A stretch of 64,000 nt of DNA from Cyanophora paradoxa CCMP329 (taxonomy: Eukaryota; Plantae; Glaucophyta): contig QPMI01000459.1 in assembly GCA_004431415.1 (NCBI GenBank), positions 121,963-185,962 on the forward strand, read 5' to 3'. Every line of letters begins with the position of its first letter. Positions within the stretch are counted from its first letter, which is position 1. The notes under the pieces are model-generated. The model did not search any database. It had not been told where the DNA came from and saw only the letters and a list, made by a program, of their open reading frames with translations. Of the stretch, positions 1 through 64,000 are shown piece by piece. The position numbers and the translations under genes are program-made.

Positions 1-3000
1 GCCTCGGGGAGGGTCTCGCGCTCACGGCGTGCGTGACATCGCAGCGCTAAGCTGCTGGCGATGAGACCAGGTGTCAACGCTCCAGCTAGACGCGGCCGTC
101 AATCGAAGGCGCGCGTGCTGGCCGCGAATCCCATCAGTCGTTCCCTCGGCCTGGTCTTCCTGGGATCCGGCCGCAGCCAGGCTCGTTGGCGAGCTTGGCG
201 GGTCATGATCACAGGAAGGGGTTCTGCAGCGATCCGCGAGACTGCATATTCGCGGTGCCGAGACCCTCGGATTTGCGACCGATTCGCCAGCCTTCGCCGT
301 GGGCTCGTTTCGATCGCATCCCAATACCAGGCGATCAGGCGAAGCTGACGAACGGCGAATCCTTCAGAGACTCAGATCTCTTGATCATGATCGGGGATCC
401 GAATTCGTGTTCTGTGCGTAGCCAGACCGCAACACGGCGTGCAGTCGGCTGCTGAGATCCGATTCCGATCCTTAGGAGGCCGCATCGGTGAGTAGTGCGA
501 GCGAGTGCACTGGCCGTAGCTGTGCTCTCAAGCTCTGTCGAAACAGCACTTGCCAGTCCGTTCCGGACACGGTCACTGGCTGTGCACGTAACAACAGGGC
601 CTGATGGCCATCAGCCCCAGTAGCATCGCCACCGATGGGTTTCCGAGGCGGAATGTAGTTCGCCAATATTAATGGCGAGACCCGGATCCCGGCAAGCCGC
701 CGTGCGAGGGGACCTCAAGGCGGTCGGCTTGGTCCGATCGCTCATGATCAGCCTGCGGGCGGCGGCGCGCGCTGGCCATGGGGCAGGCTGCTGATTTGCA
801 GGCCATGGGGCGGCGCGCGCGTAGCAGGCGTGACTGCGCGCTTGAGTCTGATTCCGACTCCTCTTCCACTGAAGAGGGGAAGTCGGGGCGTGGCAGGAAT
901 GCGCCGATCGGAGAGGCGCTCCAGCGTCGGGCCAAGAGGCGCGCGTGCTTCGGCTCGAGTGCATGTGCACGTACTCCTCTTCCGCTGAAGAGCGGAAGCC
1001 GTAGCACGGCGAGCTGCTCCTGATGCCACTCCTCTTTGGTTAAGCACCGTCCCCGGTGCTCTACCGTCTTCCGCGAAAATTTGGCACGCTGGGGCCGCTG
1101 GGATCCGTGATTGGATCGGGGCAGCATGGCCGTGGTGGGGAAATTCGCGATTGCGGGTCGAAAGAACGGCGAGGCCTAGGCATGATCATGCACGACCGGA
1201 ACCGCCTCTCTTTCGTTGTATTCCATGGCGTTCCGGGCCGCTGCCTCTCTCGATTTGGGTTCAATCGAGGGGCGAGCGCGAGCCGCGGGGCCAGAGCGAT
1301 GTTGAATTGATGTTGGCCTCGATTTGAATCGAGCTGTGGGCAACTGAGCAATTGCGACGGCCGGCCACGATTGTGCCGATCGCGAGTCAATCGCACTGCA
1401 GTTCCCGCCGTTCGAATTTCGCGATTCGATCGGACGCCAGTCGTGTCGAGCACGAGGGCATCGAGCCTCGGAGCTTCGAGTCTCGAGCGGGCGTCGATCA
1501 ATCAAGGCCTGGGCCGAGCTTCCGAAACACGATTTTGCATATCTAGCGCTCGGCTGTGTATGCTCGTGTCTGTTGGCCCGTGTTGCCGCTTTTCGCGGTT
1601 TTTAGGCCAGGCGCCGGGGTGCCAGCACCCAGATTTATGGAGCGGCCTCAGTGAATGAAGCTGGTGACGGTGGGTGCGCCACTGCCGGGAATAAGATCCC
1701 GGGTCGCCACCGCCCAGCGCAAAACGAATTTGACAGCTACGTCGAACTCGTTCGCTCGCAGGAGCGCCAGCTGCATGCAGCCGGGCCCGCGTGACTTGGT
1801 ATGCGCGAACGTCCGATGGTCCGGGTTGCGGGGTAGAATTTGAGAAAATCCGCGCCGCTGCTCGGGACGAGAGCCCGGCCGGCGGTTCGCCAGCGAAAAT
1901 CGACGACTTTCGCCATGCTGGGCCCTCGCGAAATTTCGCGAGCCGAGAGGTACGAAATCGGCCGTGCGTGCGCGGTCCGACGGTCTGGCCTTCTCGAGCG
2001 GGCCGCGTACGCGTAGCCTACATCTCGGTTCCGATCGCAAGCCGCGCGCGGCGTCGGGGCGGAATCGCGAGATCGAGGTCGACCGTCGGACTCGGTGATC
2101 ATGAGTCGCAAGAGCCGTGACCGCTTTAGTAAGCGTCCGAACCAGGCTCAGCGGCTGGTCTGAGGCTGAGGATGATGCATATGCTTGGCCGAAGGGCCGT
2201 GCAAGGGCCGGGCCACTGGGCATGGCCAAGCACACGTGGGCGCGAAATTAAATTGCCGCACTCTAGTGCTGCAAAATTTTCGTGGCGACGCGAAGTGATT
2301 CGCATGCACAGATCTAGAGGGCCCGGGAAACGTCCGGCGCGAAGATTGTGCACGTGGGCGCCCTCACGTCCGCTGGCGTGCGCCGTGACGGCCTCGCCAC
2401 CGCAGCAGCCGGCCACGGGCGTGCACTGCGGCCGCCGGGCACAAGTGCATGTGCAGAGCGCGGCTGCGCATGCCGTGGTATTGATGGCTGGGCGCCAGCC
2501 GCCGTACGTAGCGTAGCAGCACCACAGGGATCGGCAGGTGGGCGCCGCGGCGTGCAACCGACGCGGTTGGTTCCCAGCCGCAGGAGCGGAACCGGTAGCG
2601 GCCGGTTGCAGGAGCCGTGCTCGTGCATACGAGCGTCAATATCGTGCCGACGATATCATGCACGATCGCAAGCGTTCCCTTAGCGGACCGGGGGCCGGGC
2701 CCCGATGCTCTCGAGAGAAATGACGATAGAGCTCTCGCTCGCTGTCTCGCAGTGGGCCGTGGCGGCTTTTGAGAGAGCAGACGATGAAGCTCAGCGGCTT
2801 TTGCTCGCTGTCTCTCGTTGGCCGTGGCGGGTGTTCCGGAGTGTGAAGCCGGCAGATTCCACCAGCTAGGCGGGAACGGCTTTCCGAAAATTGGATACCG
2901 TACGCGTGGCTTGCGCACGGGCCAGCCACTAGGGCTCGCCGGCGCTGCCGCGCAGATCGAGAACGGGCTGGGGATCATCGGATCCGGCGCCGCGCCCACG

Positions 3001-6000
3001 GTCCCGAATCATTGAATTCCGGATTCGCATTGCGATGCTTTCGAATTTGGGTGCCGCAGTGCGGTCGACAGGTTCGCTTCGCTCGGTAGCGAATTACGAT
3101 TTCTGCAGCTCGTGCAGTCTTCCCTGCCTCATCCTCTCTCCCACCGCGTTTTAGCGGGAGGTCGAGGCATGAACGTTAACGTGCCGCAAGGCGGGTGGGG
3201 CTGAAGGCCGCGTGCGCAGGCTTGGCGGCGAGCGGCCGTGCCGAGGCCTGGGCCTGCCGCCGTGCGGTCACGTGTAAATTTTGCGGGCCGGGCTGCGAGC
3301 CCTAAAGGCTGCGCTACGGTGCGAAAAATGCCCGCAGCCAGCACCAGCTGCAGCATCGCCGGGTTTGGCGAAGTGGTGCACAGGTTCCGGCTCAGGGCGG
3401 CGGCAATGCTCTTTTCGAGCTAGCGCTGCCCTTGGCGGGCTGGCATCGCCAGCGCCGTTCTCGGAGTGCTCGCGCGAATGTACTACGGTATGCCGCTGCA
3501 AATCGCGACCGTACATTCGATAGCTGGATCGGCGCTCTGTAGCACGGCGCTCCATTACAGCGCCTCATCAGCGCTAGCCGAGCGGCGTGCCGGCGTTGGC
3601 AGAGAGAGCCGGGCGCTGTTCAGCGCAGCCGATCGTCCGTTCGCGATCACGAGTCGACGTCGTTTCGCGAGTCGGTCCGGGGCCACGGGGCCGTGTGCGC
3701 AGCCTCTTTGAGAAAGCTACCGCATAAGTGCTCAGGCTTCGAATTTTTCGCGGCGCTCAGCGCGGCTGCTCAGCGGCTGCATCCGATATCCGGTCGCGAT
3801 ATCGATGCATATGCTGTGGGCCTGCAGCCGGGGCTGAGACCCGCGCCTGCAACACACACGTGCACGTGCACGCGGTTTATGCAAGGTAGGGCTAGCCGTT
3901 TAGTTTTGTTTAACGGTTACAGCCTTTATTCCCGCTGGCCATGGTGGCTGCGGCTTGAATATTTGTGGCGCTCGCGATCGGTGTCCGCGTCCGCGGCCAC
4001 GCGATTGCACGTGCAAAGAGTCGTGCGCGGCTCGACAAGCGGCTCTGGGGCCCGCCGTACGTTGTAGCGCTGGCCCACGCGTGGGAGCCCGACATTCGAT
4101 TCCAGTCGCTAGCTTGACGCTCGCAATTGGCCTCGGTCTCCCTGGGACTCGGGAGGACGAGTCGAGCCCGTTGCGAGCTTCGATATCGATTCGCGTTTGG
4201 GCCGGGGGCCACAATCCGCGTTCTCGTAGGGGCGAGGCCCTAATTCACATGTACAGCTTTGCGACGTCCAGCGATCGAGCGTGATTGTGGATTCGCGACG
4301 CGGATATTCGCGGTGCCTAGGCTCGCCGCGAATTTCGCTGGGCTTGTGGCCGTGCCGGTTTTCGCGGGGCAGGCCGGTGCGGCCCGGTGGGCCGGGGCTG
4401 GAATCCCGATGCGGGTCGCCGCAGGCGCCGACGAGGAGGCCCTTGGGCGAGGGGCCCGCGAGGGGACGTGCCCGGTAAGGGCCGAGGGCCGCCTGAAATT
4501 GCGACTACTCCGAGCTCGGGGCTCGCAATTGCGCGGGCTCGAATGTGACGGGCTGTCCGTCAGATACGGGCTGGCCGGGCACTCCGAGGCTCGGAATATT
4601 CGATCGAGAATCTTTAGTCCGGTCCCGAATATCGGATTTTCGCGATATCGAACGGGCACGGCCTCCGCAGTGCCAGCCCGGCGGTGGGGGCGGTCTAGAT
4701 CTGGCTGAAGGGAGCCTGAGCTGCGAGCCCGGGCAACCTCAGACCTCAAAAGGGCCGAGGGCCGCCTGCGATCGCAGCTGCTCCAAATCCGATCGCGAGG
4801 CTCGCGATAGTCGTTCCTTGCGATCCAAATTCGCAGGCCGGCCCGGCGGCACCTGAATCGGGGCAACGATTGCGAATTGACGGATCTCGATTATCGGATT
4901 CTCGCGGGTCATCGGACCCATACGCATGGCCAGGCACGTGCACGGCAGCCACGGGCGGCTGGAGCGCGTGCAGCGGGCTCTGGGTTTAAATCGATATCCG
5001 AGCGAGCCAGCGTAACTTTGATCGTGAGCTCGAGCTCGCCTTGGCCGCGGGCCAGATAAGAGGCGGCTTGAGGCGGCTAAGAGGCGCGGGGCGCGGGTGC
5101 CGCTGTCAGCTTCGGGCCCTGAGGGCAGGGCCTCCGGGACGCAGCCGCCAGCTGTTCGCAGGCAATTGCAAGCGCCGATCGCGGGCTAAGCCCGTCCTCT
5201 GGATTCGAGGCCAGGGACCGCAGCTACTACTGCGGGTAGCTGCGGAGGACTTCCAGGGCTCAGCGGCAAGCTGGCCGTGGACTGCGGGGCCTCGGGCCGA
5301 GGGGCGAGGGCCGTATACGCATCGGCTTGAACGTTCACAGGCATTCGCATGACCATGCAATCTGCACGTGCTCGTGCACTGTGGCCACGGCACACACCGG
5401 CTGCCGCAGTGCGGTTCGGTTGCGCAGCCGAGTCGCGGAAATATGCCCAGGGCCCAGCCGAGTGCCCGGCGCCGGCGGCCTCCGCCTCTGAGAGAGGGCG
5501 AGACTCGCGAGCTCGAGGGCAGGCGGCGCGAGGTCGCGAGGCAGGCGTCGCGACGTCGACGGCGGTCGCAGGGCAGGCAACGGCCAGGGAATTTTCGGAG
5601 CGCTAGCGGGCCGTGCCCGGCCGCACGGTGCCGCGATATCGATCTGGATAGACTCATGGTCGTCTCGAGCCAGGGGCTCGGAATCGCGATCCCACATCCG
5701 CGGATCGGGGGCCGGACTGGAATTCGAAGTTCGAATTCAAGGCCCGCGATTTTGCGATCGGTCGCCCGGGTCGGCGTAGGGCATAGCTGTGACCCGGCTT
5801 TGCAGCGCTCCTTGCTCGCAGCGGCGCGAGAGACGCTGTTCTCAGGCCTCTGGAGGCTCGTAGCGGCGCGAGATACAGGGCCGAGGCCTGGGGGGCCGCA
5901 GGCCGATATCGATCGTGAGGCACGGCATTGGACGCGCGCGCGGGAACTCGAAGGATCCGACGTCGCAGCACGCGAGATCAGCCATGGGGTTCGATTTGAG

Positions 6001-7850
6001 GATTGGTATCCCGATCGCGCACACTGTGACAGCTGCGCTGCGGATCGTGCCGCGGTGTGCTGTGACAAGCACACCGGGTCCGACGGTCCGGGCGTGCTGC
6101 ACATCTTCGCAATCGCGCCTCTGGCCGTGGGGCCGGGGCCGGGCCACCTCGAACGGCAGTTCGGCGATGCGAACGGCAGCTCGGCGATCGCGATCCTTGA
6201 CCGCGAAGGCGAGGGCAACCGCGAGGGCGAGTTGCTGATCGTAATTCGATGGGGCCCGGCGGCCGAGACCGGGACCGGCGGGTGTCGGCGGCCGAGACCG
6301 AAACGCCGTGACGGCATCGAATTTGTGCCTGGCGAGGCTTGGCACTGCCAGTCGCAGGTCTGATCGCGGGCCTGGGGCTCAGCAGCCGCGGAGCCTTGGA
6401 GGCTGGGCAGCTCTGAGCCGTGGTGGACGTGCTCATGCACGTGACTTCCGGCCCTCAGCTCGCGGCTGATCATGAGCTCGGTCTGCGTGCACGCGGCGGC
6501 AACGGCGGGAGCCGAATTCCGAAGTTCGCAGTGCACGTGCCAGCAGGCCCTGATTATGAGGGCCGAAATCGACCCGTAACCGGACCCAGGGCTCGGAAGC
6601 GAGCTCGAGCTCGATCGCGAGGCGCCGCGCCGGGCGGGCCGCCGGGCGTTCGAGCTGGCACAGTGGCGGCTTGCGATTGCTCCAAGGCTTAGTCAACCGG
6701 GGCCCAGAGCGTCGACGTCTCGCTCGAAAAGCAGCGTGAGCTTTTGGGTCCGGCCCGGCGGACCCGGATCTAGGCCTGACAGCTTCCAGTCCGGATCGGA
6801 GAGTCTCGAGATCCGGACTTGAGAGCCTGCATCGAGCAAGCCAGGCCAGGTGCTGGCTCGCAGTGAGAGGTGCGCCGCGCGGCGCCCTCAATCTTGGGCC
6901 AGGCCCGACTGCGGGGCGTCTTGCGCTTTTTGCAACAGCTGTAGGCAGAGAGCCTCAGCAACTCGGGCCCCTTTCGAGCCTGGGGCTCGTGACGACGTGA
7001 TGACGGTTCGAGCCGCGGGCCGGAGCTCGCCTCTCGAGCTCGAATCCGCAGTTGATATCGCCATCGGCGCTAGGGCTAGCGCTAGGCTCGAGCTCGAGGA
7101 CCATGGGGCCCAGGCTAGGTAGCCAGGTGAACCTCGAGCTCGGGGGCCGCATGGGCCGGCTGTGCGTGAAACGCGCCACTCTCCGAGGCTCGACGAGCCT
7201 CAGAAGTGCAGGCCGGGCCTCTAGCTCCAGGCCTGGTCGGGTAGCGGCTCGAATTCGAGCCTCAAGGCCTCAGGATGCCGACCGGCGCTCCCGAATGCAG
7301 CACGCAGTGCTGCGGGAAGACCGTCGGACAGGCCTAGGGGCCGGTTCCGAGGCCTGGCGGCCCTGATCCGAGCTTGAAGCTCGTGAGGGGTAAATCTCCC
7401 AATTTCGCACTCAAGGCCCCGAAGGAGCTTGCTGCGAAAACTAAACGCTCAGCCTGGCTCTCGATCGCGACTGCAGTCGCGCAGCCTGGCAGCTCCGAGG
7501 CTGGCAGTCGCAATCGCGATGGGGTTCGCCGATCGTGCGTGGCTCGGCATCAGGGCATCAGCTCTGGCCCTCGCGAGCGTCTGGTGCGTGACCTTTAGCT
7601 CGAGTTCTGAGCTCGAGGCTCTAACCACCAGTCGCCAAGCCGGCTGGTAGCTCGATATGCGATTCAGCACTGCGGATTCCAAAGCGGCGATAGCGGCCGG
7701 ATTGGAGCCGGATGCCAGTTGCAATCGGCCGGGGCCGACATTAGAGCTTAGCCCTGCGACCGGCCGGCCCGGGGCCGGAAGTGGGCCCAAATTATAGCTG
7801 GCCGCTGGGCGTTCGAGGCGGCCGATGCCGTCCGACCCAGAGCTTACTTA
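1..7850. other. Degenerate DNA saturated with overlapping 4-6 bp palindromes, probably decayed transposon sequence; no credible gene
   Basis: Dense chains such as gagctcgagctcgatcgcga (6601-6620), tcgcgatatcgatgcatatgc (~3793-3813) and gctagcgctaggctcgagctcgag (~7075-7098). ORFs are short, lack recognisable domains and show no intron pattern. Confidence 0.55.
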
Positions 7851-7889
7851 GTGAAACTCAGTGTCCGGTGCCATGTGCATGGCGCCGGC

Positions 7890-10680
7890 CATGGGCTGGC
7901 CTGGCAGACCCCGGAACTCCGGATATCAGCGGATATCGATCGGGAGTCAGCCGGTCCTCGGGATCGGCCGGCGAGCGCCAGTAGCGCGTGTTGTACTCAT
8001 CCCAGGGCTGCCACCTCAGGGCAGGGCCGCGGGGAAAGATCTCGTCGGGGTGCAGGGGCCGCGGCTCGCGATCGGTGAACCCTCGAGCGCCCCACCGACC
8101 GTCGGACGAGGTCCAGTCTCTGATCGCTTGCACTTGGGGACTTCCTCGGCAAGCGCGAGGGGAAAGTCGTTGGTGTCACAGGCGTCCGGCGGGGCGGGCC
8201 CACTAGGCGGCGACTCGTCGCCAGCCTCGCCCGGAGCGTCCCCGGCCGGGGTCGTCGGGCATCCCCTCGTCAGAGGGAATTTCGCGCTCCTCAGCGGCGG
8301 GGGCCCGGCCGGGCCCGGCTCTCGTTGCTTCGGAGCTTGAGGCGGCGGGGCTGGCCCAGGCACCGTCGGCGCAAAGCGTTCTGGCCACAGGGCGGCCTGC
8401 GGCCGCGCCTGCTTGCACGTGGCGGGGGCCTTGGCCTTAAGCTTCGCGAACCCAGCAGACGCGGCGAGCTTGGCAAGCTCAGCGGCTCGCGGGGGAGGCG
8501 TTGCGAGGCACGTTTGAATTCGATTTTGCAGCTCGAGCTCGTGATCTTGCATATGCATGATCATATGCATGATCATGATCAGCAGCTCGCGTACTGTGCA
8601 TACGCATGCGATACTGCCGCGGCTTGCCATCATGATCATGGCGTCACTCCCCCTTCTCGCTAGCACCGTCCGCGGTGCTTCGCGAGAGAAGGTGTCACGG
8701 TGTGCCAGGTACCGGCCGGCTGCAGCTGCCACAAGCTTGAGCTCGAGGCAGACGGCTAGCGCATAGCTGTGCACAGCGGAATTCGAAAGATAAAGCGGCT
8801 CGAGCCTCCGAGGCCGAGGGCCGCGCTATCGATATCGATATCGCTTCCGGTTCCCGTCTCAAGCTCTTAAAGTGAGCTCGAGACCACGTCCCATAGCTAG
8901 GCCTTCAGCTTATAATTAATCAAGCTTGAGCCTTGCGTCGACGTTCGATGTGCACGTGTGTGCCGCTGGCGCCGAGTGCATCACCGTCACCGCGGCGTTG
9001 CGTCGGGTCCGAGGCCATGGCCAGCGTGCAGGCACTCTTGATCATGATCAAGAGTTGAGGCCGAGAGAAGCATCAGCCGAGGGAAGGCTAATGCTCTCAA
9101 GCTCGAGATCCTGGCCATGGCAGGGCAAGAGGGCCCTGCCTGCGCGCGAGGCAGCAGGTGGGTCCGCTCTGCAGTCGGGCCACTTGAGCTCCAGGTCTTG
9201 AGGGCATTCTCAGGTCAAGCGACGGCGTAAAGCCACGCTAGTCCGTGAGAGAATGTGCCTCACTCGAGATCTGAGGCCGTCGTGGTCCACAGCAGCGGCG
9301 AGCAAGCTCGGCTGCGGCGATTCTGGAGACAGCTCGGGCGCGCACGCCTCAGCCATCGATCCGATCGCTCTTCCGTACTTGTCCAGCACGATCGCAGCAG
9401 CCGGAGAAGGCTGGCGTCGTGGCGAGTGTCCGGCGACCGACCGGGAATAGTACCCTCGGGCCCGCTCGACAGCTCGCGCAGGCGGCGTCGACGAATCCGA
9501 CCGGGAATAGTACCCTCGGGTATTCGCGCGCGGGCCTGGCTTCCACAGGGCTAAGTTCTGGCCGTCGTAACCGCGCTGAGCCAGAACCTCAGCCCGCGGC
9601 CGTGGGCGCCAGGCTAAGCCACGCGGCTGCCCCCACGTCTCCTCCAGATCCGCTGAAGGATCTGCGGGCGAGCGGCTCGCCTGGCTCTCTATAGGTGGCC
9701 AGCGACCGCCCGCGCTTAGTGGAGCGCGCGCGGCGCAGGCGAGGTCCGAGCCCGTACGCGTCCAGTGCCAGGATCAAATCTGCCGACCCCAGCAGATCAA
9801 ATCCCATGGGCGAGGGCCAGGCGCGCACCCCGAGGGCCGTGCGCGTGCGCTGCGCCAGCACAGGCCGTGAACAACTCCGGCGCGAAGCGCTGGGCTCGGA
9901 GTGCAAGGCTAGCGAGAGCCAGCACGGCCGATCGACCATGCTCATGCACGCCTCGGTCCAGGGCGAGGCTCGCCAGTCGCCGGTCGTCGTAAAGGTCTTC
10001 TTTTATCTGCTCGAGGCCGTACGCGCGGCGCTGCGCGGCGGGGCGCGCGTACGGGCATGGGCGTCGAGGTTGTCCCTCGGGGATCTGGACAAGATCTGCG
10101 GCGTCCGTCGGCGAGGGCGACGGGAGGGCGCGTCCGACCGCATTTATCGGTTCTCCAGAGCTAGTTCTACGTTTCCGGTGCGCTGACGGAGAGCCTGGCG
10201 GCTCGCTGATGCTGATCGCTGTGTGCGTATCGATCGCACGCCGATCTGAGCCCGCCGGTGCGCGGGGGTCGCCGATCGGCACTGAAACGATGTTTCTAGA
10301 GCTACTAGCGATGCGTGCGCATCGCTGCTGGTCGCCGAAGATGGCGGGCTGATGCTGTCGGAGGCTGCCCACGGGCCCAGTTCCGTGAGCAGTGGCGCCT
10401 GTCGGATGGGAGGATTCCCACCCGATTGGGCACCGCGCAGTACTGCGCGGGGCCGGCTCCCTGTGCTGGAGCAGCTGTAGATGCAGGCTGGTGTATTCAC
10501 TGTGTACCCGGAAGACTACTGACTCTGTACCCCTAAGACAGGTAGAGGCGGGCCAGCGTAGGCTACCGAGAGGTAAGCCTACAGGAAGAGAGACTATGCC
10601 AGGGCTCTCAGACTACGTCAGGCACCAACTAGCTCTAGTCACTAAGTCACCGCAAGGCCAGGGAATCGAGCCAGGCGACA
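7890..10680 (-). mobile_element. Degenerate, internally deleted LTR retrotransposon related to the 45451-63937 element
   Basis: LTR 10400-10680 and the adjacent PBS match the young element. 9200-9560 aligns with the leader/gag start at 63130-63492. 7900-8510 aligns with the RNase H-integrase spacer at 48200-48800 (EPRPLHPDEIFPRGPALR vs EPRPLHPDALFPRGPALR). The left boundary and second LTR were not found. Confidence 0.8.
10400..10680 (-). repeat. LTR (5' LTR of the degenerate gypsy element), 281 bp
   Basis: TG...CA ends. Begins tgtcggatgggaggattcccacccg (young LTR: tgtcggatgagaggattcccacccg) and ends gggaatcgagccaggcgaca (young: gggaatcgcggcacgcgaca). Confidence 0.8.
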
Positions 10681-10736
10681 GCCGCCAGTGCCCGCCACTG
10701 GCCCGCCAGACCCCTACCGCCGGGCCGCGCCGGCTA

Positions 10737-10934
10737 CCGTAGACGACTTAAATACCGCGCCACATATTACCGCGTTCTAAAATTTCGGCGCCGGTATGCG
10801 CTTTACCGCGCTACCAAATTACCGCGTTCCATCGTCTTCGAAAATGTATTATTTGTTAGCAAAGGGGGTAATTTTGAGCGCGGTAATTTGGCAGCGCGGT
10901 ATTTAAGTCAGCGCGGTATATAAGTCGTCTACGG
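10737..10934. mobile_element. MITE, Tc1/mariner/pogo-type, 198 bp
   Basis: 24-bp TIRs ccgtagacgacttaaataccgcgc / gcgcggtatataagtcgtctacgg (1 mismatch), TA on both sides (10735-36, 10935-36), and internal ttaccgcg/cgcggtaa subterminal repeats. Confidence 0.85.
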
Positions 10935-11513
10935 TACCGGTACTAAGGTACGGCGGTACCCTCAAAGTTCCAACAGTTACCTTGTGGACCCGGGAGCTGA
11001 GGGAATTTGGGGGGGGGGGAACTGGGGGATACTATGATACCGGCTCGTTGCCAAAGTCGTTGGTCACGGTTGGTGGCAACTTGCAATTAAGTTGCAACTT
11101 GCCAAAAGTTGCGATTGCCGGCAAGTTGCGGCGGCAACTTGCCGGCAACGGACCATGGTACTATGATGGTAGTGACGGTACCGCCGCCGTATCGGTGCGC
11201 ACGGCGCAGGCCAGTCTGCGACTCTGCGCATGCGCCGAGTCGCCGACTCGCCGCCGAGTCGCCGACTCTGCCGCAGTGCGGCGCCGGGCAATGCGGGCAT
11301 GCGCATGCGGCTTGCGCATGCGCACGGTAGAGTCCGGGTAGACTACTAGGCTAGATCTACTATAGAACTATTTAGTACAGGACAATAATTAGTACTTTGC
11401 CAAAACTGCGACTTTAATTAGCAGCTGGTAAATTTTTAGTGTATGTGAGTCAGTGGCATAATATTATAATGTGAGTGATAATATAATGTGAGGCTTTATA
11501 ATTCGCAGGAGAG

Positions 11514-11612
11514 AATTACCGCGGTACCAAATTACCGCGTTTTAACAAATTCTCGACGGGGTAATTTGGTACCGCGGTAATTAAGTGAGCGCGGTATTAT
11601 AGTGCCACACGG
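11514..11612. repeat. Perfect 23-bp inverted repeat plus an orphan right end of a related MITE family
   Basis: aattaccgcggtaccaaattacc (11514-11536) and its reverse complement (11560-11582). Shares the ttaccgcg motifs and the ...acgg|ta terminus with the 10737 MITE; no left TIR found. Confidence 0.55.
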
Positions 11613-11955
11613 TACTGCGCCCGGTGCGCCGGAACTTCGGAAGTTCCCGTAACTGCGGCAGGCGTTGGCCATGGCCGCCCGGATTATTAATGGGCCGAAA
11701 CTTTTGCCCGGATCGGATTCCCCGGAAGCCGCTGGATAGCAGTGGATAGCACTGGATACTATGAAGAGCTCGAGCTCCAATTGCAAAATCAGACGTCGAC
11801 TCGACCGACCGTCGGACATGCGTACGCGTAGATTAGATAATATGATACTCGATATCCTTGAATGTATTAATCATCAGTGTGGGATCTGATGATTCTGATC
11901 ATCGTATCATACTATGATAGTATCATAGTATGCACGACGACATTTTACCGTAGTA

Positions 11956-13485
11956 TTTTTTTTTTTGGTGAATTACCGGCCACAGTCTCTAGACACCAGC
12001 ACTGCGGGGGCTGCCCAGGGGGCATAAAGACAAAAAAGCAAAATAACTAAGACAAGAGCACGAAGAAAGATAAGACAAAGAGCCAAAATCGACAATAAAA
12101 AAGGAAAGACACAGAGCTCGAGACAGATCGATAGCGAGAAGAGACGATAAATCGAGCAGATCTAGGGACAGAGGATAACTGACACGAAGAAGAGCCAGAG
12201 CTAGAGATACCATCAATATCAGAAGGAATTACATCACTAAGAAGCGGGGGACAAAATTGAGAAAGATAAATAACAGGAAGAAGACAAGTAAGAGGAACAA
12301 CAAGACGACATGGAGGCGGAGGCGAAGCAGGACGATGCGAAAGGGCAGAGCTACGGCACGAGGTCGAGGAGGACACAGGAGGCGGAGCAGGCGGATCAAG
12401 AGCAGGCAAAAGGACAGTCAAAGGAATCACTAAAGCCGGCCAGGGTCGAGGCGGGCAATCGAACTGCAAACGACGGCGAACAACAGGTCGAGCACGAGGA
12501 CTATAGCTAGTATTGAAACTAACTCTAGCATCAACACTACGATCAGAATCCGAACCAGACCGAACTAAACTAGAAGACGAAGAAGTACGCCGGCGCCGGC
12601 GGGATACGATCGCGACCAGCGAAGCAGAAGACGAAGGCAAAGGCGGCAGTCCGGTATCAAGAACAAAGGCCGGAGGGTCCGGCCCGGCAAACCGCCGGGG
12701 GAAGTAGAAGGAGCCGCAGGCTCGGCAAGCCGGCGACGGGTACGACCACGAGTCCGGGAGGAGATCGGGGAAGCCGGTCCCGGAGCTGAGGGCCCAGGAG
12801 CAGAGCCAGGAGAAGGTAAGCCCGGCGAGAAATCTGACCCGGAGCCGGAACCCAGCGAACGACGACGACGAAGAGGCCCCGAGGAGCCACGACGGGGGAG
12901 CTACCGAGCAAAGTACTGACAGCCGGCGCCGAACACGGCGGCGGAGGTACCCCGCAGACAGTGGCAGGCGGAGAGTCCAGGGTCGATCGAGAGATCCGCC
13001 GACGGGAATGCGGCGGGGGCCGACGAGACGGAAGAGGCCTAGGCGAGGAGGGGCCGAGGAAGGGTCGGAGGCAGGGGAAGGGCCGCGAGCAGGTGACGGG
13101 GATCGCTGCCGGCGCCGAAGAGAGGGCAGCGAAGCTGGAGAAAGGTCGGGTGGCGCCGGATCAGATGACACGGAGGTCATGGCCATGGGCGGCGCAGAGA
13201 GAGACGAGCTCGAGGGCGCAAGGGCCCGACGAGGGCGCCGGCGGCGAATCTCACGAGCGCCAGGAAGCGGGATAGGACCCGCATATGGGACCCGAGGCGC
13301 CGAAGGGGGAGCAGGGAGCCGGAATGACGGGGAGACCGAAAAGAGGACAGTCTCGCCAACACTCGGAAGCGGGGCAGAGGCCGAGGACCCGGAGCTCGAG
13401 GGGGGGAGGGAGGGCGGAGGAGGAGAGAGAAGGCGGCTATTCGAAGGGTATGGAGAATCGAGAGCGGAGGCGAGGGAGGCGTTAC
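11956..13485 (-). mobile_element. Probable 5'-truncated non-LTR retroposon fragment (~1.5 kb)
   Basis: T11 at 11956-11966 (poly(A) on the minus strand) and a candidate 10-bp TSD taccgtagta (11946-11955 and 13486-13495). The minus strand is pyrimidine-rich with an open S/P/R-rich frame and no catalytic domain. Confidence 0.5.
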
Positions 13486-13585
13486 TACCGTAGTAGTACG
13501 TGCGCATGCACTGCCATATGCATGGCGTACCGTCACGGCGTTACTACCGTAGTAGTACGTGCGCATGCACTGCCATATGCATGGC
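13478..13585. repeat. Direct duplication of ~49 bp (period 59)
   Basis: ggcgttactaccgtagtagtacgtgcgcatgcactgccatatgcatggc occurs at ~13478 and ~13537. Confidence 0.85.
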
Positions 13586-15825
13586 AATCATGCACCGGTA
13601 CCGCGGCAGCGATCAGCGGATAGCTACGTGCGGTATCATAATTGGGGAAGGGTAAAACACTTCCCCTGTCCATGTCCCTTGGGCCCAACCCTACCCCAAA
13701 TCCCATTTCCCCGACCTCCGCAAAACCGGGGCCGCGCGGTACACCCTGAAAGCGCATCCCCAGGGGACCCCGAAACCATGTCTCCCGGTCCCGTCCGACG
13801 AAAGGGTGATCCAGGAACAGGCACCAACACCCGGGACAAAAATGGGTCCAGTGACGCACAGGGAGCAGATATACGGGCCAGACCAGTTCGAGGTCGTTGC
13901 GCGCATCATGTTCGACATTCCGTAATGCAAGAGCGAGGCCGGGCGCGAACGCGGTCGCGTGGGAGGACGCCGCGCGCGCTAGCCAATCACATTGGAGAGT
14001 GCGTTAACTTACCCTGAGAAACCTCTTAAAGTACCCCCCGGCCGCTTTCTCCCCCGGGCGCCGCAGCTCGGCTCGGCTCAACAATGGTTACGCCTCTCGC
14101 GCGCGCGGCAGCTTGCTGTGGCTCAGCGGCTAGCCGCGCCAGCCGCGCACGCTTCACCCGCGCCAACCGCGCCCCGACGCAATTGCACAAGCCGGCCGCA
14201 AGCCGGCCGCACTTGGCCAGCTATGCCACTTGCAACAAGCCGATGCCAGCGCGGCGCGCGCGCCGCGCGACGCAGAGCCCCCGCGCGCGCGCGATGCGCA
14301 TGCCTGCTGCAGCCGGCGCGCGCCGCTGATCATGATCATGAGCTGGCCCGCTGCGCCGCTTTTTGAGCGGAACGTGAGCTTGAGCAGCGTCCCCGCGCCC
14401 GCGCCCAGATCGCGCGGAGGCCTAGGCGCCGGCCAGCCCCTAGCTATGTAGCCACGCCGTGACGCACGTGCACCCGCAGCACATGCGCACTCGTGCACCC
14501 GCCACGCCTCCGCGCGCGACGGCCGCGGGGCATGCATATGCGCAGCCTGGCAGCTGCAGGAGCTCGAGCACGTCCATGGCCAGACAAGGTTCCCTCCCCC
14601 TTCCCAAGGCCCGCGCCTTACATAGCTATAGCTAGCTCGCTAGGCCCTGATCATGAGGCCTACCTCTAAGAGGACAGCTCGCCTCGATCGCGAGGACAGC
14701 TGCAGCCTTTTTTTTTTTTTGAGTTTTCCGTAGTTTATTAGGGGACAGAGCCCCTGGTACACAAAAAACATCGTTTTCTGTCTACCCTAGGCCTAGGTCT
14801 ACCCTAGGCCAACTAATATACTTTAGCCTAGTCTACTCCCCACTATTGGGTCTCCGACTAGGCGCCCCAAGGGCTATACCCTATTGCGAGCCCCGCCCCC
14901 TCTACCCTTGAGGCGGCTCTCTCGGAGCCTCCCCCCCGCGACGGGCCAGGGCCGGTCACGATGGGGTGGGGTAGAGAGGTGGCAGGGGGCTGGGGCCGGG
15001 GAGATTGTTGGGCTGGCAGGCTCAGGGTTTAAAGCCAAGCGGCGAGATCCCAAAGATGAGAAGAGAGAGGAGGAGATCTCCGCGGTGGTACCTCACGTGT
15101 TCCCGTGCAGGACAGAGGAGCGGGCGTGGAAGGCGGTGGAGGTGGCGGTGTCGGTGGAGCGACAGGGAACAGATGGGACAGGTTGCTGGAGGGGCGAGAT
15201 GGGGAGGGTGGAGCTGGAGAGCCCGTTTCGAGAAGAGGAAGGGTGGAGGAGGGGAGGGTGCGGGGGAGGAGGCTGGGGTGAGGGCCGGGCCTCTTCGGTG
15301 GGGAGGGCGGGGCGGCGGCCGGTCTTGTGGGGAGGCCGGTCTTGAGGTTCGGGAAGAGGCTCGGGCACAGCTGATGCGGCTGCGGACGACGCTCCATCCC
15401 GCCGCTGGGCGTGACCATGAGCAGCAGCAGGGGTGACGGAAGCTGCTGCAGCTGTTCTAGATCTGCGGGGGCGAGGTCCGGGTCCGGAATTATTGCCTCG
15501 GGCTGCACGGAATCCCGCCGACTCTTGAATTTCTCGAAGGAGGCGCGGGCGTCGCGTCCGCACTGTTGCCGTGCCGTCGGCTTGTGCCACTGGTGTGTCA
15601 GGCGGGGGCACTTGCGTTGGCGGACTGTCCTTTGGACTCTGGGGCCTAGCTATAGAGGTGTCGCTGACGGCCGACGGGCGCGGGCGGGGTTGGAAGAAGG
15701 TGCGGATGTCTGCTCGCGAGTTCCGGGCCGCAGGCCTTGGGGTAGGCTGCGCGCTCAGCGGGGGCCGGTATTGGGGTTCCGGTGCGGGCGTGACTATTTT
15801 GGGCCTGGATGGGCCTGCAATGGCT

Positions 15826-16848
15826 TCATCTTGGGGGGCGCGGTCTGTCTCGCTGGTTTTGGGGGGCGACACTGGAGCGGTACATTTTCCTTTGCGTTTG
15901 TGCTGCGCCAGGGCTTCGGGGAGGCAGCAGCGTAACCGCACCGGCAGCTGAGGGGGCATCCCGTGGCAGTTCTCCCGGGGCCAGCGCAGCCACCGGTATT
16001 GCCCGGGGCTGCTCGGGCTGGGAGGCGGTGCTCGTGGGCGCCTCCGTATCCAAGGCCTGCGAGCCTAGAATCCGAGAAAGAATGAGGCCGCGCCAGGTGG
16101 CGCAGTTAGACACAGTGCCCGTGAAGGAGGGTGTGTAGGCCGTGGGGTCATGTTCCAGAGCACGGACAAGTATTTCGGCGAAGGCACAGACGAAAATCCC
16201 GCAGTTGAAGCGATCGTTTTGGGCCGGGATGGGGAATCGGGTGGCTGAGGGGAGGGGCCAGGTGAGAGCGTCGTCGGCGCCGGTCGAGGAGCCTAGGGCT
16301 GCGCATTCGCGCTCCATGTTGAGCCATTTTAGGAGGGGCGGGAGTTGACGGCGGGCCTCTTCGGGGCCCGGGAGATTGTATCCATCGTATAGTTCAGCAC
16401 GGCGAGCACGGAGATGGAGGGCTGCAAGGATCCAGTGGCCCGGGGTGTGGATAGGGAAGAGTAATAGGTCATAGTCAAAGACATTAATTCCGCGCCCAGC
16501 GGTGCGACGGCGCAGGCGGGCGCTGCCCGCCGGCGTTATTGTCTGGGGAATAGCGGCGTAGAAAGTGTGCGGGAAAAGTAAGACGCGTCGGCGAGGGTTA
16601 ATTTCTCCGCTCGCAAGAAGGTTTAGTCGGGCAAGGTAGTAGTTGATGACGTCGGCGTTCACCCAGGACGAGCCGTTCAGCGTGGCTAGGTCATGGAGCG
16701 ATACGGAGGCACTGCCAAACAGTGCAGCGGGGCCGCTGCGGGCTGCCGGAGCTCTCGGACTGCGCTGTTGGGTAGAGCGCGGGTAGGGGAGCGGCGTACT
16801 TGGGCCCAGGCGGCACGTAATGCAGGTGGGGACGGCGGAGCCGGCCAC
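15826..16848 (-). CDS. Ulp1/SENP (peptidase C48)-like cysteine protease domain of the LINE
   Basis: Motifs DLATLNGSSWVNADVINYY, FPHTFY, LLFPIHTPGHWILAAL, LYDG and QNDRFNCGIFVCAFAE. The His-Asp-Cys triad and oxyanion Gln are intact. Confidence 0.88.
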   Translation of the reverse strand: MAGSAVPTCITCRLGPSTPLPYPRSTQQRSPRAPAARSGPAALFGSASVSLHDLATLNGSSWVNADVINYYLARLNLLASGEINPRRRVLLFPHTFYAAIPQTITPAGSARLRRRTAGRGINVFDYDLLLFPIHTPGHWILAALHLRARRAELYDGYNLPGPEEARRQLPPLLKWLNMERECAALGSSTGADDALTWPLPSATRFPIPAQNDRFNCGIFVCAFAEILVRALEHDPTAYTPSFTGTVSNCATWRGLILSRILGSQALDTEAPTSTASQPEQPRAIPVAALAPGELPRDAPSAAGAVTLLPPRSPGAAQTQRKMYRSSVAPQNQRDRPRPPR

Positions 16849-16908
16849 CCTGCATTACTGGCATTAATATTGGTGATGCTGTTAGCAGCTGCCGGCCTAG
16901 CTACAGGT

Positions 16909-17990
16909 CTAGGTCTCGGGCTCGAGCTCGGGGCGGCGGTAGGGGCACCGGCGTTGCGGGTATCGCTGTTGTAGGGGGGCCGTGGCCGGCCACGGTGCTG
17001 GGGGAGCAGCGCGGGTTCGAGAGCGGCGCGACTGGCTGACTAATTGTAGGTCTGATGAGAGGGTGAGCTGGCCGTTGGGTATCCGTCGACGCGGGGCCGG
17101 GGCCACCACGGTCGAGGGGCTCGTGGGCTCATCCCTAATCCTGGCTGGCATCGACCTCGCCGGTGAGGGCTCAGCAGGGCGCGAGGGTCGAGGTGCATGA
17201 GTTTGGCGGCGAGTAATCCCGTGTCGGCGTTGCCAGGACTGGACTTCGCTATTGCGAGCCTTCCAGATTGCTTGGGTGTAGTCTATGATGGTGGCCATAA
17301 TTGCGTTGGCGCATTTAAGCGCCGCCGGTCTACGTACATCTAAGTAAATCAGGGCAGGGATGAGGCTACGAGGAAGGAGGAGCCTGACGGTGTGGCGGGG
17401 AGAATCGCAGGCAAGGTCGGCGAAGAGTTTGCTGCCGAGGCTTTGCCACTGATCGGGCAGGCCATAGAGTGGCTGCGTGAGGTGCGAAGGAAGGGGGCCC
17501 GGCCGTTGGCGCTGACGCTCTGACCATCCCCAGTTTGCATCGTCAGCCAGTGCAAAGGCCGGGAACAGTTGGCGCAGCAACAGTCCGTCCTGGCGCAGGG
17601 CCGGGGGCAGCTTGTAGGCTGGGTCGCCAGCTGCAGCCGCATCGACTGCAGTTTTTAGGCGTTGAGACGATATGGTTTCGTACAATAGGTTGAATATCTT
17701 AGTTTGGGCTTCGATACGGAGGGTGCGTGTTGCTGGGCAGAGACCAAAGGCGTGGTCGTGGGTTTCAGGCGTCCCGCTAACGATAGGGGGGGCCGCGGTG
17801 CCTGGCGTGCGTCTCGTGCGGCCGGGTCGCCGTTGGGGCCGTTCCGGATCCCACCGTCTTCCTCGGGTCGGACGCAGGCGGCTGCCATGGCGGGGCTGGG
17901 GTGGGCCGGCCGTCTGGGCCTAGCACGGACGCGCAGCCTGCGCGAACACAGAGTCCATTTGGATTTATTGCACTATAGAGATGGGGAGCG
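16909..17990 (-). CDS. LINE C-terminal zinc finger (C..C...ExxxHxxxxC) and IWKARN motif (frameshifted)
   Basis: LCVRAGC (~17925-17950), ETHDHAFGLCP (~17735-17767) and AIWKARNSEVQSWQRRHGIT. Confidence 0.7.
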
Positions 17991-18489
17991 TCCCGGGCAC
18001 GTTCACCCATGAGGGGTGCGAGTCCGGAGCTGAATTTCGTGATTTGAGCAAGCCTCGCATTCAGGGGTGCGATGCATCGCGGGAGAGCCCTTTCTTGCGG
18101 TATTCGCGGGCGAGGCGCGCACGGTCGACCGGACTGCCCAAATGGCATTTTTCGGTTGCAAGGAGACGGGAGAAGTTCCGAAATTCGCACGTATTTTTTA
18201 CGTGTGCTCGCGGGTCAGACTCAACTCTGTAAACTCTACGAGTGTCGTAGTTCTCGTTCCAGCAGCGCGGGGGCGAAAAGAGTAGGACCATGTCAAATCC
18301 GCCAGGGGGAAAGACCGGCTCCCGGCGGGCGTGCCACGCGCGTTTTGATGCAACTGTTGCGGCCGGGGACGGGTCTTCGGGGTCAGATTGCCAGGCTGCT
18401 TCCTCAGGGTCAGCCCAGGAAGAAAGTTCCCGGCCGTCGAGTGCCTGCCGGGAGAGGTCTGCGCTGGGGTGCAGAGCCAGTGCCGCAGC

Positions 18490-19510
18490 GGCGAGGCGGT
18501 CGGCTCGTGCGTTGTCCCGATCAAATGCACGGTTTGGAACCCGTTCTTCTTCCACCAGCAGGGGCAGGCTTGGTAGTCCTGGTGTATGCTGACCTAGCGC
18601 AGCCCGGGCTTCGCGCCGCCTCTGTCGTTCTGCTCGCCTGGAGGCACGAGACGCTTGCTGCATTTGGTGGACGGCTCGGCGGGCGTTCCGACGGTGGATG
18701 TGGGCAGTGCCCGCGCGAAGGTGCTCGGAGATATAGTTGTAGGCGCCGGTTAGCGGGTTCGCGCGCCCTTCGTATACTCCCGTGCCGGGGCCATATTGAG
18801 CTATCAGTTCCGCCTCCGTAGGTTCGGGAGCGACCGGGTCTCGGTCAGAGAGGTAGGATTCGTATGAGTCTGCGTCTGATTCCGAGTCGTGGTCGGCCAC
18901 TTCAGCGGGGCGGCAGCCGGGCGCGGGCGGCGCCGAGTTATATATTCTTTCTGGTGGGCTTTGACTTTGACAAGACGTTCTTCGTATAGCATTCTGTCGG
19001 GTGCCACGGCCCTTGCTAGTGCAAGCCGGATGCACTGCACCTCAGCATACGCTTTAAGGTGATGGGAGTACGAGGCTCGAATGCAGCTGCGAAGGGTGGC
19101 GGTGGCGCGATGCGAGACGTACTTGGAATAGTCCGCCATTGCAGTGAAGCTGTCAGTTTTCACTGTGCAGCCTTCGGGAGAGAGCAGCAGGGCGGACAGG
19201 ACGGCGAGGAGCTCGCCTTTGTTATTGTTCACTGTGCCAGGACACGGGGCCACGAAAAAGTCGCTGCCGTCGGTCGGGATGGCGTCTGCAAGGCCGCGAA
19301 GTTTCGCCACCTGGTCAGTATCGACGCCGGTTGTGCCCAGCCGGTCAGCTAGTGCGTGAATTTGTTGACGGAGGGCTATCCCTCGCTGCGTGCGGGCAGC
19401 TTCGTCAGCTAGTGAGGCCGGGTTGCTCTCACGGGGCCAGACGCCAGCGTAGGCCGTGAGTGCAGCTTCTGAGGCGGCGTCCATGGTACTGGCATCCGTG
19501 GCTGCGAGTC
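18490..19510 (-). CDS. RNase H domain of the LINE, with large insertions
   Basis: ATDAS, NNNKGELLAVLSAL, VKTDS, KVKAH (18954-18968) and NARADRLA (~18490-18513). Confidence 0.8.
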
Positions 19511-21039
19511 GGCGCTCGCGGTCGAGCGGGAGGGAGGTGCGGCCGAGCTCCGCGGCAATCAGGTTCCAAAATGGGTCAGCATACTCTGACGATGGGATGC
19601 AGAAGTCGCTCAACTGTCGGCGTTGGGGGTAGGCCCGAGGCGCTGTCGGCGGGGGGACGGTCCCAGGGTCGCGAGCGGCGACTCCATCTGGCCGCTGGGG
19701 CGCCTCGTGATCATCTGGATCATAATTCCAGTCCTGTTCCCACGGGGGGAGGAAATGAGTGTCGCGGAACTCGGGCCACCACGTTATTTTATCTTCAAGG
19801 AAAATGCGAGCATGCTCGGCGACACGGCCTGACCGCGACTCGGGGACCAGGCTCTGAAGTCGGGCGGGGTAGATGTAGGCTGTGTCTTCGGTCCAGCGGC
19901 ACCGTTGGGAGGCCGGGTCTGAGTGGTCACATGCGCGGCGGAGAGCCTCTGCTTCCGGCGTTTTCGCTGTGAAGCGGCTGTCGCATTCTTTGGGATCCAT
20001 TATGCAGCGGAAGAAGGAGACGGGTTCGCCGGTGGTGTCATATATGTGGTCCTCTCGGTCGTCCTGGCCTTTGTCTCGGCGGACCCAGTGTTCGAGCTCA
20101 ACTAGGACGCGTTCTCTGCCGTCGTCAGCGTCAGTTGTCCGCCGGATATTGCAGATGCGTCCTAGATACGCTTCCGTTGTCCAAACGAAGCCGCCGACTT
20201 TGTACTGGGGCGAGAGCAGGCCGGCTTCAAGAAGGGTACGTTGGGCTGCAGCCGGATTTTGCGCAGGCTGCAGGTGCATGGGGAAGCGGAGACGACGGGG
20301 GATGGCGCGCGGGCCGACGGGCTGACATATTGCTCGGGTGAACGACGGGAACCAGGAGGGAGGTCTATTGAGTCGCTGTTTAATTTTCCCGCTGCCCCAT
20401 AAGCTAATCCAGTCGAGCACACTGACGCCGTCGGGCCCCGTGACGTCAGCAGCTGTGAGGATATCGTGGCGCCAAAGGAATGGTGCAGCCTCACGCAGGA
20501 GGCGCGGGGGGAGCAGTGTTGTGAGCACAAAGCGGCGTTCGAGCTGCGGGTGAGGCAGGGCCGGAACGAGATAGTCCTTGCCTGAGTCGAGTTTGTAGCC
20601 GGCGCGGGTCAGATTTCGCGCTACAGCTAGTGCAAAATTGTCTCTGTAGGCTGCGGGGCCCAGCTGTAAATTGGGGTAGCAGTATGGCGGAAGGGGAAGC
20701 CCCAGTTGCTCCTGCGCTGCGAAAATGCGGTGCATGATATACGGGAGAAGCAGGGGGTGGTTCGTGCGGATGGTTTCATCGAGCACGTGAATGGCCAGCT
20801 GTTCGTCCTCCGTTCTCTTGAGGCCGTAGAAGCCTCGGCTCCACATGAGCGCGTTGGGCGTGGACCCCCTAAGGCGGGCATGATGTTTAGTGAGCGTCAT
20901 CCAGAGAGTGTCGAGCTGGGCACATTGTCTCTCGGTAAAGGAAACAATCTTGCAGGCGTAAGTGATGCGAGGGAGAAGGACGCTATTTACTATGTATATC
21001 GTCTCTTTGGCGGTGAGTTTCTTACGCCTTAGTATCGCG

Positions 21040-22051
21040 CAGGCTGCCCGAGCTGTTGAGTATACAGCCTCAAATTGCCGCCGCCAGTCCAGATTTGCTG
21101 TCATCCAGACCCCGAGCACCTTGAATGGTTTGTTCGGCGCAAGGACTTTGTCGGCCGGTTCTTTAGCATCGGGCGGGCCTAGTAGCGGGGCAGACGGGCG
21201 TGGGGAGACGTTGTTGTACGTAAATTCGGTTTTCTTCGCGTTGAGGGCAATATCATGTATCCAGAAGAATTCAGAGGCCAGGTCTGCGTGCAGCTGGATG
21301 CCCCGGCTGTACCGCTAATAAGTACGGTGTCGTCTGCGTATGCTTGCCCCGGCGAGGTCACCCGAGGCAGGCGCGCTCGCAGGCGTCGGGTGGGCGCGGG
21401 CAGGTTAGCGTCAGACGCAGAGGGCGGCGGGCCCATGGAGTATTGGGTGCTCTCCGCAGCGCTGACTTCGCGTAAAGCCGATAGAAATACGTCATAGAAG
21501 ATGAGCCAGTGAATTGGGGACTCGGTTCCTCCTTGCGGGAGCCCGCACTCCACATCGAAGGGGTCAGTTGGGCCGTACCCTGTCGCGACGGACGCTGTAC
21601 GTGATGTTGATATTTGTCCGTAGAGGCTTATGTACCGTTCGGGAATTTTTAGGCGGCGGAGTGCCATTTCCATGCTAGACCAGCTGACGCTGTCGTAGGC
21701 TCTGCGAATATCTAGCAGTAGCAGATAGATCGGTTTCGAGAATTGTTTTGCGTCCTCCAGTAGCGCGCGCAGCATGTACAGAGGCTCGTCGGTGGACTTG
21801 CCTCGAGTAAAGGCGAAGTTCGCGCCCTGTAATATGTCGTGTTTGCGGAGAACGCGCGAGAGGCGGTCAGTGAGGACTGCCGTCACGAGTTTCAGCGTGC
21901 ATTCTTGGAGTGTAATGGGGCGGACATTGTCAGGGTGCCCATCCCATTCCCCGCCCTTGGGATAAGACATATATTTCCGTGAAGAAGGGGCGCAGGGACA
22001 GACGAGAGTTTTAGGATCAGATTTACCGTAGTGAGGATTACCTGGCGGCAC
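21040..22051 (-). CDS. Non-LTR reverse transcriptase (frameshifted)
   Basis: RPITLQEC, FTRGKST, LDIRRAYDSVSW, GLPQGGTESP, YADD (21329-21340) and LGVWM. Confidence 0.95.
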
Positions 22052-24398
22052 GTCGGGAACAGGTTATCGGGTTCTTGGAGCGGCTCCGGGTCCAGGCCCG
22101 CCTTGCGTAGTTCTTCGCAAGTTTTCTTTGAAAGGACCGGTGCCGTCCACAGCATTTTTATCATTTCGTGGGAAAATCCCGAGGGCCCCGCCGCACCGTT
22201 TCGGAGAGAGCCGATGATTCGGTCCAGTTCGGCCTCGCTGGTGGGTTCCATTAGGTACACATAAATTGCATCATCAATATCCTGGCGCGGGAGTGAAGTC
22301 GGCGCCATATTGAGGCCTCCTGTGCACATGTACTAAGTGGCAGCGCGCCCGGGTCCCTGTTCGCTGTGAGTGGGCTACGCTGCCGTGTCCAGGCATGCAT
22401 GTGATGGCGTGCGAACTGTTTCACTGCATCTTCATTGCCGTATACCTGATATTCTCCAGCGTGGCAGAGGGAGAAGGAGGTAATCGGCCTGCGTTCTGGG
22501 GCTTCAAGTGTTTGGCGGAGGTATTGGGCGAGGTCTGTCTTGAACATGCGCTGCGAGCGCTCTCGGTTTGCTCTGATTGTCGTGGCTTCGAAACGTTTAA
22601 TGTGGGCCTGGACTTTGGTGTCCAAGGCCGAGGCCCAAGTGGTGAAGCTTGGAAAATAGTCGAGCCAGCTTGGTTGTCGGCAGAGAATGGCGGCGGCACA
22701 GGGGTAGTGGGAGTTTAAGATAGCCTGACCGCTTGTCTATTGGGAGTTTGTCAAGCCGGCGGTTGTGATTTGAGATTGCCCTGCGCAGGTCAGAGAGGGA
22801 GTGCCGTACGCGGCGCGGCGTGGAGTCGATCCCGTGGCGCGCCGCTTCCCATGCCTTGCGCAGTTCCTGGGCCCTCGTGAGCAGGTTGGATTCGGGGCGG
22901 CCGCGGCGGGAGAATTTTTGAGGGATTTTTGGGGGCGTAAAGATGCCAAATACTGGCGATTGGCCGAGGTCACAGATGTGGGCGAGAGTGGATTTGAGGG
23001 CTTCGTGCAGGCGGGCTAGGCGGTCCTCTGGCGGGGTGCCGTCGTCGTCCTCCAGCGTTGCGAGTAGCTCTCGTACGCTAGCTGAGGACCCCGGCACCGG
23101 CTGCTGTAGCTTTTCTTCCAGTAGTTCTTTGAAGCGAATTTTTGTGAGCGATGCCTGTGTCGCGTACTTGAAACGCGGGGGGCCGGGCGAAGACGCTGGG
23201 GGCCCCGCGAGGACAGCTGCAGCCGCTGAGCTCGCCTGGCATGGCCAGCCTCGGCCGGAGCCGGCCCAGCGGCTCGCCCGGCCACCGCGCGCGCGCCTTC
23301 TTAAGCTTAAGCGCTAGTTTAAGTCCCTGCAGCTGCCCTCTGCATCTAGATCTTGGATTCGCCGAGGTTAAATGCCCTTCCCCGGACCCAACTGACGCGC
23401 GCGGCAAGTCAGTGGCCCTTTTATGTACTATGCACTAGCCTAGTATAGTGTGCCACGCCCGGCACGCCGGCGCCGGGTGCTCCCGAAAACTAGCACGCGG
23501 CGGCCTCTGCTCGCGATCGGGCTCTGACTGGGCCGGCCGCCGGTTGGAAACGGGGTAGAGTAGTGACGACCGGCGGCGGTCCGGCGCCGGCGGCGGCGCG
23601 GCCCGGCGGGGCGCGCGCGTGCGGCGCGGGCCCGCGCCTAGGCCTGCGCTGCTGCGCATGCACGCGCGCACTGCCGGCGCGGCCCCGCGCCTGCAGCTGC
23701 AGCTGCAGCCTGCAGGCTGCAGCTAGCTATAGCGCTGCGCATGCCGCAGTGCGCAAATCATAGCTAGCTAGCGCTATAGTATGCATATGCTGTGCATGCG
23801 CATGCCGGCGCCGCGCCTGCCAACTGCCGCCGGCCGGCGCGGCGCCGCGCCCGCACTGCCGGCGCCTGCACTGCTAGCGCTAGCGCGCTGGTGACGCCTC
23901 GCGCGCAAGTCCAGCAAGCCGCTAGCTATAGCCGGAGCTCAGCTATATAGCTAGCTTCGCTGGCCAGCTAGCGAGCCTGTCGGCTAGCTTGCCGGCTAAA
24001 TCGTGCGATTGTACCCAGCAATCGGCTCCATTCCCCCCTGCTCGAGTCTCGATGCGGCTGAAACTCTCGGGAGCTCTTTTTTTCCGCGTTCGGTACAACA
24101 GGTACTTGATGCGGCCTAGCGCGCCACGCGCTGCTTCCCGAGCGCTGGCATGTATGACATGCTCTGTCGAGCATCGCAAGAGCTTTCTTATGCACTTGGT
24201 CCGGCCTCTATACGACCACAGGATCAGGCGCTGCAAGGGATAGTCCAGGAAAGGGTCCGGTCCTTTTTTCCGCGCAGCATTCCCCTCTTTTCGGGTTCTG
24301 ACAACGAATTCCGGGCTCTCATGCATGCACTAACACTCGGTTAAGAGCTCAGAGCTGGATCGGGAGATGAGCAGACTCGTCATTTTGTAAGCTACCGA

Positions 24399-24433
24399 AA
24401 ACGGGGGCCCTACCCCGTTTCCAATTAGCCTAG
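24399..24433 (+). mobile_element. Canonical Helitron-like 3' terminus
   Basis: Hairpin aaacgggg-gcccta-ccccgttt (24399-24420), a 9-nt spacer, then CTAG (24430-24433) followed by T. The 5' end was not identified. Confidence 0.45.
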
Positions 24434-24777
24434 TAGAGCGTCGCCGAGTCGACGTCCCAATTTCAAGTTTGCAGCTTGCACTGCGGCCGCCGGGCAATTG
24501 CAAGTCCCAATCTGCATCTGCAGCTTGCAAGTCCCAATAGTCCGCGTTCGCGACCTTGCCAGTCTTGCTCAGGAGCCTCGGCGCCCGGCTAGCATCCTTC
24601 CGTTGGCAATAGTACGTATACATCCTCCAACTGCAGTGCCGCAGTGCAACGCCAAGGTTTCGAATTCTGCTTCTTCCTCAGATTGGCAACGCGGCGACGA
24701 CGGCCGGTGCCGCGGCCGCAACAGTCCGACGGTCGCTGCAAAGACGGCCGCGGCTTACACGCAGCAGTGGAGAAGAT

Positions 24778-27122
24778 ATGCTCCGCGTTTTCACCAGCTG
24801 CGTAGAGAATTCGAAGGATACGGAAGAGCCCACGTTTTCTCCATCAAAGGTGCGGGATTTGCGCTGGTCATCGGAGAAGGCGCCGACCGCCGGCCGCGGC
24901 CGCGGGTTTATGCGGCCGGGCGCCGGCGTACGCCTATATAGCTATTGTCATCAAAAACAGCTATAGCTAGCGCTGCCGCGCTTTACTCGCGTCATATTAT
25001 AGCGCCTCTCGCGATCGTCGGCGCTAACGTTGAGTGGGCTGCTCGTAAACGTGGGCGCTGACCCCGGTCGCTGCTCCCTCTCTCTCGCGCGCGCAGACAT
25101 CACTCGCGTCGACGTCCGACAACGAGTCGGAGCTCCCGAGCCCGCCGCGCCCTTGGACTTCGCGATCGCTGGCGCCTGACGTCGACGCCGCGGCCGCCGA
25201 CGACTCCACCTTCGAGGACGTTTCCGCACACTTTGACGACGTCTTCACCGACGTCCCGTCGCCCGCCGCCTCCGCCTCCTCCCGCTCTTTCACGCCCCCG
25301 CCCCTCGCCCCCGAACCCGGCCGCCTAATGTACTCGCAAGCCTTCCCGGAGGGCGCGAACCCCAACTTTCCAGCATTCCTCAGCGCCTACGGCCAGCCGC
25401 CCAATCCGCAACAGCAGCCCGAGCGCGGCCCCTGCATCCCCGCCCTCACCAGCGCCCCCGGGCCCGCGCCTGTCGCCGCTTGCGCAGCCGGCGCCACCTC
25501 CTCTGGCCAGGGACGGGCCGACCCCTCGGCCGCAGAGATCTTCCCGGCCGGCCCCGCTTCCTTCGGATTACCCATGGCCATGGGCCCCGGTGGCTGGCCA
25601 TTCCACTCCTACTTCCTCGACGTCAGCTCCGCGGCCGGCCATAGCCAATTGCAAGGCCAGCAGCAGCAGCCTCGACGTGGCCAGGGGGATCTGCAGGTGC
25701 ACGCGGCGGCCGCTATGCTCTCCGGGGGCCGGCGCCCCGCGGCCGCATCGATATCGGGGTCCAGCAAGCAGCCTGCGCATGCATATGCAGCGTCGGTCGC
25801 GGCTTCGCAGCACTTGGATCTGGCGGCGGCCGGCGATCGCGAGCAGGAGCACGCGCACACGTTCGTGAAGCTCGCGACCTCCGCCGAGCAGCTGCTGCCG
25901 TGGCCGCCGCACGCGCAGCTCCTTGATCATGAGCAGCGCCGCCTGCCCCTCGAATTCCGGCAGCAGCTCGCCGCGCAGCTCCACTTCCAGCACCAGCAGC
26001 TCGAGCAGATGCAGCGGCAGCAGGCGGCCGCCGCCGCCGCGCATGCATATGCGCACGGGCGCGTGCACGCGGCGGTGAAGGCGGAGGGGCGGGGCTACGC
26101 GGAGGCCTCCTCGTCGAGCGCCTCGTTCCCTCGCGTCTTTGAGCCGCCCGTCGGCCACGCCGCCTCCGGATCCGGATCCTCCTCCCTCGCCCACGTCGCA
26201 GGCGACCTCTCCTGGCCGCCCCACCCCGCAGGCCCCTCCTCCTCGAGCTCCTCCGGATCCGCCTCGAGCCCGTCCAGCACGCGCGCCGTCGCCGCGCCCC
26301 GCAGCCAACCGCCCCGCCGGCGGGGGCGGGGGAGGAGGGGGCGGAGCTCGAGGTGGATGAAGGTGCGGAGGAGGAGGGGCGGCCGAGCGTGGGGTGGACG
26401 GCGGAGGAGCCGCGCAAGCTCCTCGCCCGCATGCGCCGCCACTTCAAGGTCCCCTCCGAGGAGGCCGTCAGGGCCATGGTGCGCCCGCCGGCCCGCAGCC
26501 CCGTCCCCGTTCGAATTCTAGATCTGATGACCGTGATCATGCATATGGCAGGGCCTGAGCGGCACGACGATGAAGCGGGTCTGCCGGCGCTGCGGGATCA
26601 AGCGCTGGCCCTTCCGCAAGTTCGACTCCCTGCGCCGCTGGGCCGCCGTGTGCGTGAGAGCTGACCATACGCGTGTGCGTTTCCCCCAGCGGTGGCTGAT
26701 GGCGGGGCGGGGCGGGGGCAGGGTTCGGGGGCTGGCGCACCTGCAGCAGACGGAACAGTGCCCGCCGATCACTGGCTTCAGCGAGGAGCACTACCTCGGC
26801 CTCATTGAGGGCCGCTCCCAGCAGATCATGGAGGACCCCAACACCTCGAGTGCGCCCCAGCCTCCAGGCCTATAGCTAGCTAGCCCCAGCCTCCAGGCCT
26901 ATAGCTAGCTACAGGCCTGTGACGCGCTGATGCTCACCGCGCTCGCGATCGGCAGTCGAGGACCTGGTGTGCTACCTCCGCAAGGAGCTCTTCAAGCGCG
27001 CCCTCGGTACCGGTGTCGCCGGCTCCGACGCGCCCTCCTCCGCCTCCAAGGCCGCCGGCCGCGAGAGCCAGCGCCGCATCGCAAAGGTGCACACCGTCGC
27101 GAGCTCGAGGCAGCTTGCATAG
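24778..27122 (+). CDS. RWP-RK domain transcription factor, RKD-like (spliced; apparent frameshifts near 26300-26350)
   Basis: MRRHFKVPSEEAVRAM / GLSGTTMKRVCRRCGIKRWPFRKFDSL, followed by QQIMEDPNTSIEDLVCYLRKELFK, which resembles the RKD C-terminal motif. Putative exon 1 (24778-24849) splices in frame to 25097; TAG at 27120-27122. Confidence 0.85.
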
Positions 27123-27464
27123 ATATCGATCCTTTTGCTTAAGCTTGCCTTCAAAAAATGGTTTACCGCTCCCCTGACTCTACATGTACATGCGCCGCCA
27201 TCAGATTTTTGCCGACGCGGGAATCAAGACTGACTGATACTACTACTCGATCACATGTACAACTACTATAACATAAACTGCTATATATATCATAGTATAT
27301 CATACTATATATCTGGTTTTCGCACACTGTGACAGGGGGGCGGCGGATTCGTGAAACGGATTGAAGATATCGATATATATTGGGCCAGAATTATTCCAAT
27401 CCCAAGTCGAGCCAAGCTGAAGTCGATCGAATTGGGGAAACCGTCTTTGCGCATGCATGCAGCT

Positions 27465-27965
27465 GTGTGCGCATGCATATGCATATGCGCATGCGTCACG
27501 GCGTCTAGATCTTCTCTAGATCTACAGCTATAGATATACGCTTGAGACGCTGACCGGCGCGGCGGCCGTGCTTCTCGGTACGTGCGAGGTCACTGAGTCA
27601 TGCGCATGCCTGATCATGCATGAGCTCGGATCGCACTCGAGGTTTGCGCTCGCCGAAAGGAGGAGGAATTTAATTCGGAGGAGGAATTCAATGCAGCTGG
27701 CCCGGCGCCCGGCCTCAATGCAGCTGGCCCGGCCCGGCAGCTGTCACAGTGTGCGCGCATGCATATGCATATGCGCATGCATATGCGTCACGGCGTCTTC
27801 TCTAGCTATATAGATCTATAGCTAGATGTACGCTTGAGACGCTGACCATATATGCATGCTTCTCGGCACGTGCGACGCCATGCCGCAGTGCCTGATCATG
27901 AGCTCGGATTGCACTCTCGGGGTTTGCATGCGCTCGCCGAAAGGAGGAGGAATTTAATTCGGATT
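27465..27965. repeat. Imperfect direct duplication (~220-bp units at ~27465-27680 and ~27750-27965)
   Basis: Shared blocks gcatgcatatgcatatgcgcatgc, cgcttgagacgctgacc and gctcgccgaaaggaggaggaatttaattcgga. Confidence 0.85.
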
Positions 27966-28041
27966 CGTGCATGCATGCGCATGCAGCTGGCCCGGCCTAA
28001 ATTTAAATCGCAAATTTGTCTCCTCTAGATCTGTATATATA

Positions 28042-31000
28042 CAAGATCCGTGCTCCTGCGGAGCACTAAGTACGGCGAAGCCTCGCGGACGCCCTCGCGG
28101 CTGTCACAGTAGGCCTATAGGGCACTCAGCGACTGGCCAGCGGCCTGGCCGATCGCGAACAGCTTTCTGGCTGGAAGCTGGCTGGCTGATCATGACGGCT
28201 AGTCCAGCTAGCGCTGGCCGGCTAGAGGATCGAATATTAATGTACTGAGGAAATAAAGGGTGGAGCAGATCTAGATTGAGAGGAGTTTATTTTTATAATA
28301 TTGTTGGGAAGGAGGCCCGGGAGGGGCGAGGTTCTCGCGGCCAGGCGCGTGCACAGAGCTTGCGAATCGCTTAAACAGAATCTCGAATGCATATAGCATC
28401 GATGTGCGGGGCTGCGGAGGCGAGGGCGCGCGGAAAGATGTGCAGGCGTGGCCAGGATCGAATTTTTGGCGTCGGCTGGGTTGTCGTGCGCTGTCGCGCC
28501 CGCAGAGCTCGCGGAAAGCAGCGGAGGCGAGGGCGCACGGAAATATGTGCAGGGCTGTGCAGGATCGCAAATTTGGCGTCGGCCGGGTTCTCGTGCTTTT
28601 TTGCGCCCACAGAGCTTGCGAAAGACTTTACAAAGCTCACAAATGAATACTGTAGCGATGGGCATGCAAGGGGATGCGACGGCGCGCGGAAAGATGTTCA
28701 GGTCCGTTCAGGATCGAATTTTCGGGGTCGGCTGGGTCCTCGCGGCCCGGCGCATACGGAAAGCATGCGGAAGGCTTTGCCTACATCTCAAATGCTTATG
28801 CTATTGTTCCGTGCATGCGCCGCGGCGTGGGCGCGCGGAAAGCTGTCCGGGCCTGTCCAGGATCGAATTTTTGCGTCGACTGCGTTCTCGTGCCCTGTCG
28901 CGCCCACAGAGGTTCCGGAAAGCATTTAAAAGATGTCAAAGAATATTGTAGCGATGCGCTCGCGTGAGGATGCGAGGGCGCGCGGAAAGATGTGCAGGTC
29001 CGTGAAGGATCGAATTTTCGGGGTCGGCTGGGTCCCCGCGGTCCGGCGCATCTGTAAAGCGTGCGGAATGCTTTGTCTACATCTCAAATGCTTATGCTAT
29101 CGTTCCGCGCATGCGCCGCGGCGCGGGCGCGCGGAAAGATCTCCGGGCCTGTCTAGGATCGAATTTTTGCCGTCGGGTACCTTCCTGCGCTGTTCCGGCC
29201 CCGAAAAGCGGATTTCGGGGGTGCGCAGGCCCTGCTATGTCTATGCGCGCTAGTACGCATCGATTGCGCGCGTCGCGGGACCGGGCGGAACCGGCCGGAT
29301 CAAATTTTCGGCCGACTCTCTGCACTGGAGCGTCGACGGCGCCCGAAATCGAGCTTGCGGCGATGCGCTCGCGCTCGCGCGCCGTTCTGTATCGTTCTGG
29401 GGCGTCCCTGGCGCGATTTCGTCGCGGGACCGGGCGGGACCGGGTCCCACCTTCTGACCCGGACTGCATTTGTCGGAGGTTAAGTACCGGAATTGATCCA
29501 GAGGGAAATTCGATTTTCGTGCGACGCCCACGGGCGAGCGGTCGTCTTAGGGGAGCCAGGACGCTAAAAATGGATCTAGAGAGGTCTGTGGGGGTTAGGG
29601 TAGCTGAGTCATTAGCGGCAATCGCGTCCGTGTCGAGGCAGAATTAATAATTCTGCCTCGAGGGAGTGCGACACGGAAATTATTTAGCAGGGGGGATCCG
29701 GGACCGGGTCCCACCTTCTGACCCGGACTGCATTTGTCGGAGGTTAAGTACCGGAATTGATCCAGAGGGAAATTCGATTTTCGTGCGACGCCCACGGGCG
29801 AGCGGTCGTCTTAGGGGAGCCAGGACGCTAAAAATGGATCTAGAGAGGTCTGTGGGGGTTAGGGTAGCTGAGTCATTAGCGGCAATCGCGTCCGTGTCGA
29901 GGCAGAATTAATAATTCTGCCTCGAGGGAGTGCGACACGGAAATTATTTAGCAGGGGGGATCTCGAGTGGAAAAAAAGGTTAAAAAAGGAATTAGGGTCG
30001 TCGGTTTTTGGGTTTGAGAAAGAGGCTTCGGGGGGATCCGGGACCGGGTCCCACCTTCTGACCCGGACTGCATTTGTCGGAGTTTAAGTACCGGAATTGA
30101 TCCAGAGGGAAATTCGATTTTCGTGCGACGCCCACGGGCGAGCGGTCGTCTTAGGGGAGCCAGGACGCTAAAATGGGATCTAGAGAGGTCTGTGGGGGTT
30201 AGGGTAGCTGAGTCATTAGCGGCAATCGCGTCCGTGTCGAGGCAGAATTAATAATTCTGCCTCGAGGGAGTGCGACACGGAAATTATTTAGCAGGGGGGA
30301 TCTTGAGTGGAAAAAAAGGTTAAAAAAGGAATTTCGGTCGTCGGTTTTTGGGTTTGAGACAAGATCCGTGCTCCTGCGGAGCACTAAGTACGGCGAAGCC
30401 TCGCGGACGCCCTCGCCGCTGTTACAGTAGGCCTATATATATAGGGCACTCAGCGACTGGCCAGCCTGGCAGCGGCCTGGCCGATCGCGAACAGCTTTCT
30501 GCAGCTGGCTGGAAGCTGGCTGGCTGACGGCCAGTCCAGCTAGCGCTGGCCGGCTAGAGGAATATTAATTTACTGAGGAACTAAAGGGTGGAGCAGATTG
30601 AGAAGAGATTAATTATAATATTGTTGGGAAGGAGGCCCGGGAGGGGCGAGGTTCTCGCGGCCAGGCGCATGCACAGAGCTTGCGAATCGCTTAAACAGAA
30701 TCTCGCGATCGAATGCATATAGCATCGATGTGCGGGGCTGCGGAGGCGAGGGCGCGCGGAAAGACGTGCAGGTCCATGCAGGATCGAATTTTCGGGGTCG
30801 GCTGGATTCTCGCGCCCTGTCGCGTCCTCGGAGCTCGCGAAAAGCTTAACAAAGATCTCAAATTACTATTGTAGCGATGCGCACGCGCGAGGATGCGAGG
30901 GCGCGCGGAAAGCTGTGCAGGTCCGTATACGTACAGGATCGAATTGTCGGGGTCGGCTGGGTCCTCGCGGCCCGGCGCATACGCAAAGCGTGCGGAAGTC

Positions 31001-32330
31001 TTTGCCTACATCTCAAATGCTTATGCTATTGTTCCGCGCATGCGCCGCGGCGTGGGCGCGCGGAAAGATGTCCGGGTCCGTGCAGGATCGAATTTTTGCC
31101 GTCGGCTGGGTTCTCGTGCTCTTTCGCGTCTTCGAAGCTTGTGGAAGGCTTTGATAAAATCTCAAATGAATATTGTAGCGATGCGCATGCGCGAGAATGC
31201 GAGGGCGTGCGGAAAGATGTTCAGGTCCGTCCAGGATCGAATTTTCGGGTCGGCTGGGTCCTCGCGGCCTGGTGCATTTAGAGACCGTGCGGAAGTCTTC
31301 TTCTACATCTAAAATGCATATGCTATCGTTCCGCGCATGCGCCGCGGCGTGGGCGCGCGGAAAGATCTCCGGGCCTGTCTAGGATCGAATTCTTGCCGTC
31401 GGGTATGTCCAGGATCGAATTTTTGCGTCGGCTGGGTTCTCGTGCCCTGTCGCGCCTGCAGAGCTTGCGAAAAGCTTTAAAAAGGAGTCAACTGAAAATT
31501 GTAGCGATGCGCTCGCGTGAGGATGCGAGGGCGCGCGGAAAGTTGTGCAGGTCCGTCCAGGATCGAATTTTCGGGGTCGGCTGGGTCCTCGCGGCCCGGC
31601 GCATTTAGAGACCGTGCGGAAGGCTTCTTCTACATCTCAAATGCTTATGCTATCGTTCCGCGCATGCGCCGCGGCGTGGGCGCGCGGAAAGATCTCCGGG
31701 CCTGTCTAGGATCGAATTTTTGCCGTCGGGTACCTTCCTGCGCTCTTCCGGCTCCGAAAAGCGGATTTCGGGGGTGCGCAGGCGCTGCTATGTCTATGCG
31801 CGCCCGTAAGCATCGATTGCGCGCGTCGCGGGACCGGCCGGAACCGGCCGGATCAAATTTTCGGCCGACTCTTCGCACTGGAGCGTCGACGGCGCGCGAA
31901 ATCGGGTTTGCGGCGATGCGCTCGCCCTCGCGCGTCATTCTGTATCGTTCTGGGGCGTCCCTGGCGCGATTTTGTCGCGGGACCGGGCGGGACCGGGTCC
32001 CACCTTCTGACTCGGACTGCGTTTGTCGGAGGTTAAGTATCGGAATTGATCCAGAGGAATATTCGATATTCGCGCGACGCCCACGGGAGAGCGGTCGTCT
32101 TAGGGGAGCCAGGACGCTAAAAATGGCTGTGTGGGAGTTCGGGCAGCTGTGTAGTCTAGAGCAATCGCGTCGGTGTCGAGGCAGAATTAATAATTCGTCC
32201 TCGAGGGAGTGCGACACGGAAATTATTTAGCAGGGGGGATCTCGAGTGGAAAAAAAGGTTAAAAAAGGAATTCCGCTCGTCGGTTTTTGGGTTTGAGAAA
32301 GAGGCTTCGCCTGAAAGAGGCTTCGCCTGA
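28042..32330 (-). mobile_element. Two head-to-tail copies of a non-autonomous Helitron-like element (28042-30359, 30360-32330) with internal subrepeats
   Basis: On the minus strand it starts A|TC at 32330 and ends with hairpin GTGCTCC-GCA-GGAGCAC plus GGATCTTG|T at 28042. No TSD; AT target; 11-bp subterminal inverted repeat GGCGAAGCCTC; direct CTTG|TC junction at 30360/30359. Many gcgcgcggaaag..caggatcgaatttt subrepeats. Confidence 0.7.
29437..30300. repeat. Three near-identical ~264-bp repeats within Helitron-like copy 1
   Basis: ggaccgggtcccaccttctgacccggactgc... recurs at ~29437, ~29701 and ~30041. The identical ORF start lies at 29531 and 29795. Confidence 0.9.
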
Positions 32331-32357
32331 TATAGCTAGCGATTCTATTTTGCCGGG

Positions 32358-33558
32358 ATGCTTCGCGCCGCCGTCCGCCTGCACGCCCGCGGGGCTGCAA
32401 TCATGATCGCGAGCGATGCCGTCTCATCGGCAATCGCAAAATCGAAATTCACAGCAGCAGCTCGAGCTCCATCGATCGCGGCGGCGCGAGCTCATGCGCA
32501 CGCAGGAGGATTTCACGGCCCTCGCACCCTCTGCGCCGGCGCCGGCCGCAATGAGGAGGATCGGGGCTCCGGGCGCGGGGCGCCCCCGCCCCGCCTCGAA
32601 TTCCGTCTCATTCCATCGCTGGCCCTCGGCATCGGGGCTGCGGCGTGCACCTTCGCGGCTGCGGAGGACGCTGAGGTGCAAAAGGAGGAGCCAGCGCCGG
32701 CGCCGGCCCCCGTGGAGCTCGGCGTGCCGGAGCTCCGGCACCGAATGATCGAGCACCGCACCCTGTCTGCAATCAAGGCGTCCGAGAGATCTTCGAAATT
32801 CAAAGGTGCGAAACTATTAACGCCTGCGAGGTATGCGACATACGAGTGCGTATATTCGAGCTGGCTGTGACGCGCGCAGACGCCGAGCTCGCGTCCATCG
32901 ATGTAGAGGGGGCGAGAGACGGCGGCGTCTCGCTCCGGTTCGTCCCGCCAGTCGGCCACGTGAACTCGGAGAATTCGGTGGCGGGGATCGATTCCGGCGT
33001 GCTGGCCGCGGCATTCGGCGAGCTTCGGGACGCCTCCGACGCACGAATGAAGGTCATGAAGAGCCGGGGCAAGGGTGGGCCCGATCCGGCTTCACTTGAT
33101 CTCTGCGGTGCGTCTTTTTCGAGTTCTGCAAGTACTTGGATGCCTCGACTCAAATTATTAATTTATCGCGATTTCTGCTTCAGATTTCTGAAAATTCAAA
33201 GCTGAAGTACACGCGCGCGCAGTGAAGGAGCTTGTGATGGAGAGTCGACCCGATGGAGAGTATACGTACTTCGACTGCCGCAAGCTGGACCTGGCGGCGC
33301 GCTACCCGGACGCCTGGGGGCGCCCCCAGGGCCTCTGCCTCCGCGTCTTCGCCTGCATCACGCAGACGGGCGTCGAGCGCTTCGTCGAGCTGCGCACCTG
33401 TGCGCACGCCCTGCCAGCACTTCGCGCAAGTTAATTAATATTCCCATTGCAATTGAAATTCCGCGCGCGCGTGCGCAGGCGGGGAGGGCCGCATGAGCGA
33501 GCGCGAGGCGTCGCTCTTTGCGAACATCTACGACGCGGCGCACGGCCTGGGCGCTTGA
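32358..33558 (+). CDS. Hypothetical spliced protein with a possible mitochondrial presequence
   Basis: MLRAAVRLHARGAA N-terminus. In-frame splice aaag|gtgcg ... cgcgcag|acgcc gives KFK-DAELASID; later exons VKELVMESRPDGEYTYFDC and MSEREASLFANIYDAAHGLGA*. No domain recognised. Confidence 0.55.
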
Positions 33559-33701
33559 ACTGCAGCTGACTGCAGCTGCTAAAAAGCGCACGTCTACCGC
33601 GAGCTTGTGAACTTCTTATATGTATCGATATCGTAGTCTATAGCTACTGGAGCCTTGGGGGAGGCCGGGCTCGCGATCGCAGGGGGCCGCGGGCCCCGTG
33701 G

Positions 33702-36700
33702 CTAGAGGAAGATCTGGGGGAGGAGGGCGGCGGCGGCGGTGCGGGCGAGGCGGTTGACGCCCCGCAGCGCCTTGATGTGCTCCTCGTCCTCCTCCACCGG
33801 CTGCGGGGCGGGAGGGAGGGCGGGGCGGGGCGGGGCGGTCAGATCCAGTTCAGGGCGGCAGGGCGGCCCTCAGGAGGCAGGGCGGCAGCGGTCAGCGAGT
33901 TCAGTGAGGCGGCAGGGCGGCCCTAATTGAAGGGCGCGCTGGACTGGCCGGACTCTTGTAATTATAAACTTAGGATCTTAAAATGTTGAAGCTAAGGAAG
34001 ATATTCTGCGAGGGCGCACGGAATCTTATTATTCGGGGAAACAACTAATTATAAACTTGGGATCTCGAACTCTCAAGCTTAAGCCAAGAATTCTCTTCAA
34101 GGCCCGCCGGACTGGAGCCGGACTCTTATTATAAACTTAGGATCTTAAACGCTTTAAGCCAAAAATTCTCTGCAAAGGCGCACGATGATCTCGGCGCGCT
34201 GGCCCTGCCCCAGGCGCTCGACCACCATGTTCGCCGCCTCCAGGCCTGTGACGTACGCCTGCGGCGAAAAGGGGGGTACGTGGGCGAGGGGCGTAGGAGG
34301 GGGTACGGGCAGGGTGGGGTACCTTCTCCTGGCTCCACGAGCCGTGCCGGTTGACGATCCCTGCGAAAAACGAAGCGGAGCAGCTGGGCTCGGAAGGACG
34401 AAGAAGGAAGGAGGGGGGAGGAAGGGGAGGGGGGTACTACGGTACGCACAGTCGCCGGACATGAAGAGGTTGGGGTATGAGGTGCGGGCGGGGAGCAGGT
34501 GTTGGTACATGCCTGCGCACGAAGCCGCCCGTGAGCCTCGGACCCAGAAGCACTAGATCTAATTTCAGAGGAACAGTCAACTCTAGATCGTGAGCTTGAT
34601 CACATCTAATCCAAACGTTGGGCTAAGTTCGCGCTCGGTGGATCGGACCGGGGGCAAAGTGGGTCACGGCGCGGGGCAGACGGATCACCGCCGAGTCCAA
34701 GACCTGCGCCCCGACCCCGCGTTGGGTGCGGGGCGAACTGGGGTACGAGGTTCAAGTGGGGGGGTACGTGGGCACCCGCGCGTCCCGGAACTCGGGGATG
34801 CACTGGCCGAGGTACCCCTGCACCGTCTTGACGACCTGCGCCCCGGGGACGGGTCAGAGGAGAGTGGGAGGGGGAGAGGGAAAGGGGGAGGGAGGAGGGG
34901 CGGGGCAGCTAGCCGGGAAGCCAAGGAATTCTATCAACAAATTGAAGCTCTCTATCAACGAAATCCATAGCAGCTCGGGGCGGGGCGGGGCGGGCCTCGT
35001 CGTCGGACATAGCGATGAACTGGTTGGCGTGGTAGAAGTCCGCCTCCACCACCTGCCGGGCCCCCGGGGTCAGGCCGGCGGGGGCGAGCAGCGCTCTAAC
35101 GGCTCGAGCTCGTCGAGGGGCGGGGGGCGGGCTCGCCTGGCCGGTCTCGTTGCGGAACTCGTCGTGCAGCGCGTTCAGGTCGAAGAAGGTCCTGCACGGC
35201 CGCGCAAGTGAGCTCGAGACCGAGCGGAGGGGAGGAGCGGGGCGGGGCGGGGCGGGGCGAAGCTCAACCTTAGCTCCGGCCGGTGCTTAACTACTAAGCC
35301 TAGCTAGTAGCGACTGGGGCGGGGCGGGGCGGGGCGGGGCGGGGTGGGGCGGGGCGGGCGGACCAGCCGGTGGTGTTGTCGAAGCCGAAGCAGGCGTTGG
35401 AGGGGAGCGGCACGTCCACCTTGCGGTCGAACCAGATGCGCACCGCCAGAACGTCCACCGCCTGCTCCGCCGCCCCGCGTGAGGCGGGGCGGGGCGGGGT
35501 GGAAAAGGTCCTGAGGAAGCTCAATCTGGCCTAGGGGACGGGGGCTGAAGGCGGGCGGGGGCCGGGGGGTCCCAAAGGCTCAATCTGGCCTAGGGGACGA
35601 CGGGGCCCGACGGGCGGGAGGGGGCGGGCCTGGAGGTTGGCGGTGCCGCGGAACTCGCGGCGGGACTGCAGCGCCGCGCTCGACTGCACGATCTTCTGCA
35701 GCGCCGAGATCCCCACCTGGGCAAGGGGGGAAGGAATCTCATCAGGAAAGGAGGAAGAAGAACAGACGGGGGAGTGGGTGGGTGGGGGGTACCGCCGAGA
35801 CGACGGCGTCGCACTCGATGACGTCGGCGCCGCCGTTGCAGACGACCGCATCGACCTCCCCGCTCCCGTTCACCCGCAGGTCCGAGACCTGGGGGAGAGA
35901 GGTCAAGGAGGGGTACGGGAAGGATCTGGGAGGGGTAGGGGTACGCACCCGCATGCCGGTCAGGACGCGGCCGCCCTCGCGCTCGATCGCCTGCGGGGGT
36001 ACGTGAGTGGGAGGGAAAGGGAGAATCATGGGGGGAGGGTACGCGGAGACTCGCCTGCTTGAGGGGGGCGAAGATCTCCTCGCCGACGGTACCCCGGCAC
36101 CAGACGACGTCTGCGCCGGGGAGAGTCGGGGGGATACGGGAAACCAGAGGCGGGGTACGGGGTACCGAAATCGGCCTGGTGGGCCAGGATGAAGTAGTAG
36201 AGCATTCCTGGGAGGGGTACACGGTTGAGAGAAATGCAAAGGTGCGCAAGAGCAGAGGGCACCGAGGGCGGCGGCGGCGGAGCAGGCCTCGCCGGGGGCG
36301 AACAGGCCGACGAGCAGCATAGGCTCGAACGCCTCCTTGTACAGCCGCTCCGTGCACCCGTACATCTGATCGGATCGGATCAGATCGGATGCGATCTGAT
36401 ATGATCTGATCTGAATCCGATGCGGTCTGAGCACCTTGAAGAGCTCGCGCGCCGTCATGTTGTCGTACCTCCTCCACTGGGGGTACGTGAGATTCGGGGG
36501 GATGCGGTACGGAGGAGGGGGGCACTGGGACGCACGGCGTCATCGGAGTTGTCGAAATCGACAACGGCGTAGAGGAGGGGTAGGGCGGAGAGGCGGTCCG
36601 CGAGGGGTAGCCGCTTGAACTTCGTGTCTGGGGGTGCGCAGAACGACTTCAGTTTGGGGAGGAGAGGGAGGAAGGGCGGGTACGCGCACAGATGAAGGTG

Positions 36701-37678
36701 CCGAGGGGGGTGGGGAGGCGGGGGAGGTCCTGGAAGATCGGAGATTCGACCTCGAGACCTTTGGGGGAGTACTGCGAGGAGCTGCGCAGGGTACGGAGTT
36801 GATTCCGAGCGGCGAGCTGCTCGGGAATCCGGTGAGGGGGTACCGGGTCCAGTCGGTGCTGTCGCGGGGTCAGGCGGCGCGACAGAGCGCAGAGAAACAA
36901 CGGGACCCACAAGGGCTGGATGCCGAGCTCCCTGCAGAGCCCGAAGATGTTGCGGTAGGGGTACCAGAATCCGTGGATCCCCGCCTCGACCGGGCGGCCG
37001 CCGGCCTGCGAGTCACGTCGGCGCGCGCGGCGCGCGGCGCGCGGCGTCCGCGGAAGGGGAGAGACGGACCGTACGCCAGCCAGCGACGAGCCCGCCCGGT
37101 TGCGCCGCCGCCTGCGGGCAGGTGAGGTCAAGTTAAGCTCGAGCCAAGCTCGCACCGCCGCCGGCGCAGCGGACCTCGAGAAGGCTGACTTCGTAGCCCT
37201 GCTTGGCCAGGTGGTAGGCCGCGCCCAGCCCCGCCCAGCCGGCCCCGATGACCGAGACCTGGGCCGGCCGAGTAAGCGCTCGAACTCGGCGCGCGGCCTC
37301 CGGCCCGGCCCGGGAGGCTGTACGTTCTACTCGCGCGGCCTAAGTTCTATCAGGCTGTCAAAACCAAGGAGCGATGCGGCGCTCCGAGCGCTACGTCGCA
37401 CGGGGCCCGCACGCGCGCACGCGTTCCGACGCTCACCTTCTTCTTGCCGGACGCGTCCGTCTGCTCGGCCACCACGAACACCGTGCAATCACGCCTCTCC
37501 GCTCTCCGCGCCGCGGGGGGCCTGTGCACGTGGGCCGGCCGCTGCTCGTGGTAGTTATGAGCTCGCGGTCGGGTCAGCGCCGGGAGGCCTAAGAGCTCAC
37601 CGTGCGGCCGCCGAAGAAGGCGCGCGGGTTCCAGCTGCTGCTGGAGCGCTGCTGGACGAGGGCGCTCGCGCTGAACAT
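33702..37678 (-). CDS. FAD-dependent oxidoreductase (amine oxidase/carotene desaturase superfamily, cyanobacterial type), probably plastid-targeted; multi-exon
   Basis: Rossmann motif VIGAGWAGLGAAYHLAKQGYEVSLLE; PVEAGIHGFWYPYRNIF; LPLADRLSALPLLYAVVDFD; FEPMLLVGLFAPGE; AYVTGLEAAN; last exon PVEEDEEHIKALRGVN..QIFL*. Ser-rich N-terminus MFSASALVQQRSSSSW. Confidence 0.9.
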
Positions 37679-37779
37679 TTTGATGGCGGTATACCCCACC
37701 CAGACTACTCCCCCCGGCAAAAAGTCGATCCTCTCGAAGCAGCTGGAGCGCGCGCGCTTCGGCCTCCCGCGCGTGTAAG
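37679..37779. promoter_or_regulatory. Putative bidirectional promoter region (101 bp between divergent ATGs)
   Basis: Minus-strand ATG at 37678 and plus-strand ATG at 37780; both starts are predicted. Confidence 0.5.
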
Positions 37780-40700
37780 ATGCGCGGACCCGTAAAGATC
37801 GTGCCCGTCCCTCCCGCGCCGCCCTCCGTGGAACAGAGCGCGCGCCCTCCGCCAATTGAGGGCTGCCTTGTCTCCGCTTGGGCTCTCAGCACGCAGCCGC
37901 TGTTCCGCTGGCTCCGCAGCGCAGACGCCAAGCGCTGGGCCGTCCTTACAGACGCCTCCCTCCTCCTGTACGCGAGCCCCACCGAGATCACGGTGCGCGG
38001 AGCGCGCCTCGCAAGAATTCACGTTTCCGCCTTACGCGGCGGAACAGCCGGTCGAGGAGGTCGATCTCAGGACGCGCGGCCTGCAGCTTTCCTGGTCGCG
38101 GGACGGGCCGGCGGGCGCCGCGCGGCTCGTCGTCGACCACCCGGCCTTCCTTCGGAAGCTGCTGCTCTGGACGCGGGCGGACGGGGGCGTCGGGATCGAA
38201 TTCTGGGCCGCGCGCATCGGCGAGCGCGTCGCGGCCGCGGCGAAGGAGCGCGGGACGCCCGCCTCGCCTCGCGTGCTCCCCACGCTCGCGCAGCGCTCTC
38301 TTCAGACGAACACCGTTCAATGGCGTGCCCACGGCCCGGCCCGCGCCCGCCGCGCGCGAGCGCTGAACCCGCCCGCCCGCCTGGCCCCGCGCCGGGGCCG
38401 CGTCGAATTACTGTGCCCGCGCCGCAGGTGGTCCCTCACTCCGGAGGGGACTCTGCTCGTGACCCCCGAGGCTGCCCTGGGGTCGCCCCCGCCCCCGCAG
38501 CTCGCCGCCGTCCGTGCCGACGTCGCGGTGCGACGCCAAGTTATAACTCGAATTCAGATCCGCTGAGCCGTACCCCCCGCAGAGCATCGATTCCCTCCTG
38601 CTGTCGTCCCCAAGCGGATCCTCAGGTGAACCCTCTCGCCTATTCTCGTTGCCTCCCGCGCCGTACCCCTCACCCTCTCGGCCCCGCCCCAGCTGCAGCC
38701 ACCCTCTCCGCCCCTCCCTCTCCCGAGCGCATCACGTACCCCCTTTCCTTCTGATATGCCGTACCCCGTTCATCTCACCGTACCCCGTTCATCTCACCGT
38801 ACCCCGCAGCGCCTTCGTCCACGCCGACGAGACGTCTCCGCTCCGGCCGCGGCCCGCCCCGATCCCGTACCCCCCAGACTCTGCTCTCATTTACCCCCGC
38901 AGCGCCGGCGCGGCTTCGGACGCGGGGGTACTCCCTGCTTCGGCCCTGTCCCTCTCCTTCGCCCCCCCTCGAGCCTTCACCTCGGCCCGATTCTTCGTCG
39001 ACGGACGCGATTACTTTGACGTACTCCCGGCTTTGGCCCCCCACCCCCTCCCCCCACCCCCCCCAAAAAATTATATTCGATTCAAGTCGGCGCTTGCAGG
39101 CCGTCGCGACGGCGCTCGAATCCGCGCGGGAGCAGATATTCATCTCCGCCTGGTGGCGCGCTCTACCCCCCTTGGCTGAACGCCGTTCCCCCATGGAAAC
39201 GGCTCTTGATCCCGTGGGGTACGCCAGGTTCTCGCCTGAGATCTACCTGCGGAGGGGGCAGCCCCCCGACGGGGGCCTGGATCCCCACTGGCGGCTCGAC
39301 AAGTGCTCTACCCCCCTTCCACCTCCCCCAACCCCCCTCCTCGCTCTCCCCTTCTCAGCCCTGCCTCTGACCCTTGCCTTGCCTCGCCTTGCCTCGCCCC
39401 CCGCAGCGTGCTCAAGCGGAAGGCGGGGCAGGGAGTGCGCGTTTATGTTCTCCTCTGGAACCACAGCCGCATCGCATTCCGGTGCGCGGGGGCCGGAGCC
39501 GAAGCTCGAGCTCGAGGATGAACAGCTTAAAGAGCTCAAAAGAGATCTAGAGGACTCATTTGGACCGCCCGGACTCACCCTCCTAAGAGATCTATTTTTA
39601 GAAGACTTGTGTGAACCCGCCTGGCCTCGCTCGCAGGTACATCTACAGCAGCCGCGTCCGCCGCCTCCTCGAGGCGCGCGCCCTCGTACCCCCCTCCCAC
39701 CCCGCCCCCGCTCACCCCCCCGCGGCGCAGGCCCTGGACCCCTTCGTCCACGTCCTCAAGGCGAGCGAGCGGCCTATCCCCCCCAGTGCCGCCGGCGCCG
39801 GCGCCCTCCCCGCCCACTGCGCCCCTGGGGCTCCGCTTGCCCCAGAATGAGGAAGGGGGAGGAGGGCCCCGCGCTTTCTAACAGCTCCCCCCCCGCCCCC
39901 CCACAGATCCCGCGGGCGACGCGGTCGATCTTCCGGTGGTCGATGCACGAGAAGGCCGTCGTCGTCGACCAGGCGCCCCTGCCCCCGCCTCCCGCCCCCC
40001 TGCCCCCCCGCCCCCCGCCCGGCCTCCGTCAAGCCAAAGCTTCGAACTCTTCGGAGCTGATCGCGGGCGGGGCGGTGCGCCCGGGGCGTGCGCAGGAGGT
40101 GGCGTTCCTTGGCGGGGCCGACCTCAACTTCGGTGCGCCCCGCCACCCCCACCTCTCCTCCTCCTCCCCGCCCTTCCCAAGCCTTCCTAGGCCTTCCTAG
40201 GCCTAACCCTAACCCTAAGCCGCGCGCGCACGCCCGCGCCGCGCTGAGGCACGCGCGCGCAGGTCAGGCCCCCCGCCTCAGCGCGCGCGCGCCGCCCCCT
40301 CCTCTCTTCCTCCTCGAGCCGCGCCGCGCTGAGGCCGGGGCATGCGCAGGGCGGTGGGACACGGCGGGGCACGCCCTCGCCGACGAGCGCTCGCTCACCT
40401 GGCCCGGCGCGCCCCCGCCCCGCCCCGCCCCGCCCCTCCCGCCCAGACCTGTGCCCGGGCCCCTGTGCATGCGCCCCGCCCGGCAGCCCGCACGGAGGCA
40501 CTAATTTTATGCCCCTCTTAAAGTATTCGACAACAAAGAAGAAGCAATCTAACGGAACTGCTTCAGGGAAGGACTACTTCGCGTTCCCGTCGGCGCCGAT
40601 CGCGGACGCCGACCCGTGGCGCGACCCCGCCGACCGCCGCGCCGTCCCCCGCCTCCCTGGCCCGCACCCGCCCCGCCCCGGCCCCCGCCCGGTCCCGCCT

Positions 40701-43700
40701 AGGAGACCCCGCCCCGCCCCGCCTCGCGTCGCGTCCTCGGTGACCGCCACCCGCCCTGGGGCGTAAACCCTCATATCCGCCCACCCCCTCCCCGCCCCCG
40801 CCCCCGCCCCCTGCCCAGGCTTCGGCCCCGGCCCGGCCCGGCCCGGCCGACTCTGACGTCCTCCTCCTCCTCCTCCTCCTTCGTCCTCCGTTGTTAGGCA
40901 CGACGCCAACATCGCCCTCGACGGTGCGTGCGGGCCCGCCCCGCCCCGCCCGCCCCGCCCCGCCAGCCGCCCCTTGATCACCCCTCCGCGCCCCACACCA
41001 CCCCCACACCACCGAAATCGCTCGCTCGGGCTTTTTATTCTTCTTCTTTCTAGCACCCCGCCCCGCCACGCCCCGCCCGCCTCACCTCGCTCCACCCCGC
41101 CCCGCCCCGCCCCTCCCCGCCCCGCCCCCCTCCTTCCTCTTCCTCGCGCCCTCCGCCCACTCGCCCGCCTTCCGCAGGGGAGGCGGCGCGGGACCTCGCG
41201 GCGCACTTCGTCCAGATGTGGAACCGCCGCAGGCGCCCAGCCCTCCCCGCTTTCGCTTTTAGGCGCACTTCGTCCAGATGTGGAACCGCCGCAGGCGCCT
41301 CTTTGACCCTCCCCTATTTATCTTTTTTAGCTTTCTAGCTTCTAGTCTTCTAGCTCCTTGGCTTCTATGTGGAACCGCCGCAGGCGCCCAGCCCTCCCCT
41401 CTTTCGTTTCTAGCCTTCTAGCTCCTTGACTGCTAGCATTCAAAGACCTGCTTTCTCTTCTCCTCGTCCTTCTTCCTGAAGCCCTTCCGCCCCGCCCCGC
41501 CCCGCGCACGCGCAGCAACCACCTGTACCGCCCCAAGTACGGCTTCCTCGCGCCCAAGGCCGACCCGCCCCGCCGCGGCGCCCTCGCCGCCCTCCTCGGG
41601 GGCGAGGGCGGCGGCGCCACCTGCGTCGCCCAGCTCGTGCGCCGCCCCTACGCTATTTATAGGCTACGACGACGAAGACGCCCCTGGGGCGCCCTGGGGC
41701 GCTTCTTGGGCTAGACCGCTTCGTCGGCGCTCTGGCCGCATCGCCCCGCCCCGCCCTGCGCGCCTTGCGATCGGGACGGCCGACTCGACGTCGCGCAGGT
41801 GCGCTCCGTGGGCCGCTGGACGTCGGCCGCCCGCCCCGAGCAGGTGCCCGCGCTCGCGCTCGCGTCCCGCGTCCCGCAAAGAGATCCAAGCCATGCCCTC
41901 TAGCTCACCTCTGCACGCTCCGCACCCGGCAGAGCGTCCGCGAGATGTCCCATAAGATGAAGCTTATAGGCAGGCGGTTCTAAGAAACGTTTAAGGGTCT
42001 CACCCTCGCCTGCCCGGCAGAGCGTGCACGAGGCGCTGCTGCACGCGGTCTCCCAGGCCCGCCACTTCATCTACCTCGAGAACCCGGTACCCCCGGCTTC
42101 CTCCTCCTCCCCCACCCGATTCGAATTCGATCTGATCGATTGGTCTATTTCATTTTCGCCGCAGTTCTTCGTGTCGAGCACGGGATCCCGCCGGTGCGCG
42201 CTTGGGCTTGGGCTCGCGCCGCGTTTAGAGGCCGTACCCCTCCCACTTCTCACGCTCCTTCGGGGGGTACAGGTACATCGAGAACGGCGTGGGCGCCGCC
42301 ATCGCCGACCGCGTCAGCGCCGCCATCGCCGAGTACCCCTTTTCCCCTCCCCCGCCTCTCTTTTTTCTGACGGGGGGTACAGGGGCCGTCCGTTCCGCGT
42401 CTACATCGTACTCCCCGAGACGCCCGAGACCGGCGCCAACAGTTCGCCCTACCCCCCCTCTAGTCTTCCCGTACCCCCTAGAACCGAAAGCGGCGCAGGC
42501 CCCGCCAACCAGACGATCCTGAACTGGCAGCACCGCTCCCTGGCCGTGCGCTGTACCCCCCGCCCGTTCCGCCTCCCCCTGAAGCGCCCCCTTGCAGCGC
42601 GGGCCGGGCTCGATGATAGGGCGCATCCGGTACCCATCCTCTTACCCCGTCTCCCCCCCGTCCCCCTTCTTTTTTTCTTGAGCCCGGGCCCTCGCAGGGC
42701 GGCGCACCCCGGGGTAGACGTCGCTGAGTACTTCGCCCTCTCCTCCCTCCGGTGGGCCCCGGCTCCGGCCCCCGCCCCCTCTAGATCTAAAAATAGATCT
42801 TCGCCGGCCCTCTCGAGTCGATCCTCTCGCCCCTCACGCGCTCCCTCGGTCCCGCAGAACCTGCGGCCTCATCAGCGGCCGCCACGTCTCCGAGAAGGTC
42901 AGTACCCCCACTCCCCCCGGTTCCGCAGTTCTTTCATGATTCGGTGCCGTACCCCCCGGGACAGATCTACGTGCACTCGAAGATCCTTCTGGTCGACGAC
43001 CAGGCACGTACCCCTCCATCAAAGCCCTCCTGGACGTTTCTTTTCGACGTTTGTGTACCCCCAGGTGGCGGTGGTGGGCACGGCGAACGTAGCTGACCGC
43101 TCCCTCGCCCCGCACCGCGACTCGGAGGTTCTTCCTCCTCTCCCTTGCCTTAAGCTTTCCTTCCTTATCCTTCCTTGTTCCTTAGGTGGCGGCGGTGGTG
43201 GCGGACACGGAGCGCGTCCCCTCGCGCATGGGCGGGCGCCCCTTCCCCGCCGCCCGGCGCGCCCCCGTCCCATCTCAGAGTCTCTAGCGGCCCTGACGGC
43301 CCAGCGGCCTTAAGCTAACCCCACCGGACTTAAGCCGCCCGGGGCGCCCCCGGGCCCATCCCCTCTTCCCATCTAGACGCCCATCCTTAACTGCCTTCGT
43401 CTAAATCTATTGCATCTAATGGCGCCCGCCTGCAACAGCGGGGCGACCCTTCCGAAAGTTCCCCCTCCCCCCCTTGGCGTCGCGGCTCACGGGGCCGCGC
43501 TCCCCCCCCCCCCCCCCCCCCCTCTTCCCCCCCCGCAGCTTCGCGTTCGAGCTGCGCCAGCGGCTCTGGCGGGAGCACCTCGGCCTCCCGGAGGCCCGCC
43601 CCCGCCCCCGCCCTCGCCCCCGTCCCCGTCCTAATCATAATACGCTCATATTTAATATAGAGATCCCTAAAGCGATACAAGATCAAGCTCTCGTCTGGGC

Positions 43701-44991
43701 GATCACGCGATTAAGCTCGGCCCGGCGCCGGCCGCCTCGCCCCTTGACCAACGCATCCCCTCGCGCCCCGCTCGCGCCTCACGCGTGGGCAGGGGCCGGG
43801 GGCGGGGCCAGGGGACCCGCGGCTACTGGACCCCGTCTCGCCCGACACCTGGCACGGGTGCCCGCGCCCTAGCCAAATATTAATCCGGCGCCGAGCTAGT
43901 CTGAGACGTTCCGGCTACGTAGCCTATTGGATAGGACTCTCGAGCTCCCTCCCGCCCCCGCAACTTCGTGTTCTTAGGGGTAGAGGGGGAGGGGGATTGC
44001 TCTGCTCAGTTCTCGCCGACCTCACGCAATCGCTCGCGCAGGCTCTGGCGGGCGACGGCCGCGCGCAACACCGCCTGGTGCGTCCTCCATCCGCCCCCCC
44101 CCCCCCCCCCCCCCCCCCTTCCCTATTTTTTTTGAACTTCGCGATCGGCGGGGGCCGGTGCCGGGGCCGCCGCCAGGTTCCACGAGACGGTACGCGTAAT
44201 CCCGGCGCACTGCATCTCATCTCGTACCCCCCGGCGCCTCCCTCATCCTCCGGCAGTTCCCGGGCATCGTGGTCTCCAACGGCCCCGTCTTCGAGGCCGC
44301 CCCCGATCGCGAGGCCAGGGGCGGCAGCCCCGCCCCCGCCCCCGCCTGCGCCCATGTGCACGGGCCCGGCCGGTGCGTCGGCCCCCCTCAGCTCCTCCTC
44401 TGAATGAGGCACCTGAGGGGAGGGGTACGCGTGCGCGCGCAGGTGCCCCGGGTCGACGCTGGTGGAGTACCCCTTCGACCTCCTCGAGGTGCGCGCCCTG
44501 AATGAAGGGGTTTCGAAGTCGAGAGCCCTGGGCCTTGGGCCGCGTCCGCTTAGCGCCAGATTCTTGTAGATCCTATAGATCGTGCCTCGCCCCTAAAAGG
44601 GGGATCTTGATCTTGAAAGAGAGGGATAGAGGCCCAGGGGGCGTCGCCTTCCGTTTTCGAGAGCCCTGGGCCTTGGGCCCGGCCGCGTCCAGTTTTTTAG
44701 CGCTCAAAAAATTAGATCTGGTACCCCCCTACCGCCAGATCCTTATGATCTGGTGCCTCGCCCCTAAACTTGAAAAGGAGGGATAGAGGCCCAGCTGCAG
44801 GGGGCGCCGCCTTCTTTCTCACGCGGGCGCAGGCGCGGGTGCTGCGGCCCTCGGCGCTGCCGCGGCGCCTTCGGCTGCTGCGGACGGGCGGGGGCGAGGC
44901 GGCGGCGGAGGCGGCGGGGGAGTCCGCGGAGGGCCGCTGGCGCCGCCTCGTCGCCCGCGTCGTCCTCCGCCTCTCCATCCCCTTCCTCTGA
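37780..44991 (+). CDS. Phospholipase D (PLD1/PLDzeta-like) with a possible N-terminal PH-like region; many short introns
   Basis: FFVDGRDYF, AREQIFISAWW-FSPEIYLRR, HKD1 MHEKAVVVDQ-EVAFLGGADL, RWDT, WPGKDY, AARDLAAHFVQMWN, ARHFIYLEN-QFF, HKD2 IYVHSKILLVDDQ-VAVVGTANVADRS, and LRQRLWREHLG. Confidence 0.92.
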
Positions 44992-45450
44992 GGCCCGGCC
45001 CCCGGCGCCCCCAGGCCCGGCCGCCGGGCCGTGTAAATGGAAGCTTGTATCACAATATAATTAAGCACCCCTGCATACATATGCGCATGCCCCGGTGGTC
45101 CGGCCCCGCCGCCGGGCCGTGTACATGTATACGCCGTGTGACGTAAGCTCCAGATCTAGAACCCCTTGCATTCCAGGGCTACACACTGTGCATGTGACAC
45201 TCGTTGCATTGCATTAATGTTCCGTATCCAGTACTAGTGATCACGATCATGACATGACACAATAAGATCGAACAAATAGACAAGAGACGACCACTTCAAG
45301 CCAATGTAAGCAGGATCGCAATCACGACGAAGGACACGAGAACGCAAAAAATGAGGAGAGCGCGCAAGCAGTATGGAAAGCAGTAGAAGAGGACGCGACA
45401 GTCGCACTAAAGCTAGAAGATCCTTGAAGATTTTGAAGCCGCTAGATCTA

Positions 45451-45706
45451 TGTCGGATGAGAGGATTCCCACCCGGTGCAGCGTCCGTGCGGTCACGCAC
45501 GGGCTGGGGCTGTAGCTGGGAGCACAAGTGGTCTATTCACAAGTGTACCCGTCCAGGGATCGCGTACCCCCAAACGGAGTCGCGCCCGGCGCTAAGTCAG
45601 AATACAGAGAGTGCTAGAGCTAGCTGCTCGATAGCACTAGACTAGGGCTAGCGGCTACGCATAGACTGCCGGCTAGCCTAATCCGAGGGAATCGCGGCAC
45701 GCGACA
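45451..45706 (-). repeat. 3' LTR
   Basis: Identical by eye to 63682-63937. Confidence 0.97.
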
Positions 45707-45718
45707 ACTCCTCACTCT
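45707..45718 (-). other. Polypurine tract
   Basis: Minus-strand AGAGTGAGGAGT abuts the 3' LTR. Confidence 0.8.
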
Positions 45719-46395
45719 GCATACGGTGCGTCCTCGCACCGGACCGCGCCAAGCCGAACGTCGAGTCTGCATGCTCGACGGGGCGTCCACCCCACCGCCG
45801 GGGTGTGCACCAACCACGGCAGCGACAGGGCGGCGGCGAGTGAACTCCTCTCGAAGTAGAATGTCCGTCGTCAGCAACCAGATATGCCAGGTAGCATAGC
45901 TCGCGACCGAAATAGGAGCCGATACCAGCATAGTGCATGTACCTAGGCAACCCCAGGCCAAGCTCGAAAGATGGAAAAGCATAGAACTCGAAACCCCCAA
46001 AAGCTGGCCCAAACTCGCTCCAACGGCGAGAGCCGAAGGAGAGTGGCACGGATGGGAAGTTTCACCGCCTCGGGAAGAAACCAGCGAGGAGGTATCCGGG
46101 CCGCCCATCAGGCCCAACGAAAGGATAGGGCACGACTGAGTGCACCCCCAGCCAGCAACCTCGAGCCCCTCACGGACCCGCAGGCACCCGGGAGGCCTAC
46201 ACCCAGCCACTCTCCACGAGCGACGGGCCCAGATCCCAGAAAATGGAACGAAAGGCCCAGATGGCGCCCCGTGATTGGCCACCAGCCAACCCACGTCCCA
46301 CCTCGGAAGCCAGGGCTGAGGCAAAGCGGGCAAAGAAATCTGCCCCACGGCGCAAGCACAGCGATCGCAAAGGGAACAGCAATGGGACGAGCTTC

Positions 46396-47880
46396 TCACA
46401 GGTCGTCGACCAAAATCGCGTCATCCATCTCAACCTCGTCGCCCTCGGCAGCCCGCTCGGGGCCCTCGGCGTCGACGTCAGGGGCGAGAGGTGGATTTTG
46501 TTCTTGAGCGGGCGAGTCCGCGAGTGCGGGGTCGATCGCCGGCTCGTCGGCGTTCACAGCAGTCTTCCGAGGCCGACCAACGCGGGGACGGGCTTGAGAC
46601 TCGGAGAGACGCGTGCGGAACGGAAGCATGCAGTCGATGTGGGCAACAGTCTCACGCAGAGGACGGGTACGGGCATCGTCCTTGGCGGAGTAGGGCTTAG
46701 CCGACCCCTTGACCGTGTAGGTGTAACCGCCAGGGTTAACACCAGTCACAGTGTAGGGCCCGACCCACGAATTGTACAGCCCTTTGTTGTGTTCGCCCAT
46801 CCAGCACAATACCTTGTCGCCAACCTCAAAGCGGCGACGATGAGGCGGGTTGCCGGTGCGAGCAACCATGCGGTTCCGATAGAACCGACGGTACTCGCGC
46901 GAGGCAGCGTCGGCGCTCGCGGCAGCTCGCGTCATCGCGAGAAGGTAATCAGCCGGGTGCGTGTGGTCGGGGTTCACGAAGCGGACGCCGGCTCCGAAGC
47001 GCACTTCGCAGGGCAGGTGCACTTCAGAACCGCGGTGCAAGACCATCGGGGAGAACCCGGTGGCGGAGTGCACGGTGGTCCGCAACGCGAGAACGATATC
47101 GGCGCGGGTACCCTTCTCCTTGAAGAACGCGTTCCACGCGCCCCCAACGAGTTGGGACCCGCGGTCCGTCAGGATGCGCGCGGGCACGCCCTCGTGCGTA
47201 TAGAAGTCGATCGCGGTGGCGAGCAAGGCCTCGCCGGAGATACGGGAGAGCGGGTAGATATAGCAGAACTTGGTGTATGCGTCGACGTACGCGATGATGT
47301 ATCGCGAACCGTCTTCGTGCATATCCAAGTGGAAGATATCCACCTGCCACAGGTCTCCCTTGCCCGAAGGCTGTATCACCTGAATGGCGGTACGGCGGGG
47401 CTTCGCGGCCTTCGCGAACTGACAGTGCGGGCACGACCGCACAAAGCGAGCGATGGAGGCGTACATGCCAGGCCACCAGAACCGCAGGGCGATCCGACGG
47501 GCTATCACGGGCGCGCCTCGATGGGCCCAGCCCTCGTGATAGGCGTAGAGCACCCTGTCGATCCAAGCGTCCGGCAAGACGGGTAGGAACCGGCCGGCAG
47601 GGACCAAGGGGTTGCGCTCGATGACGCCGTCGTCGGCCAGGCTGAACTCGCCGGCCAGGCGTGCAAAGCGCTCCTTGGCCCGCAGGCAGTGAGCGCAGCT
47701 GGGCGAGCAGGGATCTGCGTCGCGCCTCGAGCCGCGGGTACAGACAGTTGGATTCTCGCCCTCTGCGTGGAAGGCGAGAAGCTTCTTGCAGAAGGAATCC
47801 TCCTTCTGAGCGGCGAGCAGACGCTTGCGCTTCTCGGGCGGGAACATACGGCGCAGCGCGTCGGGGAGCGCCCCATCGAC
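46396..47880 (-). CDS. Integrase (HHCC, D-D present, catalytic E segment deleted, GPY/F motif)
   Basis: YHEGWAHRG..FWWPGM..CPHC; WQVDIF; ILTDRGSQ; then KGTRADIVLALRTTVHSATGFSP with no HPQxNGxxERxN segment; SWVGPYTV. Confidence 0.92.
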   Translation of the reverse strand, partial: VDGALPDALRRMFPPEKRKRLLAAQKEDSFCKKLLAFHAEGENPTVCTRGSRRDADPCSPSCAHCLRAKERFARLAGEFSLADDGVIERNPLVPAGRFLPVLPDAWIDRVLYAYHEGWAHRGAPVIARRIALRFWWPGMYASIARFVRSCPHCQFAKAAKPRRTAIQVIQPSGKGDLWQVDIFHLDMHEDGSRYIIAYVDAYTKFCYIYPLSRISGEALLATAIDFYTHEGVPARILTDRGSQLVGGAWNAFFKEKGTRADIVLALRTTVHSATGFSPMVLHRGSEVHLPCEVRFGAGVRFVNPDHTHPADYLLAMTRAAASADAASREYRRFYRNRMVARTGNPPHRRRFEVGDKVLCWMGEHNKGLYNSWVGPYTVTGVNPGGYTYTVKGSAKPYSAKDDARTRPLRETVAHIDCMLPFRTRLSESQARPRVGRPRKTAVNADEPAIDPALADSPAQEQNPPLAPDVDAEGPERAAEGDEVEMDDAILVDDL

Positions 47881-49249
47881 GGCTGGCGAGGGTCCGCAGG
47901 CCCACGCGTCGAGGACGGTATCCACGAAGACCGGCTTGCACGGCGGGCGAACGTCCCGGCCTCTAGGGTCGAGTTCTACCCACCGCTGCGGGGCAGCGGC
48001 CTCGGCGGCGACCGTCTCAGGCTCGAGCGGGGCGGCGTCGTCGGAAGCCTGCCCGCGGGCAGAGGGGCGACCTCGAGCCCGCGGCGCTGGCTTGGGGTCC
48101 GGGGGGACCGGCCGAACGCGGATCTGGTGGCGAGCAGTCTCCGGGGAGAGCGAGCGTCGGCGCGGAGGCCCGGGAGGCGGCTCGCCCTCAGGGTCCTCCG
48201 GCTCCCACTCAATATGAATCGGCACCGGCCGATCCGAGGGGTCGACCGGGGAGCGCCAGTGGCGCGTGTTGTACTCATCTCGAGGCTGCCGCCTCAAGGC
48301 GGGGCCGCGAGGGAAGAGCGCGTCGGGATGCAGGGGCCGCGGCTCGGCAAATCCCTTGGCGCCCCACCGACGGGGCCCGGTTTCCGAGCGCTTCGGGACT
48401 CGCTCCGCAAGAGCGAGGGGGAAGCCGTCAGCGTCGCAGGCGTCGGAGGGGACAGGCCCTTCCGGCAGCGACTCGTCATCGATCTCGCCCGAGGCCTCGG
48501 CCTCTGCGTGAGCGTCCTCTAGCAGCGCGGCCGGGGCGCCCAGGTCGCCCTCAGGGGCGTCGGGCATCTCCGCGTCCGAGGGAGCCTCGCGCTCCTCGAC
48601 AGCGGGCGCCGGGCCCGGCTCTCGTCGTTTCGGGGGCGGCGAGACCGACTCTGGCGCGGGAGGCGCGAAGCGCTCTGGGCGGCCCGCGCTCGCTTGCGCG
48701 TGGCGGCGTCAGTAGCCGAGGCGGAGGCCTTGGCCTCAGCGAACCCAGCCGACGCAGCAAGCTTGGCGAGCTCGCGGGGCAGGCGTCGCGGCGCGCGCTC
48801 TGGCGGCGGGGGCTCGGCGTCGGAATCGGTTTCCGCAGCACCGCCAGCCTCACCCTCAGGCTCGGGCGCGGGCGCTTCAGGGGCGCCGGCGTCGGGCTCG
48901 GCCTCAGGAGCACTGGCTGGCACAGGGGGCCGCGACTCCTCCTCTGCATAAGAGGAGCGGCCCGGCGGGGAAGAGGGGGCGCTCGCAGGCGCCGCCCGGG
49001 GCGCTCGGCGTCTAGCGGCTCGGCCACCCTCGGCTGGGGCTTCCGCGCGGAAGCCGGCGGAGTTGGCGAGCTGGCGCAGGGCCCGCTCGGTCGGGCCCAG
49101 CTGCATCCTAAAGATGCCCAGCGGGACGTCGGGATCCTCAGGCTCAGCCCCTACAGCATGTTGCGGGATGCCGAAGCCTTCGGCGCCCTTGTAGGCCGCG
49201 GGCTTGGACGAGGAACCGTCTGCACCGCCTGGCTGCCAGACGGGGTGGT

Positions 49250-50700
49250 CCTTAGGGAGACGCGAGCACGCGTCGGGACCCCCGTTCTGCTTGCCAGGGC
49301 GGTAGACGATCTCAAAGTCGTAGGCCTGCAAGAGCAGGGACCAGCGACCGAGGCGGCCCGTCGTCGGGTCCAGCGTCTTCAGCCACTGGAGGGCGTGGTG
49401 GTCGGTCCGCACCAGGAACTGGGGCCGCCCAGCAGATAGTGGCGCCAATACTTAATGGCCCAGACTACTGCGAGGCACTCCAGCTCCGTAGCGGAGTAGT
49501 TCATCTCGGCCGGCAGCAGCGTGCGGCTGATGAACGCGAGCGGCCGCTCGACGCCTTTGTCGTCGGCCTGGCTCAGAATTGCGCCGATAGCGTAGGTGCT
49601 GGCGTCCGTCTGGAGAATGAAGGGCTTCGAGAAGTCCGGGAACCGCAATATAATATCGCGGCCCAGGAGTTCTTTCAGCTCCTTAAAGGCGCGGTCGGCG
49701 GGGCCGTCCTCTGGCCAACTCCAGACGGCGTCCTTCAATAGAAGGCGCTGCATGGCGTGCACCACTTTGGAGAAGTTCTCGACAAAGCGGCGGTAGTAGC
49801 CGGCGAGGCCGAGGAACGAGCGGAGCTCGTCCGCGTTCTTCGGCGTCTGCCAGTCCGTGATCACCTTGGTCTTCGCAGGGTCCTGGCGGATCCCTTCGGC
49901 GGAGATGCGGTGGCCGAGAAGGTCGATTTCAGGCACGCAGAAGCGGCACTTCGACGGCTTCAGGCGCAGGTTCGCCTTAGAGATCGTCTCGAAGAGCGCC
50001 TTCAAGTCTAGAAGGTGCTGATCGATGGACGGTGAGAAGACCGTGATATCGTCGATGTACGCGACGACGCAGGTGGTCAGCAAGGGGCCCAGGATCGCAG
50101 TGATCGCGCGGGAGAATGCCGCGGGCCCGTTCGTGACCCCAAACGGCGTAACCTTCCACTGAAAGTGACCCCAGGGGACCACAAATGCAGTGTAGGCTCG
50201 GGAGCCGGGGTGCAGAGGCAGCTGCCAGAAGCCGGCAGTCGCGTCAGCAGTCGAGAAGACCATCGAGCCGCGGAGGCGCTCGAGCTGGTCGTCTATGCGG
50301 GGTAGGGGAAACACGTCCCGCTCGGTGATCTGATTCAGCCTCCGATAGTCGACACAGAAACGCCAAGTGCCGTCCTTTTTGGGGGCCAGCACTACCGGCG
50401 AGCCATATGCCGCTTGGGAGGGCTCGATCAGCCCAAGCTCAAGGAGTTTCTGAATTTCCTTGCGGGCGTGTTCCTCGGCGTGCGGGTTCATACGCCGCGG
50501 AGGCGTGAACACCGGAAGGCGAGTCGTGAGTTTGATCACGTGCTCGTAATAGAGCAGGTTGCTGGTGCCCTCTTTGGCCTCGACCTTGTCTGCGAAGACA
50601 TCCTTGTAGCGCCGCAGGAGCGCGTGAAGTTCGGCTTTCTGCGCCGTCGTGATTGACGGGTGAGAGCCGAGCTCAGGAATCTTCTTCAGCAGCTCTTGCC
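49250..50700 (-). CDS. Gypsy reverse transcriptase and RNase H
   Basis: SPVVLAPKKDGTWRFCVDYRRLN, DATAGFWQ, PFGVTNGPAAF, YIDD, LRSFLGLAGYYRRF, QTDAS, YSATELECLAV, and RTDHHAL (after a frameshift). Confidence 0.97.
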
Positions 50701-51694
50701 ACTCCTCCTCTGCATTAGGCACCGGCCGCGGTGCCTCAGCGGGCTTCGCGTCGGGTGCTGCAGTCGTAGGGGGTGGGGCATCGGGCCGGGCCGAAAGCGA
50801 GGCTGTGACCACACTCTGGGGTGGGGCCTCGGCGTCGGCGACCGGTGCGGCCTTGCGGACCGTAACGTCGCCGCGCATGGCGCGGACTGCATCGAGCAAG
50901 TCGCGCTCCGCTTTTTCGGAGAGACCGGGGAAGGTCGAGCGCAGGGTGGCGTCTCTGGGGACGGACACTGCCTCGACTGCGGCGACGAACTCGTCGACCG
51001 AGGGCCTGTGATCGGGGCCGGCGTTGGGGACGCGCTTCGTGACGACGTGCTCATAGCATCGTCGTCGAGGCTAATGATGCTCATAGCATCAAGGTCCTGC
51101 AACGGCCGGTCGGCTGTGTCGAAGGGCAGCTCGCCAAACGTGACGACTATATCGTCGACGTCGTAGGGCGGTGCGCGGGTGGGTCGGCGGGCTCAGCAGG
51201 CGCTGCGCTAGACAGAGCGCGCTGCTTTTCCGCCTCATCTACGACAGAACGTAGGGTGGAGATTATTTTCTCAACGTCTTTGGCGGGCTCATATGCCGCG
51301 CCAAGCATGCGTGCTTTTCTATTAAAGTGGCGGAGTCCAGTGCGGCGTTTGGCAGGCACGATTCGCAGCCGGCGAATCAAGAGGTCTGTCAATGCACTCG
51401 CACTACAAGGCATTTGCTCAGGTTCGTACTCAAAATCACCAGGCGGTAGGGCGACCGCCGAAGCGACCGCTACTACCGATCCTAGCGGCAGGGTTACCGG
51501 CTGCCGGCCAGGATTGCACAACCGCACGTGAAACATTTTGTCTCCCGGGTGATTATGCAGCTGGTAAGGGCAGAGTACGCCCAAGGCTTGCGGGGACTCC
51601 GGCGACGGCTCGACGTAGAGGTGCGGCAACTCACGCGTTGCCGGGCCCTGCCCATTGAGCGTGCATGGGACGAGGGCCTCTCCGACGGGGAGCT

Positions 51695-52129
51695 TTACTG
51701 GTCCCAGGACTCGGACCAGGATCCCAAGCTGGTCCGGAGCCGAAAAGGGACGACGACTTCGCGGTGCAGGTGGTCACGGGCCCGGAGGCACCACCCGGAC
51801 AGCGTCGTGTCGATCTGGCCGTGGACGGCCTGGATCGCGTCCAGGCCGAGCAGAATGTCCGGCTCAACGCCCATGGCGCCGCGCGGGACGACGAAGACGC
51901 GGCGGCAGAAGCGGAGCGAGCCCAGAACGAAGACTACGTCGGCGCGGCGACAACGAATTTTGTCCCGGTCCATGAAACCGCGGACTATCGTGTGGCCCTC
52001 GACGTAATTGACTTCGTCGGGCGGCAGGCGGTCGAGGACTTCCTGGGGAACTACAGTTCCCTGGGCGCCCGTGTCGACAACAATGCGAGCGGGCCGTTCA
52101 GCGCCGGAGCGGCCGTTCGGCAGGCGCAT
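51695..52129 (-). CDS. Retroviral-type aspartic protease
   Basis: IVVDTGAQGTVV ... DILLGLDAI. Confidence 0.9.
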   Translation of the reverse strand: MRLPNGRSGAERPARIVVDTGAQGTVVPQEVLDRLPPDEVNYVEGHTIVRGFMDRDKIRCRRADVVFVLGSLRFCRRVFVVPRGAMGVEPDILLGLDAIQAVHGQIDTTLSGWCLRARDHLHREVVVPFRLRTSLGSWSESWDQ

Positions 52130-55100
52130 AGCAATGCTGCCGTGAATGTGCAGTGTCTTTGGCCGGAAGAATTCCAGGCCCGGTCGCGCGGGAAGCTAGG
52201 TCGGGCGCGGCGGACGTGGAATTCTGGTTCCGGCGGCGCGGGTGGACCCGACAGGTCCGTTGCGCTTGCGGTTGGGGATGGGGGCCGGGACTGGCGAGCC
52301 GCGGCTCGCTCGGCGACTCGGCGCTGCTCTGCCTGGTCGGCCAACGGCGAGGGCTTGGTCCGCTTGCGCGGGCCCGGGCCGTGGCGGTTGGCGTAGAGCA
52401 ACTCGTCGCTGGGCGGGTCATAGCCGGCGCGCGTTCCCAGCGGCGTCTCCTCTGCCGGGCGGGGCACGGCGAGGGACGGGCGGTTTTTGGAGCCCAGGGC
52501 GTGGCCCGCGGGCATGAGAGCTTCCTCGTCGGAGGTCAGGCCCTCGGGGTAAATGATCGCGGCGGCCTCGAGCGCGTTCTGCGGGGCGAACGCCGCTGTC
52601 GGCGCTGAACCCGAGAACCACGCGCGAGTCGGCCGTGGCGGGGCCTTGTAGCCCGTTTTGCGCATCGAGATGCCGTAGCGGTCCATGATCGCCTGATGCA
52701 CCGCGCGTAAGGCGGGCTCCAGGGTCTTTGGATCGACCTGCAGCATTTGCGCGGGGTTCGACAGCCAGTTGAAGACCAGCACGGTCGAGCGCGGCCCGAG
52801 CTTGTGCAGCAGGCGGCGGGCCCAGGCCGGCGCAGGCTCGCGGCTCTTTGGTGGGGCCGGGCGGGCGGCGCGGCTGGCGCCGGCGGCGCGACTGTTTGAG
52901 CGGGCGGCTCGTGGACGACCGTCTGGACGCGGCGGATCGAGATGTACTTCTCGTCCGCCGGCACCGGCACAGCGGCCCGGACCGACGCCGGCGTATGCAA
53001 GTGGGCGGGAAGGTCACAGGGCGCGCGGGCCTCGTGCCCGCGGGGTGACGACGCTTCTGCGACGGTGTATACCGCGAAGAAGGGCTTTGGGTTGGCTTTT
53101 GCCGCGGCCTGCATTGCCACGCGAGCCTCGTGCTGGCGCTCGCGCTCAAGCAAGGCTCGCCAGTCTTTGGTGCGATCGAGCGTGGCCCGCAGAGCCTCGA
53201 GATCGGCACGGGGCCCGTCTGGGAGGAGCGAGATCATCATGCCCGTCTCCCCAGCGGAGAGGCTGATCTGCATATCGATGCCGGCCCGGAGGGCGCGGCA
53301 GACGTCTTCCAGGGCCCGCCGAGCGGCCTGCTTTGCCTGGGCGAAGGCTTCGTCTGAGACCTTCTGAGCGCCGCCGGGCTTGGCGCGCGTCTCGGCGTGG
53401 CTAGCGGCGGTGCGGATCTGGCGCTCGACTGTTTGAAGCCAAAGCCCCAATTCCGTGACCCCTTGGCCCCGGATCTTCACGTCGCGGCAGCTCGAGCACT
53501 CGCGCACAAACTGCAGGAGGCCCCCTGCTGGGACGTCAGCCTGGGGGTTGAAAGTCGTGGCGGCGGAGGCGCGCGGCGCGGCCACTGAGGCGCGCGGCTG
53601 CTCCGGCGTCGACTGGTCTGCGCGCGGCGGCTCGGCCTGGCTCGCACGCGATGACCGCTCCTGGGCCTGAGAGATGGAGGCGCGACCCTCCGCAGGCTTG
53701 GACGGCGCCGCCGACTGCGGACCGGCCTCGCTCTGCCCTCAGGCCCTCTAGAAAGGGCTGCTGGCGCTCGTTGCGTCCGCCCGTCGGCGGCTGCCCACCC
53801 GATGGTGGCGCGGCGGCGCGGGCCGAGGACGACGCGGACTGAGCGTCCATCTGGTTCTGGAGCTTGATCAGGACCAGCGCGGTGGCCTGCTCAGCTCGCG
53901 CGGACGCCGAGAGCGAGTCTGGCATCTCAGCGTACTGCGCCTTCCAGACCATGTCGAAGAGCTCGCGCAATGTGGGCGGGCAGCCTCGCAGGCGGGCGTC
54001 GTTCTCGTGCCGCTTGTACGCAGCGTCTACGGCGCCGCGCGGCGGGTCCGGCGGGCGGCGAGAGGACTGGCTGCTGCGAGGGCTGCGGCGGTCTCGCGGC
54101 GAGGCGCGGTCGCGCGAGCCCTTCTTCGAGCTTTTGCGCCGCTTATCGTCATGGCGGGGGCTCCGGCTCGGGCTCCGATCGCGCGAGCGCGAGCGGGAGC
54201 TAGAGCGGGACGGTGTTCGGCTCCGGCGGCGTTCCCGCGAGCCTCGGCGAGGGCTCCGCCTGTCGCGAGTGTCGCGAGCCGTGGACCGTCGGCTCGGCGG
54301 GCTGCGGTCGCGGCGCGGCGGCGAGCGATCACGGCGGTCCGGGGAGCGGCGGCGGGAGGCCTCGCGGTCCCGGCGGTCCGGCGAAGGGCGTCGGGAGCCC
54401 TCGCGATCGCGGCGTTCCAACGAACGGCGGGACGGCGGCGGCGCCCGGGATTGCCGGTGGGGCTCCGGGGAGCGCTCGCGGCGCGTGGAGGGGCCCCGCG
54501 TCTCGCGCCTGTCTGGGGTGCGAGAGCGGCGACTGGACGGGGCTCGGCGCGGCTCGGGTGTGCGCGAGCGGCGCTGAGACGAGGCCCGCTCAGGGGTCCG
54601 GCGGGCCTGCGACGCGCGACTGGCCGTGTCGTCCCTGCGGCTCGAGCTTGCCTCAGCCTGGCGGCTCGAGCTGGGCGGCGGCATCAAGGTCCGGGAGGGA
54701 GTCTCAGCCGGCGGGGCTTGGTCTGGCGGAGCGCTCTCGGCGATCCGCTCGACCTTCACCTTCCCGTCCGAGACGGTTACGCGCATGGTCTTGGGGTCAT
54801 ACCCCTGCTGCCGCGCGAGGAACGCATCCAGCCCGAACGGGTCGTTCGGGTCGACAGCGGGTTGTGCGGGTTGCGCCTGGCCACCGCCGCGGTCGCCGCC
54901 ACGGTCACGGTGGCCTCGGCCGTCGCGACCGCGGTGCCGGCCGCCCCGCTGGTGACCCTGCCCGCGGCCGCCTCGGCCAACGGCCTGGCCCGCGTTGCGC
55001 CGGGGCCGCGCCTGCTGCGGCGCCGTCGGCGGCGCGGCGGTCTGCGCAGCGGCCTGCGCCGGCGCGGGCGCCGACGGGGTGGCGGATGGCGCCGCCTCGG

Positions 55101-58100
55101 CGGGGTCGTCCGCGAGCCCGCCGACGATGGTTGAGGGCGGCTGGAACCGCACGCCCGCCCACGTCGCGCGGACCGCTCCTTCGTAGATCGGCTGGTACGG
55201 CGTGCGAACCAGAAGGCTTTCGGCCTCCTTATCGACAGCCGCCGTCGCAGTCAGGCTGCGCCGGCCGAGGGCGCGGCGCCCTTGTTCTGGACCGCGTCCC
55301 ACATCAGCGCCGGGCGCAGAGCCTCAACGTCCCAGTCGGGGAGCACGGGGTCGTCCGTCTCCCAGTCGATCGGGCGCGCGAGGCGGATCGCGACATTCAG
55401 ATCGGCGTAGAGCGAACGGAGCATCGTCTCGAACTGAGGCCGCAGGGGTATAGCCTCATCGGTAAAGATGAGCCCCAGCGGGAAGTTCCCGGGACAGTTC
55501 TCCAGCTCCTCGGCGGCGCGGGCGGCCTCAAGGTGGCGCTGTATCCACTCTTGCCCCGGCGCCAAGGTCATCGCCGGCGGGCCACGCGTCCTCGGCGCCG
55601 GCCATCGGGGGCGAGCCGAGCTCAAGACGCTGGTACCCGAGACCGTGCGGCATGTTTGTGAGGTACGCGCGGATGCCGTCCGCCAGCGCGCGGGCATCCG
55701 AGTCGGCGCACTCATCCCTCGTCATAGTGCGCAAGAGGGCCTGAAGACCTCGGCCACGTTCTGGGGCATGGCGGCGTTCAGGGGCGCACAGTTGTCCACC
55801 CGCTGCGCGAGCAGCGGGATGCGGGGATACTGGAAGCCCTGCAGCATCGCGAGCAGGATCCGCCCACAGATCGCCGCACGACCCTCGTGGTCCGGCACGA
55901 CCGCATTGTTCGGGCCAAACTTCCACGCAAGCGTGGGATGACCGTCCGGGTACGTCGGCCTCGCGTCCGCGTCGAAGACCTTCTTGCCCTGAGGCAAGAC
56001 GTCGGACCCGCGGTCCGGCTTGGCCGTCGGCTTAGTCAGGAAGGCCTCGTGAATGAACACCATCAGACCGTCCGGCACCACGCAGCGGAACGAGTTCAAC
56101 ACCTTGTTGAAGTCATCCATGTGATCGGCGACCGCCCGAGCGATCTCGGGGACGTAGTCAGCCGGGCGTTCCGACTCGACGTCCATGGCCGCAGCCGACA
56201 GAAAGTCATCAGCCAGTGCTGGCTGCGGAGGTGCTTGCCCGGCGCGTGACGCTGGAAGAAGCGCGCGTGCCAGGCCAGCGTAAAACCGATGGCCGTCGCG
56301 AGGATTTCCTCTTCCGCCGGGATCGGCGCCCAAGGGCACGTCCCGGAGGTGAGTTCGGGAAAGGCGGCAGCTCGTAACCGAACGCGGTGACGAGCCGCGG
56401 GTTCGCGTGGCTCTTCTTGGGCTGGCTCGCAAGCTGGGCGACCGTCACTGCGAGCCACAGCTTCTTGTTCTCGCGCTGGTGCGGCGCGCCCCCTGCGACG
56501 TCCTTGTCGCAGGCAGCGTTCGGCGCGGGCGTGGCCGTGCCTGCCACGAGGCGGGGCGCGTAGATGCGCCGCGTCTGCAGGCGACCCTCAACGTTCTCGA
56601 CGCGCTTGTCGGCGAGCGGGCGCAGCAGGGCCAGCACGGCGACGTCGCGCGCGAAGCGGGTCGCGAACGGCGTCCTGGCGTCCTCCTCGTTCGGGTCGGC
56701 GATGTTACCGCCAAGACTGAGGTGTGCAGGGTGGGGCGCTCGGGGTGCGGCATGTACGGCGGCGGGGCGTTCCGCGCGCCGCCGCCTTCGTGGAAGAAGG
56801 CGGTATACAGCACCCGCGAGACCTGGCCCAGGGTCGAACACACGGGTGCGTGGGCTGTGCCCTCGTGCGTGAGATCCCAGGCGCCCGTGTACGTCGGGAC
56901 GGCAGACTGTGCGGTACGGGTCCCGACCGCGAGGTACTGCACGATATCCAAGCTGACGCCGCAGGCGGCGTGCGGGAATGCAAGCCCCTGCAGGTCGAAG
57001 AGCTCCGGATCCTCGTCGAACGGCCGCTGAGGCGGGCCTACGAGCGAGAACCAGTTCACTATGCCGCGCGCGGCGGGGCCGACGCGCTTGAGCATAGTTG
57101 AGCACAGCTCGCCCATGTGCTGGTCCTGCAGCGTGAGCACGTCGACGTTGTACTCGTCAACGTCGCCGGCGTGCTGCCAGCGCAAGGGTAGCTGATCGCG
57201 GGCAGCGTTGCCCATTCAGTGAACCCTGGCTCATAGCATTCCAGGGGCCGGAAAAACGCGTGTTTCCGGTCCATGTACTCGCGCAAGAGCTTGTGATCGT
57301 TGGCGTACGTCGGGTCCGCCAACGAGAACAGCGGCCGCGGCTGCCAGTCCTTGTGCGGCTCGAACGGCCTGTGCGCCGCCGCAGGGATGGCAGCCGGCGC
57401 CTCTTCCTTCTCGCCCTCTTCCTCTTCGCTCTCGACATGGTCAATGTCGAGCGGCTCGAGGCGGGGCTCAGGCTCATCGGCGATGTAGGTGCCCACAAGC
57501 GCATCGTCGAACGTGAACGACTGCCGTGCAGCGTGACGCTCGAGGGCATGCAAGACCTTCTCCTGGAAGGCCGCGCGCTGGGCGGTCAGGGCCAAGCCCT
57601 GTGCGGGTCGCTCTCGGCGGCTTCCTCCTGCGCGCGCGTCCCTAGCTGCAGGTGGCGGCGCAGCCAGCGAACCCCGTACGGGAACTCCAGGCCGGCGCGT
57701 TCCGCGGAGGGAACGGTGGTCCCAACCGCCTCGGCGCGGAACATGGTGTGAGCACGCAAGAGGTACTGGGCCCACTGCGGCGGGATGACGGCCGCGCTCG
57801 GGTTGAAGCGGCCCCCGTGCGTCCACCGCGGCAGGCGCGTGGCAGGGATCGTCCAACGCAGAGTCAGGAAGTGCTCCAACTGCTGCTCCGTCCACTCATG
57901 CAGGTGGAACGGGAGATCGTGGGAGTGGGGCGTGACGGGGCCACGGAGCCCCAGCGCGATCATGAAGAGCTCGAACGCGGCCGCGTTGAGCCGCGCGAGG
58001 CGAACGGTGCGATCGGCTCTGAGCGCGACGCGGCCCTCCGGCGGCTCCTCGTGCGGCACGGGCGGCCCATCCAGGCGGTTCTGGATTGGCGTGCTCCTCT

Positions 58101-61100
58101 CGCTGGCGAGAAACGCCTTGAGGTGCGGGACCCGCAGGTCCTCGAACGTGCCCTTCAGTGCGTCGAAGGGGATGCTCCAGCGGTGGGCGAGATCAGACCG
58201 GGCCGTCATGGGCCACTCGGTGATCTGTTTCCCCTCACAGAGCCGAGGCGGGCACCCCGGCACTGCGAGGACGCCGCTCATCACGCCCATAGCCTCGTAC
58301 AGGGCCCGCTGGCTCAGGTTCTCATCGATAGCCGACGGCGGCGGCGGCGGCGGCGGCGCTTCCTCGGGCGCCTCATCGCCGTCGCCCCGCTCGCCCATCT
58401 CGGCGTCTTCCCCCTCAGCCTGCCCACGGCGGGCGCTGCGGGTTCGTGGCCCCTGCGAGCCGCGCCCACGGGTGCTGACGCGCACGACCCCGTCCCCGCG
58501 GCCACGCTCGCCGCGACGGGCGGCCTGCCGGGGAGCCGGCGCGGTCGCGCGCGCGACGTCGAGTAGCGGCTCGCTCAGGCGAGGCTCGACAGGCGCGGGC
58601 TCAGTGGCGGGCGGCGTCGGAGCGGCGGTGGGCCGCGGCGCCATCGGGCTCGCAAGCGGCGGCCATGTTGCCGCGGCGTGCAAGGTCACGAGCTTCGCCG
58701 TCGGTGCAGGCGGCGGGACAGGAACGGGCGCCGGCCGCGCCGGCGCTGGCGGGTCCCTCGGCGAGAGCGCCTTCACAGGCGGGCGCGGCGGCAGGCAGGC
58801 CTTAGCCTCCTTGATCGTCGCGCTGACGGCCTTCGCCGTGTAGGCGCCCGTCGTGTCCGACGCCGGCTTCGGCGTGGTGGGCAGGTCGTGGAGAGGAGTG
58901 GGGGTGCGGCTGCCCGCATCCGTGCGCCACTTCTCCACGAGCGCGATCATGTCCTTGACAGCCTCGTCATTGAAACCGGCCCGCTTCTTCAGCAGCCTAC
59001 GGAATAGAATGACGAGGTGGGCCCGGTCGCCCGCCTTGGCCCCCTCGATGTACCGGAGCAGCTCCGCGGCCCCGGCGGATCCGGGAACCGTGCGGGCCCA
59101 GGCTGCATCGCACAGGGCGGTGAGCGGCGGGCGCGGGCCGAGCTGGCTCAGCACGTAGAGCTCCTCAGGCACGATCGTGGGCAGCTGCCCGCCTCGCGTC
59201 GTGCGTGCAGGGGCAACTGCGTGGTGCGCGTGATCGGGCGCACGCGGCCGACCCTCCACGTGCCAGGCTCTGCCCCGTGCAGGCGCGGCCAGTGCAGCCA
59301 GGTGTCGCACAAGTGCAGGTCCCGGAGGTGCAGAACGCGGGCGGCGGCGACGCGGGGCTCCACCGGAACGCGTTCAACCGTGCGGGACTCGCCCTCGCTC
59401 ACGACCGGGAAGGCGGGGGCACGGCCGTCGCGGTACGCAGTCAGACGCTCCGCGAGCGCTGCCCGCAGCCATCCCTCGGCGTCCCGATCCGAGCGGAGAC
59501 GTGCCCGCCCCGGGATCGGAACCTCAACGGAGGCAGCCAGGACGGCAAGCGAGTGAACGGCTTCCGTGAACTCCGAGTCCGAGGGGACAAGAGGGTTCCC
59601 GTCGGCCAGGGCAACGGCGCTCTTGTGGGCGTCGTGGGGACCGGCGCGGCCGCCGATGCAAGCCACGGTCTTCCACTGGATCGCGTGCTCGAGGGCCAGC
59701 AGGGCGAAGCCATAGGCGTCGACCCGCGCGTCCACCATGAGCGGCTCGGCGAACTTAAAGAAGCGGCCGAGGATCTTCTCGACGGCGCCGGCGGTGCCCG
59801 GGGCACCGTAGTCGACGCGGTGCAGGAAATAGCCCGCAACAGTCGAGGCGCACGCAAGGCGGAGGCGGTCCTGTGCCGGCAACAGCTCGCTCAGCTCGAT
59901 TAGCTGGCGGCGGCCCGACACTGTCATCTCGTGCGGCTCGAGAGAGGCCGCCACGGGCGAGTGCTGGCCAATGCTCCAGTGGCGGCGGTATGGCTCCAGC
60001 CAGCCGGCGGTAGCGACGCACTCGTCCCCAAGCTTCGTAAGCTTGTGGGCGTCGGGCTCGACTGCGGGGCGACCCTCGGCGTGAGGCCCTCGGCGTGCGG
60101 CCACGCGTGGCCCCGGCCCACTTCGCGGCGACGCGAGAGGCCTGGTGCGTGAGGCTCATGATTTCATAATAGTGCGTCGGCCAGGCGTGAGCCAGCGTGT
60201 CCTGGGACAGCGGGTCATGCCCCAGCATCTGCAGGAACGCAGTGGGGAGGGTCCGCGAGCCGAGGTACGTGCTCTCGGTGGCGAGCGGCTGAGAGAACGC
60301 CGCAAGCAAGAAGGAGAGCGTCTGGCGGGTGCGGGCCGGGCAGCGGAACGCAGTGGCATACCACTGCTCGTCCCGGACCTCGATCAGCCCCTCGCTCACA
60401 GTGCAGCCGCAGTGAGTCTCGCACGGCGCTGGGTACAGGAACGCCGCGCGGTCGAGCGGGACCGACGCGGCGCCCTTCAGCTTGTGCGCGTCCACGTTCC
60501 AGAGAGGAACGGGCCCCAGCTCGTGCTCGCGGCCCTTCACCGGCTCTAACTCAACGGCTCCGAAGTGAGTGAGGTCTAGGCCGGGGCTAGCGCTGAGGAG
60601 GCGAGCGCGGTTGAGGCGCAGGGTCTCCTTAGACGCTACGGTCGCGTCCTCGTCGGCGAGGGAGGCGCGTCGTCGGTCACCTCGAGGCTCGCTACCGTCT
60701 CGGCCCCCGAGGAGTACCCAGGCAGCAGCCACGCCGGCGGCGGGGTCCGCCGGAGCCTCGGCGGCGGCGGTCTCGGGGACCGACTTGGTGGGAGCGAGCT
60801 CCGTCGCGGGCTCGGACCCTTCGCTTCTGCGTCAGCGCCCTCGACCTCCGTTGGGTCCGGGGCGGCCGCCAAGAGGAGTGCGACCTCCTCAAGGGCGGCG
60901 TCCACGATGCCGGCGGCGAGCTCGGCGGGGAAAGAAGTCGGCACGGGCGTCGGCGCGGGACCCTTCGCTGCTGCGTCAGCGCCCTCGACCTCCGTTGGGT
61001 CCGGGGCGGCCGCCAAGAGGAGTGCGATTTCCTCGAGGGCGGCGTCCACTGCGTCGAACGCGACCTTCTTCTCCCCCTCGTCCAGGCCCGACTCCGGGCG

Positions 61101-61600
61101 GGTCGGCAACAGGTCCTGCGCCTCGCAGGGGCCGGCCTCTCGGCTCCCGTGGGGCACAGGTCTGGGCGGCTTTCCCCGGACAGCTGCACTACTGCGATCG
61201 CGAAAGCGGTGGCGGCTGCGGCGACCGCGTTGAGAGCGGGGCCGTCCCGGGGGTCCTGCAGCGCGGCGGCGTGCGCCGCGGCCGCTGCGGTGAAGGCTCG
61301 GAAGGTATCGTCGACCAACGCCTCGTCGCTGCGCACGATGCGCACACGGTACACGTGCTTTTCCTTGCCAAGCTCGGCGGGCGCCGGGGCCGCCGTGGGC
61401 CCCGACCCGTGGCCGCCGGTCGGCGCGGGAAGCAGTGCAGTCGCGGACGGGCCGGCGGCGCCGCTTCGGGCAGCCTGCTCGAGCATGGCGCGCGCGATCG
61501 TGAAGGCGTTGGGGTCAGCCCAGGGCGCCGGCGTCGCGGGCGGCACGGGCGGGGCTGCAGCGGCGGCGGCGTGTTCTGCAAGCGCGCGGCGGACCGCGGC
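52130..61600 (-). CDS. ~9.4 kb of uncharacterised coding sequence between the Gag zinc knuckle and protease (chain of overlapping, frameshift-linked ORFs)
   Basis: Overlapping minus-strand ORFs 60636-61157, 59755-60732, 59148-60104, 57586-59310, 57059-57895, 56445-57215, 56209-57105, 55722-56432, 53536-55302, 52536-53585 and 52051-52782 show protein-like composition. Confidence 0.7.
60813..61050 (-). repeat. In-frame duplication (~92-bp core, period 144) encoding VDAALEE(I/V)ALLLAAAPDPTEVEGADA
   Basis: Two near-identical copies are visible in DNA and in ORF 60636-61157. Confidence 0.9.
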
Positions 61601-63138
61601 CTCGAGCGTCTGCGCCTGGGCCGGGCAGGACGCGGCCAGGTGGCCGGTTTTGCCGCAGTTGTAGCACGCCCGGGGCCCTGCAGCTTGCTGGGGCGGGGGG
61701 CTCGAGCGGCCGTTCCCACCCTGCGGCGCGGGGTAGAACCGGCGCTTCGGGTCACCGGTGCCTGCGCCCGTTGGCCCGCGGCGCTTGGCCGGGTTGATTG
61801 CCGACCACTCGGGCAGAGGCCGCGGGTTGGTCCGGCACTCAAACGAGTAGTGCGACTCGCCGCAGTGGCACGGCCGCCGGGGCTTCTCGGGGAGACCCCG
61901 GGCCTTCAGGAAGTCTTTGATCTTCTGCTGATAGACCGGGTCGTCAAGGCGGGCGGCGGTGCGGACGCCGACGGGTAGAGCGCGCGGACTACGACGAGGG
62001 CTCGTCCCGAGCAATGAGCTGCAGGAACGAGATGACCTCGGCGTTCTGATCCTCGGCGTCGTCCGCGTCCCACCCGTACGCGTTTGCCTCAAGCTCTGCG
62101 ATCTCGGCTTCCGACACCGTCGTCGCGAGCATGATGCGCGTGCCCGCGCCGGCGCTGGCGGGTCCCTCGGCGAGAGCGTGGGCGCCTGCAGCGGCGTCCC
62201 GCGCGAGCCCAGCACTAGGGCCGAGCCGGGGACTTTGGAGATATCGACGTCCCAGGCGCCCAGTTCATTGGTGCGCTTGGTTACCAGGTCGATGACCGCA
62301 GAGGGTCCCGTGATCTCGCGGTCCGCGATCTTCTGCGACAGCTCGTCATAGATCTTCCGAGCCGTGGAGAAGTTCGTCATCATGTGCCGGCGATCGGTGT
62401 CCGAAATCTCGGAGTCTTCGAAGTCGCGGCACTGATTGCGAGTGCGGCGCTTGAGCATCTGGCCCGCGTGGCGCATGAGTGCCATAAGCGGTGTCTCGTG
62501 CGCCTCGCGGCACTCCGGGATGATGCTCAAGTCGAGGACGCGGCGATAGAACGCCTCCGGCGCCTCGCCACGTGCGGCAGGTCGAGGAGCGCCTTGTACC
62601 GGTCAGGGTTCCGCATCTCGGCGTCATCTTCGAGACGGCGCCTGATCGCGGTGTACGTGACCGTGAGGGCGGTCCGCTGCAAGCCCTCCTCGGCTTGCGC
62701 GATCTTCTCGTCGAGCGTCTCGAGGATCGCGACGTCTCGCGGGTCCGCCGTGCTCGTGCGCGCACGCTCGGCCCGGTACGCCTTCAGCTTCTCGAGCTCG
62801 CGAGTGTCGATCTGCTCGGCGCTCTGGAACAGCGAGATGTTCTGGCGCACGGGGTGCCCGTGATCTAGCGTGCCGAGAAGAGCCCACCCAGTTCGCTTCT
62901 GCACTTCAATGTGTGCAGTCGGCGAGACACTGAGCAAGTCCTTGCTCATGCTCGCGCAGCTCTCGAACTGGCGGAGGTGGTCCTGAACCGTGCGCTGATC
63001 GCTGCCCGGCGGCAGCTTCGGCAGGCTCTGGATCCATTGCAAAACATTTGATCCGCTCATAGAGTCCATGTCGGCGGCGCCACGCGCGTGCGCGGCCCGG
63101 ACGACGAACTCCGCGGAGGCTCCGGTCCCCGAGGACAT
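61600..63138 (-). CDS. Gag-like protein with CCHC zinc knuckle (frameshifted)
   Basis: ATG at 63138; LPKLPPGSDQRTVQDHLRQFE; GEAPEAFYRRV after a 1-nt shift; CYNCGKTGHLAASC (61625-61666); degenerate knuckle CHCGESHYSFEC. Confidence 0.85.
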
Positions 63139-63664
63139 TCTCAGGTCAAGCGGCGACGTAATGCCACGCTTTTCCGTGAGAGAATGTGCCTCGCTCGAGA
63201 TCCGAGGCCGTCGTGGTCCACAGCAGCGGCGAGCAAGCTCACTAGCTCGGCTGCGGCGATTCCGGAGACAGCTCGGGCGCGCACGCCTCAGCCGTCGATC
63301 CGATCGCTCTTCGTCTTGTCCAGCACGATCGCAACAGCCGGAGAAGGCTGGCGTCGCGGCGAGTGACTAGCGACCGATCAGGAATGATCCCACGGGCTCG
63401 CACGCAGCTCGCTCAGGAAACGGCGACGATCCGATCGGGACGGGATCCCTCGTATTCGCGCGCGTTCCTGGATCCGCAGGACTAAGTTCTGGTTCTTTCC
63501 AGAATGTTCGGTCGCCAACTGCGGATCAGCCCGGAGCGGCGCAGGCGGGGCGCGAGAAGCGACCCACGACCTCTGCTGAGGTCTACCTGCGCGCCGGCTG
63601 AGCCGCGGTCGCCGAGCTGGGTCGGTTGCTGATGACGGGTCGCTGATGATCGGGGTTCTGGCTC

Positions 63665-63681
63665 CGTGAGCAGATGGCGCC
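63665..63681 (-). other. Putative primer binding site (GGCGCCATCTGC...)
   Basis: Directly abuts the 5' LTR and is conserved next to the old LTR (GGCGCCACTGCTCACGGA). Resembles the TGGCGCC Lys-type PBS without its first T. Confidence 0.55.
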
Positions 63682-63937
63682 TGTCGGATGAGAGGATTCC
63701 CACCCGGTGCAGCGTCCGTGCGGTCACGCACGGGCTGGGGCTGTAGCTGGGAGCACAAGTGGTCTATTCACAAGTGTACCCGTCCAGGGATCGCGTACCC
63801 CCAAACGGAGTCGCGCCCGGCGCTAAGTCAGAATACAGAGAGTGCTAGAGCTAGCTGCTCGATAGCACTAGACTAGGGCTAGCGGCTACGCATAGACTGC
63901 CGGCTAGCCTAATCCGAGGGAATCGCGGCACGCGACA
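63682..63937 (-). repeat. 5' LTR
   Basis: Identical by eye to 45451-45706 and followed by TSD ATCTA. Confidence 0.97.
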
Positions 63938-64000
63938 ATCTATATATCTATAATTTCATTATTGATGCGAATCCGAAAATACCGAACGTCAATTCCATTC

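Follow-up and report, generated by a model that had tools for sequence, protein, structure and literature searches.

Short inverted triplications of two exact forms in a 64-kb window of the Cyanophora paradoxa genome: probable excision footprints of a cut-and-paste transposon

Two tandem copies of a high-copy repeat in Cyanophora paradoxa differ by small insertions in which a short word X is followed by its reverse complement, rc(X), and then by X again. Which process wrote these scars, and how far does it reach beyond the repeat? An initial annotation of the locus had taken them for the dominant indel type and had offered three possible sources: excision footprints of a transposon with a 2-3-bp target-site duplication, a hairpin-forming nuclease with end joining, or replicative strand switching. 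The window analyzed here is the whole stretch of 64,000 nucleotides (contig QPMI01000459.1, positions 121,963 to 185,962), and all coordinates are counted from its first base. The two copies were delimited as follows:

28041-30358, minus strand: copy 1 of the high-copy Helitron-like repeat that serves as scar substrate (alignment and summed read depth)
30359-32330, minus strand: copy 2, lying in tandem with copy 1 (A/TC start at 32330)

Summed read depth over copy 1 amounted to 20,000-70,000, against about 35 for single-copy DNA. The ends of the repeat fit the designation as Helitron-like on the minus strand (A/TC start, 3' hairpin with a 7-bp stem), but its terminus reads CTTG/T instead of CTRR; Rep/helicase was absent from the repeat. 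The repeat is the substrate of the scars, not their cause. A near-perfect tandem triplication (264-340 bp) of its 5' end occupies 29435-30364, which lies outside the read-checked DNA.

The heads of both copies (28041-28450 and 30359-30776) were aligned over 390 columns, and 11 substitutions and eight isolated indels were obtained. Five of the indels were +6 insertions of the form X-rc(X)-X, one was a +8 insertion X-C-rc(X)-G-X, one a +4 insertion and one a +2 slip in a T run. Seven of the eight, including one in a TA run that is open to slippage, fit forms of this type, in line with the annotation's statement that nearly all head indels follow one rule. All sites that it had named were recovered at their positions by alignment of the copies. 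The scars are listed without strand:

28124-28134: older +8 scar with one substitution, common to both copies; its 8 bases are missing in other family members
28187-28195: +6 scar tga-tca-tga, copy 1 only (alignment); its six bases are missing in high-depth family contigs from four runs
28228-28233: +4 insertion ga-tc-ga, copy 1 only (alignment); its four bases are missing in high-depth members
28267-28275: +6 scar aga-tct-aga, copy 1 only (alignment); its six bases are missing in high-depth family contigs
30434-30443: +6 within a TA run, copy 2 only; the rule fits, and slippage fits equally well
30462-30472: +8 scar cag-C-ctg-G-cag, copy 2 only (alignment)
30499-30507: +6 scar ctg-cag-ctg, copy 2 only (alignment)
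30703-30711: +6 scar tcg-cga-tcg, copy 2 only (alignment)
30925-30933: +6 scar gta-tac-gta, present in 1 of 16 sister subunits and, as had been noted, otherwise missing from them

The +4 at 28228 belongs to a minor class, either a 2-bp form or a trimmed 3-bp scar. Since members lacking the bases at 28187, 28228 and 28267 were found among the deep family contigs, the events are insertions. Some family members carry an extra +6 after 28391, making tag-cta-tag, and the insertions arise independently in different repeat copies. Within the high-copy repeat, the read evidence consists of family members without the insertion, while the copy-1-specific alleles are seen in the assembly. Scars were strongly concentrated in the head, with 7 per 11 substitutions compared to about 2 per 117 in the body of the same repeat (Fisher p=6e-6), and the hot spot coincided with the 3' end of copy 1 (28041-28400). 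The description as dominant indel type therefore holds for the head and fails for the body. Age alone is insufficient to explain these values, and hot spots exist.

Counted over the whole window, the 3-mer form X-rc(X)-X was found 318 times, compared to 30-46 expected from Markov controls of order 1-4, so that the enrichment over controls proposed by the annotation was obtained. The 4-mer form was near background (9 versus 3-5 expected), and the 2-mer form was weakly raised (214 after collapsing, versus 126-174). Of the 2-3-bp target duplication that had been postulated, 3 bp was retained, the unit length being fixed at 3, whereas 2 bp found weak support. Slippage or generic repeats were rejected as a source, as XXX was raised less and elsewhere, and the 4-mer form stayed near background. 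When single letters a and b were allowed between the arms (X-a-rc(X)-b-X, 16 letter pairs), the C/G pair stood out with 68 occurrences versus 5.0 expected, confirming the proposed enrichment of the +8 length, while the other 15 pairs gave at most 10 each, at or near background. A 2-bp C/G form showed no enrichment. X-CG-X was raised, as was X-GC-X, and both were left uncounted because they derive from period-5 GC repeats in introns. In total, about 330 motifs in the window exceed expectation. Decayed forms with one mismatch were likewise in excess, indicating that scars have been formed over a long time and up to recently.

The +8 form had been regarded as an 8-nt variant of the +6 scar. It is instead a second fixed class, in which C and G are unexplained by the flanks: both could have been templated by the flank in only 6 of the 68 scars, which is about chance, and flank templating was thus rejected as the source of C/G. 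The example at 30462 is one of these six, whereas the following two scars in a decayed Ty3 integrase are not:

8097-8107: +8 scar of the decayed integrase copy, with X = GAC; the intact copy is without the insertion
8477-8487: +8 scar of the decayed integrase copy, with X = GCT; the intact copy is without the insertion

The C/G pair is two-fold symmetric, matching the expectation for two equivalent broken ends. Hybrids of 7 bp were about ten times too rare, with an excess of about 23 versus 230 expected if the ends were independent. Alignments of paralogs and copies showed that each insertion repeats its neighboring flank in reverse-complement form. Among reconstructed target sites X was nearly any triplet, complementarity between the flanks was at background (24-30%), and no flanking inverted repeats were present at these sites, so that such repeats were rejected as seeds.

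Independent Illumina data, a check that had been proposed for these sites, were available for part of the window. Eighteen DNA runs contained 74-82% of sampled words from 24000-29400. Contigs from four independent runs (2012, 2019 and two of 2024) matched motif-rich single-copy DNA with 0 differences and 0 gaps over the stretches 24399-24767, 24760-25260, 25339-25870, 27053-27674 and 27650-27958. The read comparison spans 23500-29300, and the copy-2 sites rest on alignment. Two short-read contigs covering 25339-25870 (532 and 475 nt, 38 substitutions) differ in length by the 57 nt to which the insertions in this stretch add up. It is hardly conceivable that the scars were introduced by long-read assembly or polishing: although the assembly was made from PacBio RSII data with Quiver polishing (PMC6704402), short-read contigs from 2012, 2019 and 2024 match its motif-rich single-copy stretches with 0 gaps, the 57-nt difference between paralogs is seen in them as well, and the excess extends to decayed forms with one mismatch. 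The exact match shows that the motif-rich single-copy DNA is not an assembly artefact, and this reading is refuted for those stretches.

The density of scars differed widely between regions. Excess scars per kb amounted to 23 around an RWP-RK gene, 9-15 in the region 1-15 kb, 14-22 in repeat heads, 1-3 in repeat bodies and 0.5-0.8 in a young Ty3 element and a LINE, which is a spread from 0.5 to 23 per kb, or about 40-fold. Greedy collapsing, which loses some scars common to both copies and can over-collapse, was used for these densities only. Two features of the hot region are:

23201-28040: densest scar field of the window, with about 23 per kb and 14-15% of non-coding bases
27464-27996: local duplicate pair with many nested scars, in which several indels obey the rule (alignment, density count)

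Young elements were nearly scar-free (0.5-0.8 per kb), whereas old and gene-flanking DNA was heavily scarred (9-23 per kb), and near-identical sequences at different loci carried very different scar loads. The process can be called pervasive within the window, as had been proposed, but with a density varying from 0.5 to 23 per kb the wording genome-dominant requires qualification; scars are the dominant indel type in hot regions only.

The young element is an 18.5-kb Ty3/gypsy element at 45451-63938 with identical 257-bp terminal repeats, in which Pfam detected reverse transcriptase (RT), RNase H, integrase and a zinc knuckle; its decayed relative lies at about 7900-10450. The LINE, with an RT, is on the minus strand at 15000-23200, and a downstream open reading frame (ORF) at 15826-16848 encodes Ulp1 (Peptidase_C48), for which a length-limited search yielded no homolog at E 1e-8. 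Many +6 motifs lie at 12000-13500, where the plus strand is strongly purine-rich (AT skew 0.49) and a long minus-strand ORF had no Pfam match. A second high-copy repeat was apparent from read depth at 23900-24450 (up to about 7,000 versus 35).

The densest field surrounds a gene in which the scars have entered coding sequence:

25097-27119, plus strand: RWP-RK transcription-factor gene tig00020734_g13601 (piecewise identity to EukProt EP00741 Cyanophora paradoxa)

Thirteen small in-frame insertions, each of two or four residues, set the encoded protein apart from its paralog tig00021135_g18925. At 11 of these 13 a perfect X-rc(X)-X motif was found, so that the gene carries at least 11 in-frame scars missing from the paralog. 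The scars contribute in-frame dipeptides to a transcription factor. The first exon contains 18 six-base and 0 eight-base motifs; this scarcity of +8 scars (Fisher p=0.016 versus all hot non-coding DNA, 0.068 versus flanks only) is modest evidence that the reading frame was under selection during scar build-up. In-frame scars reach about 80% of the +6 density of neighboring non-coding DNA (15 versus 19 per kb). Few such insertions were present in the paralog, and the difference in load may reflect either relaxed selection or locus-specific targeting. Relative to the paralog, a one-base frameshift lies near 26261 (26240-26290), ahead of the RWP-RK domain, and is present in the short-read contigs; the published gene model crosses it via an intron at 26126-26232. 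Because of this frameshift the copy may be a recent pseudogene, or else it may be spliced as in that model.

Of the three sources named at the outset, the excision footprint is favored, and the element can be specified further as one that duplicates 3 bp and has C...G ends. With a probability of about 0.7, we consider the motifs to be excision footprints of a cut-and-paste transposon with a 3-bp target duplication, as read from the scar, and C...G termini, formed via flank hairpins. A cut-and-paste DNA transposon would insert and duplicate any 3-bp target X. On excision, its transposase would nick the 5' ends of the element and seal each flank into a hairpin, which a host nuclease would open at most three bases from the tip. 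Because both flanks copy one target, the palindromic arms would be complementary and join to X-rc(X)-X. If the nick were placed one base inside a C...G element, the tip would retain the C on each strand, giving X-C-rc(X)-G-X. A symbolic model was set up with a 3-bp duplication, flank hairpins opened 0-4 bases from the tip and joining at terminal microhomology. With a nick at the border (offset 0), 10 of 25 opening pairs led to X-rc(X)-X; with offset +1 and a C-starting element, likewise 10 of 25 led to X-C-rc(X)-G-X. In the model the target duplication itself provides the microhomology, which would account for the uniformity of the scars. Since 7-bp hybrids are so rare, two families may be involved, or a single complex that cuts both ends alike.

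The steps of this scheme have precedents. Flank hairpins are established for MULE, hAT, Transib and RAG (PMC5499845), and Ac/Ds leaves hairpin-derived palindromic footprints with microhomology joins (PMC5873905). Published hairpin footprints are heterogeneous instead of taking two exact forms, which speaks against this reading (PMC5873905). For CACTA elements, a 3-bp target duplication, an initial C and footprints after excision are documented (PMC3193017). In agreement with a target duplication without fixed sequence, unit 3 only and nearly all triplets were found here. Taken overall, the responsible family is probably CACTA/EnSpm (CMC), to which a free 3-bp target combined with C...G ends points. 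The fixed C and G in the 68 scars reveal just the first element base, and superfamilies other than CACTA also begin with C. To our knowledge, no CACTA transposase is biochemically known to cleave via hairpins.

In the 64-kb window, a search for terminal inverted repeats (TIRs) with a 3-bp duplication yielded just chance pairs and one TA-flanked MITE; an element combining C...G termini with a duplication of 3 bp was not among the results. Neither a CACTA/CACTG TIR element nor a TnpD-like transposase was found in the window, and Pfam detected no DDE transposase in 20 long window ORFs (Ty3 RT/integrase, LINE RT and Ulp1 were found). Rfam gave no matches, CACTA proteins linked to Ulp1 were not recovered by a length-limited search, which says little, and no trio of filled, empty and excised states of one site occurred among in-window paralogs. 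As a scar persists until mutated and an active element may stay only briefly, few filled sites are expected, and their absence from 64 kb is weak evidence against the transposon reading. The main strain on it is that in-frame scars were fixed in an exon almost as if neutral: at about 80% of the non-coding +6 density, inserted elements must have left fast or been spliced out.

The MITE (10737-10934, 198 bp) is Tc1/mariner-like: it is flanked by TA on each side, has inverted subterminal repeats, and its 24-bp TIRs begin with CCGTAGACGAC; a short related element lies at 11514-11582. The leader of the young Ty3 element differs from its decayed copy by an 8-bp indel (63237-63247) that reads gct-CACTA-gct, and a similar ctg-CACTA-ctg occurs at 61184; suggestive only, this could be a 3-bp duplication around a CACTA end motif, or equally a deletion between 5-bp repeats. 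An 18-nt inverted match joins 6018-6035 and 27738-27755, 21.7 kb apart, with the same +8 motif (X = ACA) and four matching outer bases, and its core has a third copy at 27324. The match could be chance, a binding site or the ends of a large element.

An element-free, hit-and-run origin, which corresponds to the hairpin-forming nuclease among the three sources named at the outset and in which a nuclease or a stray or domesticated transposase makes a 3-nt staggered double-strand cut and the scar is written in one step, is unlikely but deserves weight. The ends would be filled in, then capped or snapped back, sometimes after one C, and joined by microhomology. Two-ended symmetry and free target choice fit this scheme equally well, about 330 excess motifs in 64 kb were accompanied by no element, and in-frame scars would be fixed in an exon more easily without a knock-out phase. 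However, it needs exactly one C on both ends or on neither (the hybrid excess being about 23 instead of 230), for which element termini account at no cost, and the absence of filled sites would be expected anyway if element residence is short compared to scar lifetime. We know of no enzyme of this kind. Were such an element-independent system at work (a domesticated or free CMC-type transposase, or a staggered-cut nuclease with hairpin capping), for which we see a slim chance, it would target gene-flanking DNA, build a sizeable non-coding share and give proteins dipeptides, and would be a host-level insertion mutator rather than transposition debris.

Short-range replicative template switching, in which a polymerase would change to the opposite strand for three bases and then switch back, is improbable. 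The four-point model can yield inverted-plus-direct repeats (PMC5453318), and in formal terms X-rc(X)-X belongs to this type, but the model explains neither the untemplated, symmetric C and G nor the constant unit length of 3, and the targets are without flanking inverted repeats or microhomology. Sequence-driven errors should moreover strike paralogs alike, yet their loads differ strongly. For the +8 class, template switching is largely refuted by the untemplated C/G (6 of 68), and the strand switching that had been proposed is disfavored. Template-switch mutations (Loytynoja and Goldman, 2017), ODIRA and DUP-TRP/INV-DUP share the direct-inverted-direct layout; unlike the scars, they are rare, variable in length and fully templated, and large inverted triplications are seeded by pre-existing inverted repeats.

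Footprints of other superfamilies (Tc1/mariner, PIF/Harbinger or hAT) and polymerase-theta templated insertions at random breaks are very improbable: the TA-flanked MITE has C...G ends and mariner footprints keep terminal bases (PMC4561436), but mariner requires TA and PIF/Harbinger requires TAA/TTA and excises cleanly (PMC4561436), whereas X is any triplet here, TAA makes up 3 of 242 six-base scars (2.4 expected), the mariner pattern of a TA duplication with retained terminal bases and no flank inversion was not seen, hAT geometry (offset -1) predicts a +4 form that was not enriched (208 versus 184-199) and duplicates 8 bp instead of 3, and random templated insertions by polymerase theta should differ in length.

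Among known systems, Ac/Ds, whose hairpin model is credited to Coen et al. 1986 (as cited in PMC5873905), resembles the scars in its flank-copied palindromic P-nucleotide insertions and microhomology joining. It differs in its 8-bp duplication, in heterogeneous lengths with deletions, and in palindromes centered on the complement of the element-adjacent base (offset -1), a form that is not enriched here; its footprints come from single-locus assays and are not a genome-wide class. RAG, Transib and MULE share the flank hairpin and its opening by host enzymes (PMC5499845), and a border-exact nick gives +6 in the model, but their duplications are 5 or 8-9 bp, RAG joints are diversified, and Muta1 excision is more than 90% precise. 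CACTA/En-Spm shares the free-target 3-bp duplication and small footprints, and its 5'-C...G-3' termini (PMC3193017) would agree with the first element base read from the scars; neither element nor transposase was seen in the 64-kb window. A two-form, genome-saturating footprint at such density or in coding sequence was not found described in the literature searched, which left out most subscription papers, in agreement with the annotation's statement that no such process was known to it. The C. paradoxa genome has been described as repeat-poor, with mention of neither palindromes nor EnSpm (PMC6704402). The chemistry is already known; the two exact forms, their density and their coding use appear new.

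Excision footprints are usually ragged and known from few loci, whereas two exact forms occur here at up to 23 per kb. In hot spots about one scar arises per one or two substitutions, and scars reach about 15% of some non-coding stretches. If the transposon reading is true, the scars would be a genetic readout of CACTA/EnSpm-type cutting, with flank hairpins and a nick at the border or at +1. In 1985, Schwarz-Sommer, Saedler and colleagues reportedly proposed plant transposon footprints as a source of protein and regulatory diversity, and on the same reading this proposal would become testable at genome scale. Scar density would date sequences and map past insertion hot spots, and the scars would be a source of non-coding DNA in a repeat-poor genome (PMC6704402).
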